From IMG/VR virus record IMGVR_UViG_3300020576_007358: DNA of 64,000 bases. One strand, written 5' to 3'. This document shows positions 1 through 64,000 of this stretch, piece after piece. Source of the DNA: a virus. The notes beneath the pieces were generated by a model. It searched no databases and was not told the origin of the DNA. It saw nothing but the letters and a program-made list of their open reading frames with translations. Both the position numbers and the translations under genes were made by a program. Positions within the stretch are counted from its first letter, which is position 1, and each line of letters opens with the position of its first letter.

Positions 1-1225
1 GAAGCTTAAGCTTATGATCGATCATGCTGCAGACGATGTCACGCTTGTTTTTCCATTCATCTTCGAAGATGTGAAGAAGGTTAACTTGATTCTCTTGAGC
101 CTTGATTGACTTGTTGTTGTGATAGATAGAAGACTTGTTTATGACGCTGTGCCAGTACAACCCATTGTACTCGATCCCAAAGCGATGTTCCGGAACGTAG
201 ATGTCAATTTCCAGACCTTGCAGAACGTCTCTCCTACAAGAATCAACAGCAACATTCTTGCTCTTTACGTACTGATATATTTCAGATTGCGCAACTGAAC
301 CAGTCGAATCGCAAGACCAGCATCTTCCAGATTGAAGGCGCCGCAGCGAGCTGTTCCATTCTTTTGAGCACCGCGTGCACTTCACGCTTATGTTAGGAAC
401 GTTGTCATTGATGTAGCAAGATGCATCAGGCATGTTCAACGCAAGCGTTCCATGAGATTCAACTCGCTCTTTTATCTCTTCGTACATCAATCTCTTTGAT
501 GCATCAAGCTTCTCTCTCAAGTTTTTATTTGAGTGCGTTATAGCAACTTTTGCTGCCATCGCAGCGATCTTTTCGCTGCTTGCTTTGTTGAGACCTTTTG
601 CCCAAGGAACCAACTGTCCTTCTTGAAACATCCTAGAAAGATTATCGCTAGTTGCTTTAAGCCTATCGTCTGTTTCTTTAGTGAGACCCTTCGACCAGAT
701 CTTTATCTTACCTTCTTCAAATGCTGCTTTTCTTCCGGCGCTTGTTGATGCTGCTCTTGATGCGACCCTTGGGTCTGTTTCTTTAGTGAGACCTTTCGCC
801 CAACCTGTCTTGCCTCTAAGCTTGTTCTTTCTGCTTTCTGAGATTTGAGCAGCTTTTTCTGGGGAGTATACTGCGTATATGTTCGAACTGTGTCCCTTCA
901 ACGTTCCGTTATAACCGCTGTGCCAAGATATCCAAGTTGTTTCTGCTCCGCAACCGCACTTACACTTGATCGGTCCGTTGTTGACCTTATCCCAAGCATC
1001 TTTTGTCGTCATAGAGTGCAATGACTTCATGTGTTCATCGAACGCAGTTAGCTTCTTTGTGGTGAATTCGCAGAACGGACAGTTAGCCGCAGCTGGATTC
1101 TTTCTAATAGCGTACATGCAAGCTCTGCATGGTTTGTTCTTCTTGGCTGCGCCTCGGGCTGCAGCATCATTTGCATGTTCTATGATTTGTGAACATGACG
1201 GACATGTTCGTTCATTAGGTTTCAT
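1..1225 (-). CDS. Homing endonuclease-like protein; 3' end runs off the window (partial). Architecture is N-terminal C2H2/CxxC zinc fingers, repeated WAKGLTKETD motifs, and a C-terminal Vsr/DUF559-like PD-(D/E)xK nuclease (GIEYNGLYWHS...HIFEDEW).
   Basis: Own reverse-complement translation. ATG at 1225 is preceded by an in-frame TAG, and the frame stays open to position 1. It is clearly paralogous to ORF 1891..3552. It is absent from the ORF track only because it is truncated by the window edge. Confidence 0.6.
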   Translation of the reverse strand, partial: MKPNERTCPSCSQIIEHANDAAARGAAKKNKPCRACMYAIRKNPAAANCPFCEFTTKKLTAFDEHMKSLHSMTTKDAWDKVNNGPIKCKCGCGAETTWISWHSGYNGTLKGHSSNIYAVYSPEKAAQISESRKNKLRGKTGWAKGLTKETDPRVASRAASTSAGRKAAFEEGKIKIWSKGLTKETDDRLKATSDNLSRMFQEGQLVPWAKGLNKASSEKIAAMAAKVAITHSNKNLREKLDASKRLMYEEIKERVESHGTLALNMPDASCYINDNVPNISVKCTRCSKEWNSSLRRLQSGRCWSCDSTGSVAQSEIYQYVKSKNVAVDSCRRDVLQGLEIDIYVPEHRFGIEYNGLYWHSVINKSSIYHNNKSIKAQENQVNLLHIFEDEWKNKRDIVCSMIDHKLKL

Positions 1226-1332
1226 CTATTCTATAGTATCCATTGCTCAACAGAAAGTAATTTTTAGTTTGTTCTAAAGTTATCCATGCTGATATTTGTT
1301 TAACACCAACAGTGGTTTAGAAGGAAAGTACC

Positions 1333-1824
1333 ATGCCAGCAGAGACACTAGACGTTTCGTCAATGATTCCGAACAAATTCGAGCCAAAGCGTAAAAATCG
1401 TTTCGTCTTGATGATCGAAGGTATCGATGCATACCTGATTAAAACAGCAGCTCGTCCGACGGTGACGACGGAAGAAGTTGAGATTCCATTCATCAACTCT
1501 CACCGTTACCTCGCCGGCAAGACGAAGTTTAACACGATCGCTGTGACTCTCTATGATCCGATCGCACCATCCGGCGCGCAGCAGGTCATGGAGTGGATCA
1601 GAACGTGCTACGAGAGCGTGTCCGGCCGTGCTGGTTACGCTGACTTCTACAAGAGAGATATCCAGCTTAAGATGTTGGATCCTGTCGGTACAGTAGTCGA
1701 ACTATGGGATGTCAAAGGTGCATTCTGCACTGAAGTCAACTTCGGTGAATTGACATATGAAGACGGTGGACCAGGAGAAATTTCTCTAACGATCAGAGCT
1801 GATAACTTCGTTCTACAGTTCTGA
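1333..1824 (+). CDS. Tail tube protein, T4 gp19-like.
   Basis: 163 aa, the same length as T4 gp19. Blocks align: FVLMIEGI vs FQVEISY, AARPTVTTEEVEIPFINS vs ATALPAGIVEKIPVGFMN, and a C-terminal W.V.G...E..L....E block. Confidence 0.55.
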   Translation: MPAETLDVSSMIPNKFEPKRKNRFVLMIEGIDAYLIKTAARPTVTTEEVEIPFINSHRYLAGKTKFNTIAVTLYDPIAPSGAQQVMEWIRTCYESVSGRAGYADFYKRDIQLKMLDPVGTVVELWDVKGAFCTEVNFGELTYEDGGPGEISLTIRADNFVLQF

Positions 1825-1890
1825 AGCACAGATTGCAACATCAGTTGCAACTGGAATATACAACTTTGTAGGCTGTGGTATAGTTATGCC

Positions 1891-3552
1891 ATGGCCTACG
1901 ATCGTATCAAGTGTCCGAACTGTTCTCTTGATTTTGGGCAAGAGCTTCGTTTCCTAGATCATCTAACAGATGTGCATGGGATCACTGACCATGAACAACA
2001 TTACGTTGATGTTATTTTGAGTGGGATCAAACCGACATGTGGTTGTGGTTGCAACGAACACGTTAACTGGTCTAGTTGGAAGAAGGGTTACACGTCAAAG
2101 TTCAAACGTGGACACAATGCCGTTGTCGATTCCGTGTATCTAAATCCAGAGAAGCAAGTGGAATTTGCAAGGAAAAGACATGATGGTTATGCTAGTGGCC
2201 AGTACAGCACTTGGAACAAAGGCCTGACGAAAGAAACGTCTGAGAAAGTTGCGATAACTTCTCAGAAGATATCAACTTCCTTGAAAGAAGGATATAAGTC
2301 AGGAACGATCATTGATTGGCACAAAAAAGATCCTGCAGCGGCCGTCGCCGCAGCCACGAAAATCTCAAGCACAAAAAAGAAGAAATTTCAAACTGGTGAA
2401 CTGAACGTCTGGAACAAAGGTATGACTAAAGAATCAGATGAAAGAGTTGCATCAGTTTCAAACACAATAAAGCATCAAATTGAAGCGGGTCATGTTATTC
2501 CTTCAAAAAGATTGTCATCTGATGAATTTTTGTCATTGATTTCGAAACAAAAGACTTTTTCTTTGGTGTCTGATCCTTCAACATATAAAAACAAATATGT
2601 AAAATTTGACTTTAAGTGCAATACCTGCGGAAAAATATCAAAAAAGAACTTGATGATGATAAAGAGCGTTCCTGTTTGCTTTAACTGTCATCCTAAGGAA
2701 TCCAAAGCACAGATCGAAATATACGATTACGTTCGATCCTTGGCGCCTGATGCAGTGCTTTCTGATAGAACTGTAATCTCACCAAAAGAGATTGATGTGT
2801 TTGTTCCTTCGAAGAAGTTCGGAATTGAGTATGATGGTCTTTATTGGCACAGTGAAATTATCGATAGCGACAAGAAAAGAAGCCAAAAGAAGCATGATGC
2901 TGCATTGAATGTTGGAGTAAAGCTTCTTCACATATTTGAAGATGAATGGCGAGACAAGCAAGAACTTGTGAAATCAATGATAGCTTACAGGCTTGGAACA
3001 TCTTCAAAAGTAATTGGTGCACGTAAGTGTGAAGTGAAAGCACTTACAGTTCAACAAAGAAAGCAATTCATGAATGCTAATCACCTTGAAAATGATTGCA
3101 ATTCTTCTGCTTCGTGGGGATTGTTTTACAATGGTGAGCTTGTTTCCGCGCTATCACTTCGTCGACCTTTTCATGCACGTTATAGAGATGCATACGAAGT
3201 TGGCAGGTTCTGCAACCTGATGAACATAACCGTTCCAGGAGCTCTTTCTAAGTTGCTTAAAGTTGCTATAACGTGGGCGAAAAGCAAAGGTGCTGCTCGC
3301 CTGCTGTCTTACGTTGATCTTCGCATAGGGGATGGTTCTGGATACGAAAAAGCCGGCTTTAAGCTCATCTCCAGTTCAAGTCCAAGATTTTGGTGGACAG
3401 ACTACAAGAATCGCTTGAATCGTTTTGCTGTAAAAGCTGATGCATCTTCGGGTTTGACACAAATAGATGCAGCGAAGAACGCTGGCGTTGTAGCGATTTG
3501 GGGATGTGGTAATCAAATACTAGAGCTGAAAATTGAGGAGAAGAATGAATGA
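1891..3552 (+). CDS. Homing endonuclease-like protein of the Vsr-like family: zinc finger, WNKGLTKET repeats, a GIEYDGLYWHSE...HIFEDEW nuclease core, plus an unassigned C-terminal domain of about 190 aa.
   Basis: ORF track translation. Paralog of the minus-strand ORF at 1..1225. Confidence 0.6.
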   Translation: MAYDRIKCPNCSLDFGQELRFLDHLTDVHGITDHEQHYVDVILSGIKPTCGCGCNEHVNWSSWKKGYTSKFKRGHNAVVDSVYLNPEKQVEFARKRHDGYASGQYSTWNKGLTKETSEKVAITSQKISTSLKEGYKSGTIIDWHKKDPAAAVAAATKISSTKKKKFQTGELNVWNKGMTKESDERVASVSNTIKHQIEAGHVIPSKRLSSDEFLSLISKQKTFSLVSDPSTYKNKYVKFDFKCNTCGKISKKNLMMIKSVPVCFNCHPKESKAQIEIYDYVRSLAPDAVLSDRTVISPKEIDVFVPSKKFGIEYDGLYWHSEIIDSDKKRSQKKHDAALNVGVKLLHIFEDEWRDKQELVKSMIAYRLGTSSKVIGARKCEVKALTVQQRKQFMNANHLENDCNSSASWGLFYNGELVSALSLRRPFHARYRDAYEVGRFCNLMNITVPGALSKLLKVAITWAKSKGAARLLSYVDLRIGDGSGYEKAGFKLISSSSPRFWWTDYKNRLNRFAVKADASSGLTQIDAAKNAGVVAIWGCGNQILELKIEEKNE

Positions 3553-3842
3553 GTGATGTTGTGCTGCCGGGTTGGGCTAAGTGTTACAGTGATTCTCAAG
3601 CGTTGATTGATCGCATCATGCGTTACTTTCACCGTAAGTCAAGGCCAGTGTACCTCGGCGAGATCTCGATAGAGACCGGTCTGTCGTTGAAGAAGACAGA
3701 AGAGTTGCTGCAATGCTTCGTTGAAGCTCAGCTCATCAAACCAGCACCAAAAGAGACGCTGAAAAAGTTGGGATCAGATGAATCGTCCGTGGTCTTTGTG
3801 CTGTCTGGAAGTTCAGATTTGAAGTTCGCGTACCTAGAATAG
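3549..3842 (+). CDS. Hypothetical protein.
   Basis: ORF overlaps the preceding stop (ATGA). No recognisable motif. Confidence 0.3.
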   Translation: MSDVVLPGWAKCYSDSQALIDRIMRYFHRKSRPVYLGEISIETGLSLKKTEELLQCFVEAQLIKPAPKETLKKLGSDESSVVFVLSGSSDLKFAYLE

Positions 3843-3865
3843 GTTGAACGTGTGCCACGTCTTTA

Positions 3866-3894
3866 TTTACGCTGCAAGTATTGCAAAGTAGAAT
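3866..3894 (+). promoter_or_regulatory. Weak sigma70-like promoter candidate (tttacg-17 bp-tagaat) upstream of ORF 3913.
   Basis: Hexamer match only; 4/6 and 5/6. Confidence 0.15.
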
Positions 3895-3912
3895 AAGACG
3901 AAGGAATAACAC

Positions 3913-4776
3913 ATGTCAGAAGATCGCGAAGTAAAGAACGAAATTTTTAGAGGCGCCGCTGTAGATCCACGAATTCCTACGACGACTGCTGCCGAAAAGG
4001 TGAAGGCGGATTTCGGTCTAGACATTCCAGTTGAAACAGTGCCCCTGCCCAGCGCCGGCCTGACGTACCCAACGTCATCACCTTTGCACGGCAAAGAGAC
4101 TGTTGATATCAAGTCGATGACGGCTCGGGAAGAGGATATTCTCACTAGCAAAGCTCTCTTGAAGAAGGGAACTGTGATCACTGAACTGATCAAGTCATGC
4201 CTTGTTGACAAGTCTGTCGATCCACGTGACATGTTGTCTGGTGACCGCAATGCGTTGATGGTCGCGATCAGAATCACTGGTTATGGCGCTGAGTACGATG
4301 CAGAGCTAGAGTGTCCGGAATGCGGCACGAAGGCTTCTCGCCAGTTTGATCTTTCTCGTCTTCCGATCAAGAGGTTGACGATCGAACCAGTCGTTCAAGG
4401 AACGAACTTGTTTGCATGCCTCCTACCAGTCAGCAGGAAGATGGTTCACTTCAAGTTCATCACCGGTAAGGATGAAGAAGACATGTCAGCAACTGCTGAG
4501 AAGCAGAAGAAGCTTGGTCTTGCGTCTGATGCAACTGTCACCAGCAACTTGCTGTACTCTATCGTCTCGATTGATGGCATCGATGATCGTTCCAAGATCG
4601 CAGGGTTTGTCAGGTCAATGCCAGCACGAGATTCCTTGACGCTTCGTAATTACATCAAGGATCACGAGCCAGGCATTGAGATGAGGCAAGAAACTTCTTG
4701 CCCTTCATGCGATCACGAAGAGGAGGTACAGATGCCGCTAGGCGTCAACTTTCTTTGGCCTTCGGCCGGAAGATAA
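3913..4776 (+). CDS. Hypothetical tail-module protein with two CxxC motifs (CPECG, CPSCD).
   Basis: ORF track. Lies between the tail tube and tape-measure genes. Confidence 0.4.
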   Translation: MSEDREVKNEIFRGAAVDPRIPTTTAAEKVKADFGLDIPVETVPLPSAGLTYPTSSPLHGKETVDIKSMTAREEDILTSKALLKKGTVITELIKSCLVDKSVDPRDMLSGDRNALMVAIRITGYGAEYDAELECPECGTKASRQFDLSRLPIKRLTIEPVVQGTNLFACLLPVSRKMVHFKFITGKDEEDMSATAEKQKKLGLASDATVTSNLLYSIVSIDGIDDRSKIAGFVRSMPARDSLTLRNYIKDHEPGIEMRQETSCPSCDHEEEVQMPLGVNFLWPSAGR

Positions 4777-5036
4777 AGAACAGCTCATACTTGAGCCTGC
4801 GTTCTTGTGTCTTTACTACGGCGGCTGCACGTGGACGGAAACGTACAACATGCCAGTCGCCTACAAGAGATGGCTGATCGAGAGGATCGTTAAAGAGATC
4901 AATAAGGGCGGTGACGATGAACCACCACCCACAAAAGCTTTGCACCAGAACACGCCAGAAGTAAGGGCGATGCAAGGTCGTCAGCGTGCGCAGGTACCTT
5001 CAAGGCTCAGACGTTTCACTTGATGATACTTACATC

Positions 5037-5858
5037 ATGCCGAACGAGAAGTGGACGTCTGCAGGCGGTGTTGTTCTAGATTCGCTTGAAGAACCGTATC
5101 GAGTGTACGTTTGCAAGCCGTCTAACAATTACGGTCCGTGGACTTTTCCAAAAGGAAGAGTTGATGCTGGCGAAGGTCTAGAAGAAACTGCGCTCCGCGA
5201 AGTTCAAGAAGAGGCAGGCGTTCCAGCCAAGATGCTTCCGAACGGTTCGCTTGGAACTGGTGTTGGGTCGTACAGCATCACGCACTACTTCATGATGGTC
5301 AGAACCGGTCCGGTCGGTGCTCATGATTATGAGATGGAAGAAGTGAGATGCTGCACTCTTGATGAAGCGCAAGAACTGTTTGTATCAGACGGTAACAGCA
5401 GAGATGTTGGTATCCTTAATCGAGCAGCTGCATACATAGAGAAGAACGTTAAAGGAAAAGAGAAGATGTCTGAGTCAAAAGTTATCAACGAATTGAAGAC
5501 AAATTTGCTCGGTAAGATCTTCTTTGCTACGGTTGGAGCGTGGTTGGTGGGTAAAGCTGTCAACGTCAAACTTCGCGGTACTAATGAGCAAGTCCAAACC
5601 GTGGCCAACGCGTTGCTAGCGTCAAAGAAGTTTCAGGATGAGCTGAAGCACCCAGGTGCAACGGTTGAATCTGTCATGAACAAACTTAGCGTGAAACACA
5701 TGACTGCTCAAGAGTTCGAGAAGCAATTTAACATTCCGTTCCCGTTGTTATTTTATGCTACTTTTATCACTTTTGAAACTTCGCGTCGCAAATCACTTCC
5801 GAAACAACTGGTAAAGAACATGACTGATAACGAAATAAGAAACCTACTTGTAGGTTGA
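5037..5858 (+). CDS. Nudix hydrolase fused to an unknown C-terminal region of about 130 aa.
   Basis: Nudix box GRVDAGEGLEETALREVQEEAGV. ORF track start 4986 is GTG; ATG at 5037 (MPNEKW) is the likelier start. Confidence 0.55.
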   Translation: MPNEKWTSAGGVVLDSLEEPYRVYVCKPSNNYGPWTFPKGRVDAGEGLEETALREVQEEAGVPAKMLPNGSLGTGVGSYSITHYFMMVRTGPVGAHDYEMEEVRCCTLDEAQELFVSDGNSRDVGILNRAAAYIEKNVKGKEKMSESKVINELKTNLLGKIFFATVGAWLVGKAVNVKLRGTNEQVQTVANALLASKKFQDELKHPGATVESVMNKLSVKHMTAQEFEKQFNIPFPLLFYATFITFETSRRKSLPKQLVKNMTDNEIRNLLVG

Positions 5859-5865
5859 GGTCTAA

Positions 5866-8800
5866 GTGGCGGGCCCAGTAGATAAAGACCAGGTTGATAT
5901 TGCGACAAAGCTAGCTGCTTTGATGGATCGCATGGCGGTGTCGTCTGCGAAGATTGACGCGGCTTACGCTACGCAAGTAGAGTCAATGAAGCAGTTGGCT
6001 ACTACGATGGGCCAAGTTGATGTTAAGAACGTCATCGGCGAGATAGGAAAGATCAACAAAGATCTGAAGCAGATGGCTGAAAGCCTATCCAAGGCCAAGA
6101 ACATCAACCAACAAACGTTTGAAGAGATGGCGAAGAAGGCTGGTGATGCTGGAACGTCAGTGACGTCGCTTAGCGGTCGAATCAAAGAGTCGACGAAGCT
6201 CATAGAAGGAATGAATAAGACACCCCTTGATAAGCTTCATGAGGCATTGTCAGAACCGGGTGGCGCCGCAGGTGTCTTGAACAAGCAACTTGGCAAGCTT
6301 GGCATAACTGTGTCAAAGAAGTTTCCTGAAGGCATGCTGGTTGCATCAGCGGCTGCGTCGGGTTTTGCACAAGGCATTGAAAATGTCATCGCTGTCGGTA
6401 AAGCTTCACTTGGAATGCTTGAAGGTTTGACGTCTGCGTTGTTTAACATTGGTGGTGCGATCCTTGCAATCCCGTTCAAGATGTTCAAGGGATTGATCGA
6501 TATCGCAAATAATGCTGGCGCTGGATCAACTGAGCTAGCACAAGCTATCGAAAACCTCAGAAAAGAATTTGGAGCTTTGGGAACTGGATCACCAAAGGTG
6601 ATCATGGACATGTCCATCCAGTTGAAGGGATTCTCAGATACTGGCCTATCTGCATACAGGATCTTTGGTAACCTGGCACATCGACTAGAAGAATTTTTGA
6701 AGTTGGCTCAGGAGATGGGACCAAACTTCCAGAACTTTGCTGATGAATTCAAGGAGAATGGTGGTGCTCTGCTCGCCTGGCAGAAGGGTCTTGGTCTATC
6801 TGGTGAGATGATGAGGACCATGAGCGAGAGAGCAAAATCTCTCGGAACCAACATGGCGAAGCAGCTGTACGAGGTTCAGAAGCAAGCTCAGGGTCTTGGC
6901 AAAGCATTCCAGATTGATTCAAAGTTGATCTCTAGGGACATGGCAAAAGCCTTCGCTGACGTGAAGCACTTTGCTGGCGCAACTGTCAAAGAGATCGCGA
7001 CGGCGTCTGTATACGCTAGGAAGTTGGGCCTAGAGCTTGACAAGATCACTGGCACGCTAGATGCGTTTGATACTTTTGACTCAGCTGCTGAGAACGCAGC
7101 AAAGCTGTCGCAATCGTTCGGTTTGAACGTCGATGCTTTTAAGCTGATGGAAGCTCAAGATCCAGCAACGCAGATTGACATGCTGCGCAAGCAGTTTGCT
7201 GCCGCTGGTCAGGATGCATCTTCTTTCAATCGTCAGCAGATGAAGCTTCTTGCTTCAACGACCGGTCTTGATGAAGCAACTGCACGTCAAGTTTTTTCTT
7301 TGAAGAACCAAGGCGCTTCTCTTGATGACATCAAGAAGAAGAGCGAAGGCGCTGAGAAGAAGCAGATGAGCCAGGCAGAAGCCATGAAGGCTCTTGCTGA
7401 CTCGATTGAGAGACTAGTTCAGGCAGGTGGTCAGGGTTCTGGTGGTTACTTTGAGCGTTTCTTCAGAGGGTTCTTGGGAGGAATCCAAGCCTCGAAGGAG
7501 TTCAGAGATACTATTATGAATATCCGACGAGGTTTGCAACTTGTCGAGATGGCAGGTGTGAAAGCTGGTAAATTGTTCGCCCAGCTTACGCCGATCCAAG
7601 AGTTCTTGGGCGGTCTTGCTGAATTTTTCAAACCAGGAAAATTTTCTAAGCTGTTTAATGCTTTTGGCGAAGAAATCGTTGCATTCTTTGAAGATGCAAC
7701 GCACGGTGAACATTCATTCCCAAAACTGATGGAGAACATCCAGAAGCATTTCTTTGATTTCTTCAATGATCAGACACCCGCTGGACAGAAAACCATCAAG
7801 GGATTTCGAAAGATCTTTAAGATCATCATCAATGTGATTGCGGATGGCATAAGATGGGCTTCAACAAAAATTGCTGAAGTTTTGAAAAGCATCACAAAAT
7901 TGATTCTTGATCCAAAATCTGCAAAAGATGCAGTCAAGGAAGCAGGTGGAGACGGTGCTGCTGCTGCGTTCGAGATGATTCAACCTCTGATTGATTCTCT
8001 TAGAGATTCGTGGAATATTCTAAAACCAGCAATTTTTGACTTGGTTAAGGTAGTTGGTGAAAAACTGTTTGAGTACTTCACGTCTGACGACTTTATCAAT
8101 CTTGTGAAGCCGGCATTGCCATACGTGTTTGGAATCTTGTTTGGTCCTGCCATAGTCAGATCACTGTTGGGAATTATGACTTCTAGCGTTGGTTCATTGA
8201 TAGCTAACGCAATTAAAGGAGCATTCTTGGGACCTGCAGCTGGTGCTGCAGAAAGAGCTGGAACTCGAGGGTTTGGAGGTCTATTTAGGAAAATTTTTGG
8301 CGGACTTGGCAAATTCTTGGGACCTGCAGCAATCGCAGTTGCTATCGGTGATCTTGCTGTCAATGTTAACGATGCAATGAAGAAGTTTGAAGACAAGCTT
8401 GCACCAACGTTCGGTAGAACTGAAGCAAAGATGGGTGCAGCTGCGGCTGGTATTATTAATGCTTTTACGTTCGGATTGCTGCCAGACTCAATTCAAGAAA
8501 TTGTTGCTGAACAATTTGCGTCAATGTCAGAGATGATATTTGGTGCAATTCAAGATGTTTTTGGTGCTTCTTTCACTGGAAGGTTGAAGGCATATATTGG
8601 TTCTGCGCTTGATGTCTTTGGCAGCTTCGGTAACTTGATCTCTGAGATCTTCAAAGGAAAAGAGGGCGATATATCCGGCGCGCTTCAAGATCTTGGTGGC
8701 AAATTGTTGAGTTTCGTTGGCAACTGGTTCTTGTGGATGGTTGAGCAGATTCCAACGTTGTATGTGATGGCATTTCAATTCGGAACAAAGCTGCTTTCTA

Positions 8801-10536
8801 TGTTCTGGGGTGTTCTAGCTGATTTGTTTAAGAAAGGCGAAGATATTCCAATCGTAGGCCCGGTATTTTGGTTGATATCTGAGTATTTTACGTTGTTGAG
8901 TAACGTTATGGGTAAGATATCAGACTTGTTTGGTGATATATCAGCGTACTTCAAAGAGAGTGGAGTAGTAGCTAGCATACAAGCCTGGCTAGAGGCGCTA
9001 GCTCCTTTGGGTTCTATTTTGATGTCGGTTGGTAAGGCATTGCTTTACGTTTTTGGTCGTGCGACGGCGCCACTTTGGCTACCGATTGTTGCTGTTTTGA
9101 AGACATTGCAATACTTGTTCAGAAGTCATCGTGATACAATGATGTCTATCATGAAAGTTGTATTGCACACAATCCCGGTCTTTTTGCTGCTAAAGGGTGC
9201 TGTATACTTGGTGCAGTTGGCATTTAAGAATATTGGGAAGATCGTTACTTTTGTAGTTGGCGCTATTATGGGCCAAATAGAAGAAACTAAGAATTTGATC
9301 GTTGGTGCGTACGAATTTATATTGGAAGTTTGGGATGCCTTGCCAGATTGGATGATGAATGAAGTCATCATCCCGCTCGGCAATTTGTTTTCAAAGATTG
9401 CAAATTCAATCACTACTGAATTTGCAAATACTTGGGAACTAGTAAAGATGGTTTGGAACACAGTTTCAAATTGGTTTAGTTCGAACGTAATCGATCCTGT
9501 TAAATCTGCATTTGGAACCGTTAAAGATGTCATTGGGTCTGCTTTTCAAAAGGCATGGGATATCATAGTCGATATCTTTAGTATGTCTAAAATTGGTGAG
9601 CTGTTCGGTGCGGTCGTCGAAGGAATTTCTAACGCACTGAATAAATTGCTTGATATCGGTGTTTTCAAAGATCTGATTGCCGTTGCTAAGAAAGCATTTA
9701 AGATCAGCTCACCTTCGAAAGTGTTTGAAGACATTGGCGATGATATCGTAGCTGGATTCAATAATGGCATTGACGATCTTCCAAAATCAATGGAAAAAAA
9801 GATGGGCGATGCAGCAAAAATTGCTAAAAGCAAATCTGAGTCAATTTCTGCTCAAGCAACATCATCTAAGCAAGCCGCTGCAACGTCTGCAAAATTGCCT
9901 GATGTATCCGCAGCGTCAACTTCTGTTGATCAACTAAGATCCACGGTTTCAAAGATAGAAAAACTTACTTCAGCGATTGAAAATGAAATCATCGGAAAGA
10001 TGAATTCTGCGATTCAATCAATGTCAGCTGCGCAAGCAAAATTTGTTGAATCTTCTGCTGCACAACTTTCTAGTCTTGCAACTGTTTCAAATGAAGCTGG
10101 TACTACGATGACATCTTCAGCCGAAATGATAATGAATGGTGGCATCAAGCAAGCGCTTCTTGCTATCAGCAATTTGGTTGAGAAAGCTAATTCATTGAAC
10201 GATGCAATGGGCTCGCTTCCAGACCTAAAGCTGAACGCCAAGTTGAAGACGCTTGCGTCTGGGTTGGGAATCGGCGGAAAGTTCAACTACCAAGTGAAGA
10301 GCAAGGACGTCATCATCAATGTCAATCTGCAAGTTGAGATGAACGCTGCTGACCTTGAGAAGTCTCTTGTTCTCAGAGAGAAGTCTGTCATCCGCAATCG
10401 ATTGAACTTTGCAACCGGTCCAGGAACTGCTGGTAAGGAGTCTACCGACGTCCTACCAAACAGCCCGTCTGGTGTCTACGCCTTCCCTGCTACGGCTAAA
10501 TTAGTGAAGCCACGATGGCACGAGAATATTCTTTGA
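5866..10536 (+). CDS. Tail tape measure protein, 1556 aa.
   Basis: Ala/Gly-rich with coiled-coil segments and hydrophobic stretches. Sits downstream of the tube gene and upstream of distal tail proteins. Confidence 0.55.
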   Translation: MAGPVDKDQVDIATKLAALMDRMAVSSAKIDAAYATQVESMKQLATTMGQVDVKNVIGEIGKINKDLKQMAESLSKAKNINQQTFEEMAKKAGDAGTSVTSLSGRIKESTKLIEGMNKTPLDKLHEALSEPGGAAGVLNKQLGKLGITVSKKFPEGMLVASAAASGFAQGIENVIAVGKASLGMLEGLTSALFNIGGAILAIPFKMFKGLIDIANNAGAGSTELAQAIENLRKEFGALGTGSPKVIMDMSIQLKGFSDTGLSAYRIFGNLAHRLEEFLKLAQEMGPNFQNFADEFKENGGALLAWQKGLGLSGEMMRTMSERAKSLGTNMAKQLYEVQKQAQGLGKAFQIDSKLISRDMAKAFADVKHFAGATVKEIATASVYARKLGLELDKITGTLDAFDTFDSAAENAAKLSQSFGLNVDAFKLMEAQDPATQIDMLRKQFAAAGQDASSFNRQQMKLLASTTGLDEATARQVFSLKNQGASLDDIKKKSEGAEKKQMSQAEAMKALADSIERLVQAGGQGSGGYFERFFRGFLGGIQASKEFRDTIMNIRRGLQLVEMAGVKAGKLFAQLTPIQEFLGGLAEFFKPGKFSKLFNAFGEEIVAFFEDATHGEHSFPKLMENIQKHFFDFFNDQTPAGQKTIKGFRKIFKIIINVIADGIRWASTKIAEVLKSITKLILDPKSAKDAVKEAGGDGAAAAFEMIQPLIDSLRDSWNILKPAIFDLVKVVGEKLFEYFTSDDFINLVKPALPYVFGILFGPAIVRSLLGIMTSSVGSLIANAIKGAFLGPAAGAAERAGTRGFGGLFRKIFGGLGKFLGPAAIAVAIGDLAVNVNDAMKKFEDKLAPTFGRTEAKMGAAAAGIINAFTFGLLPDSIQEIVAEQFASMSEMIFGAIQDVFGASFTGRLKAYIGSALDVFGSFGNLISEIFKGKEGDISGALQDLGGKLLSFVGNWFLWMVEQIPTLYVMAFQFGTKLLSMFWGVLADLFKKGEDIPIVGPVFWLISEYFTLLSNVMGKISDLFGDISAYFKESGVVASIQAWLEALAPLGSILMSVGKALLYVFGRATAPLWLPIVAVLKTLQYLFRSHRDTMMSIMKVVLHTIPVFLLLKGAVYLVQLAFKNIGKIVTFVVGAIMGQIEETKNLIVGAYEFILEVWDALPDWMMNEVIIPLGNLFSKIANSITTEFANTWELVKMVWNTVSNWFSSNVIDPVKSAFGTVKDVIGSAFQKAWDIIVDIFSMSKIGELFGAVVEGISNALNKLLDIGVFKDLIAVAKKAFKISSPSKVFEDIGDDIVAGFNNGIDDLPKSMEKKMGDAAKIAKSKSESISAQATSSKQAAATSAKLPDVSAASTSVDQLRSTVSKIEKLTSAIENEIIGKMNSAIQSMSAAQAKFVESSAAQLSSLATVSNEAGTTMTSSAEMIMNGGIKQALLAISNLVEKANSLNDAMGSLPDLKLNAKLKTLASGLGIGGKFNYQVKSKDVIINVNLQVEMNAADLEKSLVLREKSVIRNRLNFATGPGTAGKESTDVLPNSPSGVYAFPATAKLVKPRWHENIL

Positions 10537-10542
10537 AAAAAG

Positions 10543-10818
10543 ATGGTAGAATCCACCATGCGCACAAAAAAAGAAATTAGAGATGAGCTGGTGAACGATC
10601 CTATCTGGCAATCTGCGCTGAACAGCGTTGATGAAGAAGAAAAGAAAAAGATCGTCGGTGCAGTTGAACCGTTGCTGATAGATCTGATCTCATCGATGGA
10701 TGAATTCATGGATGCTTTGAAGGCAGATCCTGAAGCAATCGCTGAACTGTCTAGGGGTCTAACTGGTGAGAAGCAAGTAGTTAACTCAGAGCCAGTTGCA
10801 TCGGGCTCTACGGGATAA
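10543..10818 (+). CDS. Hypothetical small acidic protein.
   Basis: ORF track. Confidence 0.3.
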   Translation: MVESTMRTKKEIRDELVNDPIWQSALNSVDEEEKKKIVGAVEPLLIDLISSMDEFMDALKADPEAIAELSRGLTGEKQVVNSEPVASGSTG

Positions 10819-10819
10819 G

Positions 10820-13800
10820 ATGGGAACTAAAACAGGTACACCAGGGTTTGACATCGACGGAAAGTCGTATACGTACGACGTTGGTGATCCTAACGCACCG
10901 CCAGATCCAAACTACCCGTTGCAGACTGACAACGGTGATATGACCGTTGAGCAGAATGATCCTCCAAGAAAAGATCTTAGCAAGGTAACTAAGAAGACCC
11001 TAGCTGATTACCTTGGTAAGAAGACTGCTGTAAACTACTATCCAGTCGATGCTACTGCAAATCCTGGCAGCATCACTGTTGAAGGTGGAACGCCTGTCAT
11101 TCCTGCAGACGAGCAGACAACTGGTAATGCGAAGCACTTTCCACTTCCGAAAGTTGAGTCTGGCAAAGCGACTTACCGCGGCACGACAGATATCACGCCA
11201 GACCTAAAGGGTTGGATGAACAGTCCAGCTCACGGTGATGTCAGACCTTACTCACCACCAGATGCTAGCACCGCTAAGCTTCGCAAAGGTAAAGAAGCAA
11301 CGAAAGGTGGCACTGTCACCGGTAACGAACTTCTTCCGCAGGTGAAGAAGGGTGACCTCGGAACGTTGAAGAACTACACTTCAGCCGTGCTGAAGAACAA
11401 TCGATTCACTGACGCTAACACGTATGCACCAGTTGATCTGACAAACCCACCAGAAGATTACAACCCTACGTTTCACTCTCCAAAGTACGGTGAGATCTCA
11501 GCTGGAAGGTTGGCACAGGTCGGTGTTTCTCTGTCTATCAGAGCATCAAGAGAGCTGAATTCAGCTGCTGGCGGTTCGAACCCGAGCTCTGGCGGTCAAG
11601 AAGCGAAAGCAATTCTTCCAAGCTTCAACCAGATGGGTGCATCAAAAGTTGATGTTGTCTTGCTTCAAGCTCACGATGTTCTTGATGGATTGACCAACTC
11701 TGAGATCCCGGGTGGAAATTACATCTCTATCGGTGGTGACTCGTGGGGATCGTTGAACAACGCTCTTGACACGTACTCTGGTCTTACATCTTTGGGAATG
11801 ATTGCGTTGTCGACTGCTCTTACCGCTGGCGTCACGCTTCTGTTCAAAGGTCTTGGTTTCATCCTCTCGCTTGTGAAAGGTTCACCAGAACCGAAGAAGA
11901 ACCCTGACGGTCGATACATCCTAGGACGTTCAACTGTAACGAAGCAAGCTGATCCAAACGCATTCCCGCCAGGTCTACCTCCAGACATTGGTGCTATGCT
12001 TGGGTTGCGCTCAACTATTAAGCCGTTTAGCTCAGCGTTGAATGCTGGCATCTACGCATTCTTTGGAATTTCAGATGAAGGTGGAATCCTTGGTGTTGTT
12101 ACGTCTGGATTGAAGAGCGCTGCATCTGCGCCAGGGTACAACTCAGTCGTCGCTCGTGCTATCATCAGATCGATCACAGTAATCATCGACTCAATCAAGA
12201 AAGTTTTCAAGAGCTCAAACTTGATCTCTGGCGTGAAGAACCTGCTGTCAATGATCGAGACGTTGAGGGCTTCGAAGCTGATCTCTGCTCTCAACATATT
12301 CGCAACGTTGGGTGATGCAGTTTTGACAGAAAATCCAGATGACGTCGTCGATGGTCGCAAAGAAGAGCCGATCAGAAAATCAAAGGTTGACAAGATCGGC
12401 GATAACGTCCCAGGTGCAGCAGCCCTAAAGTCAAGGTTGGGAAATGGCACGAAGCTCAAGCTTGCGTGGGCATCTAATAGAGCACCGTCTCTTTACTTGC
12501 TACCAAACGCAATTGCCGGGTTGCAACCTGTCGCTCAATCACTGGGCGCGTTTCAAAGTGGATTGGGTTTGCAAGAATCTGACACTAGATCGTTCTACAG
12601 GCTTCTTAGCGATGATGATGCAAAGACAAACGGCAATCGAATTCCGATCGGCGATTCTGGTGATGCACCAGACGCTGTCACTCTTAAAAAGATTGAAGCT
12701 GTTCTTGATGGTTCTGAGTACATTCCATTCTACTTTCACGATGTTCGAACGAACGAAGTCATTGCTTTCCATGCATTTCTAGCTTCGCTTACTGATGATT
12801 TCACAGCAAATTACGATAGCTCTGAGGGTTTTGGCAGAGTTGAGCCTGTGAAGATCTACAAAGGAACGAACAGAAAAATTGGCTTGAGCTTTTACATTGT
12901 TTCAACGTCACCAGCTGATTTCAACGACATGTGGGTCAAGATCAACAAGTTGGTCACGCTCGTCTATCCACAGTACACTGAAGGCAGAAGGTTGACTGAT
13001 GAAAAAGCAAAGTACAGTTTCATCCAACCGTTCAGCCAGATGATGGGTGCCTCACCTTTGATTCGAATCAAGCTTGGTGATCTATTCGCCTCAAACTACA
13101 GCAGATTTGCGCTAGCAAGATTGTTCGGTGCAACTTTGAAGGGTGCACAGTTTGGTAATAAAAAGCTAAAGCTCGATGGCAGTAAGATTCTTGATCTAAA
13201 AAGCAAAGTAGAAGAAGCAATAAAAACCGCAGACAAGGGTAATACTTGGATCGTTACTGGAAATACATCTGATCAAAAGCAAGAATCAGTTGGTCTTTCA
13301 GTTAGCGTCGGGGGATCTGGCGGTAATAGTTTTGCACCTGAATGGAAAATTGACTATAACGCTGCGTACATACCTGTGAAAATTGATAAAGTTGAAGACG
13401 CTGGAATCACTACGGTTGTTTGGGTAAAACCAAACATACCAGACGCAGCATTTTTGAGCGATCAAGGAGTGATCGATCCGTCTGTGCAAAGCCATATAAT
13501 AAAACAGATCAGGTCAAAGCATGATAACAGTGATGATCCAAAAAATAGAATCATTGGCTCTTCTTATGGATTTGTAATCGATCAACTTAGACCATCTAAA
13601 GCAACTTCAAAAAAGATCTTTAATGATGTGTTTGCAGATGTGTTTGCAGATGAGAATGATGCAGTGAAAGATTTGACAGCGTTCCTTGACATCGAAAAGA
13701 ATGCAATCGTCAAATCATTCAGGTCTGCCGGCGGTAAGGGTCTTGCAGGATTCATTGAATCTATGAATTTTGATTGGTACGACAAGACGATGTGGGGAAC

Positions 13801-13963
13801 TGATCCTGGTTCTCGTGCACCGTTGATGTGCAAGGTCACGATTGCTTTTAGCCCAATCCACGATATCACACCCGGTCTGGATTCTCAGGGATTCAATCGT
13901 GCACCTATCTACCCGATCGGATTCCATGCACATGGTAATGATCTTGATAAGAAGCAAGGATGA
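10820..13963 (+). CDS. Large virion (distal tail or baseplate) protein.
   Basis: ORF 10796..13963. Likely start is ATG 10820 (MGTKTG), just after the upstream stop. Contains hydrophobic helices. Confidence 0.4.
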   Translation: MGTKTGTPGFDIDGKSYTYDVGDPNAPPDPNYPLQTDNGDMTVEQNDPPRKDLSKVTKKTLADYLGKKTAVNYYPVDATANPGSITVEGGTPVIPADEQTTGNAKHFPLPKVESGKATYRGTTDITPDLKGWMNSPAHGDVRPYSPPDASTAKLRKGKEATKGGTVTGNELLPQVKKGDLGTLKNYTSAVLKNNRFTDANTYAPVDLTNPPEDYNPTFHSPKYGEISAGRLAQVGVSLSIRASRELNSAAGGSNPSSGGQEAKAILPSFNQMGASKVDVVLLQAHDVLDGLTNSEIPGGNYISIGGDSWGSLNNALDTYSGLTSLGMIALSTALTAGVTLLFKGLGFILSLVKGSPEPKKNPDGRYILGRSTVTKQADPNAFPPGLPPDIGAMLGLRSTIKPFSSALNAGIYAFFGISDEGGILGVVTSGLKSAASAPGYNSVVARAIIRSITVIIDSIKKVFKSSNLISGVKNLLSMIETLRASKLISALNIFATLGDAVLTENPDDVVDGRKEEPIRKSKVDKIGDNVPGAAALKSRLGNGTKLKLAWASNRAPSLYLLPNAIAGLQPVAQSLGAFQSGLGLQESDTRSFYRLLSDDDAKTNGNRIPIGDSGDAPDAVTLKKIEAVLDGSEYIPFYFHDVRTNEVIAFHAFLASLTDDFTANYDSSEGFGRVEPVKIYKGTNRKIGLSFYIVSTSPADFNDMWVKINKLVTLVYPQYTEGRRLTDEKAKYSFIQPFSQMMGASPLIRIKLGDLFASNYSRFALARLFGATLKGAQFGNKKLKLDGSKILDLKSKVEEAIKTADKGNTWIVTGNTSDQKQESVGLSVSVGGSGGNSFAPEWKIDYNAAYIPVKIDKVEDAGITTVVWVKPNIPDAAFLSDQGVIDPSVQSHIIKQIRSKHDNSDDPKNRIIGSSYGFVIDQLRPSKATSKKIFNDVFADVFADENDAVKDLTAFLDIEKNAIVKSFRSAGGKGLAGFIESMNFDWYDKTMWGTDPGSRAPLMCKVTIAFSPIHDITPGLDSQGFNRAPIYPIGFHAHGNDLDKKQG

Positions 13964-13969
13964 TGTTCT

Positions 13970-14263
13970 ATGGCATTTAGCAGGTATTCTAGATCAGCAG
14001 TGATAGATTACGGTCGTCAATATGGCACTTCGTTTGCCATCAACACGATAAGAGATGGCATCAAGTCAGGCGCCATCAGCACCAAACAACTTCTTGTGAG
14101 AGGCAAAGAAAGGCTAGATACTCTGGCTGGCAGCATCTACGGCGATGGCAGGTACTGGTGGGTTCTAGCCGCGGCATCTAACATCGGTTGGGGCATGCAA
14201 ATCCCGCCTGGAACTGTCATCAACATACCTGATCTTGCAGATATTTCGGCTCTCGTTGGATGA
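13970..14263 (+). CDS. LysM-like tail protein (P2 gpX-like).
   Basis: GDGRYWWVLAAASNIGWGMQIPPGTVINIP fits the LysM consensus. Position after the tape measure matches gpX-like proteins. Confidence 0.45.
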   Translation: MAFSRYSRSAVIDYGRQYGTSFAINTIRDGIKSGAISTKQLLVRGKERLDTLAGSIYGDGRYWWVLAAASNIGWGMQIPPGTVINIPDLADISALVG

Positions 14264-14269
14264 TAAAAC

Positions 14270-17224
14270 ATGGCTGACTTTACGAAGCTAGAGAACATAT
14301 TTCGCATGGTTCAACCAGCAGACTTGCTGGTGACGCAGAGGATAGGAATAGGCGATGCATCAGCTCAAAATTCTCTCACTAGAGTGTTGCAACGTCTGCT
14401 ACTAGAGTCAGGAAACGGCGGTTCATTTTCTGCGTCTCAGATGCTAGAAAAACTAAAGTCGTACAGAAGTGGAAAAGGAGATTCTGGCGGTGAGCTGAAG
14501 GGTGATAAGAAAGATTTCGATCTGCTGCTGAACTTTTACTCTACTGCTGGCAACATACCCGAAGTGAAGTACCCGTACATGTACAGGGACAACAAGGGCA
14601 AAACTGCTACTGCGCCCGTAACGTTTGATCAGCTTGCTAACATTGATGAAAAAATAAGAGGAAACCGCGATATGAGCGTAATCCTCTCAAACACGCCCTT
14701 TGTGTCACCAGCTGTAAAGGATGCGCAAAAAGCCGAGCTGTTCTTGAACTTCTTGCCATCAACTGTGATATCGAGGTGTGTACCGTACCTAGAGCTTGAA
14801 TTTGTGTTTGACAGAGGATTCAACAAAGACGTAAAGAAACTTCAGACAGCCGGACTTCTGAAGTTCTTGATGGGCGGCGTTGACGTCGATCCTGGTTCGC
14901 CAAATGATATCATGAGAAAAGCTCGTGCCAAGAAGAACGACCAAAGCGTCCAGACTTCAGCTGGCATGGAATTGTTCACTTCTCCGCAGACGTTGATCAA
15001 TATGAACCCGGTTGAACCTGGTGCTCGATACGTTGATGTTCTTGATCCTACTCGGCCATTTGCATCTATCGAGAGTGTCAGCATCAACGTGGCGCCAACT
15101 GTTGGCATCATGTCTTACAAGCATGCGACTGTTGTGATGAAGCTTCATGATCGCTCCAGGCTAGCAGAAGTTGCTGATCTGATCCAACCAACTACGTACA
15201 CAAGAACAACTTGCTGGCTTACATACGGTTGGCGCCATCCTTATGAGCCGTCTGGCGATTCAGCATCTGAAACGTACGCTGATTTCATAAACAGAAACAT
15301 GCTGGTAAAAGAAGCATACGGCGTGAAGAACGCTTCGTATTCTTTTGATCAGACCGGTCAAGTTTCTATCACGATTGAACTTTACACCAAAGCTGTGTCA
15401 GAGCTTCGTGACATCAAAGTGAACGAAGGTCCAAACTCGTTCAAGAAGCTATCAGAGAGAATCAATGCGCTCGCAGAGCAGATTGCAGAACTTCGCAAAA
15501 GCTACAAGCTAGATCCTCCAACGGGATTGAACAAAGAGATAAGGGGATTCATGATCCTTGATGCTGCTGAGGGCGGACAATTTCCTGACATGAAACCAGA
15601 TGAGATCATCGATTCAATCAAGGGTCTCGAGAAGATGCTTCAAGATACTGGAAGGATTGCTAAGGGTGCGTCTGACCCGTTGATAGCCAAGCTGAAAGAG
15701 CTGTACAAACCAACTGGAAAGAAGAACGAGAACTTTGAATTCAAAGAGCAAGTCAAGACAATTGCTTCTAATTACGTGAAGCAAAAGTTCGATGCTCTTG
15801 TAGCTGGTCCAGATCCATTTCTGATCTTCGATGAGAAGAACAAGACGATGAAGGAGGAAACTGGCATCGAAGATGATCATCCGTTCTTGAAAGAATTGTC
15901 ATCGTACAACAAAGAAGACGACATCTCGAAAGAACTAAAGGAAGGAACAAACTTCCGCAAAGCCGTGGTGTCTTTTGGTAAGCTGTTCATGGTGTTCATG
16001 GCACCAGCTCTGTTTTCGATACAGACAGTAGATGAATTTCAAATCTTGTTCTACCAGCTCAACGACAGGGCTGGAAAGGCTTCATCAACAAACATAGCTG
16101 AGTTCCCAATCGATATACCAGTCTTCCTGAGACAGTACAAAGAAGTGATAGAGAAGAACGGCACTGAAGCTATGACAGTTGAGCAGTTTGTGAAGCTTGC
16201 TGTCGATGCGCAGATCAACGATTCAAGAGCTATCGGTTACGGCTTTCGCTCTGCTGGTGTCTTCAAACCTTGGGATCCTAAGAACAGAGATCCAGATTAC
16301 AAAGACAAGAAGAAAGGAGAGCAGTATGAATCGTTGCTATCTTCTGTCAATGGACGCCGCGGCACGTTTCAGATGCCGCAGATCGAAGTTTACGTTGAGA
16401 TGACGCACGAAAGGTACGACAGCAAGTCAGGAAAATCAGTACCGGTTGATCTACTGCAGTACTTCAACGATCCAGCTAATTCTGTGTCAGCAAAACCTGA
16501 CGAGCTGGGCAAGACTTTCAGAAAGATCTCGAAGATTCACGTTTACGACAAGACAGTCAATCCGTACAAGACTGCTGCGTCAATACTCAGGTCCGACACG
16601 CCGAACGGTACGACGTTCATGGAAGTCGACCCAGACCCATGGGTTAAGCGTCACACTGAAGATCGCACGCAGATAGTGAAGAACATCTTCAAAGATCTGT
16701 ACGAGATTGCAACGAACACTGGCGACACTGGCATCAAGCTGACTGTTGGAACGATGACGACCGATGCTAACAACCAAAAGGTGAAGCACATGGTGTCAAA
16801 GCTAGTTCCAAGCATCATCTACGGCATGAATTCGTCTGCTGTCATGGAAGCTAGCCTCTCGACGAAGCAAGATTCAAACTTGACAGCAGCACAACTATTG
16901 GGTCTAAACTCAGGTAAGAAAGTTTCAGCAACGCCCGCTGGCGGTGGCGGTGGTGGTTTGCCGCTTAAAGTCATTCCCGCTGCCTTGACCCTTCGAACGC
17001 TTGGCTGCCCAATATTGAATTATTCGCAGTTGTTCTTCATAGATTTTAACACTGGAACAACGATCGATAACATCTATGGAATCTGTGGATTGACCCATAC
17101 GCTGACGCCTGGAAAGTTTGAATCTAGCTTGACAATGGCGTTCTACGATGCATATGGCAAGTACGAAGGTGCTCCGCAGATCGTGCAGAAGATGAAAGAC
17201 GGCATTAAGACTACAGAAAAGTAA
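14270..17224 (+). CDS. Large structural protein (baseplate or hub candidate), 984 aa.
   Basis: ORF track. Gly run AGGGGGGLPLK near the C-terminus. Confidence 0.4.
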   Translation: MADFTKLENIFRMVQPADLLVTQRIGIGDASAQNSLTRVLQRLLLESGNGGSFSASQMLEKLKSYRSGKGDSGGELKGDKKDFDLLLNFYSTAGNIPEVKYPYMYRDNKGKTATAPVTFDQLANIDEKIRGNRDMSVILSNTPFVSPAVKDAQKAELFLNFLPSTVISRCVPYLELEFVFDRGFNKDVKKLQTAGLLKFLMGGVDVDPGSPNDIMRKARAKKNDQSVQTSAGMELFTSPQTLINMNPVEPGARYVDVLDPTRPFASIESVSINVAPTVGIMSYKHATVVMKLHDRSRLAEVADLIQPTTYTRTTCWLTYGWRHPYEPSGDSASETYADFINRNMLVKEAYGVKNASYSFDQTGQVSITIELYTKAVSELRDIKVNEGPNSFKKLSERINALAEQIAELRKSYKLDPPTGLNKEIRGFMILDAAEGGQFPDMKPDEIIDSIKGLEKMLQDTGRIAKGASDPLIAKLKELYKPTGKKNENFEFKEQVKTIASNYVKQKFDALVAGPDPFLIFDEKNKTMKEETGIEDDHPFLKELSSYNKEDDISKELKEGTNFRKAVVSFGKLFMVFMAPALFSIQTVDEFQILFYQLNDRAGKASSTNIAEFPIDIPVFLRQYKEVIEKNGTEAMTVEQFVKLAVDAQINDSRAIGYGFRSAGVFKPWDPKNRDPDYKDKKKGEQYESLLSSVNGRRGTFQMPQIEVYVEMTHERYDSKSGKSVPVDLLQYFNDPANSVSAKPDELGKTFRKISKIHVYDKTVNPYKTAASILRSDTPNGTTFMEVDPDPWVKRHTEDRTQIVKNIFKDLYEIATNTGDTGIKLTVGTMTTDANNQKVKHMVSKLVPSIIYGMNSSAVMEASLSTKQDSNLTAAQLLGLNSGKKVSATPAGGGGGGLPLKVIPAALTLRTLGCPILNYSQLFFIDFNTGTTIDNIYGICGLTHTLTPGKFESSLTMAFYDAYGKYEGAPQIVQKMKDGIKTTEK

Positions 17225-17254
17225 GTTGCACATCTCTCTGCCAGAGCCATAAGA

Positions 17255-18475
17255 TTGTTCAATCTTATGTCAGAGCCATTTTGTATCGATGCGAAGCTGA
17301 TGGGTACTGAGCGCCATCTGCACGTTGATGATGGTTACAAGTGGGTGGAAGAAATCCCGACAGCTGCTTGGCACTTGTCAGGCGAACTTAAACATTCGTC
17401 GAACAGGTGTCTAGACACCGTTATGAAGCTAAATTCAAAAGAAGCAGATCTTTTGCCTCATGAGAAGTACTTGAAGATGATGCAAGTCGTAGCACCAGAT
17501 CATGGACCTCAACAGCTTCCATGGGTTCACCTGATGACGAGCAAAGAACACAGGAGCTACGTCAGAAAACTGATTAATGAAGCGGTGGATACCATAGACA
17601 ACTATTCGAAAGATTATTACGTGTCAACGTGGGTCAACGAGACAGCAGTATTGGATGCTTTGAAACCAGCCATGGTGTCTAGAAAAAGGTATGCCGAGCT
17701 CAAGGCAACTGTGAAGAATAACGTTCACACCATTGAAAGCTTTGAACCAAATCTGTCTGGGTACGCAGCACCAGTGCTTTACGATCGACTTGCTACGCGC
17801 ACTGGCCGCTTGACAGTGAAATCAGGTCCACAGATCTTGACGTTGAAGAGAGAGCACAGGGACTTGGTAGTTCCTTCTACGCCCAACGGTAAGATCATGT
17901 ACGTTGATTTTGCTGCGCTGGAAGCTAGAGTTCTTCTCTACGAGGCTGGTGGTCAGTGTTCAGACGTAGATCTTTACAGGATGATAGCAAGAGACTTGTT
18001 TGGCGACACTGTGTCTAGAGATGCTGTGAAGCTAGCTGTCATCTCTGAGTTGTACGGTTCTGGGAAGCACACGCTTGGAGAGACGTTGCAGATATCTGGT
18101 GATCCTCTCGATAGATTCATAGCAAAGATCAAGGGATTCTTCAAGACGAACGATCTAAAAGCAAGGGTGAAGGATCAGTATGTGAAGCTAGGTTACATAC
18201 GAAACAGGCACGGTCGCATGGTGAAGATCGATGAGCCAATCGACAGGATCTTTGTAAATTCGTACGCGCAATCAACTGGCGTTGATGTTAGCCTCCTTGG
18301 ATTCAACGAGCTGCTGAAGGGTCTTAAGCACACGAAGTGCCGCCCGCTGTTCGTTCTTCACGATGCTCTCATCATAGATGTTCCGGAAGAATCAGTTGAC
18401 GAAGTGATGCAGATCGAATCTGTAAAAGTTCCTGGTTACGTTCAAAACTTTAAGCTAAAGGTTCAGATGATGTGA
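17255..18475 (+). CDS. Family A (Pol I-like) DNA polymerase, polymerase domain only (406 aa, no exonuclease domains).
   Basis: Motif A YVDFAALEARVL, motif B RDAVKLAVISELYGSG, motif C VLHDALIIDV. Confidence 0.55.
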   Translation: MFNLMSEPFCIDAKLMGTERHLHVDDGYKWVEEIPTAAWHLSGELKHSSNRCLDTVMKLNSKEADLLPHEKYLKMMQVVAPDHGPQQLPWVHLMTSKEHRSYVRKLINEAVDTIDNYSKDYYVSTWVNETAVLDALKPAMVSRKRYAELKATVKNNVHTIESFEPNLSGYAAPVLYDRLATRTGRLTVKSGPQILTLKREHRDLVVPSTPNGKIMYVDFAALEARVLLYEAGGQCSDVDLYRMIARDLFGDTVSRDAVKLAVISELYGSGKHTLGETLQISGDPLDRFIAKIKGFFKTNDLKARVKDQYVKLGYIRNRHGRMVKIDEPIDRIFVNSYAQSTGVDVSLLGFNELLKGLKHTKCRPLFVLHDALIIDVPEESVDEVMQIESVKVPGYVQNFKLKVQMM

Positions 18476-18514
18476 ATAAGTAATTGAACATTCAAACCAA
18501 CGTAGAGTGTAATC

Positions 18515-19144
18515 TTGATCAAGATGAAAGCTCAACTACCTAATCTTACTGCTGAAGAAATTGAACAAAATTGGCTTAGATATGTTTCGCTATTGGGAAA
18601 GATTGGTGATCGATCGACTGCAGCGGTTAATATGGCAGAAGCGCTAGGTGAACGACTGGCACTATGTCCAGCTTCTGCTAAGAAAGACTTTCATAGAGCG
18701 TGCGCTGGAGGTTTGGTAGACCATTCGCTAAGAGTCTTGACAAACGCTCTTACGTACAGCAAAGCTTTCGGTTGGAAGCTTCCTAAAGATTCGTTGATCT
18801 TGTCGTGCTTGTGCCACGATCTTGGTAAAGTAGGTGATGTGGACAACGAATACTACATTGCTGCAGAAGAGTGGCGTGCTCAGAAGCTTGGCGAGCTGTA
18901 CACGTACAACTACGACATGCAGCACATGAGCAATCCAGACAGAAGCATCTTCTTGCTTCAGCACTACGGCGTGAAGTTGACTCAGGATGAGCACCTGGCA
19001 ATCAGGCTCAACGATGGTTACGTCGTTGAAGAGAATAAGACGTACTGCTTGAAAGAACCGCTACTTGCTCACGTGGTCATGACTGCAGATTACGTGTCTA
19101 CGATGGTAGAAAAAGGTATGTTCCCAAGTGAATTACATCTCTGA
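18515..19144 (+). CDS. HD-domain phosphohydrolase.
   Basis: H...LCHDLGK motif. Confidence 0.5.
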   Translation: MIKMKAQLPNLTAEEIEQNWLRYVSLLGKIGDRSTAAVNMAEALGERLALCPASAKKDFHRACAGGLVDHSLRVLTNALTYSKAFGWKLPKDSLILSCLCHDLGKVGDVDNEYYIAAEEWRAQKLGELYTYNYDMQHMSNPDRSIFLLQHYGVKLTQDEHLAIRLNDGYVVEENKTYCLKEPLLAHVVMTADYVSTMVEKGMFPSELHL

Positions 19145-19343
19145 TCTTACGAAAGGATCGATCTGCGCTGGTAATTTTCAAGTGCACGTTGTTTCTAACA
19201 TCGAGCTGCACATGTACGCAGCAATGGCTATAGCATTTTCTGGCGACAAGAAAGCAGTGGCGTGGGCCGTGAAGAAAGGAGAACTGCACTTGTACAGCGC
19301 ACCAGAGAACACTGCTTTATGTACGCCATTATGATAACTAGTT

Positions 19344-19586
19344 TTGGACAACGCCATATTTAAGATCATGAGTAGAGAACTGCTCGTGAGGTATTTGAGG
19401 CTAGCGATAGGTGAGTCAAGGAACGCAAACGTTCCTACGCAGCTCATCGAACCTGATTCTGTGGATGATAACGACAAGAGGAACTTGGACCAAGTTGACG
19501 AATTTTCTGGTGCTGTAGCTGGTTACACAGCACCTCTAGGAATGTCACCAGATAAGCTGGGCAGGAAGAAGAACAAGAAGCGTTAA
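19344..19586 (+). CDS. Hypothetical protein with a basic C-terminal tail.
   Basis: ORF track only. Confidence 0.2.
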   Translation: MDNAIFKIMSRELLVRYLRLAIGESRNANVPTQLIEPDSVDDNDKRNLDQVDEFSGAVAGYTAPLGMSPDKLGRKKNKKR

Positions 19587-19699
19587 CTGAAGTGATCTGA
19601 GGATTTTGAACTTCCCCAGCATGGGAGTGTACTGTAACATTAATCGCATTCTGCGGTTTGAGCAGTACACAATTGCTCGTAAGGAATGAGGAAATAAAC

Positions 19700-20590
19700 A
19701 TGGCGATAAATCTAGAAGCAATTCGTAAGCGCATGGCAGAACTTAACGGGCAGAAGAAGACGTCTTCTGTTCAACTTTGGAAGCCAACGCCGGGCGAGTA
19801 TAAAATTCGTGCAGTTCCTTGGAAGAACTCGACAGATGACCTACCTTTCCTCGAGAGGTGGTTCTACTACATCGGAAATGCACAAGGAATCCTTTCGCCG
19901 AAGCAGTTCGGTAAGCCGGATCCGATCGATGACCTCATCAGGAAGCTGTATTCTTCTGGGAAACCAGAAGATCGTGCGATGGCAAAGCAGCTTCATCCGA
20001 AGATGAGAGCGTACGTTGCTGTCGTTGTCAGGGGTCAGGAAGACAAAGGCGTCCAGGTTTGGAGCATTGGCAAGGGAATCTACAATCGCTTGCTTGGATT
20101 TTTCTCTGACGAAGAGGTGGGAGATTTTCTTGATCCCCTCGTTGGTTTTGACCTGAAGGTGACTATCACTCAGACGCCCGGAAAGCAGTACCCAGATACG
20201 ACCGTTGATGCTGCTCGCAGGCCGTCGAAGTTGATGGAAGATCCTGCACAGATCGAGAAGTTGCTGGCGTCAACGCCAAACCTAGATGACATGTATCGTC
20301 AGAAATCGAAGGAAGAGATCGAGAAGGTCTTGAACGATTGGTTGAACAGCGACGTCGCTGCGTCAGAAGACGGCACCGAGAAGGGTGCTCCTGCTAATGA
20401 TGCGCTCGATGCACTTGTAAATGAAGTTGCAACTGCGGCGAAGGCACAACCTGCTTCTGCGCCGGCAGAAGAACCAAAGAAGCAGAACAAGAAAAAGGCA
20501 GCATCGTCTGACGATGATGATGATGCACCAAAGAAGAAGCAAACGCTTGACGATGCATTCAACGAGCTGATGGAGACATTACGTGGCTAA
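19700..20590 (+). CDS. ssDNA-binding protein, T4 gp32-like.
   Basis: MAELNGQKK N-terminus and an acidic C-terminal tail (SSDDDDDAP...DDAFNEL) typical of gp32. ATG 19700 lies inside ORF 19658..20590. Confidence 0.55.
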   Translation: MAINLEAIRKRMAELNGQKKTSSVQLWKPTPGEYKIRAVPWKNSTDDLPFLERWFYYIGNAQGILSPKQFGKPDPIDDLIRKLYSSGKPEDRAMAKQLHPKMRAYVAVVVRGQEDKGVQVWSIGKGIYNRLLGFFSDEEVGDFLDPLVGFDLKVTITQTPGKQYPDTTVDAARRPSKLMEDPAQIEKLLASTPNLDDMYRQKSKEEIEKVLNDWLNSDVAASEDGTEKGAPANDALDALVNEVATAAKAQPASAPAEEPKKQNKKKAASSDDDDDAPKKKQTLDDAFNELMETLRG

Positions 20591-21815
20591 ACCTGCTAAG
20601 GTTGTTGCGGGTGAAGAACCTGCAAAGAAGAAAGCTGCAAACAGTGACGTTGACGATCTTACGACTGAGATCATCAAGTCCATCAACAAAGAATTCGGTC
20701 AACGAGTAGCGTACAACCTGTCAGTAGACGAAGCGCCTACTAACGTGAAGCGCTGGTTGGACACTGGCTCTATTCAACTGAACTATGCTATCAGAAATGC
20801 TGCTGGAGGTGGTTATCCTGAAGGTCGAGTCATCGAGATTTCTGGACCGCCATCGATAGGAAAATCACACCTAGCGTACCACGCTGCTGCTATCGTCCAG
20901 GGAATGGGTGGACTAGTAGTTTACATCGATACTGAGAATGCAACGCCAGTTGAGAAGCTTAAGAACGTTGGCATCAACGTTGCAAAGAGGTTCGTGTACT
21001 GCGATGCACATTGCACTGAAGAAGTATTTTCGATCATCGAATCAACTATCTTGAAGGCAAAGCAAGTCATGGACAAGAATGTTCCAATTCTTGTCATATG
21101 GGACTCAGTAGCGGCTACGTCACCAAAGGCCGAGCTAGATGGTGATTACGATCAGAACACTGTTGGTTTGCAAGCCAGGGTCATCAGCAAAGGCATGAGA
21201 AAGATCACTGGTGTGATCGGTCAGAATAACGTGACCCTGCTGTGCCTCAACCAACTTCGAACTGCTATCGGCGTGACGCATGGAGATCCAGACATCACTC
21301 CGGGCGGAAAATCGATTCCTTACCATGCAACGCTCAGAATCAGGCTTTCTTCCGGAACGCAAGTTAAGGATAACAGCGGCAATGTCATAGGCATCCATGT
21401 TATCATGACAACAAAGAAGAACAAAGTCGCACCTCCTTTCAGGAAGTACGAATTTGATGTCATCTTTGGCAGAGGAATTTCTGAGCACACTTACATCTTT
21501 GACGAACTTCGATCACACTGTGAAAAGAACGCCGTGACGATCGATCACAAGGACAGCAAAGGAAACGTTGAAAAGCTTCAGATCTCAATTGAAGGCGTCT
21601 CCGCCTGGAGAACGTTGAAGGTTTTCAGCACCGTGACTGGAGAAGTTCTCATCGAGAAGAAGTTCCAAAAGAACAATTTTGATGAGATAATGGCAGATCC
21701 AGTGTATAAGCCATTCATTGACAAAGCTATAGAAGACGCGTACATCATCCATGGTGGTGATCCAGATTCGTCTGGTGAATCACCTTCGGAAGAAGAGGTC
21801 CTCGATGAAAGTTGA
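20583..21815 (+). CDS. UvsX/RecA-family recombinase.
   Basis: Walker A GPPSIGKSHLAYH and RecA-like core. Confidence 0.65.
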   Translation: MAKPAKVVAGEEPAKKKAANSDVDDLTTEIIKSINKEFGQRVAYNLSVDEAPTNVKRWLDTGSIQLNYAIRNAAGGGYPEGRVIEISGPPSIGKSHLAYHAAAIVQGMGGLVVYIDTENATPVEKLKNVGINVAKRFVYCDAHCTEEVFSIIESTILKAKQVMDKNVPILVIWDSVAATSPKAELDGDYDQNTVGLQARVISKGMRKITGVIGQNNVTLLCLNQLRTAIGVTHGDPDITPGGKSIPYHATLRIRLSSGTQVKDNSGNVIGIHVIMTTKKNKVAPPFRKYEFDVIFGRGISEHTYIFDELRSHCEKNAVTIDHKDSKGNVEKLQISIEGVSAWRTLKVFSTVTGEVLIEKKFQKNNFDEIMADPVYKPFIDKAIEDAYIIHGGDPDSSGESPSEEEVLDES

Positions 21816-22326
21816 AGTTCTCTACGATGGCCCAGCCGCCCCAGAGTACAAGACGCTCGGAGCGGCTGGGTGTGATCTGTACGCTGACGAACACCAGATC
21901 GTCCTCGCTGGAAAGACGACGATCATCTCTACGGGACTTCGGCTAGCGATCCCAGAAGGATACGAAGGTCAAGTCAGGTCAAGATCAGGTCTTGCAACGA
22001 AAGGCGTGTTCGTTCTGAACTCTCCTGGTTGCATTGATTGTTTTTCGGGTGATTCGAAGATTAGTACTCTTAATGGAAAAATGAGCATACATGATCTTCG
22101 AATCAATGATCATATTCATTCATTCAATGAATCAACGCATGAAATAGAAAGTGATATTGTCACTGCCATTGTTGATGTGGGCGTAAGAGATGTTATCATT
22201 TTTCGCCTAGATGATAATACTACAATGTCTTTGACACCTGGAACGCTTGTATATACTAGCGCCGGCTTGAAGAGAGCTGATCAATTGACGTCATCTGATG
22301 AAATACTGGTTGACCATGATAGTTAG
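21805..22326 (+). CDS. dut: dUTPase N-terminal piece (motifs 1-3, ...VLNSPGCID) fused to an intein N-half (starts CFSGDSKIS at 22039) and ending in a stop.
   Basis: dUTPase motifs AGCDLY, RSG and NSPG.ID. Intein block A at C+1. ATG 21805 overlaps the RecA stop. Confidence 0.6.
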   Translation: MKVEVLYDGPAAPEYKTLGAAGCDLYADEHQIVLAGKTTIISTGLRLAIPEGYEGQVRSRSGLATKGVFVLNSPGCIDCFSGDSKISTLNGKMSIHDLRINDHIHSFNESTHEIESDIVTAIVDVGVRDVIIFRLDDNTTMSLTPGTLVYTSAGLKRADQLTSSDEILVDHDS

Positions 22327-22331
22327 TTATC

Positions 22332-23267
22332 ATGGTCAAATGTTTGATATGCAACGTTGAAAAACCCTATTCTATCGTTGAACATCTACGTTGTAAGCAC
22401 AAATTGTCAGTTGAAGCTTATCGTAAACAATTTGCCAACGCAGAAGTGAAATCTGCGTTGGCAATTGAAGCCATTTCTAAGCAACATAAGCTTGTTTGGC
22501 AAGATGAATCATACAAGCAAAAGATGCGTGCGTCTCGACAACGCACGCATCGTACAGATGAATTTCGTAAAAAACAATCTGATATCATTAAAAGTACATA
22601 CGCCCATGGGCATAGAACTTGGAATGATGGTCTGACAAAAGATTCGGATGAAAGACTGTCTTTGATTGGAAAAAAGAATTCAGAACATTTGACAGGCAGA
22701 ACAAAAGATACACATGATTATCTTAAAGGAAAAAGTGTTTTCATGAAGAAATTTCATGAGGATAATCCCGGTGTCTTTGTTCATAATAGAATTAATTGGT
22801 CAGAAGAACGAATAAAAGAATGGAAGGAAAAAATAAGTTCATCAGTTTGTGAAGCTTACCATGATGGCAGATGTGGCAGTTCATATCGATATATCAAAGG
22901 TTGGTTCGAAACGAAAGATTCTAAAAGAGAACATTATGATTCATCATGGGAACTTTCTTTGATGGAATTCTTGGAATCATTGAATGTTACGTGGACAAAA
23001 GCACATCGAATTACGATTGATTATCAATTTAATGGTAATAGAAGATACATTCCTGATTTTTTGATATCTTGGCGTGGTAAAAATTTGCTGCTTGAATTGA
23101 AGGGTTATGTTTCATCACAGATTGAACTTGATGAAAAAACTCAAGCAGCTAAAATTTGGTCAGAGAAACAAAACATGTGTTTTTCACTGTGTCATAGCGT
23201 AAACGAAGCAAAAGATGTCATTTGTAAATTTATGACGGAGGCAAATGAAACTAGCAAAAATTGTTAA
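22332..23267 (+). CDS. Free-standing homing endonuclease (zinc finger, [10 protein letters not shown] repeats, Vsr-like core) lying between the two dUTPase/intein pieces.
   Basis: ORF track. Same family as the other Vsr-like HEs. Confidence 0.55.
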
Positions 23268-23700
23268 TATTGAGCGTTCTACTGATCGTTGTTATGATTT
23301 GACCGTTGAAAACAATCATAATTTTTTCTGTAATGATGTTCTGATTCATAACTGTGATTACAGAGGCGTTGTGAAAGTCATATTGCACAACGTAGGGTCA
23401 TCGACATTTACTGTCAACAAAGGAGATAGGATAGCCCAGCTTGTAATTACGCCGATTATTCGAGCGTCATTCTCGCACTCTCGTGAGCTGCCAGAAACCG
23501 CTCGTGGAGCCGGTGGGTTTGGTTCAACTGGTACGTTAACTGATCTGTACTTGGGTCTTTGCGTTGATTACAGTTCAACATCTCTACATAAGGTGTTAAA
23601 TGGACGAAAAATCAACGCAAAGACCCATTTTGATTGTGGATTCTCTCAATCTCTTCGTGCGTTCATACGTTGCGTTTCCTGCAATGAACGTCAATGGTGA
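23245..23700 (+). CDS. dut: Intein C-half (36 aa, ...[13 protein letters not shown]) fused to the dUTPase C-terminal piece (CDYRGVV...[10 protein letters not shown]).
   Basis: Intein blocks F/G end in HN followed by Cys+1. dUTPase motifs 3 (tail), 4 and 5 follow. Start overlaps the HE stop. Confidence 0.6.
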
Positions 23701-24583
23701 AGCCACTGGAGGGTGCGTTGGATTCTTGAAAACGCTTCGCAAGCTTGTCAATGAGTATTCACCATCAGCTGTATACCTTGCATGGGAAGGTGGTGGATCG
23801 CAGAGAAGAAGAGCTCTGTTCTCAGAATACAAGATGAATCGACGACCAGAGAAGTTGAATCGATTCTATGAAGATGATTTGCCTGACTCTGAAGAGAATC
23901 GCCAACACCAGTTGATAGTGCTGCTGGGTTTGATGAAGTTCATCCCAGCGTGTCAACTTTACGTCTCTGATTGTGAAGGCGATGATCTTGTAGCTTACCT
24001 TGCGCGGCAAAAGTTTAAGAACGTTGACAAGATCATCGCTTCATCTGACAAAGATATGTACCAGCTCCTTGATGAGCGGACGAAGATTTACAGTTTTCAC
24101 AAGAAGATCATAATCACTGGTGATGACATCTTGAATGAGTACAAGATCAAGCCGGGAAACTTTGGTCTAGCGAAAGCGCTGTGCGGTGATCCGTCTGACA
24201 ACATCCCTGGATTGAAGGGATTTGGGTTCAAGACAGCATCTCGCGTTCTTCCATTCTTGCAGCTTCAAGATGACATTCTTGTCAGCGATGTGATCGACTA
24301 CTGCAATTCACACTATGACGAGTCAAAGTTGTACCAACGTGTTGTCGAGAATCAGGATCTTTTGAAGAGAAATTGGCGCCTTGTTCATCTAGATGGCAGC
24401 ATGCTGTCCGCTGCTCAGGCTTCCAAAGTAGATCAATTGATCAGTACATACGTCCCACGTAGTGATAGGATCAGCTTTACTCGAGGGCTTATGAAGGAAG
24501 GCATCAATGATTTTGATGTTGCTGATTTCTTCATGACCTTCAACTGCATCGAGAACGTGGAAAATAGGACTAAAGAAAAATGA
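23600..24583 (+). CDS. RNase H / 5'-3' exonuclease (FEN family).
   Basis: [17 protein letters not shown]-terminus and acidic clusters typical of T4 RNase H and Pol I 5'-nuclease. Confidence 0.6.
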
Positions 24584-25368
24584 ACGATGACATCAAGCCG
24601 ACAACGCAAGCTTCATTCGCACAGTATGGAAAGTCCTTCCAAGAAAAGCTGTGCCAAGCGCTGCTCGTTGACAAGCAGTTTGCTGAGCAGATGCTGGAGG
24701 TCTTTAACGTAACGTACCTAGAGCCAAAATACTTGGTGTTTCTTGCTGAACGTTATTTTTCGTACGCTCAGAAGTACAAGGTGTTTCCAACGATGCAGTT
24801 GCTCATCACGATCATCAGAGACGAGCTAAAGATTGGAACTGACGTTGTCATCAGAGATCAGATAGTAGATTACTTGCAACGCATGCGCTCTAATCCTGAC
24901 GTTGGAGATCTTCAGTACGTCAAGGAAAAGGCGCTAGATTTCTGCAGGAAGCAAGCGTTGCGCAGCGCTCTTGAAGAAGCGGTTGATCAGATACAGGCAG
25001 AGAAGTATGAATCGATCGTTGAAGGCATCAAGAAAGCAGTGATGGTCGGAACTGCTCCGCAGTTGGGTCATGACTTCTTTGCCGATTACGAGAGTCGCTT
25101 CACCAAGCTGTCGAGGAATGCAATTGCTACAGGTCTTCCAGAGCTAGATAAGAAAGACATCTTGAACGGTGGGTTGGGATCAGGTGAGCTAGGTTGCGTT
25201 GTTGGTGCGACTGGAACAGGAAAGTGTGTACATCGTGATACTTACATTCAGGTAAAATATACTGGAGTGAGAATTGATGGAAAACTATACAAGCCTTGGG
25301 ATCGAATTGCAACAAGGCGTGGAATCATCTTTGCTAGAGACGTCGTCGAATCAGATGAACTTGAGTGA
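24580..25368 (+). CDS. DnaB/gp41-like replicative helicase N-terminal piece, ending in P-loop GATGTGK, followed by an intein N-half (CVHRDTYIQ..., 47 aa) and a stop.
   Basis: Walker A is interrupted exactly at the GK|S position by Cys+1, the classic DnaB P-loop intein site. Confidence 0.6.
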   Translation: MNDDIKPTTQASFAQYGKSFQEKLCQALLVDKQFAEQMLEVFNVTYLEPKYLVFLAERYFSYAQKYKVFPTMQLLITIIRDELKIGTDVVIRDQIVDYLQRMRSNPDVGDLQYVKEKALDFCRKQALRSALEEAVDQIQAEKYESIVEGIKKAVMVGTAPQLGHDFFADYESRFTKLSRNAIATGLPELDKKDILNGGLGSGELGCVVGATGTGKCVHRDTYIQVKYTGVRIDGKLYKPWDRIATRRGIIFARDVVESDELE

Positions 25369-26458
25369 TAAATTCAAGTGTCAATATTGTTGTCAGCAAT
25401 ACAACAATCAATCTGGGTTGATCACGCATATTCGACGCAAGCATTCAACAACATTCACAGATTACAAGTTGAAATTTTCTCATCTTTACAAAGTTGAAAA
25501 AAGAGAAAAAAAACTTAGTCTAAATGAACTAGCTAGACGTAAACGTGATGAAAAAGCTATTGATGATGGACTTCAAGTTTTGAAGTGTGAAATTTGCAAT
25601 TATGAATCTTACTACAGTTTGATATCGCACATCGTAAGAAAACACGGTGTGGCTATGAATGAATATCGATCAAATTTCCCTTCAGCAGTTGTACAGCAAG
25701 TTACATCAGATGTCAGAGAAAAAAATAGAAAGAATGCAACGTTGCATCTTTCAGATCCTATCAAGAAAGCGAATTTTCTAAAACGAAGATCTTTTCCTTC
25801 TGAGATGAAACACTGGATCAATAAGGGATTTTCATCAGACGAAGCAAAGAAAAAAGTTGCTGAATTTCAACAAGCGATTGCGCTTAAAGGTAATAATGAA
25901 AAAACGAAGGCAAAACAGTCAATTAGAAATTCTGGTCAAAATAACCCAATGTCATTGACATCAATTTCGAAACGTCTTAACGTTTCGAAGGATGACGCAA
26001 GCAAATTGACACCGTGTTATGGAAGATCAGGCATCAAACATCCGATGTTTGGTAAAAAACACAGTATTGAAGCTTTGAACAAAATTGGTCAACACATTAA
26101 TCACACCGGACGTTCGAAAATCGAACACGAAATGTCTGATCTGATCATTTCATTGTATGGTGGTCTAAAGAACGTAGGAGTAAATGGTTGGTGCTGTGAT
26201 TACGTTAATCACGATCGTCAGATTATAGTTGAATTTTTTGGTGATTATTGGCATCACAATCCGGAAAAATATGATAGAAATTTTGTCAACAACTTTACTA
26301 AACGTTCATCTGAAGAAGTTTGGTTGCGTGATGCACGCAAATTGAATGAACTTAGAGAGAGCGGCTTTAACGTTGTTGTGATATGGGAATCTGATTGGCG
26401 AAACAAAAAAGAAGACAGTTTGAACAGGATAAAAGATGCTTTCAATAGAACATTGTGA
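25355..26458 (+). CDS. Free-standing homing endonuclease (C2H2 zinc fingers, Vsr-like core EFFGDYWH...VVIWESDW) between the helicase pieces.
   Basis: ORF 25274..26458. ATG 25355 (MNLSDKFKCQYC) overlaps the intein-N stop. Confidence 0.55.
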   Translation: MNLSDKFKCQYCCQQYNNQSGLITHIRRKHSTTFTDYKLKFSHLYKVEKREKKLSLNELARRKRDEKAIDDGLQVLKCEICNYESYYSLISHIVRKHGVAMNEYRSNFPSAVVQQVTSDVREKNRKNATLHLSDPIKKANFLKRRSFPSEMKHWINKGFSSDEAKKKVAEFQQAIALKGNNEKTKAKQSIRNSGQNNPMSLTSISKRLNVSKDDASKLTPCYGRSGIKHPMFGKKHSIEALNKIGQHINHTGRSKIEHEMSDLIISLYGGLKNVGVNGWCCDYVNHDRQIIVEFFGDYWHHNPEKYDRNFVNNFTKRSSEEVWLRDARKLNELRESGFNVVVIWESDWRNKKEDSLNRIKDAFNRTL

Positions 26459-27677
26459 AGTTGTTGAAGTTGTTAAAGTTGGTGATCTGTTTGCTAGCAT
26501 TGGATTTAATGATGATTCAGTTGCTGATGATTCTGGTGATTCATTTATTCCGAATGAATGGTCAATAGAAGTCAGATCACTTGACACTTTCTATCCTGTA
26601 GATGGTTTTCGTTGGACAAAACCAGAGCAGCAGGTGAAATTGACATATGGCAAAGAATCTTCTTTGCAGTGTTCACCAGAACACATTGTTTTGAAGTATT
26701 CTTCTACAGAAACTCAATGGACAAAAGTTAGTGATCTATCGCCTGGTGATGACATTGTCACTGTTAATGGCATATGCATGATTGATTCGATTGATAATCT
26801 AGAGGAACTTGATCGTCTTTGCGACCTTCAAGTATCAATTGCACATTCTTACTATGCTGACGGTGTGTTGTCACATAATTCTCACTTTCTTACGTTCTTG
26901 GGTGCAATGGCGCTGAGGAACAACGTTGATGTTCTTCACTACACGTTTGAGCTATCAGAGACTCAAGTTGGTATCAGGTATGATTCTAACTTGTGTGACA
27001 TTGATTCGAATGCTGTCATTGACAGCAAGGATCGTATTCTTACTAAGTACGCAGAGCAAAAGCTGGGACGCTTGATCATCAAGTACTTTCCGACGAACAC
27101 AGCTAGCATCTACACGCTTCGAAGTCACATCGAGCGCCTCGGAACGAAGGGTTTCAGGCCAGGATTGATTATCATCGACTATGCTGACATCATGAGATCA
27201 ACTCGTCAGTTCGATTCTTTGAGACACGAGCTTAAGCTCGTTTACGAAGAACTAAGAGGAATGGCTGGTGAGCTAGGAATCCCAGTGTGGACAGCGAGCC
27301 AGAGCAACAAAGAGGGAGCGACAAGCGAGATCATCGACATGGGAAACATGTCTGAAGCTTACGGCAAAGCGATGATCGCTGACGTGATCGTCAGCATCTC
27401 TAGGCGTGCTCACGAGAAGTCAACGGGTCAAGGTCGATTGTACGTTGCAAAGAATCGCGCCGGGCGCGATGGTCTTGTTTATCCGTTGCACATTGACACC
27501 TCAAAGAGCAACTTTGAGATCTTGGGTGGACCGGGTTCTTTGGACGTCGCCATGAAGGAGAACGAATCTGACATCAAGAAAGTTCTTCGTTCAAAGTGGA
27601 ACGAGATGAGAAATGATCCAATCATCGGCGAAAATCTAAAAAGAGGAAGCGATTCTAGCGATGACACGGGTTCTTGA
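26436..27677 (+). CDS. Intein C-part (about 148 aa with blocks B, F, G; ...VLSHN) fused to the helicase C-terminal piece (SHFLTFLGAMAL...).
   Basis: HN|S junction at 26880. Helicase motifs follow downstream (IIDYADIM, SQSNKEG, RAGRDG). Confidence 0.6.
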   Translation: MLSIEHCEVVEVVKVGDLFASIGFNDDSVADDSGDSFIPNEWSIEVRSLDTFYPVDGFRWTKPEQQVKLTYGKESSLQCSPEHIVLKYSSTETQWTKVSDLSPGDDIVTVNGICMIDSIDNLEELDRLCDLQVSIAHSYYADGVLSHNSHFLTFLGAMALRNNVDVLHYTFELSETQVGIRYDSNLCDIDSNAVIDSKDRILTKYAEQKLGRLIIKYFPTNTASIYTLRSHIERLGTKGFRPGLIIIDYADIMRSTRQFDSLRHELKLVYEELRGMAGELGIPVWTASQSNKEGATSEIIDMGNMSEAYGKAMIADVIVSISRRAHEKSTGQGRLYVAKNRAGRDGLVYPLHIDTSKSNFEILGGPGSLDVAMKENESDIKKVLRSKWNEMRNDPIIGENLKRGSDSSDDTGS

Positions 27678-27737
27678 AGTGCGTATAGTTATGAAGCACC
27701 CCTTAGCGAACTGCTGTAGAGTGGAAAGAAAGCAAGA

Positions 27738-30700
27738 ATGAAGACATTTACGTACCAAGAAGCTCGTGATGCATCGGTTGACTATTTTTCTGGTGACACT
27801 CTAGCTGCTGATGTTTTTGTGTCCAAATATGCGTTGCGTGATTCAAATGATCAAGTTCTAGAGAGCACACCAGAAGCCATGCATCGTCGCTTGGCGAAGG
27901 AGTTCGCTAGGATAGAGTTGAACTACAAAAACTCTATTTCGTTCGAAGAGATCATGGAGTATTTCAGCTCTTGGAAGATCGTGCCTCAAGGATCGCCGAT
28001 GTCTGCGATTGGAAACACGAAGCAGATCCAGTCTCTGTCAAATTGCTTTGTCATTGAATCGCCGTACGATTCTTACGGCGGAATCATGAAGACCGACCAA
28101 GAGCAAGCTCAGATCATGAAGCGCCGCGGCGGTGTTGGATTCGACATCTCGTCAATCAGACCAAAGGGATTGGTCACAACTAACGCTGCTCGTACGACCG
28201 ATGGCATCGGTGTTTTCATGGAGCGCTTCAGCAACACTTGCAGGGAAGTTGCGCAAGGCGGTCGCCGTGGTGCTTTGATGATGACAATCTCTGTTCATCA
28301 CCCAGAGATTCGCACGTTCATCAACATCAAGAAGAACGTTGAAAAAGTTACAGGCGCAAACATCTCGATCAGGTTGACTGATGAGTTCATGCGAGCAGTG
28401 AAGGCTGGCGAGAAGTTCCAGCTAAGGTTCCCAGTTGAAGCAAATGCACAGCATACGATCAAAGAAGATGTCGACGCTGGTGAACTGTGGAGTGAGATCA
28501 TTGAGGCTGCTCATGCGTCAGCTGAACCCGGCTTGCTATTTTGGGACAACGTTGTTAATAATGGTCCAGCAGATGCATATCCCGGCTTCAAGTCTATCTC
28601 TACGAATCCCTGCTCTGAGATCGCTCTTTGCGCTTACGATTCGTGCAGATTGCTGCTTCTCAACGTTTCAAAGTTCGTAGAGAATCCTTTCACTGACAGA
28701 GCAAATTTCAACATCAAAGAGTTCAAGAGAGCTGCGTACGTTGCTCAACGCTTGATGGACGACTTGGTTGATCTTGAGCTCGAAGCCGTCGATAGGATCA
28801 TCGACAAGATCAACTCAGATCCAGAACCAGACGACGTAAAGAAGAACGAGCTAGATCTTTGGTTGAAGATCAGGGAAAAAGGTGCCTCGGGCCGTCGCAC
28901 TGGTTTGGGAATCACTGGTCTTGGTGATGCCATTGCGTACGTTGGGTTGAAGTACGGATCAAGGGAATCTATCGATTTTACGGAAGATCTGTATAGAATG
29001 TTGGCTCTTTCTGCGTACCGTTCGTCAGTTGACATGGCGGCAGAACGTGGAGCATTTCCTGCGTTTTCTCACAACGTTGAAGCTGGTCATCCGTTCATTG
29101 AAAAGATCTTGGCACATGATGATGAGCTCAAGGCTGCATACAAGGTTCACGGTCGTCGTAACATTGCCTTGACAACAACTGCGCCCGCTGGATCAGTTTC
29201 AATCCTGACTCAAACAACGTCTGGTTGCGAACCTGTTTTTGCAGTTAGCTACAAGCGCAAGAAGAAGATCAATTCGAACGACGTCACGACCACTGCCAAC
29301 TTTGTTGATGATCTTGGAGATCGTTGGCAAGAGTATACTGTCTACCATCATGGATTGAAGATGTGGATGGATGTGACTGGAAAGACAGAGGCTGATATTG
29401 ATGAATCGCCTTACAAGGGTTCTTCTAGCTCTGAGATCGATTGGCATGCTCGTGTTGACCTTCAAGCCGCAGCCCAAAGATGGATCTGCCATGCAATTTC
29501 CAGCACTGTCAACTTGCCATCAGATACGTCAGTTGAGACAGTTAAAAACATCTACATGCGAGGTTGGGAATCTGGGTGCAAGGGAATCACAGTGTATCGT
29601 GATGGTTGCAGAGCAGGCGTTCTATCGACAGAAGAGAAAAAGCCAAGTATTCAAGGAGCGTCGACCGATGGCTTGAAAGCCCTTCTTGACATTGTAACTA
29701 AGAACGCTGGTAGCATTCCATCAGCTGATTTGTACAAAAAATTGATTGAAGAAGAGCTCACGAGGAGAGAGCCGACTCAACCAGAAAAGGTCGTCGAAGT
29801 TCATGCACCAAAGCGTCCAAAGGAGCTAGAGTGTGATATCCATCGAGTCAACATCAAAGGTGAACAGTATCTTGTCTTCGTCGGATTGCTGAACGGTGTT
29901 CCATACGAAGTCTTTGCTGGTCTGTCAGAACACGTTGAAGTGCCAAAGAAGGTTAAGAAGGGAATCTTGATCAAGAATGGCAAGAAAGACGGTGTTGCAA
30001 CGTACAACCTGAAGATTCCTGTAGGAGATGATGATTTTGTGACGTTCAAAGACGTTGTTAACTTGTTTGACAACCCAACTTACGGTTCGTTCACCAGAAC
30101 GTTGTCTCTAACGTTGAGGCATGGCATCCCGCTTCAGTACATCGTAGAGCAGCTTCGCAAAGACAAGCACAGCGACATGATGTCATTTTCAACTGTCATT
30201 GCTAGGGTCTTGAGCAAGGGTTACATCGTCGATGGAACGAAAGCAACTCAAGAAAAGCAGTGCTCAAGTTGCGGTTCTGATCAGCTAGCGTACATGGAAG
30301 GTTGCCAGACGTGCATGAACTGTGGAAGTAGCAAGTGTTCCTTATACTTAACTCCAAGACGAAAGGTTGATGACGTGAAAATCAAGATCACACCGCAGAT
30401 GCTGAGGCAGCTTGTTAACGAAGAAGTTCTGAACGTGAAGCGCAAGGGAACTTTGAAGGAAGCCTTTGGACCATATGATGCCACTGGCGAGTATGATGAT
30501 AAGGAATACGGCATGCAACCGTGGAACTTTGAAGAGTCACACAGGGAACTGTTTGCTCAGGCGCTTGAACCAGTCATCAATGAGTTCATGGAGTCTTTGG
30601 CCGAGATCGTTGAAAGAGCTTCGCCACCAGATGCTAACATGTCTGCGCAAGATATTGGTAGCGATGAATACAACAGCTTCGGTGAAGACCTCAAAGAAGA

Positions 30701-31118
30701 TCTTTTGAAGGTCATTGCTCAACACATGAAGAATGCGTCTGAAAATTTTGGTCTTTTAGAGGTTAACGTCATGAAGATAAAGCTAAGTGATCTGCGAAAG
30801 ATCATCAGAGAAGTTGCAGTTTCACCTGCTGTCTTCAAGAGCAGCCAACCTGCAAAAGATCCGATGGAGAAGAAGAACATTGTCAAAGCGGTCTCTGATT
30901 TGAAGACAGCGTTCGAATCAGCGCTTCTAAGCAACCTTGTTCTTGCGAACCCAGAGAAGTACGATGAATCCTCGAGAGAATTTGATGATCAGATGTACGA
31001 ATCTCTTAAGACAACAGCGGCCTCAGCATCTGAACAAGTAGCATCAAAGATCAATGATGCAGTTCAGACTGCATGGGTTGCTGCACACAAAAACTCTAAG
31101 GTAAATCACTTAAAGTGA
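27738..31118 (+). CDS. Ribonucleotide reductase, probably class II monomeric NrdJ-like, with a C-terminal zinc ribbon and an additional C-terminal extension of about 250 aa.
   Basis: NPCSEIAL active-site motif. Zinc ribbon CSSCGSDQ...CQTCMNCG. The extension carries two copies of the MKIKLSDLRKII-like peptide. Confidence 0.65.
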   Translation: MKTFTYQEARDASVDYFSGDTLAADVFVSKYALRDSNDQVLESTPEAMHRRLAKEFARIELNYKNSISFEEIMEYFSSWKIVPQGSPMSAIGNTKQIQSLSNCFVIESPYDSYGGIMKTDQEQAQIMKRRGGVGFDISSIRPKGLVTTNAARTTDGIGVFMERFSNTCREVAQGGRRGALMMTISVHHPEIRTFINIKKNVEKVTGANISIRLTDEFMRAVKAGEKFQLRFPVEANAQHTIKEDVDAGELWSEIIEAAHASAEPGLLFWDNVVNNGPADAYPGFKSISTNPCSEIALCAYDSCRLLLLNVSKFVENPFTDRANFNIKEFKRAAYVAQRLMDDLVDLELEAVDRIIDKINSDPEPDDVKKNELDLWLKIREKGASGRRTGLGITGLGDAIAYVGLKYGSRESIDFTEDLYRMLALSAYRSSVDMAAERGAFPAFSHNVEAGHPFIEKILAHDDELKAAYKVHGRRNIALTTTAPAGSVSILTQTTSGCEPVFAVSYKRKKKINSNDVTTTANFVDDLGDRWQEYTVYHHGLKMWMDVTGKTEADIDESPYKGSSSSEIDWHARVDLQAAAQRWICHAISSTVNLPSDTSVETVKNIYMRGWESGCKGITVYRDGCRAGVLSTEEKKPSIQGASTDGLKALLDIVTKNAGSIPSADLYKKLIEEELTRREPTQPEKVVEVHAPKRPKELECDIHRVNIKGEQYLVFVGLLNGVPYEVFAGLSEHVEVPKKVKKGILIKNGKKDGVATYNLKIPVGDDDFVTFKDVVNLFDNPTYGSFTRTLSLTLRHGIPLQYIVEQLRKDKHSDMMSFSTVIARVLSKGYIVDGTKATQEKQCSSCGSDQLAYMEGCQTCMNCGSSKCSLYLTPRRKVDDVKIKITPQMLRQLVNEEVLNVKRKGTLKEAFGPYDATGEYDDKEYGMQPWNFEESHRELFAQALEPVINEFMESLAEIVERASPPDANMSAQDIGSDEYNSFGEDLKEDLLKVIAQHMKNASENFGLLEVNVMKIKLSDLRKIIREVAVSPAVFKSSQPAKDPMEKKNIVKAVSDLKTAFESALLSNLVLANPEKYDESSREFDDQMYESLKTTAASASEQVASKINDAVQTAWVAAHKNSKVNHLK

Positions 31119-31378
31119 AGATAACAGAAGCAGATCTCAGGAAGATCATCTCAGAAGAACTTTTGAGAGGTGTTCCTGAGTTTGTCATACGTCAGGCTTC
31201 AAGCGATTGCGTCGATCGTGTTCGACAGCACGTAACTCGGTTCATCCAGCAAAGAGCAGAGAATCAGACACACGCTCGCGAGCTAACAAAGCTAGCAAAC
31301 CAGCTGCTTGAAGAGCTTGAGGACGAGATGTACGATCTGATCGAAGACAAGCTTCTAGCTTTCGTTCAAAGAACATAG
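31115..31378 (+). CDS. Hypothetical small protein with the shared N-terminal motif MKITEADLRKIISEEL.
   Basis: ORF track. Motif recurrence (see findings). Confidence 0.4.
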   Translation: MKITEADLRKIISEELLRGVPEFVIRQASSDCVDRVRQHVTRFIQQRAENQTHARELTKLANQLLEELEDEMYDLIEDKLLAFVQRT

Positions 31379-31415
31379 CTTGAACAGCTAGCTTGGCATG
31401 CAGTAGAATGGCTGC

Positions 31416-31715
31416 ATGGATAACACGGAATACGTAGAATGCAAGTGTGGTTCATTTCCGCACTTGCTTCGTTTTTACGTGGCAGATGATGGATCAGTTG
31501 AAGTAGAGTACCTTCTGAAGGGTTACTTGCCGTGGTATAAGAGAATTTATCACGGCATTCGTTACATTTTGGGCTTTGACGTAGGACAAAATTTGTACGA
31601 TTGTAGCATTCTTGATTGGGACGCTCAGAATAAGATCATAAAGTTGTTCAACGAAGTAGCACATGAGCGCAGAAGAACGTATCTTCTAAATTACGACTAT
31701 GGTGATGGTAAATGA
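31416..31715 (+). CDS. Hypothetical protein.
   Basis: ORF track. Confidence 0.3.
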   Translation: MDNTEYVECKCGSFPHLLRFYVADDGSVEVEYLLKGYLPWYKRIYHGIRYILGFDVGQNLYDCSILDWDAQNKIIKLFNEVAHERRRTYLLNYDYGDGK

Positions 31716-32374
31716 GCGAGAATAAGAACACAGTTGAGCTTGTTGGGTTGTATGGTTCGGATGAAACGCATGCGCTAAGTGCATGGACTTCAACGTCAAG
31801 AGATCTAACGGATGATAAGCGTGGCAGGATCGGATCGTTGCTTCAAAGACTAGCGTCTGAAGAGCATGGTACGCCGTTCGAAAAGAGCTCGATTCACTTT
31901 CTTGTGACAACAGAAGTTGCATCACACATTCATCTTCTCAAGCATCGCATCGGTGTTTCTATCAACGCTGAATCTGCGCGGTACAAAGAATTGAAAGATG
32001 ACAAGTATTACGTTCCATTTGACTGGGATGTTGAAGAACGAGCTCAATACATTCAACACCTTGAATCTTCGTTGGCACAGTACCATGAAGTTCTAGAACG
32101 TCTTGTGAAGAAAGGCATGTCAAGGAAGCGAGCAAAAGAATCTGCAAGATTTTACCTGCCGTACGGCAATCAGATCACCGCAGACGTGATGTTTAACTTC
32201 AGAAGCTTCGTTCACTTCTTGGAGCTCAGAAGGTCCAAGCATGCTCAAGCAGAGATCTACAACGTTGCTGATGCAATGCTTCGTTCAGTCGTCGCGGACG
32301 GCCGCTTCAACAAGAGCTTCTTGGCATTTGGATTCATCGACGAGATGGGTAACGTTCTAGAACCGGGAGATTGA
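31712..32374 (+). CDS. thyX: Flavin-dependent thymidylate synthase ThyX.
   Basis: RHR...S signature: FRSFVHFLELRRSKHAQAE. Confidence 0.65.
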   Translation: MSENKNTVELVGLYGSDETHALSAWTSTSRDLTDDKRGRIGSLLQRLASEEHGTPFEKSSIHFLVTTEVASHIHLLKHRIGVSINAESARYKELKDDKYYVPFDWDVEERAQYIQHLESSLAQYHEVLERLVKKGMSRKRAKESARFYLPYGNQITADVMFNFRSFVHFLELRRSKHAQAEIYNVADAMLRSVVADGRFNKSFLAFGFIDEMGNVLEPGD

Positions 32375-32958
32375 AAATGGCAAAGATCATCGTCGTTGAA
32401 GGTGCAGATCAGCTTGGGAAAGAGACACAATCTAGGATGCTAGTAGCTTGGCTCATGAGCCAAGGTTACAGAGCTACACGAGTTGAAGTGCCAGTTCGAG
32501 ATCACTTCACTTACCCGCTAATCTACAAGATGTTGAAGAATGGATGGGCAAATTCTTACCCAAACCTATTCCAGGCGATCCAACATGCTAATCGACTAGC
32601 GTTCCAGACGTTCACGCTTCCGAAGCTAGAGCGTGAAAATGATTACGTAGTGTTCGATCGTTGGACGTTGTCGTCGATCATCTATGGTGATCTGACGTAC
32701 GCAGATGCTGAGAAAACAAGAGAGAGGATATCTAAGCTGCGCCGAGCCGATCTGACAATCGTGATTCACGGTAAGTCATTTGGCAAGCGCGGTGACGATG
32801 CTTATGAAGCTGATGAAGTATTCCAGAGGATCGTCAACAATCGTTACGTTGATTGGGCCGATGCTCACCTTGCTTGCGCAAAGGTTTCAAACGCAGGATC
32901 TCGTCATGAGGTCCACGAGAAGGTCATCGTTGCTGTCAGAGAATCTGGCCTAATTTGA
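32371..32958 (+). CDS. tmk: Thymidylate kinase.
   Basis: P-loop IVVEGADQLGKETQ and DRWTLSSIIYG motif. Confidence 0.55.
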   Translation: MKMAKIIVVEGADQLGKETQSRMLVAWLMSQGYRATRVEVPVRDHFTYPLIYKMLKNGWANSYPNLFQAIQHANRLAFQTFTLPKLERENDYVVFDRWTLSSIIYGDLTYADAEKTRERISKLRRADLTIVIHGKSFGKRGDDAYEADEVFQRIVNNRYVDWADAHLACAKVSNAGSRHEVHEKVIVAVRESGLI

Positions 32959-32994
32959 GTTGAACAGAACGCAAACCTGTAGTAGGATACTAAG

Positions 32995-33282
32995 ATGGAT
33001 AAAACATACAAGCTATCAGATTCAGTTATCGCACGCATTGCACAAATTCTTCAAGAGGGAATCTTGATGGGCGTTGACATCGTTGATCTTCTTCGAATGG
33101 TTGAAGTTGAAACGTTTGGCGAAGAGCTCGTCTTGACGAAGGGTTACGTTGAACGAGTGAAGGCATCTCATGATGATGCACTTGCAAAGGTTGAACAGCT
33201 TAAGTCTGAGAGAAATAAGAGCAGAGTAGTTATCGGTGACTTATGTCTGTGTTTGAAGGTGCCGTTGCAATTCTTCTGCTAA
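32995..33282 (+). CDS. Hypothetical protein; N-terminus weakly resembles the shared motif (YKLSDSVIARIAQILQEG).
   Basis: ORF track. Confidence 0.3.
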   Translation: MDKTYKLSDSVIARIAQILQEGILMGVDIVDLLRMVEVETFGEELVLTKGYVERVKASHDDALAKVEQLKSERNKSRVVIGDLCLCLKVPLQFFC

Positions 33283-33349
33283 CTCTTTGCTTTTTTATCG
33301 GTGAGCTAAAAAGGAAACATGAAAAAGAACGTTGATCGTTTAGGAAAAA

Positions 33350-34525
33350 ATGGCGCGTATACTACGAACATATCAATTTAATTGCAAGCAATGCGGTAAA
33401 AAGTGTGAAAAGTCTAACCGTAGTGGAAAACAACCAAATTTTTGCGATACTTCATGTAGTCAAATTTGGTCATATGCACATGGTCGAATTAAAACTGCTT
33501 CACGTGAATTCAAAATTCACCAACATGGCGTAGAAAGAGTTCATGAACTCGAAAAATTGCAGTATTACACATTTACATGCGAATACTGCAATGCTAACGT
33601 TACAAAGCGTAAAAGATCTCCTTTGCCAAGATTTTGCAATCGAAAGTGTTCAACGCAATTTACAGCAGTTCATGGTCGTAAACCAACGATTAACGCTGTA
33701 CATCGTAAAGCTATGAGCGAAAGAGCTACGGCTAAGTTGCTAGAGCAACCAGAGAATTTGTATTCTTGGAATACAATTAAAGGATGGTACAAAGGTAACT
33801 TCTTTAGAAGTTCGTATGAATATCACTTTCTTAAGTGGCTCGAAACAAAACAAGTCAATTTGCAGACAGATTTGAAAAAAGTACCTACTATTCAATATGA
33901 GTTTGACGGTCGTGGTCACACATATATCCCAGATTTTTACGTTGAAAAATGGAGAACGTTGTTTGAAGTTAAAAGTTCTTATGCGTGTAAAAATGATCCA
34001 AAAGTTCTTGCAAAAGCTGTTGCAGCAGAAGATTTCTGTAAAGACAAGCAATTGACTTATCAAATCATAACAGAAGATACATTGCCAGAATTGAAATCAG
34101 ACATAACTTTGATTAAGCATGATAAGTGTGTATTTTTGTTGTCAACATCTAAATCGACTGATGATCGACTTGAACACATGTTCGTTGAACAAATGAAGTT
34201 CATGAAACTCCTGCGTCAGGAAAGAAATTTCCCAGAATTTCCAGTTGATGTTTCTTCAAAACCTGGTCAGAAACTTCTTAAAGAAGTTGCACATGAATGC
34301 ATGCATGAATTGTTTGAATCTGTGCATTTGCTTCGTAATTCAAAATCACACAGAATATCTGATGTGCAAGATTTTGATAAAGAGGCCTTTTTGGAAGAGT
34401 TGTCAGATACGTTGCATTATCTGATGGAATTGTTTATCTTGAGTGGTATTACTAGCAAAGATTTGTACAAAGCATATATGAAAAAAGGAACAATCAATTT
34501 TGCTAGAATATTGAGCAATTATTGA
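33350..34525 (+). CDS. Homing endonuclease-like protein: N-terminal CxxC zinc fingers, PD-(D/E)xK core (YIPDFYV...FEVK), and a C-terminal extension whose last residues duplicate the N-terminus of the downstream Hsp20 gene.
   Basis: ORF track. Repeated AYMKKG..N..RI motif at 34480 and 34555. Confidence 0.5.
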   Translation: MARILRTYQFNCKQCGKKCEKSNRSGKQPNFCDTSCSQIWSYAHGRIKTASREFKIHQHGVERVHELEKLQYYTFTCEYCNANVTKRKRSPLPRFCNRKCSTQFTAVHGRKPTINAVHRKAMSERATAKLLEQPENLYSWNTIKGWYKGNFFRSSYEYHFLKWLETKQVNLQTDLKKVPTIQYEFDGRGHTYIPDFYVEKWRTLFEVKSSYACKNDPKVLAKAVAAEDFCKDKQLTYQIITEDTLPELKSDITLIKHDKCVFLLSTSKSTDDRLEHMFVEQMKFMKLLRQERNFPEFPVDVSSKPGQKLLKEVAHECMHELFESVHLLRNSKSHRISDVQDFDKEAFLEELSDTLHYLMELFILSGITSKDLYKAYMKKGTINFARILSNY

Positions 34526-35121
34526 TTGCATCAGGTGTAACGCTTGATGAGATGCACGAAGCGTACATGAAAAAAGGTGAAGTCAACCGAAAAAGGATCG
34601 AATCAGGGTACTTAGCCCCTGTACATTGCTTAAGGAGTGTTTTATCATGTTTTCACGAGATTGGTTCTCGTGGAAAGGAAAACACTGCTATGCTAACTCG
34701 TTACTATGATACGATGAGAAATCCAACCTACAAGTTCGGTGACTTTAACGCAATCTTTGATGACATGCTTTCAATTGATCCATTTAAGTCAGAATCTTCT
34801 ATCTGGACGAAGAAGATCATGAACAATCTACCAGAACCAACGTTTTGGCATGAGAAGACTGAAGAAGGTTCTGCTCTTCACGTTGAACTACCGGGATACA
34901 AGAAAGAAGACGTATCGATAACGCTGCAAGACAAGACTCTTGTTGTCAAGGCTGAACGTAAGATGCCCGGCGGTGCGAAGACTGTCTCGTGGAGCTGGCG
35001 CATTCAGGATACGTACGAGTCCAATCCAACGTTTGCGAAGCTAGCTGATGGCATCCTTACGATAGGATTGAAGAGTAAACAACCACCACCTGAAGAAGCA
35101 CTCAGCATAAAGATCGAGTAA
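34522..35121 (+). CDS. Small heat-shock protein, Hsp20/alpha-crystallin family.
   Basis: ACD-like core HVELPGYKKEDVSITLQDKTLVVKAERK. Confidence 0.55.
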   Translation: MIASGVTLDEMHEAYMKKGEVNRKRIESGYLAPVHCLRSVLSCFHEIGSRGKENTAMLTRYYDTMRNPTYKFGDFNAIFDDMLSIDPFKSESSIWTKKIMNNLPEPTFWHEKTEEGSALHVELPGYKKEDVSITLQDKTLVVKAERKMPGGAKTVSWSWRIQDTYESNPTFAKLADGILTIGLKSKQPPPEEALSIKIE

Positions 35122-35146
35122 GCAAGTACGGCACCTACCTGGTACT

Positions 35147-35171
35147 CAACGCGCGGTAACCCCGCGCGTTG
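35147..35171 (+). terminator. Perfect 10-bp stem-loop (caacgcgcgg-taacc-ccgcgcgttg) downstream of the Hsp20 gene.
   Basis: Read directly from the sequence. No strong U-tract follows. Confidence 0.3.
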
Positions 35172-35334
35172 CACGTTTAGGGGTTAGTGATCACGTGAGG
35201 GCCCACGAATATATCTCGGTAATTTGATGTGGTTATCCACCCTTGCATTGTTGCAATATTGGTGTGCAAAGCTGCGACTATCGAGTGTGAGAATTATTCT
35301 ATATGAGTTACTAACTTGACGAGATAATTATGAC

Positions 35335-36012
35335 ATGGGAAATAGATCTGATCAAGTTAAAAAGTTGTGGCAAACACCAGAATTTCGTGAAAAAATTATC
35401 GCAGCATCTAAAGACGGAAAAGCGTCGATTGAATCAAAACTTAAGCGTTCTAAAAGCTCAAGTAAATTGTGGTCTGATCCGGATTATTGTGAAAAACAAC
35501 GAATAAAACACAATGAACGAAAGAAAAGATTTGAACAAAAGCGAGTGACTATAACGTGTCTGACGTGTGGAAAAGAATGTAAGGTTAATGCAACAGTTGC
35601 AAAAACTAAGAAGTACTGTTCTCGTCGTTGCGTTATTAACAACCCAGCTTTTAACGTAAATCGAAATTTTTCCAACAGCACGTGTGTTGCTTGTCAGACA
35701 GAATTCAAACCAACTGGTGTTAAACAGTTGTGCTGCACTACATGCGTTCCAAATAATTCAGCAAAATCACGTTGGAATTCGTATAAATTGACTCAACCAA
35801 TGTACGAAATGTTGCTAAGTCAACAGGGAAATTGTTGCGCACTGTGCGAAATTTCATTCAGTAATTTGAATTCAAAAGAAATTCATGTAGATCATGATCA
35901 TACTACAAATAAAATTCGTGGCATATTGTGTATGCGGTGCAATCGTAGCTTGGGTGTGGTAGAGTATATTCCACACTTTTTGGAAAAAGTAGCAACTTAT
36001 GTCAACATTTGA
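35335..36012 (+). CDS. HNH endonuclease with NUMOD-like repeats (homing endonuclease candidate).
   Basis: CALC...HVDHDH...RGILCMRCN HNH core. Repeats KLWQTPEFREKI and KLWSDPDYCEKQ. Confidence 0.55.
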   Translation: MGNRSDQVKKLWQTPEFREKIIAASKDGKASIESKLKRSKSSSKLWSDPDYCEKQRIKHNERKKRFEQKRVTITCLTCGKECKVNATVAKTKKYCSRRCVINNPAFNVNRNFSNSTCVACQTEFKPTGVKQLCCTTCVPNNSAKSRWNSYKLTQPMYEMLLSQQGNCCALCEISFSNLNSKEIHVDHDHTTNKIRGILCMRCNRSLGVVEYIPHFLEKVATYVNI

Positions 36013-36952
36013 TATCGATACACGAACAATCATTCGTGTAATTCATGGTTCATATGCATATGGACTCAACATTGCAGGTTCAGATATCGATTACAAGGCT
36101 GTTTGTGTACCTACAAAAGAGCGGTATTTTGGATTTTTGAACAACTTTGAACAGGCTGAGATGATGGCATCAAAAACAGGTGGTGTTGACTCTGTGACCT
36201 TTGCACTTGATAAGTTCGTGCGGCTCGCTGCTGACTGCAACCCAAACATCATAGAGATCCTGTTCGTTGATGACAGCGACGTCCTCGACATCAATTCTTG
36301 GGGTGAAGAGCTCCGTGAGTTCAAAGACAATTTCATATCCAGGAAGGCGAAGCACACTTTCTCGGGCTACGCTCATTCTCAGCTTCATCGCATCAAGAAT
36401 CACCGTGCATGGTTGCTGAACCCTCCCGCGAGCGCCCCAGCACGATCCGATTTTGGGCTGTCCGACGTGTCTCGTGTTTCGAAGAGTGAGCTCGGCGCTT
36501 ACGATTCTGCGATCGAGAGCGGTATTGCTCTCGACGTGCCGAAGAGCGTCCTGACTCTGTTCACAAGGGAAAAGCAGTACGCCGCAGCAAAGACGCACTA
36601 TGACCAGTACGTTCACTGGAAGAAGTCTCGCAATCCTGCTCGAGCAGAGCTCGAAGCAAAGATTGGATATGATAGTAAACATGGCGCGCATCTCATGAGG
36701 TTGATGCGCATGTGCAAGGAGATCCTTGAGACTGGCAAGGTTAACGTGAAGCGTCGATTCGATAGAGAGGAACTTCTGGAGATTCGTAACGGTCATCGTC
36801 CCTACGATAGCCTCATCGAGGAAGCTGAGAGGCTTGAGAGCGATTGTGAAGAGCTGTACAAGACTTCTACAGTGCGCAAAGAGCCAGATCGGGAGAAGAT
36901 CAATGCATGGCTCGTGGATTTCACTGAGCGTTACCTTGCAATTCATGGCTGA
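35999..36952 (+). CDS. Pol-beta superfamily nucleotidyltransferase.
   Basis: GSYAYGLNIAGSDIDY matches the GS-x9-13-DhD signature, resembling class I CCA-adding enzymes and minimal NTases. Region has elevated GC. Confidence 0.5.
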   Translation: MSTFDIDTRTIIRVIHGSYAYGLNIAGSDIDYKAVCVPTKERYFGFLNNFEQAEMMASKTGGVDSVTFALDKFVRLAADCNPNIIEILFVDDSDVLDINSWGEELREFKDNFISRKAKHTFSGYAHSQLHRIKNHRAWLLNPPASAPARSDFGLSDVSRVSKSELGAYDSAIESGIALDVPKSVLTLFTREKQYAAAKTHYDQYVHWKKSRNPARAELEAKIGYDSKHGAHLMRLMRMCKEILETGKVNVKRRFDREELLEIRNGHRPYDSLIEEAERLESDCEELYKTSTVRKEPDREKINAWLVDFTERYLAIHG

Positions 36953-37019
36953 AAATTAGTTTGAACATGGGGCGCACAGAAGGTAAAGTAAGCACATCTA
37001 ACGGAGACGGAGAAAGAAA

Positions 37020-37895
37020 ATGGGAAAGCTCAATCAAGTCATTGCAGTTGAAAAGTCGGTGAAGAACAAGGCGCATGCTGCGATCACTGAGATCTACCAG
37101 AAGATGCAGAAGGCTCCCCTCCTGCAGGGAATTTCGCGGACGTACCGTCCGAAGGACGAGCTTGGTGAGGCTCTTCCGTCTGAGTCGTCCCGTGTTCAGC
37201 TGAATGCTACGGATTTCCTCAAGGAGCTCTCGTCGACCTTGACGGATCTCTTTGACGTCACTGCGACGAAGGATTTCGCGAACTGCGAGGCTCGCACTGA
37301 TCTTACGGTCGGTGATGTGGTTCTTGCGAAGAACGTGCCGGTTACGTACCTTCTCTTCCTCGAGAAGAAGCTGGTTGATCTGCACACGTTCGTCAGCAAG
37401 CTTCCCGTCCTTGATTCTTCGGAGGAATGGACTCTGGATCCGAACGTGAACTGCTACGCTACGAAGCCGTCCGAGACGACTCGTACGAAGAAGGTCTTTG
37501 TCCCGCTTGTCCTTGCTCCGGCGACTGACAAGCACGCAGCCCAAGTCAAGGAGGGCTACGAGGATCAGGTCGTGGGTTTCTGGAAGACTGTGAAGTTCTC
37601 TGGAGCTCTTCCGGCTCAGCGAGTTGCTGAGCTTCTGGCTCGAGTCGAGAAGCTGCAACGTGCAGTGAAGTTCGCTCGTGAGGAATGCAACGCTCGTGAG
37701 GCACCACCAGTCCAGGTTGGAGCCCGCGTTTTCGATTACCTGTTCGGTTTATCCGTAACAGGTTTGCGCAAGCTGAAAATCAGCCTTACGCTAACAGAGA
37801 GAGCTAGCAAAATTGTAGGTTCAAATCCTACCCCCTCCACTGACTCACAGTCAAGGAGTGATTCACCTCAAGTTATGCTTGGAACGAATCAATGA
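37020..37895 (+). CDS. Hypothetical protein in the GC-rich island. Its 3' tail reads through tRNA-like half alpha-3', and its stop abuts tRNA-like half alpha-5'.
   Basis: ORF track. The antisense ORF 36921..37658 is low-complexity. Confidence 0.4.
   Translation: MGKLNQVIAVEKSVKNKAHAAITEIYQKMQKAPLLQGISRTYRPKDELGEALPSESSRVQLNATDFLKELSSTLTDLFDVTATKDFANCEARTDLTVGDVVLAKNVPVTYLLFLEKKLVDLHTFVSKLPVLDSSEEWTLDPNVNCYATKPSETTRTKKVFVPLVLAPATDKHAAQVKEGYEDQVVGFWKTVKFSGALPAQRVAELLARVEKLQRAVKFAREECNAREAPPVQVGARVFDYLFGLSVTGLRKLKISLTLTERASKIVGSNPTPSTDSQSRSDSPQVMLGTNQ
37815..37839 (+). tRNA. tRNA-like 3' half 'alpha': T-arm gtagg-TTCAAAT-cctac, 3' acceptor cccctcc, discriminator a. CCA is not encoded.
   Basis: Read from sequence. 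Perfect 7/7 complementarity to GGAGGGG at 37896, which lies downstream. Confidence 0.4.
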
Positions 37896-37922
37896 GGAGG
37901 GGTGGCGGAACTGGCAGACGCA
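37896..37922 (+). tRNA. tRNA-like 5' half 'alpha': acceptor GGAGGGG, then TG, then a type-II-like D-arm GCGG-AACTGGCAGA-CGC. Followed by ACTGGTGA.
   Basis: D-arm is nearly identical to bacterial tRNA-Leu/Ser (GGCGGAAUUGGUAGACGC). Cognate 3' half is 57 nt upstream. Confidence 0.4.
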
Positions 37923-38026
37923 CTGGTGATCTCAACTCAACCTGAAGCTATCGCAACAGGTTCACTTAGTCGATAAAGGATGCAAGGATCAATCAATCGT
38001 TCACCGGCTGAATATTGCGAACTAGT

Positions 38027-38054
38027 GTGAGTTCAAATCTCACCCGCGCCTCCA
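38027..38054 (+). tRNA. tRNA-like 3' half 'beta': T-arm gtgag-TTCAAAT-ctcac, 3' acceptor ccgcgcc, discriminator t, encoded CCA.
   Basis: Perfect 7/7 complementarity to GGCGCGG at 38088, which lies downstream. Confidence 0.45.
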
Positions 38055-38087
38055 TGTTCCAACAGGAACAGCTGAAGCAGTAAATAA

Positions 38088-38130
38088 GGCGCGGTAGCTT
38101 AATGGCAGAGCGAGGTCGTCTAAGGACTGA
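38088..38130 (+). tRNA. tRNA-like 5' half 'beta': acceptor GGCGCGG, D-arm TAGCTTAATGGCAGAGC, anticodon arm ggtc-gTCTAAg-gact(g) with anticodon CUA (amber-reading). Followed by ACTGGTGAAC.
   Basis: Read from sequence. Trailer ctggtgaac pairs 9 bp with leader gttcaccgg at 37999..38007. Confidence 0.45.
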
Positions 38131-38203
38131 CTGGTGAACTTAAACGTGTGATCCCTTTCTGTAAAAAATCGACGTCAACACGATAAGTTGACTAACTCTA
38201 GAT

Positions 38204-38228
38204 GGCCCGGGTAGGATACACCCGGGCC
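38204..38228 (+). terminator. Stem-loop ggcccggg-taggataca-cccgggcc followed by gtcgctaatttt.
   Basis: Perfect 8-bp GC stem plus a T-run, downstream of the tRNA-like cluster. Confidence 0.4.
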
Positions 38229-38282
38229 GTCGCTAATTTTGGGACAGTGCACTTATTGCACTAACAGTGTTAGGATAAAAGA

Positions 38283-39263
38283 ATGAGAACCGTTTTCATC
38301 TTGCGTGGGTTGCCGGGGTGTGGAAAGTCGACTTTCGCAGCGAGCCTCGTTGCAAAGGAGCCAAAACGCTGGGTTCGCATCAATAGAGATGATCTAAGGT
38401 CTATGTCAGTGGGACCAGCAAACAACCCGCACACCGGTGACAAGACTCGTGAAGAGTTTGTTCGTGAGGCGAAGAACAACCTGCTGTCTGCTGCGTTGAA
38501 GTCCGGTTACGATGTCATCTTGGACGACACGCACCTTGTGCCGCAGACTGTGAAGAAGCTGCACACGTTCGTGGAATCGATCGGCAACGTGAAAGTCATC
38601 GAGAAGTCTTTCAACGTTGATGTAGAAGAGGCAATTGCCCGTGATGCGAAGCGCTCAGGTTTTGCTCACGTGGGTGAGAAGGTCATCCGTGACATGGCAC
38701 GTGGAGCCGGGTTGGAAGGTCGACGAAAGCTGCCTGATCGTGAAGTTTATTACCCGCCGATCGGCTGCGGCGATCCACTGACGATCAATCCAGATCTTCC
38801 AACGGCTATCATGGTTGACTTGGACGGTACGCTTGCTCTCATCGGCGATCGTTCGCCTTACGATGCGACTGATTGCGACGAAAAAGATTTGCCGAACTGG
38901 CCTGTCATCAAAACGGTCCTGGCGATGTATGCTCAAGGCGTGAAGATCATCTTCATGAGCGGCCGCGACGTGAAGTATCGTCCAGAAACTGTGAGGTTCA
39001 TCGAGAAGTACTGCCGTGAGATCGATCTGAAGCTCTGGGGGCCGGATGGCAGAGCAATCCCGTACGAGCTGCACATGCGCGGTGAACTGGATCTGACTAA
39101 AGTTGATCAGCGAAAGGACAGCATCATCAAGGAAGAACTCTTTGATGCTCATGTTCGTGGGAAGTACAACGTTCTGTTCGTTCTTGACGATCGGAATCAG
39201 GTTTGTAGAAAATGGCGTGAATTGGGTCTGACAGTTTTTCAAGTAGCAGAAGGTGATTTTTAG
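38283..39263 (+). CDS. pnk: Polynucleotide kinase-phosphatase (T4 Pnk-like; N-terminal P-loop kinase, C-terminal HAD/DxDGT 3'-phosphatase).
   Basis: GLPGCGKSTFA...RDDLR...DDTH kinase motifs. MVDLDGTL...MSGRD phosphatase motifs. Confidence 0.65.
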   Translation: MRTVFILRGLPGCGKSTFAASLVAKEPKRWVRINRDDLRSMSVGPANNPHTGDKTREEFVREAKNNLLSAALKSGYDVILDDTHLVPQTVKKLHTFVESIGNVKVIEKSFNVDVEEAIARDAKRSGFAHVGEKVIRDMARGAGLEGRRKLPDREVYYPPIGCGDPLTINPDLPTAIMVDLDGTLALIGDRSPYDATDCDEKDLPNWPVIKTVLAMYAQGVKIIFMSGRDVKYRPETVRFIEKYCREIDLKLWGPDGRAIPYELHMRGELDLTKVDQRKDSIIKEELFDAHVRGKYNVLFVLDDRNQVCRKWRELGLTVFQVAEGDF

Positions 39264-39299
39264 CATGTTGCTGTCTGACACGAAAAGGGTTCAGCAACG

Positions 39300-39557
39300 A
39301 TGAGTGCTGTGAAGCACATCATGTTCGGCCTCGCTGTGGTGGAAGACTTTCAAAAAGTCGCTGATCGATTGTACGAACTGGGTGCTGAGGCTGTAGATCA
39401 GCTCTACAGGGACACTAACTCTGTAGAGCTGGCATCTCGGTGCTACGTTCAAGTTAACGAAAGCTGCCATGATGCCATCTTGGATGAACTTAAGAGTTCA
39501 TCCAACGTTTGTGACATCATAATTCCAGCGCAGAGAGTGGTAAGAAAGAGAGCGTAA
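39300..39557 (+). CDS. Hypothetical protein.
   Basis: ORF track. Confidence 0.3.
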   Translation: MSAVKHIMFGLAVVEDFQKVADRLYELGAEAVDQLYRDTNSVELASRCYVQVNESCHDAILDELKSSSNVCDIIIPAQRVVRKRA

Positions 39558-39558
39558 C

Positions 39559-40344
39559 GTGAAAAAATACGATCGTACCCGACACATTCGAGGAAGTCGT
39601 TTCCAACACGGAGACGATGATCTTGAAGCTGTTCCGTGGGAAGATCTTGCTGGCAAGAATCTTGTCGTAGAAGAAAAAGTTGATGGTTCACAAATTGGTA
39701 TCAGCTTTGAAGATCAACGCTTGATGCTGCAATCACGAGGGCATTACCTTAGAGGTGGTCCTCGTGAGATTCAATTCAACCTTTTGAAGCAATGGGCAAC
39801 TTCAAAAACAGAAGATCTGTACTGCATTCTCGAAGATCGTTACGTTATGTTCGGTGAGTGGATGTATGCATGTCACACCATGTTTTACGATGCATTGCCT
39901 CACTATTTCATGGAGTTTGACGTGTACGATCGAGACACAAATCTCTACCTTGATACGCCGTCCAGAATGCAGCTTTTGGCACCGCTGAACTTGCAGTCTG
40001 TGTTGGTCTTGAAGAGTGGAAAGTTCTCGAAGTTGAAGGAGCTTCAGTCTCTCATCATCAGATCAAACTTCGTGACTGATCAACGTAATGAAAATTACGT
40101 GAAGTCTGCCAGGGCAGCGTACCCAGAAAAAACAGACGAAGAGATCCTAGCGAAACTTGACAAGAACGACACGATGGAGGGCCTCTACGTGAAATGGGAA
40201 GAAGGAGGTTATGTCCGTGGACGTTACAAGTTTGTTCGTGAATCATTCATCTCGTCTATTGCGGGTCAAGAAGAACATTGGCATGACAGACCAATTGTTC
40301 CGAATTGCCTGACGCCGCTAGCGTTGGAAAAAATGTTCGAATAA
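39559..40344 (+). CDS. ATP-dependent RNA ligase-like nucleotidyltransferase.
   Basis: Motif I EKVDGSQIGI (KxDG). N-terminal Y.RT.HI.GSRFQ.GDDD resembles the RNA_ligase (DraRnl-type) family. Confidence 0.45.
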   Translation: MKKYDRTRHIRGSRFQHGDDDLEAVPWEDLAGKNLVVEEKVDGSQIGISFEDQRLMLQSRGHYLRGGPREIQFNLLKQWATSKTEDLYCILEDRYVMFGEWMYACHTMFYDALPHYFMEFDVYDRDTNLYLDTPSRMQLLAPLNLQSVLVLKSGKFSKLKELQSLIIRSNFVTDQRNENYVKSARAAYPEKTDEEILAKLDKNDTMEGLYVKWEEGGYVRGRYKFVRESFISSIAGQEEHWHDRPIVPNCLTPLALEKMFE

Positions 40345-40361
40345 CGGAGTATTATTCACGC

Positions 40362-41213
40362 ATGCCAAAAATTGCATGGGCCACAGATATCCATCTTGAC
40401 ACTCTGGAGAAAACGCCAGAGAAGATCGTTCAGTTCGCAGAATCGTTGATCGTCGATCAACCAGATGCAATCGTTTTGACTGGTGATCTTTCAACGTACG
40501 CCGATCTAACGTACCACTTGTCTATCATCGAACGTGTTGTCCAGCGACCGGTTTACTTTGTCCTTGGAAATCATGATTTCTGGGGTGGCGGCGTCTCTGA
40601 TGTTCGTCTTGAGATGAAGAACCTCAGCAACATGTCGCAGTTCTTGCGATACTTGCCGAACACTCCGTACGTGACGTTGTCACCAACAACAGCTCTTGTT
40701 GGTCATGATTGTTGGTACGATGCTGGTTACGGATCACCGATGACAAGCACGATGATCATGAATGACTGGATCAGAGTGAAAGATTTTGCCGTAGAGCACT
40801 GCGTCACATACGGAGATACGTACGGTTCATATAAGACTAACAAACCTAAGGTCATCGAGATCTCGAAGAAGCTAGCGTCTGAAGGTACAGCGCACATCAT
40901 CAATGGCATCAAAGCAGCAGCAAAGTATCACAAAGTGATCATGATTGCCACACACTTTCCACCATTCCAAGAGACTCATCTCTACAATGGTAAAGTTGGC
41001 GATGCAGCTGCACAGCCATGGTACACGAACAAGATGCTCGGTGACGTGCTTCGTCAAGCAGCATCACAGCTTCCAAAGGTCAGGTTTGAGGTCTTTGCTG
41101 GTCACACTCATGGGAAGTGTGACATGCAGATCAGCGACAACTTGTTTGTTCACGTTGGCGAAGCCGAGTACAAGCAACCACGTTTGCAGAATGTCATCAC
41201 GGTGCCTTTATGA
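40362..41213 (+). CDS. Calcineurin-like metallophosphoesterase.
   Basis: D.H......GD...GNHD motifs (ATDIHLD, LTGDL, LGNHDFW). ORF 40305; ATG 40362 preferred. Confidence 0.5.
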   Translation: MPKIAWATDIHLDTLEKTPEKIVQFAESLIVDQPDAIVLTGDLSTYADLTYHLSIIERVVQRPVYFVLGNHDFWGGGVSDVRLEMKNLSNMSQFLRYLPNTPYVTLSPTTALVGHDCWYDAGYGSPMTSTMIMNDWIRVKDFAVEHCVTYGDTYGSYKTNKPKVIEISKKLASEGTAHIINGIKAAAKYHKVIMIATHFPPFQETHLYNGKVGDAAAQPWYTNKMLGDVLRQAASQLPKVRFEVFAGHTHGKCDMQISDNLFVHVGEAEYKQPRLQNVITVPL

Positions 41214-42037
41214 GCTCGCCATGGCACGTTGAAACATTCAACGACGGCGTTGCAATAAGAGCAGATTCAACGCAGCCGGCCTTGATGGATTACGTCAAAG
41301 AGCTAGCTGGACCAGTTCCATTGATCATCGCTGATCCACCGTACGGAAATGTCGTGAAAGACAAGTGGGATCGAGTTGATGACACAGCTGATGCTTTTGC
41401 AGGTTGGATGACTTCTTGGACGCATGCATGGAAAGATGCATGCCTCGCTCCGGGAGCAGCTTTCTACGTGTGGGGCGGAATAGGATCACCAGGTTTCAGG
41501 CCTTTCTTTGCTTACGTCATGAAAGCAGAGGTTGAGGGCAAGTTTGAGCTAGCTAACTTGATAACTTGGAAGAAGCGCCGTGCGTACGGGTTGAAGTACA
41601 ACTACCTCTTCACGCGAGAAGAGTGCGCGTACTTTGTCAACGGCACGTCAAAAGCACCTCGAAAGTTTAACATCCCGCTTCTTGACGAGAAGAGGGGCTA
41701 CAGTGGATACAACAAGAAGTACCCAGCAAAGAGCGAGTTCTACCGCAGGTCAAACGTGTGGACTGACATCAATGAGATCATGCATGGAAAGTTTCATCCC
41801 ACAGAGAAGAAGCAAAGATTGCACGAGATCATGATAGAAGTCCACACAGATCCAGATGAGTGGGTCGTCGATCCGTTCGCTGGATCGGGCGTCACAGCTT
41901 TTGCAGCTAGAAAATTGGGAAGAAAATTTGTGATCATTGAATCAGACCCGGCGTACTTTGATTCCACGGTCCGCCGCCTCCACGGACACAACGCAAAGGA
42001 AGAGAGCACAGATGAACGATCAACAGATGAACCTTGA
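41210..42037 (+). CDS. DNA methyltransferase, beta-class (N6A or N4C).
   Basis: Motif IV IIADPPYG lies upstream of motif I VVDPFAGSGVT. Confidence 0.6.
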   Translation: MSSPWHVETFNDGVAIRADSTQPALMDYVKELAGPVPLIIADPPYGNVVKDKWDRVDDTADAFAGWMTSWTHAWKDACLAPGAAFYVWGGIGSPGFRPFFAYVMKAEVEGKFELANLITWKKRRAYGLKYNYLFTREECAYFVNGTSKAPRKFNIPLLDEKRGYSGYNKKYPAKSEFYRRSNVWTDINEIMHGKFHPTEKKQRLHEIMIEVHTDPDEWVVDPFAGSGVTAFAARKLGRKFVIIESDPAYFDSTVRRLHGHNAKEESTDERSTDEP

Positions 42038-42299
42038 AGGCATAGAGATCAGCGAAGAGAATCTTCGAGCAGATCGACATGCAGTGTCACGAAGCATCTC
42101 ATTTGCCGAAGACAGGCGAAAGAGGTTGCAGAACCTCGTTTCACGGAAGTCTTCAGCAAAGTGGAAGGCAGAAAAAGCCACGAAGATGATCAGGCGCCTT
42201 GTTGCAACTGATCGCATCATCGATGCTGGAAACCAAGCGTTGATCATGATCGATGCAAAGCTTCTTGAGATGAAGAGCGAAAAGAAGTTACGTAGATAA
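42012..42299 (+). CDS. Hypothetical small basic coiled-coil protein.
   Basis: ORF 41937..42299. ATG 42012 overlaps the methyltransferase 3' end. Confidence 0.3.
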   Translation: MNDQQMNLEGIEISEENLRADRHAVSRSISFAEDRRKRLQNLVSRKSSAKWKAEKATKMIRRLVATDRIIDAGNQALIMIDAKLLEMKSEKKLRR

Positions 42300-42317
42300 A
42301 CTACAACGTAAGTTAAC

Positions 42318-42340
42318 GTGGGCCTGGGAAACTGGGCCCA
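42318..42340 (+). terminator. Stem-loop gtgggcc-tgggaaact-ggcccac.
   Basis: Read from sequence. Weak T-tract follows. Confidence 0.25.
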
Positions 42341-42462
42341 CAGTGCTTTCTAGAGAATGAATGTATGGGATCCATCAAATGATTCTTAAAGAATATTCTG
42401 TGCAGCTCCTGTGCAAACTATGGGCCTTGTAGAGGCATGCTGGGCTGGATTATGATGATTAG

Positions 42463-43422
42463 ATGAAGCTGCACGTTCTTACCAACAATAGTCGTTCGAT
42501 TCCGCCTGGTGATTTTATTCGCTGGTTTGAAATGAACGGATTCCTCACAAATGCAACATGGAACTTGCTTGACATGGCGTTCAAGCACGGCGCTTACATT
42601 GCCGGTGGGTTTGCTAACAAAGTTGCCACAGTTCTTAACTGCGGTAAGTATCGCGCCGGCGACCCTGACGAAGATACGATGAGAGAGTTTTTGATGTATA
42701 CGAACTACGAACTGAGACATCCGTATGCTTACAAAGTTTGTGGTGGAGACATTGACGTTTGGTTCCGGACGAAAGAAGGTCTAGACGCGTTTCTTCTTGA
42801 GCTGAACGGGAATTTTGAAAATTCGATGAAAGATCGGACGCCCATGACGTCAGGATTTGGTATCGAAGTGAAGTGTTGGAAGCATCCAGATCCTGCACCT
42901 GAACCTCGTAAGAATTTTCACGGGCAGGTCGTTCAGATCATGACGGCTGTGTGGGGTGAACCAGAAGAAATCATGGAGAAGTTTGACATATACAATGCAG
43001 CCGTTTGCATCACAAAAGACTGCCAAGTATTGGTTCCAGAAGGCTGGGAAGATCTCAACGCCAAGGGAATCTTGCACCTTCAACATTTCAATGAGAAGTA
43101 TACATTCCAACGAATTACCAAATGGGCGCAAAAACACGGTTACGTTGGTGGTTTCACGCCGGGTGCAATTGAGATCTTGAAAGAGGCACAACCTAAACTC
43201 ATTGAAGACATCTTGAACTCAAAGATCCCGCGCTACAAGCCCGGAGTTACATGGAACATGCCAGACTTTCTGAAGAGATGGACGATGCCAATCAGGACGC
43301 TTCTTCCGATCGAAATCATCCTCAATTTTGTCCCAGTTGGTGGTCAAAAAGACAACTACAAAGAATATTTCAACCCTTTCATCAATGAGTTGATTTATCG
43401 TAGTACAAAAGAAGTGCAATAA
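42463..43422 (+). CDS. Hypothetical protein.
   Basis: ORF track. Confidence 0.35.
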   Translation: MKLHVLTNNSRSIPPGDFIRWFEMNGFLTNATWNLLDMAFKHGAYIAGGFANKVATVLNCGKYRAGDPDEDTMREFLMYTNYELRHPYAYKVCGGDIDVWFRTKEGLDAFLLELNGNFENSMKDRTPMTSGFGIEVKCWKHPDPAPEPRKNFHGQVVQIMTAVWGEPEEIMEKFDIYNAAVCITKDCQVLVPEGWEDLNAKGILHLQHFNEKYTFQRITKWAQKHGYVGGFTPGAIEILKEAQPKLIEDILNSKIPRYKPGVTWNMPDFLKRWTMPIRTLLPIEIILNFVPVGGQKDNYKEYFNPFINELIYRSTKEVQ

Positions 43423-43461
43423 ACAATAACTATGTAGTACAATTGTCTTAGGAAGGACTCC

Positions 43462-43989
43462 ATGAACCGCGCCCTGTTGCTCAACGCAGACTATTCACCG
43501 TTGCATTTCATTAGCGATGAACGTGCAATCGTTCTCGTGTACATCGGCCATGCCGAAGTCGTCGAGATGAACGGTGCACCATCTGTGTGGTCGGGTGAGT
43601 ACTTTGTTTCGCCTTCCACGAAGATAGCGGTGCCAGCAACCGTCAGGCTGACTTCAAGAATCACCAAGAAGTGGAAGCAGCCTCGATTCAGGCGAAAGGT
43701 CTTGTTCAACCGCGACGGGTGGAAGTGTCAGTATTGCTCTGAAGAGCTTAATTGGTCTTCCGTCACGATGGACCACGTTCATCCAAGTTCACGAGGTGGA
43801 GACACTTCGTGGAAGAACTGCGTCGCGGCATGCAAGCCTTGCAATCGCAAGAAGGCGAACAGGACTCCTGATGAAGCGAACATGCGCCTCCTGAAGGCAC
43901 CAGTGAACCCAACGCCGTTGCACTTTTGGGACATCTCTAAAACCTCCGCAGACCACCCTGACTGGGAGGCATTTATCCCAAAGATGTAA
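43462..43989 (+). CDS. HNH endonuclease.
   Basis: CQYC...TMDHVHPSSRGG...N...C..CNRKKAN. Confidence 0.5.
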   Translation: MNRALLLNADYSPLHFISDERAIVLVYIGHAEVVEMNGAPSVWSGEYFVSPSTKIAVPATVRLTSRITKKWKQPRFRRKVLFNRDGWKCQYCSEELNWSSVTMDHVHPSSRGGDTSWKNCVAACKPCNRKKANRTPDEANMRLLKAPVNPTPLHFWDISKTSADHPDWEAFIPKM

Positions 43990-44001
43990 TACTTACGCTA
44001 T

Positions 44002-44229
44002 GTGAGCGGTAAGAAAAAAGCAGAAACGCTGCGGACCACGGTCGGAGAGATTCGATCTGTGGTCCGCAGCCAATTTAGGCTCTTGAATGAAGCCTACGAT
44101 CATGATTTGCTAGATGATCCAGCATTCAATGAAGAATCTATGCTTGTTCCAGATTCGACGAAGGTTCTGATAAAAAAGTACCTAGAGCTGATGGGCCTAA
44201 GTAATAGCAGATCTCACGGTTCAAGTTGA
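44002..44229 (+). CDS. Hypothetical protein.
   Basis: ORF track. Confidence 0.2.
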   Translation: MSGKKKAETLRTTVGEIRSVVRSQFRLLNEAYDHDLLDDPAFNEESMLVPDSTKVLIKKYLELMGLSNSRSHGSS

Positions 44230-44259
44230 GTACAATACTTAGAACGTAGGAGAAGCTTT

Positions 44260-45390
44260 ATGCACGTTAGGTTGAAAGATCTGCAGAACCTCGTAAGCAA
44301 GGTTCTTAATGAGGAAACTGTTCTTAAGGAACTGCGAGAAGAAGTTGCATCGAAGCTGGGTCCATCAGTCAACACTGCTGGTTCGCTCCAGCAAGTTGCT
44401 GAAGAAGCCATCTACAGGTTGGATGTGCTTGCTAGAACCGGTCGCAAGCATGAAATCTTTGATGAGCAGCTTAGCGCAAAGCTATCGACGATGAAATCAT
44501 CTGCTGCACGTGATCTTGCAGCTCGAATGTTGCCAGAACGCAAGCTTTTGAAGCTTGCTACTGATCCATCGCCAGCAGTTCGTCACAGCGTGGCACGTCG
44601 AGTTCCTTTCAAGGTTCTCGTTGAGATGAAGAAGAAGTACAGGAATGACGACGAGCTAAACGTCATCTTTGAGAGCAGGAAGCTAAACGAAGCTGGTTTG
44701 CCGAAGCCAAAGGTTGATGACGAACAGTTTGACATGTACGGCGAAGAAGCTCTTGGCGATGCTGTGAAGCAACGTGATGATATTGAACTGTCTGATCAAT
44801 GGTACGAATCTCTTGCAAGGAAGTTCATCCAAGATTATGGAACGAACCTTGAGGGGCAGTGGGAAGAGCTTCTTGTGAAGAGATACTGCTCTTCTGTTAA
44901 AGCAACGTCTGGCGTTGAAGTTGACATAGAAAAACTTCTGAAGTGTGTTAAAGACTTGCTTGAAGAAAGAGAAGAGCTTCACCTAAAGAGGAACGAGCTT
45001 AAGGAATCTGCTTCCAGGCGTGTTTCACACATGCTGCCTGAGTACGTTGAATCCAAAGATCCAGTGAAAGAACTGTTGCATACAAACTGCTCTGCATCGC
45101 AGTACGTGGCTCTAGCAAAAAGCGTGTTTAAGATCTCTGAGACAATTGCGTCGCACAGCGTTCGTAACGGCAGGCTCAACGAAGGCCTAGACATCAGCAA
45201 CGTTGTTCCTTTCTCTGGACGCTTGCCTTCAAAGGGTGAATTCCGCAACGTTGATGAACGTGCAGTTCAGCGTTACGTTGATTCTTGGAACACGATCCAA
45301 GAGAGCAAGGGTGACATTGTGAAGCTCACGTGGTCGCCGTCTGCTGCGCAGCGTGGAAGATTTACGCTAAAGATTGTGGAAAAGTTATGA
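44260..45390 (+). CDS. Hypothetical protein with the shared N-terminal motif (MHVRLKDLQNLVSKVLNEE).
   Basis: ORF track. Confidence 0.4.
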   Translation: MHVRLKDLQNLVSKVLNEETVLKELREEVASKLGPSVNTAGSLQQVAEEAIYRLDVLARTGRKHEIFDEQLSAKLSTMKSSAARDLAARMLPERKLLKLATDPSPAVRHSVARRVPFKVLVEMKKKYRNDDELNVIFESRKLNEAGLPKPKVDDEQFDMYGEEALGDAVKQRDDIELSDQWYESLARKFIQDYGTNLEGQWEELLVKRYCSSVKATSGVEVDIEKLLKCVKDLLEEREELHLKRNELKESASRRVSHMLPEYVESKDPVKELLHTNCSASQYVALAKSVFKISETIASHSVRNGRLNEGLDISNVVPFSGRLPSKGEFRNVDERAVQRYVDSWNTIQESKGDIVKLTWSPSAAQRGRFTLKIVEKL

Positions 45391-45941
45391 AGCGACGCCT
45401 AGTAGAAACTCTAGAAGTTCAGATTGTCCTTGCTGATAACAACGCAGGGTTTGTCACAGAGAACATGTGTGCTGAGTGGGGATCTGTAACGTACCCTGAA
45501 CTTTCAGTCATGCTAGTTCACTTGAGGCATCTTGCTCTGCTACACCAGACGCATCACTGGACTGCGAAGGGTGATCCATTCTACGGTGATCACTTGCTGT
45601 TTGAGCGCCTCTACAACTCAGTAACACCAGAGATTGATTCAGTAGCTGAGAAAGCTATTGGGCTGGGCACGACTGCAAATGTCGACGTTGCGCTTCAGAC
45701 GATGCAGTTGAACAAGCTAGTTCAGAATTACGGCATGTCACAGATGATTCCAACTGAATCTGACCTAGCACGAAGGTCGTTGATGGCAGAGTATAATTTT
45801 CTTGCCGTCGTCGCAAAACTTGTCGAGCTCATGAAAGAGTCTGGAACGTTGACTCGAGGTCTAGACAACTTGATCGCTGGCATAGAAGATCAGCACGAAG
45901 GAAATTGCTACTTGCTGAAGCAAAGGTGCTCTTTAGGTTGA
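45387..45941 (+). CDS. Dps/ferritin-like protein.
   Basis: HLRHLALLHQTHHWTAKGDPFYGDHLLFERLY matches the Dps H..HW...G..F...H..FE motif. ATG 45387 overlaps the upstream stop (ATGA). Confidence 0.45.
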   Translation: MKRRLVETLEVQIVLADNNAGFVTENMCAEWGSVTYPELSVMLVHLRHLALLHQTHHWTAKGDPFYGDHLLFERLYNSVTPEIDSVAEKAIGLGTTANVDVALQTMQLNKLVQNYGMSQMIPTESDLARRSLMAEYNFLAVVAKLVELMKESGTLTRGLDNLIAGIEDQHEGNCYLLKQRCSLG

Positions 45942-46474
45942 AAAAAGTTCAACGAAGCCTGTCTCCGCTTGAATTTGCAGCTGCTAAGTCTTTCCATCTA
46001 AAAGTAGTCTGTCATTCTCGACGACCGTACTTGATCACTAAGTGGAGGCGCATGCCAAAGAGCTCGGAAGCATTGACATGTTGGTGCACTAAAGATCCTC
46101 ACTTCGGCAAAGTGTATATCACGCTAAAGTATACGGTGGACGTTCCACCACAATCTATAAAGAAAGGTCGCCCTATCACGAGAAAAACATGGCTCGTGAC
46201 GTTGGGTTCTGAACCGTTCGAGTACAAACCAGATTGTGATTCTGTGGTCTTCAAACGCTACGTGATCAGCAATGAAGAAACAAGGGTTGAGCTCGTCCAG
46301 CATGCATTGTCCAACCAGATGTTTGCTATGTTTGGTATCAACGCCTACAAGACAGACGGTTTTAAGATAACAGAAACAAAGAAGAGGATCGAAGAAACGA
46401 AGCTTGTTGCATCAGTTCCTTCGAAGAATTTGAATCGTGGTAGAGATACTTACACTTGGAAGTTAAACCAATGA
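45905..46474 (+). CDS. Hypothetical protein.
   Basis: ORF track. Confidence 0.3.
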   Translation: MLLAEAKVLFRLKKVQRSLSPLEFAAAKSFHLKVVCHSRRPYLITKWRRMPKSSEALTCWCTKDPHFGKVYITLKYTVDVPPQSIKKGRPITRKTWLVTLGSEPFEYKPDCDSVVFKRYVISNEETRVELVQHALSNQMFAMFGINAYKTDGFKITETKKRIEETKLVASVPSKNLNRGRDTYTWKLNQ

Positions 46475-47166
46475 AGATGAAAATTTCGACTCTCCGGAAC
46501 GTGATCAAGGAAGTTCTTGAGACTGTTGCTGGTCAGGATGACGCCGCTGAGTTTGACGCAGCTCTCGCTGCTTACGCAAACGACTGGAAGAACTTTACTC
46601 GTGAGACACCAGAAGTTGATCCAGTCGAGGCTGCTGAAGCTGCGGCTGATGGTTTCTTTTACGACAACCCGGGCTGGCAGAAGTGGTCGATTGGAACTGG
46701 AATGTCACGTGAAGACATGGCTCAAGCAGTTGTCGATGCCGTGTACAGCGCTATGATGAATGGTCCAGTGACTGAAGCTACAGAAAAAGAAAGTGAGTAC
46801 GGTCGTACGGGCGCTGATCCTGGTCCGTACCCAACGCCAGAAAATTTTTGGGTTAACCGTCGTGACGGCAACGGTTCCTACGATGCGAAACGCCGCTGGG
46901 GTCCTAACCCACCTCCGGGTGCCAAATACGAAGAGTCGTTTGATGACGGTCATCTTAAGCCAAGGCCAGTAGTCATCAACAATCGTTTCTGGTACGATAA
47001 CATTGAAGTCATGGATGACGACGAGGCCGAGCAGAAGCAAATCATAAATCTAAAGCCTGGTGAGTCGTGGCACACTGGTGGCGGATTCCACGGTAACGGA
47101 TACACGGTAACGAGGGTTTCTTTACCACTTAAGGGCCCACCAAGGCCCACAGATTTAATCTTCTAA
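46456..47166 (+). CDS. Hypothetical protein with the shared N-terminal motif (MKMKISTLRNVIKEVLE).
   Basis: ORF track. Confidence 0.4.
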   Translation: MEVKPMKMKISTLRNVIKEVLETVAGQDDAAEFDAALAAYANDWKNFTRETPEVDPVEAAEAAADGFFYDNPGWQKWSIGTGMSREDMAQAVVDAVYSAMMNGPVTEATEKESEYGRTGADPGPYPTPENFWVNRRDGNGSYDAKRRWGPNPPPGAKYEESFDDGHLKPRPVVINNRFWYDNIEVMDDDEAEQKQIINLKPGESWHTGGGFHGNGYTVTRVSLPLKGPPRPTDLIF

Positions 47167-47170
47167 TAAA

Positions 47171-47200
47171 AGAGGTAGTTTTATGCTGCCTCTTTTGTTC
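47171..47200. terminator. Bidirectional stem-loop agaggtag-ttttatg-ctgcctct flanked by T/A runs, between convergent genes.
   Basis: Read from sequence. Confidence 0.4.
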
Positions 47201-47693
47201 ATTTAGCGCTCGGCCAGGCACCCGTTGCTTTATGAGTCATCCAAGCTGCGAATCCTTCAGGATTTTCCATGCCAGCACTCTTTGCTTTCTTCACCTTGTC
47301 TTTGAACTTCTTGGTGCCCTTGACCCACGATTTTGCAGCGGCTTTCGAAGGCCCGCGCTTCTTTGCTTCTGCAACGTTGTTTTCGACAACGTCACCCTCA
47401 TCATTGACAATCAAGTAGCTCGGCAGCGCTGCAACGACAGCTTCTTCGGTTGTTGCCAGCCAGCTCGCAAGTGCCTCGAGTGATACGATTCCTTCTTCTC
47501 TGTACAAGTCTTCCCACGTTGTGATGACTTCTTGAGGAGAGATTCGAACCCGCGTTTCTTCCATGCTCAACGGTTCACCGAAGCGCTCTGTCAAGATCTT
47601 GTTCGCTGATTCAAAGATGTTGGTCTTAAGCATGTTACTAAGTATGTGAAAATCTGAAGCAACAAGTGATATAGTATGCACCTCATGAGCCAA
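47199..47693 (-). CDS. Hypothetical protein with a lysine-rich C-terminus.
   Basis: Minus-strand ORF with a protein-like sequence. Confidence 0.4.
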   Translation of the reverse strand: MAHEVHTISLVASDFHILSNMLKTNIFESANKILTERFGEPLSMEETRVRISPQEVITTWEDLYREEGIVSLEALASWLATTEEAVVAALPSYLIVNDEGDVVENNVAEAKKRGPSKAAAKSWVKGTKKFKDKVKKAKSAGMENPEGFAAWMTHKATGAWPSAK

Positions 47694-48023
47694 CAGCAGA
47701 ATTTCTTGAGGGTAAAGCTTCTAGAAGAGTTCAACCAGATATTGTGCGAGCATAATCCGATGTGTCTGAACGAAGTTAGCGCAGACGAATACCAGTCTGA
47801 GGCTCTGTCTATCCTTGCAAGATTTTCAGAAGCTGGGTTTCACCTGGCTGAAAAAGACTCGATCGGCGAGCTGGCTAGCAGCATCGTGCTCAGCGTTCTG
47901 AACTTTTGGTTCACAGACACTGCACACCAGCACAGAGACAAAATCAACAAGTGTTCAGCAGCGCTCGTAGAAGCGTACTATAACTCTTGGATCAGAACAA
48001 GTGTAGATGAGGGCTTAGTGTAG
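47676..48023 (+). CDS. Hypothetical protein.
   Basis: ORF track. Confidence 0.3.
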   Translation: MHLMSQQQNFLRVKLLEEFNQILCEHNPMCLNEVSADEYQSEALSILARFSEAGFHLAEKDSIGELASSIVLSVLNFWFTDTAHQHRDKINKCSAALVEAYYNSWIRTSVDEGLV

Positions 48024-48036
48024 TACGATAGCAGCA

Positions 48037-49047
48037 ATGTCGAAGAAAGTTCTGATCACGGGTATCGCTGGTTTTCTTGGTTCGCATCTTGCGTTGCATC
48101 ACATCGCAGCCGGTGATGAGGTGATCGGTCTGGATGATTTCTCTTCGTCGAAGAGAGATTCTCTTCATCTTGCTACGATCAAGCGCCTCATGGCAGAGAA
48201 GAAGTTGGGGGAAGTCTATGAGTGCGACATTGCAGAGCAGAAGCAGGTTCATTACTGCTTGCAGAAGCACGCAATGAAAAAGTCACCAGCGGGAATTGAT
48301 CTGATCTATAACTTCGCTTGCCCTGCTTCACCGCCTCGATACCAACAGATTCCAACGAAGACGATGATGACATGCGTGGCCGGAACTAACAACATCATCG
48401 ACGTTGCTATGTGTAACAATTCTGTAGTTGTGCACGCCTCAACGTCTGAAGTGTACGGCGATCCGGATATCACTCCTCAAGTTGAATCTTATAGGGGTTG
48501 CGTGAACCCTTACGGTCCCCGAGCATGCTACGATGAAGGCAAGCGCGCAGCAGAAGCGTTGTGCTACGATTCTCTTTTCAAGTACGGCGTAGACGTACGT
48601 CTCGTTAGAATATTCAACACGTATGGCCCTCATCTTGATGTAACAGACGGACGTGTAGTTTCAAACTTTATAACTCAAGCCTTGTACAACAAAGATATCA
48701 CAATCTATGGTGATGGTTCTCAAACAAGGTCATTTTGTTACGTAGATGATCTGATACGTGGAATTGTTTCTTTGGGAGCCTTGAGCTACAATCCAAAAAC
48801 GCCCATTAATTTGGGAAATCCAAATGAGTTTACCATTAAAGAACTTGCAGATGTTGTTATGTCTTTGATTCCAAGTAGCAAATCAAAATTTGTATGGCAG
48901 TCCATACCTATTGATGATCCACTTCAGAGAAAACCAGATATTACTATAGCGAAAGAAATTCTTAAATGGCAACCGAGTGTGCAATTGCTGGAAGGTCTTC
49001 AGAAGACGATACACTACATTCAGAACGTGAATGTGCAATTTACGTGA
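48037..49047 (+). CDS. NAD-dependent epimerase/dehydratase (UDP-glucuronate decarboxylase / UXS-like).
   Basis: GIAGFLGSHL Rossmann motif and YDEGKRAAE catalytic YxxxK. Confidence 0.6.
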   Translation: MSKKVLITGIAGFLGSHLALHHIAAGDEVIGLDDFSSSKRDSLHLATIKRLMAEKKLGEVYECDIAEQKQVHYCLQKHAMKKSPAGIDLIYNFACPASPPRYQQIPTKTMMTCVAGTNNIIDVAMCNNSVVVHASTSEVYGDPDITPQVESYRGCVNPYGPRACYDEGKRAAEALCYDSLFKYGVDVRLVRIFNTYGPHLDVTDGRVVSNFITQALYNKDITIYGDGSQTRSFCYVDDLIRGIVSLGALSYNPKTPINLGNPNEFTIKELADVVMSLIPSSKSKFVWQSIPIDDPLQRKPDITIAKEILKWQPSVQLLEGLQKTIHYIQNVNVQFT

Positions 49048-49694
49048 TCACTAACAATGTTAATAACAAACGATATGTTGGGAAATCTGTTCAGCCAACT
49101 AGACGTTGGCTTGGGCACAAATCTTATGCCCGACGTGGTGATCTAAGAAGATTGTATTGTTCGATGCGAAAACATGGCGTTGAACAGTTCAAATTTGAAA
49201 TATTGACGTGGTGTGATAGTGAAGACGCTGCTTTTCTTGAAGAAAAAAGAATAGTAACTGAGTGGAATCTATGTGATCCACGTGTAGGTTATAACTTGAC
49301 TAGTGGTGGTCGTGGTGGATGTAGAGTGTCAGATCAAGTACGTCATAGAATGAAATTGCGTGAACCTTCAATGAAGGGTCGTAAACACACTGAAGAAACA
49401 AAGCGTCTATTGTCAATAGCTAGCTCTGGTGCTAATAATGCAAATTTTGGTAAACATAAAAGTGATGAAACTAAGCAAAAAATGAGTGATTCACAAAAAG
49501 GTCGTAAATTTACTGATGATCATCGTGAAAAGCTACGCCAGGCGAAGCTTGGAAAAAAGACAGGACGTAGTATACCACCAGAAATGGCTATAGCAAGAAG
49601 AAATATGAAAGGAACTATCGAGGCAAAAGAAGCTGCTAAATTGGGTTGGATAACACGTCGTGCCAAAATTAATGATGATACTGTAAATCAGTAA
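49044..49694 (+). CDS. GIY-YIG homing endonuclease with NUMOD3 repeats.
   Basis: VITNNVNNKRYVGKS, R..H, YNLTSGG. GTG 49044 overlaps the epimerase stop. ORF track 48966..49694. Confidence 0.55.
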   Translation: MITNNVNNKRYVGKSVQPTRRWLGHKSYARRGDLRRLYCSMRKHGVEQFKFEILTWCDSEDAAFLEEKRIVTEWNLCDPRVGYNLTSGGRGGCRVSDQVRHRMKLREPSMKGRKHTEETKRLLSIASSGANNANFGKHKSDETKQKMSDSQKGRKFTDDHREKLRQAKLGKKTGRSIPPEMAIARRNMKGTIEAKEAAKLGWITRRAKINDDTVNQ

Positions 49695-49771
49695 ATTTAT
49701 CGACATTTAACGAAAACTTAGTGTGAACTTGCGCTGTCACGAGCCTTACAATGTAAGGTAAGACGAATTAC

Positions 49772-49822
49772 ATGACACCGAAACGATTTGTTGGTCTTCA
49801 TAATCACACGTGCTTTTCTTAG
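49772..49822 (+). pseudogene. Orphan copy of the dnaE 5' end (MTPKRFVGLHNHTCFS then TAG).
   Basis: 17 codons homologous, with synonymous differences, to 50676..50720, which is the true dnaE start region. Confidence 0.4.
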
Positions 49823-49860
49823 TGGCTCCTATGGATTATTAGGTGGTCATCTAAATTAAA

Positions 49861-50622
49861 GTGAAGTATATTCATGGTGTTGAAGCCATGAAATCAAGAG
49901 AAAAAGTTTGTGACTGGTGCCATAATCCTTTTATTGATAAATCAAAAGGTAATTGGTGCCGCACATGTTCAAAAAACTGTCGTAATCAACTTCGAACGCA
50001 AAATATGAGAAAAGGTGGCGCATTTGAATGGGATGAAGAACGACGTAAGAAAATTGGTGAAATAACCAAACAGAATCTACTTTCAGGAAAAGTAGAAAAT
50101 CCGTGGTCTCGTAATGAGGTCAAAGAAAAAATTCGTCAGACGAACCTTAAAAAGTTTGGTGTTTCGAACTGGAGACAGACGAAAGAGGGTCGTGAAAGAA
50201 CTATTACGTTCAATAAGAAACGAATTCGTTCGCGAGAAGAACGTCGAAAACATAGTGATAATGCTCGAAAACAAATGAAAGGTGGTCTCAAATCACGAGG
50301 AAAGGCCGGGAAGCGAGATGATCTTCCTGGATTTTATCGCAGTTCATGGGAGGCAAATTACGCACGAATTCTTATCCACCAGGGAAAATCTTGGCTATAT
50401 GAACCGAAAACGTTCGAGCTCGCAAGTGGGATTTCTTACACGCCAGATTTCTATGTTGATGGTTGTTTCATTGAAATCAAAGGCTGGATGGATGATCGGT
50501 CGAAACGTCAACTCGACGAATTTACAATTGAGTATCCAAACGAGAGGTTGCAAATTGTTGGTCCGAAGGAATATTATAGCCTTCGACAACAATACGCGTC
50601 ATTGATTAAGGAATGGGAATGA
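49861..50622 (+). CDS. Homing endonuclease-like protein (zinc finger, basic repeats, PD-(D/E)xK core YTPDFYVDGCFIEIKG).
   Basis: ORF track. Sits between the two dnaE 5' copies. Confidence 0.5.
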   Translation: MKYIHGVEAMKSREKVCDWCHNPFIDKSKGNWCRTCSKNCRNQLRTQNMRKGGAFEWDEERRKKIGEITKQNLLSGKVENPWSRNEVKEKIRQTNLKKFGVSNWRQTKEGRERTITFNKKRIRSREERRKHSDNARKQMKGGLKSRGKAGKRDDLPGFYRSSWEANYARILIHQGKSWLYEPKTFELASGISYTPDFYVDGCFIEIKGWMDDRSKRQLDEFTIEYPNERLQIVGPKEYYSLRQQYASLIKEWE

Positions 50623-50732
50623 AAATTAACGATTCAAACAACAGAAAGGAGGTATCCCTAGAAAACTCTGTGCGCACTCCGAAGCGATTTGTTGGTTTGC
50701 ATAATCACACAGGGTTTTCGTAGGGGATTTAA

Positions 50733-51620
50733 TCACCCTTTGACGGCCTCGGATACCCGAACGAACATTTCGATTTTTGTCGTGAGAATGGTCTTGATGC
50801 TCACGCAATTACTGAGCACGGTAACATGAACAGTTACGCTCATGCTCAACTCGCAGTTGAAGATTGGAATAAAGCAAACCCAAAACTTCCTTTCAAGTAC
50901 ATTCCGGGTTGTGAAATGTACTTTCACCCAAGCTTGAAGCAGTGGGAAGTTGACAAGCTTCGTGCTGAAGAAGCCCTGGTCGATAAGAAAGCAGCAGCGA
51001 AGCTCCTGAAGGAGCAGGAAAAGCTGCAGACAAAGATCATTGCTGTCGTCGATGAAGCGGATGAAACCGAAGACATCGAGATGACCAATGCTCTGACAGT
51101 TGAAAATGAAGACGAGTCAAAGTCAACGAAGCACTTCAATCCCGTCAACCGTCGTCATCACCTTGTTGTTCTGCCAAAGAACCAGCAGGGCTTGCTGTCC
51201 ATTTTCTCTGCGTGCTCGAAAGCGTACATGCAGGGTTTTTACAGATTCCCTCGCATCGACTTGGAGATGCTGAAGGAAGCAGGAAAAGATCGTAACATCG
51301 TTGTCACTTCTGCATGCATTCATCCAGATTCAATTGTGATCACCAATTGTGGTTCAATGAAGATTGTTAATCTAGTTGAACATGTAAAAAATGGCACTGA
51401 AATTTCGGTGTTGTCATATGATCATGACACAAACCAACTTGTTTTTAAGAAAGTTACTTGGGCTGATAAAACAAGAGAACAAGCAAAAATTGTTCGAATT
51501 AAGCTTAAAAATGGTGCAACATTGCGGGTAACGCCTGATCACAAAGTCTATACTAAACGTGGTTGGGTAGAAGCACAAGAACTTCTGAAAACAGATCATA
51601 TACTGTCAATCCACCAATAG
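50733..51620 (+). CDS. dnaE: DnaE (Pol III alpha) PHP-domain N-terminal piece followed by an intein N-half (CIHPDSIVIT...TPDHKVYT, starts 51315) and a stop. The upstream in-frame start region at 50619/50670..50720 is separated from it by TAG (50721) and TAA (50730).
   Basis: SPFDGLGYPNEHF...AITEHGN...GCEMY PHP motifs. Intein blocks A and B. ORF track 50826..51620. Confidence 0.55.
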   Translation, partial: SPFDGLGYPNEHFDFCRENGLDAHAITEHGNMNSYAHAQLAVEDWNKANPKLPFKYIPGCEMYFHPSLKQWEVDKLRAEEALVDKKAAAKLLKEQEKLQTKIIAVVDEADETEDIEMTNALTVENEDESKSTKHFNPVNRRHHLVVLPKNQQGLLSIFSACSKAYMQGFYRFPRIDLEMLKEAGKDRNIVVTSACIHPDSIVITNCGSMKIVNLVEHVKNGTEISVLSYDHDTNQLVFKKVTWADKTREQAKIVRIKLKNGATLRVTPDHKVYTKRGWVEAQELLKTDHILSIHQ

Positions 51621-51636
51621 TTATTGGTGGACAACT

Positions 51637-52596
51637 ATGAGAAAATTTGATTCTAAAAAGAAAGCACTAGCTCGTCAAGAATTTCTTGACTCTCTAACTC
51701 ATGTAGGTCTGACGACGGTTGAATTGAAGCGCCTGGCATCAGACCTACATTATAGTTTGTCTATGATTTATGATCTAATTGTGAGAGATCACAATGATAT
51801 TGTTACACGTTTTCGTTTTTCAAAACGATCAATTGTAAATCTGTTTCATAAACTAGGCATAGTTCATAACAATAAACTTTACTTGAGATTGCCTCAAGAA
51901 GTTAAGTTGCAGTTCAAATATCCTAAGGGAACTTCTCTTGAAGAGATAAAAAAGATCTGTTCACAACAATCTTCAAAAGGTGCTAAGACTACTCATCGTA
52001 TTAGAAAGGCATGGGATGCATACACGCCCAAAAATAATACTGAATATTATCTCAATAAAGGATATTCTCTTGACGAAGCAAATGTTAAATCGTCAGCCTT
52101 TCGAAAAAGTAAGTCTCCATTCTCAAGATCATTTTCGAACTATCAACAGCTTGCTGCTGATGACGTTCTAGAACTAATTCGTGAACTCTCAAGAAATAGA
52201 GGGCTTAAAGGGCTTGTTAGTATGCGTGCTCGCAATTCGAAACTCGAATTGCGAGTTGTATCTGAATTGCTAAACAAAGATATTCATTGTGAAACACAGA
52301 AAATTTTGGGCAAATTTGCATATGATGTTTTTGTACCAAGATTCAATCTGATCATTGAAGTAAATGGAACGTACTGGCACGCAGATCCACGCGTTTATAA
52401 CGCTGATGATCTAATTCAATTTCCGTACGGGCAAGTTAAGGCAAGTGAAAAATGGTCAAAAGATGAGATAAAGTTGGCTTATGCCAGATCAATTGGCTAT
52501 AATGTTTGTGTGTTGTGGGAAGCGGACTTGAAAAAAGAAGGTTACCTTGACGAATTCATCAAATCAATCAATGACAGCTATGCAGATGACAACTGA
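51637..52596 (+). CDS. Free-standing homing endonuclease (Vsr-like core IIEVNGTYWH...VCVLWEADL) between the dnaE pieces.
   Basis: ORF track. Confidence 0.55.
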   Translation: MRKFDSKKKALARQEFLDSLTHVGLTTVELKRLASDLHYSLSMIYDLIVRDHNDIVTRFRFSKRSIVNLFHKLGIVHNNKLYLRLPQEVKLQFKYPKGTSLEEIKKICSQQSSKGAKTTHRIRKAWDAYTPKNNTEYYLNKGYSLDEANVKSSAFRKSKSPFSRSFSNYQQLAADDVLELIRELSRNRGLKGLVSMRARNSKLELRVVSELLNKDIHCETQKILGKFAYDVFVPRFNLIIEVNGTYWHADPRVYNADDLIQFPYGQVKASEKWSKDEIKLAYARSIGYNVCVLWEADLKKEGYLDEFIKSINDSYADDN

Positions 52597-55500
52597 ATTC
52601 GTTGAAATTGACAGCATTTCCATTGACGAAGAAACACCTGACGTATATGACATAACAGTTGAAGATACACATTGTTTTTTTGCTGATGGTTCGCTAGTCC
52701 ATAATTGCATCGGCGGGTTTCCCTCTTGGAGCGTATTCCAAGTGCTTCAGGGAATTTCGTTCGATAATCTCAACCAGTCGCTCCTTGACGACAAGGCTCT
52801 TCTTGATAAGTGCGTTGATGCTGTCGGAAATACGTACGACATGATGGTGTCTGCGGTTGGTGAAGGAAATTACTTCCTCGAGCTGCAGTTCAACCGTCTG
52901 CCGGCGCAGAACCTTGTCAACCGTGCAATCATTGAGTTTGCAACCAGAAATGGTTTGCAAAAACAACTTGTTGTCACTGGAGATGCACACTACTACAATC
53001 CAGACGTCTGGAAGGAGCGTGAGCTCTACAAGAAGTTGGGTTGGATGAACTACCAGACGATCGATCCCAATTCACTTCCAAAATCTCGAGACGAGCTGAA
53101 GTGCGAACTTTACCCAAAGAACGCGCCTCAGATGTGGGATGAGTACTTGAAGTCGAAGGTCGATACGTCTTTTTACGATGATCAGATCATCTGTGATGCA
53201 ATTGAGCGAACCCATGACATCGCGCATCACCTCATTGGTGAGGTTAAACCAGATCGATCGCAAAAGTTTCCAACTGAGCGCCTCATCCCACCAGGTGAGA
53301 AGTCATTCAACCATCTCGTGAAGTTGTGCAAGGATGGGATGGTGAAGCGTGGGCTCGATGGCAAGGATGAATATCTTGATCGTTTGAAAGAAGAGCTCGG
53401 CGTCATCAAGCAGATGAAGAATGCGGATTACTTCATCTCGTACCAAAAGATCATCGAGCTGGCGCGGAAAGTAGTTTTGGTAGGACCTGGGCGAGGCAGT
53501 GGCGCCGGATCTCTTGTTGCGTACGTGCTGTACATCACCGACCTAGATCCGATCAAGTGGGACCTACCTTTCTCTCGATTCCTCTCCGTGCATCGTCAAG
53601 GTGCGCCAGACATTGATAGCGACGTCTCTGACCGCGATAAAGTTCTTGATCAGCTGCGAAATTTCTTTGGTTACGAGAACGTCGTTCCAATCTCGAACTA
53701 CAATGCTTTCAAGGTGAAGAGTCTCTTGAAGGATGTCAGCAAGTTCTATGGCATTCCCTTCGATGAAGTCAACGCCGCGACTAGAACTGTCGAAGACTCT
53801 GTTCGCCGCGCAACGATGAAGGAAGGTGATGACAAGAACCTATTCGTGCTCACGTACGATGAGGGTTTGAAGTACGACAAAGCTTTCTCAGACTTCATTG
53901 CACGGCACCCTGAAGTTGGCGAATCTATGAACGTTCTGTTCAAGCAGAATCGTTCTCTTGGACGTCACGCAGGTGGTGTTCTAATTGCTGACGATCTTCC
54001 AAACAAGATGCCCCTGATCACCAGCAAGGGTGAACCGCAGAGTCCTTGGGTAGAAGGTGTCAACTTCAAACACCTTGAGAAGATCGGAAATTTCATCAAG
54101 TACGACATTCTTGGCCTTGAAACGTTGAGGTTGATCGAAAGAACGATCGAACTGATCCTCATCAAAGAGGGAAATGCAGCACCAACGTTCGATGACATCA
54201 AGACTTGGTATGAAAACAACATGTCACCTGATGTCATCGATCTTGACGATCAGAAGGCATACGAAACTTACTGCGAAGGGCGTTGGGCTGGCGTATTTCA
54301 ATGTACAGGAAAAGGCGCTCAGCAACTTTTCAAGAAGGCTCGGCCAAAGAGCATCATCGATATCGCAGCTTTGACGTCCATTTATCGACCGGGTCCGCTA
54401 GCGGCTCACGTTGACAAGTTGTGGTTGAAGCATGAAGTTGAACCGTACGACTGGGGTCACCCGCTCATCAACTCTACGTTGAAAGAAACACGTGGGTTGC
54501 TGGTGTTCCAAGAGGGCGTCATGGCTCTTGTCAACAAAGTCTCTGGCTTTCCGCTGTCAGAAACTGACGAGGTTCGACGTGCTATCATGAAGCGCAGCAT
54601 CTCAGGCGGTGAAGCTGCGAAGAAGAAGATGAAGGAACTTGAAGACAGCATCGTTGCTGGTGCTGTGAAGAACGGCGTTCCGGAAGCAACTGCTCGCAAG
54701 ATGTATGAAACGATCTGTTTCATGAGCGGTTACGGTTTCAACAAGAGCCATGCAGTTGCTTACGCAATCGACTCGTACTGGTGTGCCTGGTTGCTAACGC
54801 ACTACGAAGAGCAGTGGTTGTGCGCTTATCTCGAGTCCATGTCAAACACCCCAGAGCAGCGAGCAAAAGCTTTCAGCGAAGTGAAGGCTTTGGGCTACCA
54901 GATCGTCCCAATCGATATCAACCAAGCTGCGCTTGGTTGGACTGTGCTGCCCGGCAAGAAATTGATGCCATCGATGACAAGCTGCAAGGGTGTTGGTGAT
55001 TCAGCAGTTGAAGAGATCATGGAAAACAGACCTTACGAGGCAATTGAAGATCTGCTGTGGGATGATGAATTCAACTGGAGGCACAGCAAGTTCAACAAGA
55101 GGGCTCTAGAAGCTCTCATCAAGATTGGTGCTTTTGGTTCAATGAACATCGTTGGTGAAGGAAAGCTGTTCAGCAGCTACAAGCACATGCACGATGTCAT
55201 CGTTGGATCTCACGTTGAGACAGTGACGAAGAAGAGGAAAGGTGAAGTTTCAACGTTCGAAGCTGAGATAGATCATAATGCTCTGATAAAGCGACATCCC
55301 AAGAGCGATCCAACTGAAGGTTTGAAGAACTTCTTTGAGCTTGTTCGAAAGTACGCTGGGCAACCTGATTGGTCTTCTATCGAGAAGGCTCAGAACATGG
55401 TTGAAGTGTTCGGCACTTTGGATGTGACAGCGATGATTGATCCTCGGTTGCTCGATGCCCTAGACGGGAAGGGAGTAGTTCCAGTCGAAGATGTTGAGCT

Positions 55501-63962: not shown

Positions 63963-64000
63963 GCATAGAGTCAGCGATGTTCGGAGTTGGTTCCGTGAGC

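Follow-up and report, generated by a model that had tools for sequence, protein, structure and literature searches.

Two probable Hef-type homing endonucleases, each with a Mom-like GNAT domain, flank the tail-tube gene of a large uncultured myovirus

In the 64,000-nt stretch of viral DNA analysed here (the window), a tail-tube gene lies between two endonuclease-like reading frames on opposite strands. This arrangement raises two questions: has one of two paralogous nucleases gained a domain that the other lacks, and what do such proteins do beside a structural gene? A preliminary description of the window had assigned both frames to Vsr-like homing endonucleases with a shared zinc-finger / WxKGLTKET-repeat / GIEY.GLYWHS...HIFEDEW layout, and had proposed that one of them carries an extra 190-aa domain. 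Both frames are real, they bracket a gp19-like gene as described, and their paralogy, common layout and Vsr-like, homing-endonuclease character were all recovered (Table 1). The extra domain is a different matter. We call the upstream gene U (minus copy) and the downstream gene D (plus copy).

The minus frame runs to the window start without an in-window stop codon, and its break at residue 408 coincides exactly with the start of the C-terminal domain. Its match to PHROG 3339 (E 1e-34, profile positions 56-354 of 536) likewise ends at the window edge. A Logan contig (SRR32380203_33183, here L001) matches 13,552 nt of the window without a single mismatch and contains the full minus gene (L001:7548-9335), which encodes 595 aa and extends 563 nt past the window start. 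In a full-length comparison via this contig, the last ~185 aa of the minus copy align with the C-terminal domain of the plus copy; the missing part of U is the Mom-like GNAT domain described below. Hence the apparent asymmetry arises because the window boundary truncates the minus gene. The two proteins are 38% identical over 554 aa (E 7e-119; E 1e-51 for the visible part of U).

The idea that one copy acquired a C-terminal add-on, or a read-through tail, absent from other homing endonucleases could draw on the in-window view, in which a C-terminal HMM detects the domain in the plus copy only and three shorter Vsr-like frames do lack it. However, the 595-aa minus gene rejects a one-copy gain. 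Nor is the domain without counterpart in other homing endonucleases, as had been stated: members of the Hef-like family carry it as standard, PHROG 3339 and 559 span it, it occurs in hundreds of ~550-aa homologues, and as a tblastn query on its own it matched 336 isolated-phage records (238 at ≥80% coverage). Poor conservation and lack of fold similarity, the signs by which a read-through tail was to be recognised, were not what we found: the domain has a pLDDT of ~95, invariant residues in 94 relatives and a dN/dS of 0.08-0.29. We give the add-on next to no credence, and regard this correction, i.e. that there was no asymmetric domain gain, as the main outcome of our analysis. The count of seven family members in the window could not be reproduced either; we found five Vsr-like frames and one relative, with the full architecture in U and D only.

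Table 1. Positions of U, D, their predicted modules, neighbouring structural genes and other related reading frames in the window
Feature	Position	Strand	Details
U (upstream) gene, probable Hef-type homing endonuclease	1..1225	(-)	First 408 codons; rest outside window
Minus copy, Vsr-like (EDxHD-type) nuclease	2..304	(-)	Residues 308-408 (EIDIYVP...GIEYNGLYWHS...HIFEDEW); nuclease HMM E 8e-37
Minus copy, four-Cys zinc ribbon	308..385	(-)	C282, C285, C301, C304
Minus copy, three helical repeats	521..805	(-)	Residues 141-235; ~33 aa each, W-x-K-G-L-T/N-K-E/A-T/S; 'mid' HMM E 2e-27
Minus copy, C2H2 zinc finger	1016..1087	(-)	Residues 47-70 (C49/C52/H65/H70); weak Pfam C2H2-type hits; aligns with plus-copy finger
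gp19-like tail-tube gene	1333..1824	(+)	163 aa; flanked by both endonuclease genes
D (downstream) gene, probable Hef-type homing endonuclease	1891..3552	(+)	Complete, 553 aa; PHROG 3339 E 1.6e-72, full length
Plus copy, C2H2 zinc finger	1906..1977	(+)	Residues 6-29 (C8, C11, H24, H29); beta-beta-alpha in AF2 model
Plus copy, Cys-rich knuckle	2032..2121	(+)	Residues 48-77 (C50, C52, C54 ... H75); pLDDT ~90
Plus copy, helical WxKG(L/M)TKE(T/S) repeats	2203..2490	(+)	Residues 105-200; two clear repeat units plus a degenerate third
Plus copy, four-Cys zinc ribbon	2605..2694	(+)	C243, C246, C263, C266; Pfam Zn_ribbon_8, weak
Plus copy, Vsr-like (EDxHD-type) nuclease	2698..3000	(+)	Residues 270-370 (D302, E313, H320, K334, D351)
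Plus copy, Mom-like GNAT domain	3007..3534	(+)	Residues 373-548 (H398, R439, G450, S453, D476, R478, Y485; RFWWTD...GLTQxxAAxxAGV segment)
Baseplate-hub-type gene, PF12322	3913..4776	(+)	Next conserved structural gene downstream of D site
Zinc finger and repeat relative	22332-23267	(+)	PD...ELK-type nuclease motif at end (by eye)
Vsr-like nuclease core	25274-26458	(+)	Shorter frame without C-terminal domain
Vsr-like nuclease core	51637-52596	(+)	Shorter frame without C-terminal domain
Vsr-like nuclease core	59458-60375	(-)	Shorter frame without C-terminal domain

U and D are inserted into a module of sheath, tube and baseplate-hub genes that is otherwise conserved; the phage is a large uncultured myovirus. 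The tube gene matched PF06841 (E 1.8e-6, 28.3 bits with a cut-off of 28.2) and PHROG 4542 (tail tube, E 5e-29), its product is 47% identical to the annotated tail tube of Microcystis phage Mel-JY01, and the sheath gene lies upstream of it in L001. U is inserted upstream of the tube gene and divergent from it; D lies downstream and is co-directional. An obvious Shine-Dalgarno sequence was absent at both U and D.

Both proteins would read, from the N-terminus, as zinc finger(s) and WxKGLTKET repeats, a four-Cys zinc ribbon, a Vsr-like nuclease and a Mom-family GNAT domain. In the plus copy the finger residues are ≥90% conserved in our alignment A1, with weak C2H2 hits in Pfam and PDB, and the columns of the Cys-rich knuckle, which may bind metal, are nearly invariant. 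The minus copy has an additional CxxC...CxxC pair (C8, C11, C33, C36) N-terminal to its C2H2 finger. The repeats are predicted to form a DNA-binding arm in both copies, and together with the zinc finger(s) they might read the target sequence. The zinc-ribbon cysteines are invariant in A1 for the plus copy, and the columns equivalent to those of the minus copy are 86-98% Cys in 94 relatives. Finger, knuckle and repeats make up the hypervariable, mosaic part of D (1891-2490). In both copies the N-terminal DNA-binding region is a hot spot of mosaicism: its modules are swapped as cassettes between near-identical genomes, and the sharp mosaic boundaries suggest a possible route by which target specificity is exchanged.

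The nuclease is Vsr-like both by sequence and by fold comparison (PD-(D/E)XK-variant fold), and its top PDB sequence hit is the homing endonuclease I-Bth0305I (PDB 3r3p, E 2.4e-5). Catalytic residues pair as D302/D196, H320/H213 and D351/D222, and E313 is also shared. D302, E313, H320 and K334 are kept in all 94 relatives and D351 in 93; the minus copy has the same residues. The catalytic positions are the Asp on the strand, the Glu of xIExxG, the His of YWH and the Asp of E-D-E-W. Judged by this alignment the catalytic set is complete. I-Bth0305I has an N-terminal DNA-binding arm before its nuclease as well, but it is an intron-encoded protein of 266 aa with NUMOD2/HTH motifs, and lacks both a zinc ribbon and a GNAT domain, the nuclease being its last domain (PMC3239194). 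The same Vsr-like EDxHD family was listed to include Hef-type enzymes (Taylor et al. 2011, PMC3239194).

By homology and architecture, the window proteins are further members of the known Hef-like family (PHROG 3339/559), whose tblastn matches are annotated as Hef-like, Hef15 or Hef60. The D protein matched 419 isolated-phage records, many of them annotated Hef-like, with only 30-33% identity and only over residues ~183-548; among these records none covered ≥80% of the query, and the N-terminal arm of C2H2 finger, Cys knuckle and repeats had no match. One homologue of 544 aa (E 9e-40) is encoded between nrdA and nrdB in the T4-like coliphage FL23. Since the prototype hef sits at the nrdA-nrdB locus (PMC2988022), the identity of our family with the U5 Hef would rest on this homologue at the same place. 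Hef and Hef-like free-standing homing endonucleases are known from T4-related, Campylobacter, ViI-like and jumbo phages (Sandegren, Nord and Sjoberg 2005, as cited in PMC2988022 and PMC3296691), and F-LimVIII of LIMEstone1 is a Hef-like gene adjoining a tail-tube gene. U and D share with Hef the core of zinc ribbon, Vsr-like nuclease and C-terminal domain, the free-standing position beside conserved genes and the presence of several copies per genome; they differ in that two position-specific lineages flank one gene.

We surveyed the flanks of the tube gene in 53 related loci from uncultured phages, plus 2 isolates. Both copies are full length in 17 of the 53 loci, and ~10-11 contain just U or just D; several contain truncated remnants (L022, L030, L032, L038, L039, L040, L068), and some relatives have neither copy at the flanks of the tube gene. 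In most upstream-only loci the hub gene follows the tube gene closely, with a gap of 88-441 bp. The nearest isolates, Mel-JY01 and Flavobacterium immuto phages, have sheath, tube and hub with no insert. This pattern of both, one, remnant or no copy fits mobile homing elements. A neighbour-joining tree places U and D copies of the closer-relative clade, including the window genome, in separate and largely position-specific clades, and mixes the positions in more distant short-form clades. From their sequences, U and D are anciently diverged paralogues, each its own position-specific lineage. Purifying selection acts on all domains of both copies (dN/dS 0.04-0.3).

Could the pair have become domesticated, with U and D as core genes of the phage lineage that serve, for example, tail-gene expression or DNA processing and no longer move? 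The order minus-Hef, tube, plus-Hef is conserved in ten loci (L004, L005, L006, L009, L011, L014, L016, L018, L023, L037), and position-specific orthologous clades and strongly purifying selection would be expected of such genes. However, many relatives have one copy, remnants or none, N-terminal cassettes are exchanged between near-identical genomes, and a GIY-YIG endonuclease gene in the same sheath-tube gap (L001) marks an insertion hot spot, so that we consider domestication highly improbable.

In our opinion U and D are probably two modular, free-standing homing endonucleases of the Hef type that diverged anciently, flank the tube gene and carry a C-terminal Mom-family GNAT domain. During mixed infection the nuclease would cut the corresponding region in relatives without the gene, and recombinational repair would then copy the endonuclease gene together with flanking markers to the recipient, each lineage staying at its own site. 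In this presumed lifestyle they resemble the Seg and Mob enzymes of T4, which passages of PMC2988022 and PMC10448857 portray as intergenic, beside conserved genes and sporadic, with recombination boundaries at the gene; the catalytic folds of Seg and Mob (GIY-YIG, HNH) are unrelated, however, and a modification-type domain is not part of them. In this group of large uncultured phages the tube-gene flanks are occupied in some genomes, empty in others and decaying in still others, a natural set that could serve for studying the homing cycle.

What does the C-terminal domain contribute? A GNAT fold was found for it, in agreement with the acyltransferase fold that had been suggested earlier. When 27 C-terminal domains were compared with 11 phage Mom homologues by hhalign, the probability was 96.6% (E 5.5e-10, 124 columns). 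Pfam Mom (PF25680) matched 8 of the 27 relatives (best E 2.5e-6) and PF00583 matched 4 (best E 1.4e-6); the domain of the window plus protein itself had no Pfam Mom match at E≤1 and hit only PF00583 (E 0.039). Mu Mom is a GNAT that transfers glycine from Gly-tRNAGly to the N6 of adenine in dsDNA (PMC13219725; PDB 8BV8). Its residues H58, R111, D149, R151 and Y159, all essential or important (PMC13219725), correspond to H398, R439, D476, R478 and Y485 of the plus copy. All 94 members have H398, R439, G450 and D476, 91 have R478, and 86 have Y485, with Trp in the other 8. Because most residues essential in Mu Mom are kept, the Mom-like domain very likely has an active site of the Mom type at which nucleic acid is bound. 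An extra helical segment follows the GNAT core in the AF2 model at the place of the HTH-like insertion of Mom (HTH_3 matched weakly in 4 of the 27 relatives), and in Mom that insertion (residues ~175-209) is essential (PMC13219725).

Mu Mom is a stand-alone protein, whereas the Mom-like domain of U and D shares its chain with a nuclease and a DNA-binding arm; identity is ~20%, and the NSES loop, S124 and the dimer residue W48 of Mom are not conserved. The loop is replaced by G-x-L-[SG], with N121 becoming an invariant Gly and E123 becoming Leu, Ala or Phe. The S124 equivalent is S453 in the plus copy and Gly in the minus copy (Ser 59, Gly 22, Asp 8 and Ala 2 in the family), and the D149 equivalent is Asn in the T4-like homologue. 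Canonical acetyl-CoA GNATs have a pyrophosphate motif, Q/R-x-x-G-x-G/A, between beta4 and alpha3. At this site the family reads V-[PR]-G-x-L-[SG]-[KR]-L, with an invariant first Gly and with Leu, Ala or Phe at the second position. With D149 replaced in the T4-like homologue and S124 variable, transferase activity is not assured for all members.

These losses, including that of an S124 whose change to Ala inactivates Mom (PMC13219725), together with the altered motif would be expected if the domain had no catalytic function and had been put to new use in DNA binding, base flipping or dimerisation, so that it helps the nuclease to recognise or grip its target and transfers nothing. Uniformly high pLDDT over residues 270-550, which comprise nuclease and GNAT, would also fit one compact unit in the model. 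However, the three invariant residues H398, R439 and D476 and the nearly invariant R478, in 94 diverged members, match Mom residues that cannot be mutated without loss or a strong reduction of activity (PMC13219725). Polar residues kept this strictly are found more typically in active sites than in scaffolds; an inert domain thus seems somewhat unlikely to us. Within the homing explanation the domain might either mark the carrier's own target adenines, giving self-immunity, or only aid target recognition. Tentatively, it could be an active, site-directed DNA adenine acyl- or aminoacyl-transferase, perhaps tRNA-dependent like Mu Mom, which is steered by the N-terminal arm of the nuclease to mark the carrier's own target sites. 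If so, each protein would be a self-contained homing element that cuts others and protects self, and a swap of N-terminal cassettes would retarget cutting and protection together. The conservation of the Mom-type site matters at a time when the chemistry of Mom has become known, with Gly-tRNA as donor and dsDNA as acceptor, and is open to assay.

Fusions of an REase-fold nuclease and a Mom-family GNAT in one polypeptide have already been described in jumbo phages, in passages of Iyer, Anantharaman, Krishnan, Burroughs and Aravind (2021, PMC7824862) that attribute five of them to PA5oct. In our searches PA5oct-type phages had five matches to the Mom-like domain and also provided a top BFVD structural match. 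The same passages interpret the fusions as restriction-modification-like, and the Mom/GNAT passages make no mention of the Hef or homing literature; we prefer the homing explanation. Our findings bridge two literatures that do not cite each other in the papers searchable, with Hef homing experimentally supported and the nuclease-Mom fusions predicted. Applied to U and D, the proposal of Iyer et al. would make each a single-chain weapon in which the Mom-like domain modifies the phage's own adenines and the nuclease destroys unmodified host or superinfecting DNA, the gene being kept for the benefit of the phage and not mainly for homing. Equal conservation of the residues of the Mom-type active site and of the nuclease catalytic residues, the purifying selection on both copies, their joint retention among relatives with protein identities as low as 54% and the direct modification of dsDNA by Mom could all be understood in this way. 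Yet the long and variable zinc-finger/repeat arm suggests long, rare targets instead of general restriction, the S124 equivalent varies, the closest isolates are without the genes, and genes that are present, missing or decaying from relative to relative, at two fixed positions next to a conserved structural gene, follow the pattern of homing elements. We hold this weapon-like role to be unlikely, and it partly overlaps with homing, because homing and competitor exclusion use the same cut.

The retention of the U and D pair over this range of relatives is steadier than that of many free-standing endonuclease genes, and it may be that the phage profits from them.

The two large open reading frames (ORFs) at the start of the window are real, and so is their paralogy: they match each other with an E value of 1e-51 over the visible part. 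As the preliminary description had noted, they lie on opposite strands, divergently, on either side of a tail-tube gene, and each has a zinc finger, repeats of the WxKGLTKET type and the nuclease motifs GIEY(D/N)GLYWHS...HIFEDEW; the finger is of the C2H2 type, and a four-Cys ribbon is likewise common to both copies. The 163-aa protein encoded between them matched the PHROG tail-tube profile with an E value of 5e-29 and was barely over the curated cut-off for Pfam PF06841 (E 1.8e-6). Neither endonuclease protein had a match in NCBIfam, and the plus protein had no Pfam model at or above its curated cut-off. Megablast of window positions 1-6000 found no match among isolate phages; this phage is without a close cultured relative.

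The plus copy had also been thought to be alone in carrying an extra C-terminal domain of about 190 aa. This apparent asymmetry is an artefact of the window edge. Inside the window the minus ORF is cut off at residue 408, and in the PHROG 3339 alignment it covers profile positions 56-354 of 536, against 67-532 for the plus copy. Using the plus protein we found a 39.9-kb public contig (L001, Logan contig SRR32380203_33183) that shares 13,552 nt with the window with 0 mismatches. On this contig the minus gene (L001:7548-9335) encodes 595 aa, its product is 38% identical to the plus protein over 554 aa (E 7e-119), and its final ~185 residues align to the C-terminal region of the plus copy. The domain is therefore present in both copies, and on this point the preliminary description was wrong. 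Judging from homologous sequences, the domain is not unusual in the family either: hundreds of metagenomic homologues have lengths of ~550 aa at 98-100% query coverage, and tblastn with the C-terminal domain alone returned 336 isolate-phage records, 238 of them with at least 80% coverage, whose annotations include 'Hef-like homing endonuclease', 'Hef15', 'homing endonuclease' and 'putative nuclease/acetyltransferase protein'.

Features of the two endonuclease genes, their surroundings and related ORFs (window positions unless stated otherwise)
Feature	Position	Strand	Remarks
Plus copy ORF	1891..3552	+	complete, 553 aa
gp19-type tail-tube ORF	1333..1824	+	163 aa; Pfam PF06841, PHROG tail tube
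Minus copy ORF	open from 1225 to base 1	-	stop codon absent within window
C2H2 finger	plus protein residues 6-29		beta-beta-alpha in AlphaFold2 model
Cys-rich knuckle	plus protein C50, C52, C54, H75
Helical region	plus protein residues 105-200		WxKG(L/M)TKE(T/S) repeats, two clear and one degenerate
Linker	plus protein, between repeats and four-Cys ribbon
Four-Cys ribbon	plus protein C243, C246, C263, C266
Nuclease domain	plus protein residues 270-370
C-terminal alpha/beta domain	plus protein residues 373-548
GIY-YIG endonuclease gene (286 aa) and 113-aa ORF	L001:6270-7485		just outside window, upstream of minus copy
FL23 homologue (L100)	PP400787, 87214-88848		annotated hypothetical; nuclease and Mom-like domains, SYGNRRW
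Vsr-like nuclease-core ORF	25274-26458	+	no C-terminal Mom-like domain; domain HMMs
Vsr-like nuclease-core ORF	51637-52596	+	no C-terminal Mom-like domain; domain HMMs
Vsr-like nuclease-core ORF	59458-60375	-	no C-terminal Mom-like domain; domain HMMs
Zinc-finger relative, 311 aa	22332-23267	+	C2H2 finger and one repeat like Hef N-terminus, HMM E 1.7e-9

The AlphaFold2 model of the plus protein, built with 50 homologues in the alignment, has a mean pLDDT of 89.8, rising to ~95 over residues 270-550. An earlier guess that the C-terminal region is acyltransferase-like was right and can be refined to a GNAT domain resembling Mom, the DNA-modifying protein of phage Mu. When 27 isolated C-terminal domains were compared with Pfam, the Mom family was the commonest match (8/27, best E 2.5e-6); the domain of the window's plus protein itself matched only PF00583 (E 0.039). 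In hhalign, the C-terminal alignment matched Mu Mom as a lone sequence only weakly (E 0.059); the comparison became convincing once 11 Mom homologues taken from phage records were combined into a profile (probability 96.6%, E 5.5e-10, 124 columns). This second alignment places five essential or important Mom residues (H58, R111, D149, R151 and Y159; PMC13219725). The first three correspond to H398, R439 and D476, each kept in 94/94 family members; R151 corresponds to R478 (91/94), and Y159 to Y485, which is Tyr in 86/94 and Trp in 8. The NSES loop of Mu Mom is the exception to this conservation: its S124 is S453 in the plus copy, Gly in the minus copy and variable family-wide. In addition, a T4-like homologue has Asn at the position of D149. 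The C-terminal domain is thus a Mom-like GNAT domain, a putative transferase, with an active-site pocket under strong constraint. That H398, R439 and D476 never vary and R478 hardly does speaks for a working active site. The variable S124 position and the change from Asp to Asn in the T4-like branch call for caution, and the domain may instead lack catalysis and serve in DNA binding or base flipping.

By homology these proteins belong with those annotated as Hef-like homing endonucleases. The T4-like coliphage FL23 has a 544-aa homologue between nrdA and nrdB (32% identical in the nuclease and GNAT domains, E 9e-40). This is the same nrdA-nrdB locus that is occupied by the prototype hef of phage U5, which cuts nrdB (PMC2988022). 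Other inserts interrupt these two genes in FL23 as well. The architecture is not new, nor is its occurrence in large phages: the nuclease-Mom fusion was described earlier by Iyer et al. (2021, PMC7824862). A literature search on fused Mom, Vsr and GNAT returned no papers. The interest of the present genes is modest; it lies in a strongly conserved Mom-like pocket within a family of homing endonucleases that has experimental grounding, and in the natural series of states in which the sites beside the tail-tube gene are found.

In the first relatives compared, the order minus-Hef, tube, plus-Hef held even at 54% protein identity, which initially suggested a conserved core feature. This reading of a conserved or domesticated pair was set aside as the main one after a survey of 80 IMG/VR loci and comparison with isolates. 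The tube gene was recognisable in 53 loci. Both copies are full length, in long or short form, in 17/53; ~10/53 have only the downstream copy and ~11/53 only the upstream copy, the latter mostly with the baseplate-hub gene 88-441 bp after the tube gene. Examples of empty sites are L024, L025 and L027 for the downstream position and L012, L013 and L015 for the upstream one. Truncated remnants occupy the downstream site in six related loci (L022, L030, L032, L038, L040 and L068) and the upstream site in another (L039). Among cultured phages the nearest are Microcystis phage Mel-JY01 and the Flavobacterium immuto phages; they have sheath, tube and hub genes in succession with gaps of 46-138 bp and lack the insert. 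A GIY-YIG endonuclease gene and a 113-aa ORF lie in the sheath-tube gap of the window genome as well, so that the stretch from sheath to hub has three endonuclease-type insertions absent from the closest isolates. A neighbour-joining tree built on the shared core separates the upstream from the downstream copies of closer relatives, in clades that are largely position-specific; positions are intermingled in the more distant, short-form clades. Each position-specific clade contains one of the window's two copies, which are therefore long-diverged paralogues that have kept to their respective sites and did not arise by a recent duplication. Such a mixture of occupied, empty and decaying sites, at two set places next to a highly conserved gene, is expected from the homing cycle, by which the genes are inferred to spread.

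Both genes are under purifying selection: against close relatives dN/dS is 0.04-0.3 in all regions, the Mom-like part among them, which excludes a decaying tail. The possibility that the C-terminal region is a read-through tail, raised in case it showed no fold similarity and poor conservation, is ruled out by the confident model, the purifying selection and the residue conservation. Near-identical genomes share 93-100% of their nucleotides with the window in this region, and identity falls sharply in the N-terminal DNA-binding parts of both genes. Positions 1891-2490 are 82-84% identical in three related loci, L007, L002 and L004 (in L004 to 2290); in L004 identity goes down to 53-70% over 2291-2690 and is 83-89% over 691-1290. 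The nuclease and Mom-like parts are 96-99% identical. Synonymous divergence in the plus copy is 0.46-0.56 in the N-terminal third and 0.04-0.05 in the Mom-like part; that of flanking genes is 0.11-0.21. This pattern looks like an exchange of the DNA-recognition cassette between near-identical genomes, not relaxed constraint.

The catalytic residues are intact, and a possible mechanism can be drawn from free-standing phage homing endonucleases and the EDxHD homing endonuclease I-Bth0305I. The arm of zinc finger and repeats would read a long target, the Vsr-like domain would cut the allele of co-infecting relatives without the gene, and recombinational repair would then transfer the gene with its flanking DNA to the recipient. 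The Mom-like domain may guard the carrier's own site by adenine modification; such self-protection would move the restriction-modification-like idea of Iyer et al. onto a homing element.

Several smaller features lie around the plus copy. A perfect 7-bp hairpin without a T tract (TTGCAAC-ATCA-GTTGCAA, 1833-1850) is found immediately 3' of the tube stop, and a promoter-like TATACA-16-TATAGT with TG extension (1857-1884) just 5' of the plus copy start. A promoter and terminator scan gave 11 promoter-like sites versus 6.1 expected, none compelling at gene starts, and no obvious Shine-Dalgarno sequence was seen at either endonuclease gene. The start of a 97-aa ORF (3549-3842, plus strand) overlaps the plus copy stop (ATGA); its product has a weak IclR-type HTH match (E 0.011). 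Relatives have homologues of this ORF in the tube-hub interval whether or not they carry the downstream endonuclease gene, and it is therefore a resident gene outside the mobile unit.

The window had been credited with seven members of the family. The full architecture is present in two ORFs only: phmmer with the plus copy against all window ORFs matched just the two copies, and a search of the window for a seventh member gave none at E<1. Domain HMMs were needed to detect three shorter Vsr-like ORFs, which probably represent additional free-standing endonuclease genes from the same superfamily. Their nuclease core reads xIE/QVxGxYWH ... W-E-x-D at the C-terminal end, and the one at 25274-26458 also bears two C2H2 fingers and NUMOD-like motifs. 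The C-terminal half of the zinc-finger relative differs; by eye it contains ...IPDF...LLELKG, possibly a classical PD-(D/E)xK motif, and its residues 195-294 weakly match a PHROG 'head closure' profile.

Other segments of the window are paralogous as well. A two-gene module occurs twice (48037-49694 and 61767-63798) with reversed gene order; its epimerase-like ORFs (48037-49047 and 62830-63798; PHROG 540) are 29.5% identical and the adjacent ORFs (48966-49694 and 61767-62555) 25.5%. Three short segments of 31-78 aa with 42-50% identity are common to otherwise unlike ORFs (23245-23700 and 52547-56059; 34522-35121 and the end of 33350-34525; 62503-62781 and 60414-61739), and these may be N- or C-terminal modules that were duplicated, or gene ends altered by frameshifts.

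Follow-up and report, generated by a model that had tools for sequence, protein, structure and literature searches.

The 64-kb window analysed here (the whole stretch of DNA under study, from a genome of ~310 kb) encodes a compact family A DNA polymerase, termed mini-PolA, in which a polymerase domain with a shortened thumb follows an N-terminal stump of only ~85 aa. With moderate confidence, we regard this protein as an active, primer-extending enzyme that represents the gap-filling half of a disassembled Pol I, working beside a flap endonuclease (FEN) with its own gene and with DnaE (Pol III alpha) as replicase. The features on which this reading draws are compiled in Table 1.

Table 1. Features of mini-PolA and of its partner genes in the 64-kb window.
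Feature	Position	Strand	Basis
mini-PolA gene	17255..18475	+	ORF call; Pfam PF00476 above cut-off
N-terminal domain, aa 1 to ~85	17255..17509	+	four short beta strands, two helices
N-terminal palm segment and shortened thumb, aa ~86–170	17510..17764	+	profile alignment, secondary structure, length comparison
TGR motif, T183 G184 R185	17801..17809	+	invariant, 121/121; aligns to Taq 'TGRL'
Motif A, aa 214–226, 'MYVDFAALEARVL'	17894..17932	+	D218 and E223 invariant, 121/121
Motif B / O-helix, aa 255–268, 'RDAVKLAVISELYG'	18017..18058	+	R255, K259 and Y267 invariant, 121/121
Motif C, aa 366–372, 'FVLHDAL'	18350..18370	+	D370 121/121; H369 117/121
HD-domain phosphohydrolase, directly downstream	18515..19144	+	Pfam HD; after mini-PolA in 81/83 loci
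Conserved small ORF (ORF80, 80 aa), between HD and SSB genes	19344..19586	+	tblastn, same position in 56/83 loci
[quoted passage not shown]
RecA/UvsX-type recombinase	20583..21815	+	Pfam RecA, E 2e-58; synteny
Stand-alone 5'-3' exonuclease / flap endonuclease (FEN)	23600..24583	+	Pfam 5_3_exonuc_N and 5_3_exonuc
DnaB-type replicative helicase, fractured	24580..27677	+	intact 478-aa homolog in L001
DnaE (Pol III alpha), fractured	50826..56059	+	intein pieces flank endonuclease gene

The first-pass annotation had called a 406-aa ORF at this position, and it is indeed a real gene: comparison with a 98%-identical locus (L004) revealed purifying selection (pN/pS 0.10), and homologs are found throughout a large family. 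Translation from the TTG at 17255 gives 406 aa and from the ATG at 17267 402 aa; the latter is probably the true start, because P0001, its twin in the database, and most homologs begin at the methionine that is residue 5. Scanning the surroundings of the gene for promoters and terminators returned no signal exceeding chance.

By profile, catalytic motifs and right-hand fold, mini-PolA is a family A DNA polymerase. Pfam DNA_pol_A (PF00476) matches aa 177–392 with 45.4 bits (cut-off 34.3), PHROG 17 ('DNA polymerase') matches with E 7e-22, thumb, palm and fingers are all present, and the AF2 model reaches a pLDDT of 91.5 and a pTM of 0.88. The initial description of 'only palm and fingers' thus captured the family A polymerase core but missed the thumb and the N-terminal domain, which is probably vestigial. 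The palm/thumb segment contains helices at 96–116, 120–134, 143–152 and 157–161 and is, in the Taq alignment, ~50 aa shorter than its Taq equivalent; the profile alignments to both Taq and Bst begin within the thumb, at aa 124–125.

Conservation of individual residues was counted over 121 family members. Motifs A, B and C had been correctly recognised at the outset, and their key residues are invariant in this set, apart from H369 (117/121). Alignment also bears out that the catalytic aspartates are intact in this stand-alone, exonuclease-less polymerase, as D218 and D370 are both kept in all 121 members. With respect to Taq, R185 of the TGR motif is the counterpart of R573, the catalytic D218 of D610, the steric-gate E223 of E615, and Q339 (invariant, 121/121) of Q754, while R255, K259, I263 and Y267 align to R659, K663, F667 and Y671, and H369, D370 and A371 to H784, D785 and E786; the Klenow counterparts of R185, Q339, H369 and Y267 are R668, Q849, H881 and Y766, respectively. 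The canonical HDE in motif C and the Phe, Tyr or Leu at position B3 are not found in mini-PolA: B3 (I263) is Ile in 119/121 members, and the motif C Glu is replaced by Ala (A371) in 106/121, with Glu present in 6/121. Since both positions vary between subfamilies, they are not strictly defining for family A; as Ala and Ile are atypical of characterised PolAs at these sites, however, the activity of mini-PolA could be low or altered.

A survey from 2023 distinguished 19 PolA clusters, for which it mentions only Phe, Tyr or Leu at B3, and the word 'isoleucine' does not occur in it (Czernecki 2023, PMC10201439). With Ile at B3 and HDA instead of HDE in motif C, mini-PolA fits, as far as its sequence tells, none of these 19 subfamilies. 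The best matches in a profile search of the PDB were Bst (46 bits) and Taq (44), followed by Pol nu; T7 DNAP was not reached at E 0.01. Among the closest known counterparts is the catalytic core of bacterial Pol I (Klenow/Klentaq/Bst): mini-PolA shares with it the TGR motif, motifs A, B, 6 and C, both catalytic aspartates, the steric-gate Glu, and the Arg/Lys/Tyr of the O-helix, and the 5' nuclease domain of Pol I has a homolog in the separately encoded FEN of the phage. In contrast to bacterial Pol I, the mini-PolA polypeptide lacks the 5'-3' and 3'-5' exonuclease(-like) domains and retains just the stump, its thumb is ~50 aa and its fingers and palm are ~34 aa shorter, B3 is Ile rather than Phe, and HDA takes the place of HDE in motif C. 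The NCBIfam Pol I models (TIGR00593 / NF004397) yield 22–24 bits against cut-offs of 600–720. An ortholog of bacterial Pol I (PolA1) was therefore rejected, as mini-PolA scores far below the equivalog cut-off and has no exonuclease Pfam match, and FEN is separate.

Within the N-terminal domain, residues C10, D12, G17, T18, W30, P35, W39, G43, C52 and D54 are conserved, and DEDD motifs are missing from the entire ~85 aa. The stump probably represents what remains of a 3'-5' exonuclease (RNase H-like) fold and is, judged by its motifs, incapable of proofreading. The earlier statement that the ORF contains neither a 3'-5' nor a 5'-3' exonuclease domain agrees with the Pfam search, which found no exonuclease match. 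Nor did this search find any intein/Hint or Intein_splicing match in the ORF, although it does detect intein/Hint pieces in the dUTPase, DnaB and DnaE genes of the window; the absence of intein remnants, likewise proposed before, is further borne out by homologs that are ~400 aa long and collinear. An intein-fractured mini-PolA was accordingly rejected, as no Hint signal occurs in or near the ORF and the protein is full-length. The first-pass annotation had considered that an adjacent N-terminal exonuclease piece together with intein halves would make this a fourth fractured gene; because neither an intein nor an adjacent exonuclease gene was found, mini-PolA is not a fractured gene. Its flanking genes are the same independent genes across 83 loci. 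The upstream gene (984 aa) follows a tape-measure gene and a baseplate-wedge gene, and its product has no Pfam, PHROG or GenBank-phage match; as a putative exonuclease piece it was rejected, since it carries no exonuclease signature and sits in the tail/baseplate block.

For exonucleases and primases, all plus-strand ORFs of at least 120 aa, two minus-strand ORFs and some shorter ones were scanned with Pfam, PHROGs or NCBIfam, and the range examined comprised the window plus 10 kb on each side. The suggested search for an exonuclease ORF elsewhere led to FEN, which had gone unmentioned, but to no DEDD exonuclease among the scanned ORFs of the window. Three proteins of the window without assigned function had no match in the PDB. 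Neither a DnaG/Toprim nor an AEP primase was detected in the window or 10 kb past either end. Of the two 10-kb flanks, one carries genes of nucleotide metabolism and the other tail genes. Beyond the window and these flanks, the genome may encode further polymerases, a primase or a proofreader with its own gene.

The 83 related loci, which span 40–98% identity, exhibit a fixed order of tail module, mini-PolA, HD hydrolase, SSB, RecA, FEN, DnaB and RNR, and in each of them mini-PolA opens the replication module. FEN is a homolog of the N-terminal domain found in bacterial Pol I and lies downstream of mini-PolA in 60 loci, including every locus that extends far enough to contain it. The mini-PolA gene adjoins the HD gene, with FEN 5 kb off; since synteny within this one lineage extends over the entire region, such adjacency gives mini-PolA no specific functional link. 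DnaB is split into an N part (24580–25368), an endonuclease gene (25274–26458) and a C-intein with DnaB_C (26436–27677). The Pol III alpha noted previously in the same window is present as an intein-fractured gene as well, with PHP and N-intein at 50826–51620, an endonuclease gene at 51637–52596, and C-intein plus polymerase core at 52547–56059. The dUTPase of the window is likewise intein-fractured. DnaE, full-length with PHP, fingers and HhH domains, is presumed to be the phage replicase, and it shares contigs with mini-PolA in four large relatives. Pol III alpha, PolA and FEN form the ordinary bacterial set. The co-occurrence of two polymerase families in one phage, which the first-pass annotation had deemed unusual, is therefore real but not unusual, because the pairing is ordinary in bacteria and universal in this phage lineage; the unusual part is the PolA architecture.

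At least 557 clusters (50% identity, E<=1e-30) uniformly share this architecture, which is ancient and does not reflect a recent split; the best 150 of them are all ~400 aa long. Mini-PolA belongs to the core genes of a diverse lineage of large (jumbo) phages that is uncultivated and has contigs of up to 369 kb, and the family was seen only in large phage contigs of this one lineage. Examples of the lineage are IMGVR_UViG_3300005529_000001 (369 kb), IMGVR_UViG_3300036772_000425 (340 kb) and ENA ERZ19038104 scaffold_26 (341 kb). The lineage is represented in metagenomes of marine and other origin. A megablast search with 10 kb found no match among GenBank phages, tblastn of mini-PolA against GenBank phages gave only four remote matches (full-length PolAs or an unannotated 599-aa protein), cellular or prophage copies were not found in 185,579 GTDB genomes, and BFVD contained no protein with this architecture. 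Mini-PolA is the least conserved and fastest-evolving protein of the replication module, with a median identity of 44% as compared to 56 for HD, 59 for FEN, 60 for RNR, 65 for SSB, 68–70 for DnaB, 69 for RecA and 64–74 for DnaE. The label 'replicative-type' that had been given to this PolA does not suit a protein with such a rate, a short thumb and no proofreading.

According to the explanation we favour, the compact domain behind the stump (short thumb, palm and fingers) would be a DNA-templated, primer-extending polymerase that performs short, distributive gap filling and replaces Okazaki primers together with FEN acting in trans. It may also extend 3' ends in recombination and repair intermediates produced by RecA and SSB, with bulk synthesis left to DnaE; the lineage would replicate with its own DnaE, DnaB, SSB and RecA. 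Catalysis, low processivity and the way in which mini-PolA shares the work with DnaE and FEN are inferred. DnaE-based replisomes depend on a PolA-type polymerase together with a FEN to replace primers, and a stand-alone protein can provide the 5'-3' nuclease (PMC12926913). E. coli Pol I with a truncated thumb is active with reduced processivity, according to work cited in PMC10061031. For their stability, PolAs reportedly require an exonuclease domain, even if it is inactive (PMC10201439), and a so far unseen partner of mini-PolA may therefore be required. Repair, translesion synthesis and priming-extension are all plausible candidate roles.

Unlikely, yet the most probable of the alternatives, is a specialised repair or translesion polymerase without any role in lagging-strand maturation, which would bypass lesions or fill recombination intermediates with RecA and SSB, in functional analogy to Pol theta/nu or the actinobacterial APEX PolAs. 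Pol theta, Pol nu and the actinobacterial APEX 1/2 are, like mini-PolA, non-proofreading A-family enzymes that exist beside another main replicase, and exonuclease-inactive bacterial PolAs have been tied to DNA repair (PMC10201439). The missing proofreading domain, the location in one block with SSB and RecA, and the odd periphery of the active site (Ile at B3, HDA in motif C) are consistent with such a function. Pol theta, Pol nu and APEX 1/2, however, keep a full-size inactive exonuclease-like domain, which mini-PolA does not, and Pol theta carries large insertions or a helicase fusion, neither of which is found here; a 400-aa protein is too small for insertions of this type. Moreover, the minor-groove and fidelity residues are canonical and invariant (R185, Q339, Y267 and E223, as well as H369 with 117/121). 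In any case, the repair reading overlaps with the gap-filling function that we favour, and the sequence cannot cleanly separate the two.

Another scenario, which we consider distinctly unlikely, is that the stump is a docking site for a partner conferring a non-canonical activity, namely de novo priming with SSB or ORF80, or proofreading in trans by the HD protein. The first variant is modelled on the PolA-SSB primases (Bebel 2020; Rice 2023, PMC10061031): mini-PolA would be the catalytic subunit of a primase like SCCmec CcPol-MP, with the stump binding a single-strand-binding partner and the complex beginning chains de novo for a DnaB/DnaE replisome. As in mini-PolA, the A-family polymerase domain of CcPol is complete with intact catalytic residues, follows a fragment of the 3'-5' exonuclease domain and has a shortened thumb, and the replicon, a mobile one, also encodes a helicase and an SSB. 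PolA primases have reportedly arisen repeatedly by N-terminal truncations (PMC10061031; PMC10201439), the SSB gene and ORF80 lie just downstream with DnaB in the same module, and the searched range holds no DnaG/Toprim or AEP primase. We nevertheless judge a primase to be quite improbable. [quoted passage not shown] Furthermore, relatives of CcPol reside in mobile elements of Bacillota, in contrast to the mini-PolA family, which has no relative in the GTDB genomes searched. The searches covered about a quarter of the genome, and a conventional primase may exist in the other ~75%.

Equally improbable in our estimate is that mini-PolA is one half of a split PolA, with proofreading provided in trans by an unrecognised exonuclease gene or by the HD protein. 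Split exo/pol PolAs do occur in T7-type cyanophages such as S-SBP1 (Czernecki 2023, PMC10201439), whose separate polymerase protein also lacks the proofreading domain; there, however, the neighbouring gene encodes the exonuclease domain, both products together restore an ordinary T7-type enzyme, and position B3 is occupied by Tyr. For mini-PolA, no such exonuclease gene could be detected next to it or elsewhere in the 64 kb, and an S-SBP1-like split T7 PolA was rejected because the neighbours are not exonucleases, B3 is Ile, and T7 DNAP is absent from the profile matches. An unrecognised exonuclease would meet the stability requirement reported for PolAs, but the window yielded no DEDD exonuclease and the upstream gene, in its tail/baseplate block, shows no exonuclease signature. 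The HD gene follows mini-PolA in 81/83 loci, an adjacency that is uninformative given the synteny of the entire region. The only NCBIfam similarities of the HD protein are to nuclease-type HD proteins (MobH, E 4e-4; Cas3'', 2e-3; the 3'-5' exoribonuclease YhaM, 0.05); all are weak and far under the curated cut-offs, and no sequence homolog of the HD protein was found in the PDB.

Lbab1, an SPO1-like Lactobacillus phage, has a full-length replicase PolA in a similar PolA, SSB, RecA arrangement, and the position of mini-PolA could therefore reflect a former replicase. That mini-PolA still is the main replicase in this ancestral place at the head of the module in all loci, with DnaE as an accessory or later acquisition (in some jumbo phages, DnaE is regarded as a displacement of host origin, PMC7824862), is the least probable alternative, as mini-PolA lacks proofreading and a processivity insertion, has a truncated thumb and evolves fastest, whereas DnaE is full-length and among the most conserved replication proteins. 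It is implausible that a distributive enzyme without an exonuclease copies a ~300-kb genome.

Few enzymes have been studied and used as much as family A polymerases. In the 2023 survey, the only exceptions to the structural need for an exonuclease domain were the recent exo/pol split of certain T7-like phages and the CcPol primase, which retains three exonuclease helices (PMC10201439). The mini-PolA family comprises natural, ancient and very diverse PolAs with an ~85-aa stump and Ile at the ddNTP-discrimination position. If active, mini-PolA would be near the smallest natural PolA polymerase, would test what the exonuclease domain contributes to stability, and might provide a compact enzyme scaffold as well as a marker gene for this uncultivated lineage of large phages. 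A primase function, if true, would be a second, independent invention of PolA-based priming, here for a DnaB/DnaE replisome and genomes of ~300 kb, while proofreading by the HD protein would constitute a polymerase–nuclease pairing not described for family A. With Pol III alpha, PolA and FEN, each as its own gene, the lineage carries the full set in bacterial style.

By profile, motifs and fold, mini-PolA, the compact polymerase under study, is a family A member: Pfam DNA_pol_A matches residues 177-392 with 45.4 bits (gathering score 34.3; profile positions 112-357 of 381), and the match to PHROG 17 'DNA polymerase' has E 7e-22. Scores with NCBIfam models, however, are 22-24 bits, where the cut-offs for Pol I stand at 600-720, and by the membership tests mini-PolA falls outside Pol I orthologs, split T7-like PolAs and CcPol-MP primases. 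The family, of which no description was found in the literature searched, appears to be a new subfamily of PolA. In the ORF listing, the product counts 406 aa from a TTG; as the database entry identical to it (P0001) starts four residues further in, at 'MSEPF', like most homologs, and an ATG is present at 17267, the true product is probably 402 aa. The first-pass annotation had described a stand-alone polymerase domain without exonuclease or intein, encoded alongside a Pol III alpha. This agrees with Pfam and PHROG searches, which gave no exonuclease or intein family match for the ORF while detecting Hint/intein pieces elsewhere in the window, in the fragments of dUTPase, DnaB and DnaE, the last being the Pol III alpha, present as a fractured gene.

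Residue equivalences were derived from a phmmer alignment to Klentaq and a profile alignment to Bst and Taq, and conservation was counted in an alignment of mini-PolA with 120 homologs (n=121). Motifs A, B and C are present, as had been read from the sequence alone: motif A ('YVDFAALEARVL') supplies the catalytic D218 and the steric gate E223 (Taq D610 and E615), the O-helix ('RDAVKLAVISELYG') carries R255, K259, I263 and Y267 (Taq R659, K663, F667 and Y671), and motif C ('VLHDAL') contains H369, D370 and A371 (Taq H784, D785 and E786), while motif 6 ('NSYAQSTG') corresponds to Taq N750 and Q754 and the TGR motif ('TGRL') to Taq R573. The catalytic Asp residues D218 and D370 are kept in 121/121 sequences, as are E223, R255, K259, Y267, Q339 and T183-G184-R185; H369 is kept in 117/121. 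The family's machinery for templated, dNTP-specific primer extension is thus intact and strictly maintained, and the family would be expected to work like the polymerase domain of Pol I or Klenow. Two departures are family-specific, namely Ile at position 263, or B3 (119/121; Leu in 2/121), and loss of the motif C Glu (the Asp is followed by Ala in 106 of the 121 sequences and by Gly in 7, with Glu in just 6). Position B3 governs ddNTP discrimination and is also used as a clade marker. Across 19 PolA clusters, only Phe, Tyr or Leu are mentioned at this position, and the word 'isoleucine' is absent from the text (PMC10201439).

The structure table for mini-PolA lists, with two values each, Klentaq (23.2; 336), T7 DNAP (21.7; 368), apicoplast Pol (21.1; 352), Klenow (20.6; 364), Pol theta (19.9; 357), Pol nu (18.9; 364) and DpoZ (18.2; 359). 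The profile alignment opens at residue ~124 (Taq ~515), in the thumb helix 'AVLEALREAH', and the thumb stem consists of helices 96-116 and 120-134; by alignment count, the pre-TGR segment is ~50 aa shorter than in Taq, and three segments past motif A are jointly ~34 aa shorter. Mini-PolA is a compacted polymerase domain with a stubby thumb, the tip of which is presumably largely absent. Deletion of the thumb tip of E. coli Pol I, according to work cited in PMC10061031, leaves activity in place and lowers processivity and fidelity. Residues 1 to ~85 form a separate conserved unit of two helices and four short strands (C10, D12, G17, T18, W30, P35, W39, G43, C52 and D54 are at least 90 % conserved); given this unit and the thumb stem, the earlier description of the protein as only palm and fingers was wrong. 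The unit is suggestive, though not proof, of a vestige of the first half of a 3'-5' exonuclease fold. As the unit is too small to contain the Exo II and Exo III motifs and shows no trace of them, proofreading by mini-PolA itself is excluded. In the 2023 reclassification of PolAs, every one of the 19 clusters has an exonuclease domain, active or inactive, which is stated to be a structural need of these enzymes; only two exceptions are described, the S-SBP1-like T7-type phages, with exo and pol as adjacent genes after a recent split, and the CcPols, in which three exonuclease helices persist and bind the MP protein (PMC10201439).

A word-indexed search returned 630 homologs, the best 120 of which share 41-100 % identity and measure 356-481 aa. 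Exhaustive profile search of 1.84 billion representatives gave 557 clusters (50 % identity) at E<=1e-30 and 1015 at E<=1e-10; the best 150 are, obvious fragments excepted, all ~400 aa long and matched end to end. No relatives turned up among 185,579 bacterial and archaeal genomes chosen as species representatives, and nothing in BFVD has this architecture; in GenBank phages there were just four distant matches, which are full-length PolAs or a protein without annotation (including Lbab1 gp152, 1038 aa, and Phlei gp33, 599 aa). Compared with a 98 %-identical locus (L004), 26 synonymous and 9 non-synonymous differences were counted (pN/pS = 0.10); together with the invariant catalytic residues, this excludes a decaying remnant.

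Across 83 related loci from IMG/VR and ENA (mini-PolA identity 40-98 %), gene order does not vary on any contig that extends far enough, with the HD phosphohydrolase directly 3' of mini-PolA in 81, SSB in 77, the 984-aa protein in 75, RecA in 71 and FEN, the stand-alone flap endonuclease, in 60; the upstream genes recur in a remote member from Tara Oceans (278 bits). Contigs bearing mini-PolA reach 341-369 kb, a near-identical protein lies on a 313.8-kb contig, and DnaE relatives are found on four large contigs that also carry mini-PolA. Conserved order, large contigs and shared DnaE thus place mini-PolA among the core genes of a single lineage of large phages, which is diverse and uncultivated. 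Because the whole region is syntenic, adjacency to any one neighbour carries little specific information. In 50,697 GenBank phage records, no match was obtained for 10 kb of the window (megablast) or for the 984-aa tail-module protein (tblastn); the whole lineage is without cultured representative, although numerous contigs from IMG/VR, ENA, Logan and Tara, as long as 369 kb, bear relatives. When the rate of evolution is expressed as median identity to the window protein across loci, mini-PolA has the lowest value among the replication genes (44 %), followed by HD (56 %), FEN (59 %), RNR (60 %), SSB (65 %), the DnaB halves (68-70 %) and RecA (69 %), with DnaE ranging over 64-74 %. An invariant active site on a fast-drifting scaffold fits an accessory enzyme better than a processive replicase.

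Features of the window, with strand where recorded
Feature	Position	Strand	Remark
Endonuclease gene	1891-3552		free-standing
Tape measure	5866-10536		upstream of mini-PolA
Tail tube, baseplate, NUDIX			upstream of mini-PolA
1055-aa protein			upstream of mini-PolA
Baseplate-wedge protein	13970-14263		upstream of mini-PolA
984-aa protein			upstream of mini-PolA
mini-PolA	17255-18475	+	
HD hydrolase	18515-19144		
ORF80	19344-19586		
SSB	19658-20590		
RecA	20583-21815		
dUTPase	21751-23700		fractured
FEN	23600-24583		
DnaB	24580-27677		fractured
RNR large subunit	27738-31118		further downstream, as are ThyX, dTMP kinase and others before DnaE
ThyX, thymidylate (dTMP) kinase	31712-32958		
TnsA-like/dUTPase ORF	33350-34525		
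RNA-repair-type cluster	35999-41213		
Polynucleotide kinase-phosphatase	38283-39263		in cluster
RNA ligase	39559-40344		in cluster
N6/N4 DNA methylase	41210-42037		
Endonuclease gene	43462-43989		free-standing
Endonuclease gene	48966-49694		free-standing
DnaE (Pol III alpha)	50826-56059		fractured: PHP domain + N-intein 50826-51620; endonuclease gene 51637-52596; C-intein + core 52547-56059
Endonuclease gene	59458-60375	-	free-standing
Endonuclease gene	61767-62555		free-standing

Each of the three fractured genes consists of an N-extein plus N-intein (Hint) piece, a free-standing endonuclease gene (TnsA-like, NUMOD3/zinc-finger or PHROG 'homing endonuclease') and a C-intein plus C-extein piece; relatives such as L001 have an intact 478-aa DnaB. 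Other free-standing endonuclease genes are unusually dense (PHROG 'homing endonuclease', HNH, two GIY-YIG and DUF7487/TnsA-like) and spread over structural and replication modules. In a 391-aa ORF, an N-terminal TnsA-like endonuclease domain (with DUF7487) is joined to the last 58 residues of a dimeric-type dUTPase (PF08761); a homing element may have interrupted or fused this gene as well. The RNR large subunit (1126 aa) has RNR domains on residues 20-620 only, leaving ~500 C-terminal aa that might represent an intein, an endonuclease or some other domain. ORF80, an 80-aa ORF that is acidic in the middle and basic in its C-terminal tail, occupies the same position in 56/83 loci and has no family match. 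The RNA-repair-type cluster additionally encodes an RlaP nucleotidyltransferase, DUF7873 and a metallophosphoesterase, and the methylase follows directly. Just past the right window end, locus L095 (11120-13537) adds to ThyX a second gene, of the ThyA family (219 aa), as well as genes for a thymidine kinase and a dCMP deaminase, and two dUTPase types and a NUDIX protein occur in the same phage. So full a set of pyrimidine genes may be the sign of a modified base; if true, this would bear on polymerase specificity.

Functional statements on mini-PolA draw on sequence, predicted structure and gene context, from which it is very probably an active DNA polymerase. In bacteria, Pol III alpha replicates while RNA primers are replaced by PolA and a FEN-type 5' nuclease; of these, the nuclease is the one required near-universally, and it can be a stand-alone protein (PMC12926913). 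Here, a compact-fold A-family polymerase with an intact active site and no proofreading domain occurs together with FEN as a gene of its own, with a full DnaE that includes a PHP domain, and with DnaB, SSB and RecA in one module; distributive gap filling and 3'-end extension in Okazaki maturation and D-loop/repair synthesis is, on balance, the probable role. A dedicated repair or translesion enzyme, which overlaps with this explanation, seems rather unlikely, the minor-groove and steric-gate residues being fully canonical and thus arguing against a sloppy active site. There is a slim chance of a CcPol-like PolA-SSB primase: a truncated exonuclease domain and a short thumb are common to both, and no primase was found in the ~84 kb searched (the 64 kb window plus 20 kb) of the ~310-kb genome, but the defining order PolA, small OB-fold SSB, helicase is not seen. 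That proofreading comes in trans, from an unseen exonuclease or the adjacent HD protein, is just as doubtful; the latter has only weak NCBIfam similarities, to nuclease-type HD proteins (MobH relaxase, Cas3'', YhaM 3'-5' exoribonuclease), and no sequence homolog in the PDB, and could be a dNTPase or nuclease partner. Least probable is the main replicase: the PolA, SSB, RecA order is reminiscent of SPO1-like phages, but the missing proofreading, the short thumb and the fast evolution speak against this role.

Under the preferred gap-filling role, this phage lineage would have the bacterial Pol III alpha, PolA and FEN functions on three genes. Mini-PolA, as a distributive polymerase that fills gaps and extends 3' ends, would then act together with FEN in Okazaki maturation and with RecA and SSB in D-loop or repair synthesis.

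Follow-up and report, generated by a model that had tools for sequence, protein, structure and literature searches.

The DNA analysed here comes from an uncultivated jumbo phage that carries a cassette within the codons for motif 3 of its dUTPase gene. The locus is very probably a genuine fractured gene, interrupted by a composite selfish element that consists of a naturally split class 1 intein with a homing endonuclease gene between its two halves. From the sequence, we infer that the dUTPase halves are joined by trans-splicing and that the cassette is capable of homing. Throughout, the window refers to the whole stretch of DNA that was analysed (64,000 nucleotides, IMG/VR record IMGVR_UViG_3300020576_007358).

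Results

Anatomy of the interrupted dUTPase gene

The ORF listing places three ORFs in succession on the + strand (21751/21805..22326, 22332..23267 and 23245..23700; Table 1). ORF1 joins dUTPase residues 1-78 to the 95-aa N-terminal half of the intein (IntN), ORF2 encodes a free-standing endonuclease of 311 aa, and ORF3 joins the 36-aa C-terminal half of the intein (IntC) to dUTPase residues 79 to the end. The Pfam matches follow the same partition, passing from dUTPase (residues 12-87) to Hint/Hint_2 (from residue 78) in ORF1, and from Intein_splicing (residues 4-36) to dUTPase (residues 34-96) in ORF3.

The preliminary description, which was made from the DNA letters, had placed an intein between NSPGCID and CDYRG of motif 3. 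The junctions read ...NSPGCID/CFSGDSKIS... and ...VLIHN/CDYRG, an exact match that is backed by the Hint and Intein_splicing assignments, and the lengths and limits it gave for the two halves (95 aa ending at 22326 with a TAG stop at 22324-22326, and 36 aa from 23245) are also correct. It was right, too, that the halves are encoded in separate ORFs, but not that these lie in different frames: 21805 and 23245 each leave a remainder of 1 on division by 3, so that IntN and IntC share one reading frame and the endonuclease ORF alone is off-frame. Similarly, of the overlaps that it reported on both sides of the endonuclease gene, the one at the 3' end is present (23 nt, with ORF3), whereas at the 5' end a 5-nt spacer separates the ORF1 stop codon from the endonuclease ATG.

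Once joined, the exteins present the five motifs of a trimeric dUTPase (PF00692) in order, with motif 3 reading GCIDCDYRG compared with GCIDSDYRG in an uninterrupted allele; the predicted spliced-junction peptide is NSPGCIDCDYRG. Both exteins are readily recognised as dUTPase. The N-extein matches Pfam dUTPase at 1.2e-9 and PHROG 135 (dUTPase) at 1.6e-21, and shares 97% identity with the uninterrupted enzyme of a relative, L001. The C-extein matches Pfam dUTPase at 7.8e-17, and its protein sequence is the same as that of L001 except for Cys/Ser at position +1. Past motif 5, the C-extein continues into a 54-aa tail that overlaps the start of a FEN gene and differs in length among near-identical relatives.

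Table 1. Features of the dUTPase locus, with positions numbered from the first nucleotide of the window.
Feature	Position	Strand	Description
dUTPase N-extein, 78 aa	21805..22038	+	Motifs 1 (AAGCDL), 2 (RSRSG) and first half of 3 (...NSPGCID)
Whole cassette (IntN, endonuclease, IntC), 1314 bp	22039..23352	+	Missing from the empty allele L001
IntN, 95 aa, with TAG stop (22324-22326)	22039..22326	+	Cys1 at 22039-22041; Hint/Hint_2 matches
RNA hairpin, 13-bp	22310..22339	+	IntN stop codon in loop; endonuclease ATG (22332) in 3' arm
Free-standing endonuclease, 311 aa	22332..23267	+	Zinc finger, helical middle region, predicted C-terminal PD-(D/E)xK nuclease
Shine-Dalgarno GGAGG for ORF3	23237..23241	+	Read in the sequence; 3 nt before ATG 23245, within the endonuclease 3' end
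IntC, 36 aa	23245..23352	+	Block F (D, NNHNFF) and block G (HN); Pfam Intein_splicing 2.5e-6
dUTPase C-extein	23353..23700	+	Cys+1 (23353-23355), CDYRG, motif 4 (GDRIAQL); motif 5 ends at 23532

An empty allele and the boundaries of the insert

By blastn and direct comparison, L001, which is ~97% identical, was found to have the same dUTPase gene without interruption. Its empty site (GGC TGC ATT GAC / TCA GAT TAC, with AACTCTCCTGGCTGCATTGACTCAGATTACAGAGGCGTT at the insertion point) defines the insert precisely. Four of the 21 differences between the exteins and L001 fall within 13 nt of the junction, including the Ser to Cys change at +1. The GC content of the cassette is 0.349, the lowest among all equal-sized windows (window mean 0.452, sd 0.036), and that of the exteins is 0.49-0.53, with the compositional break falling at the intein boundaries. 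When the window was compared with a second relative, L050, the cassette was 81-85% identical in nucleotides (dS 0.56-0.77) and the flanks 92-97% (dS 0.17-0.41), and this greater divergence of the cassette suggests separate histories or exchange.

The endonuclease belongs to a different nuclease type

The protein encoded between the intein halves begins with a zinc finger (C4-x2-C7...H18-x4-H23; 22341-22400), continues through a helical region with the conserved motifs WNxGLTK / LTGRTK, and ends in a nuclease domain at about 22899-23201. Its predicted catalytic residues are E207 (22950), D242 (23055), E255 (23094) and K257 (23100), and the signature E207..P241-D242..E255-x-K257, a canonical one, is invariant. 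The protein passes the gathering cutoff of Pfam Tn7_TnsA-like_N (PF08722), and its profile gave weak matches in the PDB to Bax1 over the SS.E..IPDF..E.kG core; a single-sequence phmmer search of the PDB returned nothing meaningful.

The endonuclease ORF is complete, as had been described, but the Vsr-like label attached to it does not hold given this signature and Pfam assignment. The E-D-x-H-D motif with its His general base, and similarity to Vsr, by which EDxHD/Vsr-like enzymes are recognised, are absent: phmmer gave no Vsr match for this protein, unlike the window's other two endonucleases, and its nuclease domain could not be aligned at the profile level with the Vsr-like nuclease domain. 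The zinc-finger module is nevertheless common to it and the Vsr-like endonuclease of the window's helicase gene (hhalign 95%). Judged on these motifs and profiles, the enzyme is a canonical PD-(D/E)xK nuclease of TnsA-N/Bax1-like type, and not a Vsr-like/EDxHD one.

An exhaustive profile search returned 29 close representatives at the 50%-identity level; beyond these, similarity falls off sharply, to 830 more remote proteins that for the most part have the nuclease domain alone in common. A full-length paralogue, P0162, is encoded on its own downstream of an unbroken IMPDH gene, outside any fractured gene.

Selection, derivative alleles and the state of the endonuclease

Between the window and L050, dN/dS was 0 in the exteins, 0.03 in IntC, 0.10 in IntN and 0.20 in the endonuclease, values that point to purifying selection on all parts of the locus. 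Derivative alleles were also found. In L074-79 the endonuclease is deleted and both intein halves are intact, and one copy, L081, has a broken endonuclease; the split gene thus persists without the nuclease. Empty, endonuclease-deleted and endonuclease-broken alleles are the stages expected of a homing cycle.

The derivatives could also be taken to indicate that the endonuclease is inactive for homing in this phage, and that the cassette is a fixed relic kept since the split intein is needed to make dUTPase. Across distant lineages, the divergence of the extein keeps rough pace with that of the intein and that of the endonuclease, which fits long vertical co-inheritance. However, the endonuclease of the window is under constraint, with its catalytic E/D/E/K residues and zinc ligands intact; L001, a phage that is ~97% identical, has an empty allele and shows a cluster of substitutions at the junction; divergence from L050 is greater in the cassette than in its flanks; and GC content changes sharply at the cassette boundaries. 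We therefore regard a fixed relic as unlikely, although it is the strongest competitor to a cassette that still homes.

Intein residues and the missing block B histidine

Fused, IntN and IntC align end to end with solved mini-inteins in profile comparisons, the best match being Spl DnaX (2.7e-17). Cys1, the block A nucleophile, is invariant in 17 lineages; D113 and H120 of block F and H130 and N131 of block G are at least 90% conserved; and Cys+1 is present in 59/59 clusters of the C-half. The residues of a class 1 intein are accordingly found in blocks A, F and G and at +1, but the T-x-x-H of block B is not. Block B here is T66-P-G-T69 (22234-22245), with Thr at the usual His position, and in alignments with solved inteins TPGT/TPNT falls opposite TGNH, TANH and TPDH. 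The pattern is T-x-x-T/S in all lineages (17 compared), with T66 invariant. The absence of this histidine had gone unmentioned in the preliminary description.

The block B His has been called the most conserved of all intein residues, and many inteins cannot do without it (PMC6333167), so that efficient splicing is not guaranteed where it is absent. The halves might then no longer splice, leaving either a dead dUTPase whose function is taken over by the host enzyme or fragments that are held together non-covalently, as is the case for Aeh1 NrdA, an endonuclease-split phage enzyme that assembles non-covalently (PMC3045599). Against this, the five dUTPase motifs are all undamaged and the extein dN/dS is 0; residues that mere association would not need (Cys1, Asp and His of block F, the penultimate His, the terminal Asn and Cys+1) are invariant or nearly so between lineages that are 45-60% identical; and a 131-aa HINT domain retained within motif 3 would occupy the active site. 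Natural inteins that lack the block B His and still splice have been described, namely the orthologues of Tko CDC21-1, as cited in PMC6333167. Furthermore, the replacement is always Thr or Ser and never a random residue, and this one-for-one exchange suggests a functional substitute. Loss of splicing consequently appears improbable to us, and distinctly more so than loss of homing.

Other properties of the halves bear on their association. The net charge of IntN is -9 here and -8 to -14 across lineages, and that of the first 18 residues of IntC is +1 to +5, being weakly basic (+1) in this window. An AF2 single-sequence model of the fused intein had a pLDDT of 49, too poor for inspection of the active site.

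The three-part layout recurs across lineages

The identical 311-aa endonuclease was found on 14 independently assembled contigs, one of them 313,755 bp long and derived from metagenome JGI 3300014059, and the three-part layout was found again in about 20 divergent lineages on >50 metagenomic phage contigs, where it is kept as endonuclease identity falls from 79% to about 32%. The frames of the three ORFs are combined as (1,0,1), (1,1,2), (0,2,0) or (0,1,0), and in one lineage (L053) the intein halves are in different frames. The spacer from the IntN stop to the endonuclease is 5-64 nt, with the stop codon and ATG also varying, while the endonuclease gene consistently abuts or overlaps the IntC start at its 3' end (-2 to 29 nt). 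At 52 IMG/VR loci, every intact intervening ORF matches the same endonuclease HMM (1e-62 to 1e-133), and the dUTPase intein is the only one with which this endonuclease was found. Proteins composed of IntC and the dUTPase C-terminal part form at least 59 database clusters, all of which begin at the IntC Met. A search of 5.8 billion proteins turned up no dUTPase intein in contiguous form.

Two compensating sequencing or assembly frameshifts in a single unbroken intein that has an endonuclease domain nested in it could mimic the locus, given that IntN and IntC share a frame and the 1314-bp insert is a multiple of 3, but such error is excluded by the recurrence of the layout in many lineages with different frame relationships, and the agreement of 14 assemblies, the clusters that start at the IntC Met, the lack of any contiguous form, the GGAGG that serves ORF3 itself and the report that Vsr-like intein-associated endonucleases of the same fold are free-standing and not nested (PMC2677866) make this explanation barely credible and, on the sequence evidence, effectively refuted.

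Hairpin and translation signals

The hairpin at the start of the endonuclease gene has a dG of -16.8 kcal/mol (z -4.0). Lineages with spacers of 5-25 nt have an equivalent hairpin, and those with spacers of 33-58 nt a different one. Covariation is weak (0 and 1 compensatory pairs) and too small to prove an RNA structure, so the case for the hairpin rests on its stability, position and recurrence; since both arms are partly coding in short-spacer lineages, protein constraint could explain their conservation. The hairpin was flagged as terminator-like, but it has a poor T-tract and would cut off the C-half of the dUTPase, and this role was rejected.

A promoter scan gave 11 matches compared with 8.0 +/- 2.3 in shuffled sequence, which is not above expectation. 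Rfam gave no match on the whole window and so lends no support to a group I intron surrounding the endonuclease gene, and ARAGORN found no tRNAs.

Other fractured genes and wider searches

The dUTPase gene is, as had been proposed, one of three fractured genes in the window, together with a DnaB-type helicase gene (24580..27677) and a PHP/DnaE-type polymerase gene (50826..56059). No GenBank phage matched positions 20000-26000 by megablast, which indicates a phage without a close deposited relative. A tblastn search of 50,697 phage records with IntC plus extein gave matches at the level of the extein alone, and thus no deposited phage carries the element. A profile of IntC and the junction, run against 185,579 bacterial and archaeal species genomes, gave one match, which is partial (IntC residues 14-37) and offers no clue to the host.

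Discussion

Comparison with known systems

The fractured-gene set of Dassa 2009 comprises gp41-1, NrdJ-1, NrdA-2, IMPDH-1, DnaE, ligase and terminase, with a hairpin at the endonuclease start, an endonuclease/IntC overlap of 6-69 bp and a spacer of 27-51 nt (PMC2677866). The assignment of the dUTPase locus to this architecture is well founded: the enzyme ORF is split by in-frame intein halves on one strand, the endonuclease has its own start and stop, a hairpin lies at its start and it overlaps IntC by 23 bp at the 3' end, and the empty allele, recurrence and purifying selection point the same way. The 5-nt spacer lies outside the published range, which is a descriptive feature and not a functional one. 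There is further likeness in the lengths of the halves (IntN 88-105 aa and IntC 33-54 aa there), in the phage context and in the existence of an endonuclease-less variant, gp41-7 there and L074-79 here (PMC2677866). The two differ in that dUTPase is absent from the eight enzyme types listed in 2009, that the endonuclease here is neither GIY-YIG nor Vsr-like, and that the 2009 inteins keep Thr79/His82 in block B (PMC2677866). The remark that such architecture was seen mainly in marine metagenomic contigs is outdated, as a split PolB intein accompanied by an HNH endonuclease is known from MIJ3, a cultured jumbo phage of Pseudomonas (PMC6892783). The MIJ3 gene is likewise fractured and lies in the contiguous genome of a jumbo phage, but it differs in host gene and endonuclease family, and its block B is a canonical TEDH (PMC6892783).

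The endonuclease resembles I-Bth0305I (EDxHD/Vsr-like, PDB 3R3P) and enzymes of that type in being free-standing in a phage and in combining N-terminal DNA-binding modules with a C-terminal nuclease of restriction-endonuclease fold, but has E..PD..ExK with an invariant Lys in place of E-D-x-H-D with a His general base (PMC3239194). It shares with TnsA-N/Bax1/VRR-NUC nucleases the PF08722 match above cutoff and the match of its own profile to Bax1; it is unlike them in having a zinc finger and helical repeats and lying inside a split intein, where it is no transposase subunit or repair nuclease. I-Ssp6803I, the product of a group I intron, is a tetramer that is small and has a single domain, and the enzyme here, compared with it by description, is an intein-associated one of 311 aa with several modules. 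What the two would share is a canonical PD-(D/E)xK core used for homing; PMC2677866 mentions I-Ssp6803I as a homing endonuclease of that canonical type from the tRNA intron of a cyanobacterium.

As for the intein itself, the Tko CDC21-1 orthologues, in the account cited in PMC6333167, also lack the block B His and are maintained, which implies compensatory activation of the N-terminal scissile bond. Those inteins are contiguous and archaeal, with a reported compensating residue and Leu at -1, whereas the dUTPase intein is split and phage-borne, with Thr/Ser at the His position and Asp at -1.

A proposed model for splicing and homing

In the mechanism that we propose, ORF1 and ORF3 would be translated separately, and initiation of ORF3 would be served by the GGAGG that precedes it within the end of the endonuclease gene. 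IntN, which is acidic, and the N-terminus of IntC, which is basic, would associate into a HINT fold. There, Cys1, Asp and His of block F, the His-Asn pair that ends the intein and Cys+1 would carry out protein trans-splicing to give an intact dUTPase of ~21 kDa with motif 3 restored as GCID-CDYRG. The N-terminal scissile bond would have to be activated without the block B His, Thr or Ser standing there across the whole family. Trans-splicing has been demonstrated for the fractured-gene split inteins gp41-1, NrdJ-1 and IMPDH-1.

Expression of the endonuclease, with its zinc finger, helical DNA-binding modules and predicted PD-(D/E)xK nuclease, would be low, since the hairpin encloses its ATG. 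Ribosomes terminating ORF1, whose stop codon is in the loop, may open the hairpin and so couple translation of the endonuclease to that of ORF1. In a mixed infection, the enzyme would cut an intein-less allele at or near ...CCTGGCTGCATTGAC/TCAGATTACAGAGGC..., and repair of the cut allele by recombination would copy in the whole cassette.

Significance

The locus is a variation on an established theme and not a new principle. Its layout is of a known kind; what is new is dUTPase as host gene, the different nuclease type and the lack of the block B His. In the literature searched, no relevant paper joined intein, extein and dUTPase, and the nucleases found associated with inteins were LAGLIDADG, HNH, GIY-YIG, Vsr-like and endonuclease VII-like, to which a canonical PD-(D/E)xK enzyme would be added.

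More tentatively, the locus may represent a hitherto undescribed family, both ancient and widespread, of at least 59 protein clusters, in which the intein is solely split, the N-terminal junction is activated independently of His (through Thr/Ser), and the intein has co-evolved one-to-one with a dedicated multi-module PD-(D/E)xK endonuclease, a reading to which we give slightly less than an even chance. If true, this would amount to a new lineage of intein-associated homing endonucleases and a new His-independent natural split intein.

Split inteins from fractured genes, such as gp41-1, NrdJ-1 and IMPDH-1, are among the fastest tools for protein ligation, and the diverse natural split inteins of 95+36 aa without a block B His are new candidates for orthogonal ligation. 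The family also constitutes a natural experiment in activation of the N-S acyl shift without that residue. With one endonuclease family at one insertion site, and with empty, deleted and broken alleles, it provides an unusually complete set for the homing cycle, one that bears on the invasion of inteins by free-standing endonucleases and on the origin of split genes.

Organisation of the split dUTPase locus

The dUTPase gene is spread over three co-directional open reading frames on the plus strand (see table), of which the outer two encode the dUTPase parts (exteins) joined to the N- and C-terminal halves of an intein (IntN and IntC), and the middle one encodes an endonuclease. Pfam matched dUTPase at residues 12-87 of ORF1 and Hint/Hint_2 from residue 78 on, and in ORF3 Intein_splicing at residues 4-36 and dUTPase at 34-96; both ORFs matched PHROG 135 (dUTPase). 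The extein/intein junctions (slashes) read ...NSPGCID/CFSGDSKIS... and ...VLIHN/CDYRG, delimiting a 95-aa IntN that ends at TAG 22324-22326 and a 36-aa IntC. A preliminary description, made by a model from the sequence alone, had proposed a dUTPase broken by an intein with separate halves, and the ORFs and domain matches agree with it, as they do with its junctions and half lengths. It had placed the halves in different frames; they in fact share one (21805 and 23245 are both 1 mod 3), and only the middle ORF differs. The endonuclease was also said to overlap its neighbours on both sides, which holds at its 3' end (23 nt shared with ORF3) but not at its 5' end, where a 5-nt spacer separates it from ORF1.

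Features of the window
Feature	Coordinates	Strand	Remarks
ORF1	21805..22326	+	start as called in relatives at MKVEVLYDG; longest ORF begins 21751
ORF2, endonuclease	22332..23267	+	ORF list and sequence
ORF3	23245..23700	+	ORF list and sequence
Cassette	22039..23352		1314 bp
Hairpin	22310..22339		13 bp
dUTPase C-ORF tail	23533..23700		54 aa; FEN/5'-3' exonuclease gene starts at 23600
DnaB-type helicase, fractured, three-part layout	24580..25368 / 25274..26458 / 26436..27677
PHP/DnaE-type polymerase, fractured, three-part layout	50826..51620 / 51637..52596 / 52547..56059
Ribonucleotide reductase large subunit	27738..31118		1126 aa
TnsA-like PD-(D/E)xK ORF	33350..34525		391 aa; neighbouring ORFs 32995..33282, 34522..35121
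ORF with endonuclease VII domain	35335..36012		225 aa
Low-GC islands	22000-23400, 25200-26500, 33100-34600, 51200-52600		about 0.35-0.37

Beyond motif 5 (GFGSTG), ORF3 continues for 54 aa, overlapping the FEN gene start by 101 nt. This tail is probably unselected read-through, because the product is 130, 131, 151 or 201 aa long in near-identical relatives and stops 1-2 residues past motif 5 in more distant lineages.

Precise ends of the inserted DNA

An IMG/VR contig, L001, shares the uvsX-dut-FEN neighbourhood of the window at 94-99% nucleotide identity and carries an uninterrupted dUTPase (...NSPGCIDSDYRG...). Direct comparison identified the cassette (IntN, endonuclease and IntC) as the extra DNA in the window, so that the empty site GGC TGC ATT GAC/TCA GAT TAC corresponds to the occupied site GGT TGC ATT GAT(cassette)TGT GAT TAC, and the cassette is an insertion whose ends are exactly defined. 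Of the 21 extein differences, four fall within 13 nt of the junction; one of them replaces Ser by Cys and so provides the +1 nucleophile. The cassette has a GC content of 34.9%, the lowest value in the window (45.2%, sd 3.6%, equal-sized windows), with flanking exteins at 49-53%; since this break sits at the intein boundaries, IntN, IntC and endonuclease arrived together. Another contig, L008, has at about 4181 an uninterrupted phage dUTPase with Cys at the +1 position (GTLDCDYRG), which could mean either that an intein was lost precisely there or that the site was pre-adapted.

Recurrence of the split layout

Fourteen contigs, assembled independently from different samples, encode the identical 311-aa endonuclease; one of them is 313,755 bp long, and the source is therefore a jumbo phage. 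The split layout was present wherever an endonuclease homologue had visible context, namely in L050 (79% identity), L047 (52%), L053 (42%), L055 (32%), L062, L063, L064 and L066. Among these lineages the stop codon, the spacer (5-64 nt), the start codons and the frame relationships vary, with the intein halves of L053 lying in different frames; because of these differences, a pair of frameshift errors in sequencing cannot account for the layout. Searching with IntC plus extein returned at least 59 clusters of ~97-130-aa proteins, all starting at the IntC methionine; a long dUTPase with a contiguous intein was not found. In IMG/VR, an IntC/junction profile picked out 52 loci, and wherever the intervening ORF was intact it matched one and the same endonuclease HMM (1e-62 to 1e-133). 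The element was absent from the deposited phage genomes searched and from the bacterial and archaeal genomes scanned. The phage itself has no close deposited relative, since the best GenBank phage match to its UvsX is only about 39% identical; across the whole 64 kb we found no tRNA genes (ARAGORN) and no Rfam families at gathering threshold.

Stages of a proposed homing cycle, and selection

Stages of a homing cycle are represented by the empty site of L001 and by the full element in the window and many other loci. In L081 the endonuclease is broken into ORFs of 130 and 178 aa, and in L074-79 (IMG/VR) it is largely deleted, leaving an insert of only 482 nt in which IntN runs on into 7 out-of-frame codons and IntC is still preceded by the final ~38 codons of the endonuclease. 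That both intein halves remain intact, and still split, despite this deletion argues that the split intein must function without the nuclease. Comparison of the window with L050 gave dN/dS values of 0.10 (IntN), 0.20 (endonuclease), 0.03 (IntC) and 0 (exteins). Divergence between the two is greater in the cassette (81-85% nucleotide identity, dS 0.56-0.77) than in its flanks (92-97%, dS 0.17-0.41), which hints at separate histories.

An intein lacking the block B histidine

Fused IntN and IntC align over their full length with solved mini-inteins, best with Spl DnaX (1.7e-9 for the single sequence, 2.7e-17 for a 17-lineage profile), followed by Ssp DnaB, NrdJ-1 and gp41-1. Little or no variation occurs at Cys1, the block B Thr, Asp and His of block F, the penultimate His, the terminal Asn and Cys+1. 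Block B, however, reads T-P-G-T where solved inteins show T-G-N-H, T-A-N-H or T-P-D-H, and its His is absent in all dUTPase-intein lineages compared (TPNT, TPNS, TLNS, TENT, TPET or TPTT elsewhere); the polymerase split intein of the same window retains TPDH and provides an internal contrast. Many inteins require the block B His, which has been called the most conserved residue of inteins; the natural exceptions form a very small group, the Tko CDC21-1 orthologues, with a compensatory mechanism (PMC6333167). A strongly acidic IntN (-8 to -14) is paired with a basic stretch of 18 residues at the start of IntC (+1 to +5), a charge complementarity typical of natural split inteins (Dassa 2009, PMC2677866).

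The endonuclease

Full-length matches to the middle ORF came from only 16 clusters among 5.8 billion proteins. Their alignment contains a nearly invariant zinc finger (C4, C7, H18, H23), a helical middle region with conserved WNxGLTK and LTGRTK motifs, and invariant E207, P241-D242-F243 and E255-x-K257-G258, the signature of a canonical PD-(D/E)xK site. Because this signature agrees with a Pfam Tn7_TnsA-like_N score just above cutoff, a weak profile match to Bax1 and an AF2 model confident in the zinc finger and nuclease domain (pLDDT about 90), the fold is the restriction-endonuclease fold, common to Vsr. The enzyme had been described as Vsr-like, an assignment that we revise, since EDxHD, the family-defining motif of Vsr-like endonucleases (PMC3239194), is absent from the alignment. 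The helicase and polymerase endonucleases of the window do match Vsr by phmmer. With hhalign, only the N-terminal zinc finger aligned with the helicase endonuclease (95%) and the nuclease domain with neither, which indicates module shuffling, with one DNA-binding finger placed on different nucleases. An exhaustive profile search gave 29 close 50%-identity representatives and, after a sharp drop, a broad set of 830 at E<=1e-10, mostly sharing the nuclease domain only. One full-length paralogue (P0162) is an ordinary free-standing gene downstream of an intact IMPDH.

Expression signals

Within the 3' end of the endonuclease gene, a GGAGG precedes the ORF3 ATG by 3 nt. The endonuclease itself lacks a Shine-Dalgarno sequence, and its start codon falls within the 3' arm of a hairpin (dG -16.8, z -4.0) whose loop holds the ORF1 stop codon. 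Lineages with 5-25-nt spacers keep this pairing, of GACCAYGATA (the ...DHD codons) with TATCATGGT, and those with 33-58-nt spacers have a different intergenic hairpin likewise ending at the ATG. Because covariation is minimal, we go no further than to suggest that ribosomes terminating ORF1 may unmask the endonuclease ATG (translational coupling). Both the hairpin and the overlap with the IntC ORF have counterparts in Dassa et al. (PMC2677866), who described hairpins for 15 of the 16 endonuclease 5' regions, and 3' overlaps of this kind.

Other split or possibly invaded genes

The dUTPase had been counted as one of three such cases in the window, and the helicase and polymerase indeed share its three-part layout. 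The helicase split point is unusual, in that the intein enters the Walker A motif (GATGTGK/CVHRD...); its N-half has a length of only about 48 aa, and about 149 aa of intein, block B (CSPEH) among them, are carried by the C-ORF ahead of ...SHN/SHF. Its Vsr-like endonuclease carries C2H2/BED-type zinc fingers and a NUMOD3 motif. The polymerase intein is canonical (IntC ...SLVHN/CIGG), also with a Vsr-like endonuclease.

Four low-GC islands (window mean 0.452) coincide exactly with the four endonuclease-bearing insertions. The island at 33100-34600 carries a second TnsA-like PD-(D/E)xK ORF, with a Pfam match at 6e-10 and an hhalign match (95%) to the nuclease domain of the dUTPase endonuclease. 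Its C-terminal ~60 aa match Pfam dUTPase_2 (all-alpha, MazG-like type), and the following ORF opens with a diverged repeat of that end (SGITSKDLYKAYMKKGTINFARI vs SGVTLDEMHEAYMKKGEVNRKRI). The arrangement suggests that a MazG/dUTPase_2-like gene was invaded by a free-standing endonuclease gene, which brought a replacement 3' end and no intein. A further free-standing nuclease gene may be the 225-aa ORF, whose C-terminal part is an endonuclease VII domain (Pfam 1e-18).

The load of such gene-breaking insertions varies within the phage population. In L058 (2293..4871) and L060 (6906..9484), strains with the identical dUTPase endonuclease, the upstream recA/uvsX is broken into two RecA_N ORFs around an inserted ORF of 304 aa, or of 186 aa with an MTES_1575-like domain. 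In the close relatives L050 (4304..5278) and L061 (1870..2844), a further ORF of 324 aa on the minus strand, without Pfam match, separates the dUTPase from the FEN gene; the window lacks it. In the window the large subunit of ribonucleotide reductase is 118 aa longer than in L058 and L061 (1008 aa), with no Hint domain by Pfam at E<=0.01.

Discussion

Alongside the anatomy, polymorphism, conservation and selection observed here, we infer splicing, cleavage and its target, and control by the hairpin. ORF1 and ORF3 would be translated separately, IntN and IntC would associate electrostatically into a HINT fold, and class-1 chemistry (Cys1 N-S shift, transfer to Cys+1, Asn131 cyclisation) would yield a dUTPase with motif 3 GCID-CDYRG. 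The endonuclease, made sparingly, would cut intein-less alleles near motif 3 in co-infecting relatives, and repair would copy the cassette into the cut allele.

The locus has all the defining features of fractured genes (PMC2677866) except for its shorter spacer, and its host gene, dUTPase, lies outside the eight host enzymes given there; the literature searched makes no mention of a dUTPase intein. The intein-associated endonucleases that a 2025 survey lists are of LAGLIDADG, HNH, GIY-YIG, Vsr-like and new endonuclease VII-like types, and the canonical PD-(D/E)xK type of the dUTPase locus falls outside these. Fractured genes were already known in the cultured jumbo phage MIJ3 (PMC6892783). 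Without introducing a new principle, the dUTPase fractured gene is a solid case that matters to specialists in inteins and homing endonucleases.

Follow-up and report, generated by a model that had tools for sequence, protein, structure and literature searches.

How a phage helicase whose gene is broken inside the Walker A codons could still be made as an intact protein is the question raised by positions 24580..27677 of the window, the whole 64,000-nt stretch of viral DNA analysed here (IMG/VR record IMGVR_UViG_3300020576_007358). A sequence-only reading had described this region as a replicative helicase fractured at the P-loop by a split intein, with a gene for an endonuclease lying between, and its coordinates and sequence statements all hold when ORFs and translations are re-read. 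Megablast comparison of this region with 50,697 phage records gave no match; the phage is uncultured and shares only ~44% identity with its best RNR relatives.

The locus consists of three ORFs, all on the plus strand and in three different frames, which overlap by 14 nt and 23 nt. The N-piece (24580..25368) encodes 262 residues, namely helicase residues 1-215 (N-extein, 24580..25224), which end with the Walker A sequence GATGTGK, and 47 intein residues (Int-N, 25225..25368 with its TGA stop; CVHRD...SDELE, CVHRDTYIQVKYTGVRIDGKLYKPWDRIATRRGIIFARDVVESDELE). The C-piece (26436..27677, 413 residues) starts with 148 intein residues (Int-C, 26436..26879; MLSIEH... to ...GVLSHN) and resumes with SHFLTFLGAMAL..., the 265 residues of the C-extein (26880..27677, helicase residues 216-480; SHFLTFLG...), the first of which is the Ser+1 and the native Walker A Ser. 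A free-standing gene for a putative homing endonuclease of 367 residues (25355..26458, stop at 26456-26458) lies between the two pieces. There is no spacer before this gene, the ATG of which (25355) is 14 nt upstream of the end of the N-piece stop codon (25366-25368). The C-piece ATG is preceded by an AGGA sequence 6 nt upstream. A scan for promoters and terminators between the ORFs, the output of which was close to the shuffled expectation, revealed no terminator and no convincing promoter. The same three-ORF, one-strand layout is found in L008, L009, L012, L017-L021, L024, L028, L029 and L031-L034. Production of a single chain by read-through or frameshifting was rejected, as the three ORFs occupy three frames. 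An assembly artefact was also rejected, since the split allele is present with the same architecture on 11 independent contigs from several samples.

The two exteins are halves of one helicase. The PHROG DnaB-helicase profile phrog_19 is split across the pieces, with positions 159-366 covered by the N-piece and positions 371-579 by the C-piece (E=1.6e-41 for the latter), leaving a 4-position gap. The C-extein matches Pfam DnaB_C (PF03796, E=4.5e-14), and the match to NCBIfam TIGR00665 (E=6e-12) scores below the equivalog cut-offs and therefore supports a family-level assignment only. The C-terminal ATPase domain of DnaB, including Walker A, is regained when the pieces are joined. On these profile matches, the host gene is assigned at family level to the phage DnaB/gp41-like (SF4) replicative helicases. 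Moreover, the joined exteins are identical to a database protein of 480 residues (P0012; 215 + 265). Four sister contigs (L001-L004), ~95% identical in DNA sequence over 13 kb, lack exactly 25225..26879 and carry an uninterrupted 480-residue helicase, 100% identical in protein sequence to the joined exteins. P0012 and the sister contigs read GATGTGK|SHFLTF at the insertion point. The insertion of the cassette is precise and in frame relative to these intein-free homologues and, as the earlier reading had proposed, falls at the canonical P-loop site of DnaB inteins, GK|S, known as insertion point b (PMC4760082). Invasion is not complete, because intein-free alleles persist in related populations.

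The inserted pieces carry the complete set of intein motifs. Int-N features block A only (motif N1; β1-β2) and then a conserved stretch of ~31-35 inserted residues, and Int-C features the probable β3/α1 (VVKVGDLFASI), an acidic loop, and blocks B (CSPEH), F (RLCDLQV.IAHSY) and G (LSHN), a distribution that places the intein among the atypically split ones. Cys1 does not vary among the 21-29 sequences compared, fused or contiguous, nor among the 47-residue tails (83/83). P28 and W29 of Int-N are invariant, as are H83 (the block B His), D130 (block F), H147 and N148 of Int-C and the +1 residue, S149. In block B (C-S-P-E-H), Ser or Ala replaces the usual Thr, and we count the TxxH motif as present on account of its invariant His. 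The catalytic blocks are constant in 23-29 diverged sequences, and identity between the lineages that keep these residues is only 33-60%.

Database evidence agrees with this assignment. A profile of the intein family matches the gp41-1, VidaL and NrdJ-1 inteins (E=1e-8 to 8e-8; 2.7e-8 for VidaL) and, weakly, CatC (E=0.11). NCBIfam intein_Cterm scores 17.0 bits (cut-off 15.6). With the C-piece alone, Pfam yields only a sub-threshold match to Intein_splicing (E=2.5e-4; 21 bits, cut-off 35.8); it took the family profile together with a structure model to make the assignment. The AF2 model of joined Int-N and Int-C, obtained from an alignment in which whole N-pieces and whole C-pieces were entered as separate rows, has a pLDDT of 94.1 and a pTM of 0.88. 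Confidence dips only at the break, up to which Int-N is modelled at pLDDT 92-98. A Foldseek search with this model returned 58 PDB matches at E<=1e-3; the top 50 listed are all inteins or other Hint domains, and the best include VidaL (TM 0.80) and gp41-1 (TM 0.79). As modelled, the joined pieces form a complete class-1 intein Hint fold with all catalytic residues. The possibility, raised beforehand, that 26436..26879 might not be a Hint domain was not borne out. The Int-C described here shares 35-37% identity with contiguous TerL inteins of Vibrio phages. From the catalytic residues and the model, we infer that the two pieces splice in trans.

The position of the break is fixed. Int-N is 47 residues long in 83 of 93 N-piece clusters (48-57 in the others) and in 22 of 23 loci, and the Met-Leu start of Int-C (ML.IE) is kept in ~95 of 120 clusters. 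The family is large, as at least 90 diverged clusters (counted at 90% identity) of DnaB-like phage helicases share this 47/148 architecture, with the endonuclease present or absent, and the split persists even in loci with a spacer reduced to 63-152 nt. Charge complementarity is strong, the first 40 residues of Int-N averaging +5.4 and the first 45 of Int-C averaging -8.8.

In the reading that we favour, from sequence and model, the break lies in the β2-β3 turn (S1), as in VidaL and PolB16, after the conserved insertion of ~31-35 residues; Int-N is 47 residues long because this β-rich module precedes the break. The placement rests on the order of secondary structures and on short, statistically unsupported alignments of the head, the hhalign alignment being significant only from Int-C residue 35 onward. 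A break at S2, after α1, as in the AceL and GOS TerL inteins, is rather unlikely. The ARDVV helix of the N-piece would then be α1, and the first ~40 Int-C residues would be inserted sequence, comparable to the β4/β5 insert of Aes123 PolB1, all else being unchanged. Indeed, 'GIIFARDVVESD' resembles the 'β3 + α1 + GD' unit of many inteins and the C-lobe sequence 'QWTKVSDLSPGD' of this very intein, DSSP assigns a 3-residue helix to model positions 41-43, and insertions at S2 are already known. This placement requires two separate insertions, however, and the model has a proper α-helix at positions 66-72 (VGDLFAS) after an 11-residue strand of Int-C, a strand-helix unit that mirrors the same unit in the C-lobe. 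Moreover, the VidaL-type Int-C of PA5oct UvsX (MEYIEKEVTVSELKSLY...) and the Kuja TerL intein (..IKD-KFGN-IADIKIGVFFHEI) put β3/α1 in the C-piece, as 'IADIKIGVFFHEI' of Kuja TerL and 'EKEVTVSELKSLY' of PA5oct take the same place as 'VEVVKVGDLFASI' of the present intein.

The gene between the pieces had been called zinc-finger/Vsr-like, a description that profile searches support. Its product matches zf-C2H2_4, zf-BED, NUMOD3, MTES_1575 and DUF559 in Pfam and vsr (TIGR00632, E=4e-4) in NCBIfam, and a profile of 12 orthologues matches Vsr (1cw0/1vsr, E=1e-7), Ros (2jsp, E=0.007) and I-Bth0305I (3r3p, E=0.008) in the PDB. Two C2H2/Ros-like zinc fingers are followed by NUMOD3, and a Vsr-like nuclease core forms the C-terminal part. 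By these matches the protein belongs to the Vsr-like family and is a putative homing endonuclease. As in I-Bth0305I and other Vsr-like (EDxHD) enzymes, the gene is found together with self-splicing elements of DNA-metabolism genes in phages; the nuclease core aligns to Vsr and, weakly, to I-Bth0305I. In contrast to I-Bth0305I, which is intron-encoded, the present protein has the two zinc fingers and NUMOD3 at its N-terminal side. In some lineages the gene has decayed, and it is lost in L015, L016 and L030.

Comparison of close relatives reveals how the cassette spreads. The 1,655-nt cassette shows no differences from those of L036 and L039, whereas the 1,443 nt of extein show 64 (4.4%; P ~8e-33). 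The difference-free span (25186..26911) includes ~39 nt of extein upstream and ~32 nt downstream of the cassette, and all 64 differences lie in the remaining extein sequence. The GC content of the cassette is 36.3%, versus 47.5% for the exteins. As judged from these sequences, the cassette has moved laterally, and the shared span reads as a homing footprint with co-conversion tracts of ~35 nt. In line with such mobility, L036 carries the helicase cassette whereas its dUTPase is intact. Intein-free, split and contiguous alleles were all found.

These data are very probably explained by a fractured gene, in which a mobile cassette, comprising a class-1 intein and a free-standing Vsr-like endonuclease, invaded the helicase at the Walker A codons (GK|S); the helicase is predicted to be restored by trans-splicing. 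The intein is made as two polypeptides because the endonuclease gene sits inside its coding sequence. The basic 47-residue Int-N (β1-β2 plus the small conserved β module) would dock on the acidic head of the 148-residue Int-C, and the Hint fold would close. An N-S acyl shift at Cys1 and attack by Ser+1 would yield a branched intermediate, and cyclisation of Asn148 would release the 480-residue helicase with its P-loop intact (GATGTGKS). In co-infections, the endonuclease, binding DNA through its zinc fingers and NUMOD3, would cut helicase alleles free of the intein close to the P-loop codons, a step to which the homing footprint lends indirect support. Repair would then copy the whole cassette together with ~35 nt of the adjoining extein at either end.

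Charge complementarity would equally serve simple docking, and the pieces might assemble non-covalently, the Hint halves acting only as dimerisation domains. A precedent exists in phage Aeh1, where interaction domains were reported to reconstitute an endonuclease-split NrdA without ligation (PMC3045599). We consider such an assembly improbable here, as the break lies inside Walker A (GK|S), which would leave 195 additional residues lodged in the ATP site; nor does dimerisation alone need the invariance of Cys1, the block B His, the block F Asp, the His-Asn pair and Ser+1. It is more improbable still that the helicase is a decaying pseudogene, inactivated by insertion of the endonuclease, with another helicase supporting replication. 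Sister genomes do have intein-free alleles, so that the split allele is not the sole form, and the endonuclease gene does decay in some lineages. The exteins, however, are under purifying selection, as they differ from the intact allele of L001 by 55 synonymous and from L036 by 63 synonymous codon differences, with no non-synonymous difference in either comparison. The identical architecture in diverged clusters, the conservation of both intein pieces at a fixed length, and the recurrence of the allele on contigs from several samples also argue against a pseudogene.

The fractured gene that we prefer resembles those described by Dassa 2009 (gp41-1 to gp41-9, NrdJ-1, IMPDH-1 and GOS terminase; PMC2677866). 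Such loci likewise consist of N-extein plus Int-N, a free-standing endonuclease gene and Int-C plus C-extein on one strand, in phage DNA-metabolism hosts including gp41-type helicases, and involve a Vsr-like endonuclease (PMC2677866). Fractured genes are recognised by an endonuclease of the GIY-YIG or Vsr-like family, of which the latter is found here. Endonuclease-less variants also occur in both sets (gp41-7 in theirs; L015, L016 and L030 here), and in the terminase locus the break falls 'at an unusual point', the N-part having motif N1 only (PMC2677866). In contrast, the gp41-1 to gp41-7 inteins occupy position 356 of P-SSM2 gp41 rather than the P-loop, and are canonically split into 88-105 plus 33-54 residues rather than 47 plus 148 (PMC2677866). 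Moreover, a spacer of 27-51 nt with a hairpin/late promoter lies ahead of the endonuclease gene in the published loci (PMC2677866); the ORFs described here overlap instead.

Other atypically split inteins invite comparison. VidaL (UvsX, PDB 6VGV) and PolB16 OarG (8CPO) also have only block A in Int-N, a β2/β3 break (S1, the position favoured for the present intein), and Cys1 with Ser or Cys at +1, and thus class-1 chemistry, which is predicted here from the residues. VidaL shares a phage P-loop ATPase host and is among the best sequence and structural matches. These two differ in host protein, have an Int-N of 15-16 residues and lack the extra acidic loop that follows α1 in the present Int-C. 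AceL-TerL, GOS-TerL and Cat-TerL have a natural break close to the N-terminus and reside in metagenome-derived P-loop proteins of phages, and their Int-C (104-115 residues) likewise carries blocks B, F and G; unlike the present intein in the favoured reading, they are broken after helix α1 (S2), which gives an Int-N of 25-37 residues. The 47-residue Int-N is outside the range of 15-37 residues reported for natural atypical split inteins (PMC13014065). Bacterial DnaB site-b inteins, such as M. smegmatis DnaBi1, share the Walker A insertion point (PMC4760082) but are contiguous, cis-splicing and cellular, and this analysis revealed no close relationship to them in sequence.

An Int-N of block A alone in 47 residues does contrast with DnaE-type split inteins, as had been remarked; the novelty is smaller than that remark suggested, since N-proximal natural splits are known from GOS terminase, AceL TerL, VidaL and PolB16. 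To our knowledge, these few are the naturally N-proximally split inteins that have been characterised. Such inteins are prized as protein-ligation tools. Published examples already exist of fractured genes, of Vsr-like endonucleases and of atypical split inteins. What appears to be new is the host and site (the P-loop of a DnaB-like helicase), the long Int-N and the evidence that split and contiguous states have interconverted. We found no description of an atypically split intein in a P-loop helicase in the searchable literature, which does not fully exclude an earlier one. The population evidence is clean, as three allele states, a homing footprint and a split that outlasts endonuclease decay are observed together, and it bears on the origin, spread and possible re-fusion of split inteins.

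More tentatively, the module at the end of Int-N (YKPWD...T.RG.IFARD...DEL, ~31-35 residues) and the acidic head of Int-C could be a dedicated capture device, and thereby a third structural solution for natural N-proximal splitting, with an S1 break inside an insertion. On the same tentative footing, split and contiguous states might interconvert repeatedly by gain and loss of the endonuclease at one fixed position, and the family might yield a new orthogonal Cys1/Ser+1 trans-splicing pair. If the interconversion is real, the family would be a natural system for studying how inteins split and re-fuse. A wider search suggests that P-loop proteins of phages commonly carry atypically split inteins, among them terminase-like, UvsX-like and SbcC/Rad50-like proteins and helicases. 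Proteins carrying such inteins are often annotated as 'hypothetical', for instance in phage PA5oct.

The helicase locus of the window (24580..27677) consists of three overlapping ORFs on the + strand, each in a different frame. ORF 1, the N-piece (24580..25368), encodes 262 aa, made up of 215 helicase residues (...LGCVVGATGTGK) and 47 more (CVHRDTYIQVKYTGVRIDGKLYKPWDRIATRRGIIFARDVVESDELE, then a stop). ORF 2, the endonuclease gene (ATG 25355..26458; 367 aa), starts 14 nt ahead of the ORF 1 stop codon. ORF 3, the C-piece (26436..27677; 413 aa), is composed of 148 residues (MLSIEHCEVVEVVKVGDLF...YYADGVLSHN) followed by 265 (SHFLTFLGAMAL...); its start lies 23 nt ahead of the ORF 2 stop and is preceded by AGGA. 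The coordinates and residue counts of the sequence-only reading all proved correct in this ORF check. A sigma-70-like promoter match (TTGGCA-16-TATGAT, 10/12) at 26248..26275 falls inside the endonuclease gene, towards its 3' end, and the C-piece starts ~160 nt downstream of it. Sites of this kind are overall about as numerous as in shuffled sequence, so the match may be due to chance.

The PHROG DnaB-like helicase profile phrog_19 is matched by ORF 1 at positions 159-366 and by ORF 3 at positions 371-579, and ORF 3 also matches Pfam DnaB_C (E=4.5e-14). An intein-free database protein, P0012 (480 aa = 215 + 265), corresponds residue for residue to the two exteins of the window joined together, and reads ...GATGTGKSHFLTF.... 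The contigs carrying it (L001-L004) share the window's gene order (PolA, HD, RecA/UvsX-like, dUTPase, 5'-3' exonuclease, helicase, class II-like RNR and ThyX) and are ~95% identical to it in DNA over 13 kb. Relative to these contigs, the window carries two clean insertions, in the dUTPase (22038..23355) and in the helicase (25225..26879). The latter, a cassette including both intein pieces and the endonuclease gene, sits between the Walker A Lys and Ser; the P-loop is the DnaB insertion point 'b' in the intein survey of Novikova et al. (PMC4760082). At this site, the intein-free DNA of L001 reads ...GGAACTGGCAAG / AGTCACTTTCTT..., and the intein-plus junctions read ACA GGA AAG ... TCT. The Ser+1 codon is TCT in common among intein-plus alleles and AGT in the intein-free allele, and the preceding Thr and Gly codons differ at third positions between the two. 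Differences between the window and the intein-free allele are denser over codons 213-278.

The 47 and 148 additional residues have the hallmarks of N- and C-terminal intein pieces (Int-N and Int-C). Cys1 is invariant across all Int-N sequences compared. In 23 diverged Int-C sequences (39-63% identical), the block B His (C-S-P-E-H) and the block F Asp (RLCDLQV.IAHSY) are invariant, and the terminal S-H-N followed by Ser+1 is kept in 23/23. A profile of the fused family matches the solved inteins gp41-1 (6QAZ, E=1e-8), VidaL (6VGV, 2.7e-8) and NrdJ-1 (8e-8), the matches spanning only profile positions ~78-201. For an AlphaFold2 model, the window Int-N and Int-C were fused without a linker and flanked by four extein residues at either end; the input alignment had 129 rows, comprising N-pieces, C-pieces and contiguous homologues. 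The model has a mean pLDDT of 94.1 and a pTM of 0.88, and its sole pLDDT dip (77-89) occurs at residues 41-60, around the natural break 51/52. A Foldseek search of the PDB gave 58 matches at E<=1e-3. Because the top 50, which include the TFIIB mini-intein, VidaL (TM 0.80 on the target), RadA, gp41-1 (0.79), PolB16 and Aes123 PolB1, are inteins or other Hint domains, the assignment of 26436..26879 to a Hint domain stands, in line with the profile matches and the model.

ORF 2 encodes two C2H2/Ros-like zinc fingers and a NUMOD3 motif, and its C-terminal region weakly matches Vsr, DUF559 and MTES_1575. When 12 orthologues, taken from between Int-N and Int-C in related loci, were combined into a profile, it matched Vsr (1CW0, 1VSR) at E=1e-7, the zinc finger of Ros at 0.007 and I-Bth0305I (3R3P), an intron endonuclease, at 0.008. 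Because of these matches, the predicted product is assigned to the Vsr-like homing endonucleases, a family originally reported from fractured genes (PMC2677866; PMC3239194).

Sequence comparison indicates that the cassette is mobile. Between the window and the related loci L036/L039, 64/1,443 extein nucleotides differ, as opposed to 0/1,655 cassette nucleotides, an outcome with a chance of ~8e-33 at the extein rate. The identity extends into the exteins for ~39 nt upstream and ~32 nt downstream, and divergence in the neighbouring genes amounts to 8.6% (exonuclease) and 3.6% (RNR). The GC content of the cassette is 36.3% versus 47.5% in the exteins. Both cassettes occur in the window and neither in L001, and L036 has only the helicase cassette, its dUTPase being intact. 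This pattern is that expected of endonuclease-driven homing with short co-conversion tracts. In comparison with window 25355..26455, the endonuclease gene of L038 (SRR30451303) shows 20 synonymous and 9 non-synonymous codon differences, as against 3 differing codons in Int-N and none in Int-C, a pattern suggestive of recombination inside the cassette or, alternatively, of weaker constraint acting on the endonuclease.

The split state is conserved. Among the 120 best clusters of C-piece homologues, ~95 are 385-445 aa long and start with ML(T/S)IE...IGDLF. The tail of the N-piece is exactly 47 aa in 83 of the 93 clusters in which it is recognisable, and 48-57 aa in the rest (consensus C....tyi.i.Y..ikInGk.ykPWdri.TkRG.ifArDi.e.Del.). 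In 23 IMG/VR and metagenome loci that show both pieces, the distance separating them decreases from ~1,100 nt (endonuclease of 350-440 aa) via ~850, 504, 366, 268 and 152 nt to 69 and 63 nt. The endonuclease gene therefore decays or vanishes while the two-ORF arrangement stays. The family-wide mean charge is +5.4 for the first 40 residues of Int-N and -8.8 for the first 45 of Int-C. By this measure, Int-N and Int-C carry complementary charges throughout the family, a property also reported of other natural split inteins (PMC2677866).

The conserved split state appears functional, and the data argue against two other explanations. Were the helicase gene a pseudogene, its exteins would not be expected to show only synonymous differences, yet they differ from the intact allele by 55 synonymous and 0 non-synonymous codons and from the split allele of L036 by 63 and 0. 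By this codon comparison, the exteins are under strict purifying selection. The pieces might instead merely assemble non-covalently, but docking would not require conserved chemistry-specific residues, and the 195-residue P-loop insert would need removal for ATP binding. We consider it very probable that the locus is a functional, trans-splicing fractured helicase gene borne on a homing cassette. The split intein proposed in the sequence-only reading is supported by the intein blocks, the fold and the conservation, from which we infer splicing itself.

In the intein model, a strand at residues 11-21 (YIQVKYTGVRI) is followed by three short strands and a one-turn helix (24-43), the loop holding the break (44-54), a strand (55-65, IEHCEVVEVVK), a helix (66-72, VGDLFAS), a 14-residue acidic loop and the usual strands up to block B. 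The strand-helix-strand unit 55-90 mirrors the C-lobe unit 144-160. The Kuja TerL intein is contiguous and shows 35% identity over 106 residues; it reads CVDHDTIIKIKD-KFGN-IADIKIGVFFHEIA, with a four-residue turn between β2 and β3/α1. The UvsX gene of Pseudomonas phage PA5oct (L044; NC_071039.1 134722..137728) is a VidaL-type fractured gene. In gp276 ('hypothetical', 81 aa), the N-extein (...FAGESG) is followed by a 17-aa Int-N (CLPETAKVKIRLSKKQS, then a stop); gp275 ('hypothetical', 477 aa), which has no Pfam match, lies between the pieces; and gp274 ('UvsX-like recombinase') starts MEYIEKEVTVSELKSLYSSNEYEIELD..., with an Int-C of ~128 aa ending ...FSSHN / SGKSY. The record of this cultured jumbo phage annotates nothing of the fractured gene. 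In both Kuja TerL and PA5oct UvsX, the unit matching window VVKVGDLFASI sits downstream of the turn or break. Because of the strand order in the model and this comparison, we infer that the window intein is broken in the β2-β3 turn, i.e., at S1, the position reported for VidaL and PolB16 (PMC13014065). Int-N would be 47 aa rather than 15-17 because a family-specific, highly conserved insertion of ~31-35 residues precedes the break; in hhalign, significance is reached only from residue 35 of Int-C. A break at S2, after helix α1, would make ARDVV this helix and is unlikely.

The same intein occurs in contiguous form in four clusters (P0022, P0065, P0070 and P0071; 667-682 aa), none of which contains the endonuclease gene. 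The chain runs across the break as ...ESDNF-VIEHC..., without the 'EL.'-stop and 'ML' residues. The four are not one another's closest relatives. For instance, the P0065 Int-C is 87% identical to split P0045/P0047 and 44-68% identical to other contiguous forms. In a neighbour-joining tree from a short region, every contiguous form nests among split forms. Either the same codon was invaded by an endonuclease many times or, more parsimoniously, split genes would have re-fused after endonuclease loss at least 3 times.

The locus has the architecture of the fractured genes of Dassa et al. 2009, which include gp41-type helicases, canonically split at other sites, Vsr-like endonucleases and endonuclease-less variants, and one terminase broken with only motif N1 in the N-part (PMC2677866). 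Unlike in the published fractured genes, the ORFs overlap and a regulatory spacer is absent. Characterised N-proximal natural splits comprise AceL-TerL (25 + 104), GOS-TerL (37 + 115), VidaL (16-aa Int-N) and PolB16 (15 + 168; PMC13014065 for S1). Host protein and insertion site also set the window locus apart from published members, and its Int-N, which includes an additional conserved module, is the longest of the 'short' ones. In the part of the literature that could be searched, we found neither an atypically split intein in the P-loop of a DnaB/gp41-type helicase nor a natural 47-aa Int-N. The result is robust and of use for studying how inteins evolve, perhaps also for developing tools, but it would not surprise a specialist.

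An exhaustive profile search of 1.84 billion representatives yielded 4,002 relatives with E<=1e-3, 549 of them with E<=1e-10. Among the best 147 50%-identity representatives (P0241-P0387), 97 start with an Int-C of 105-160 aa, so atypical splitting appears to be widespread among phage P-loop ATPases. By their +1 sequence, the hosts are terminase-like (TT..ILLHY..F), SbcC/Rad50-like (ST.LDAI.FALFG), UvsX-like (SGKS) and DnaB-like helicases. Few atypically split examples have been studied so far; these sequences suggest that atypically split P-loop inteins are abundant, in host proteins including some not yet reported.

Within this phage group, intein and endonuclease traffic appears to be concentrated in the replication module. 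A second fractured gene (21751..23700) lies in the dUTPase, 900 nt upstream of the helicase locus. Its N-piece (21751..22326; extein ...SPGCID) carries a 95-aa Int-N and its C-piece (23245..23700) a 36-aa Int-C (...VLIHN + Cys+1), a canonical split. The endonuclease gene in between (22332..23267) encodes a Ros-like zinc finger and a TnsA-like PD-(D/E)xK domain, a nuclease family different from that of the helicase cassette; only the zinc-finger module is common to the two endonucleases (36% over 44 aa). At the residue where splicing would give Cys (IDCDYRG), the intact dUTPase of L001 contains Ser (IDSDYRG). Two C-piece homologues, P0039 and P0089 (571 and 581 aa), contain a second, contiguous intein farther along the C-extein (...PIWTA / C......KN / SQSNKEG); one trans- and one cis-splicing event are therefore needed per helicase. 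In L005 (7075..10616; contiguous helicase intein) and L008 (6251..9928; split), the neighbouring ribonucleotide reductase is also interrupted, being either fractured (510 aa + 267 aa + 387 aa, with Intein_splicing matches) or equipped with an HNH-domain intein. The window RNR (27738..31118) is uninterrupted.
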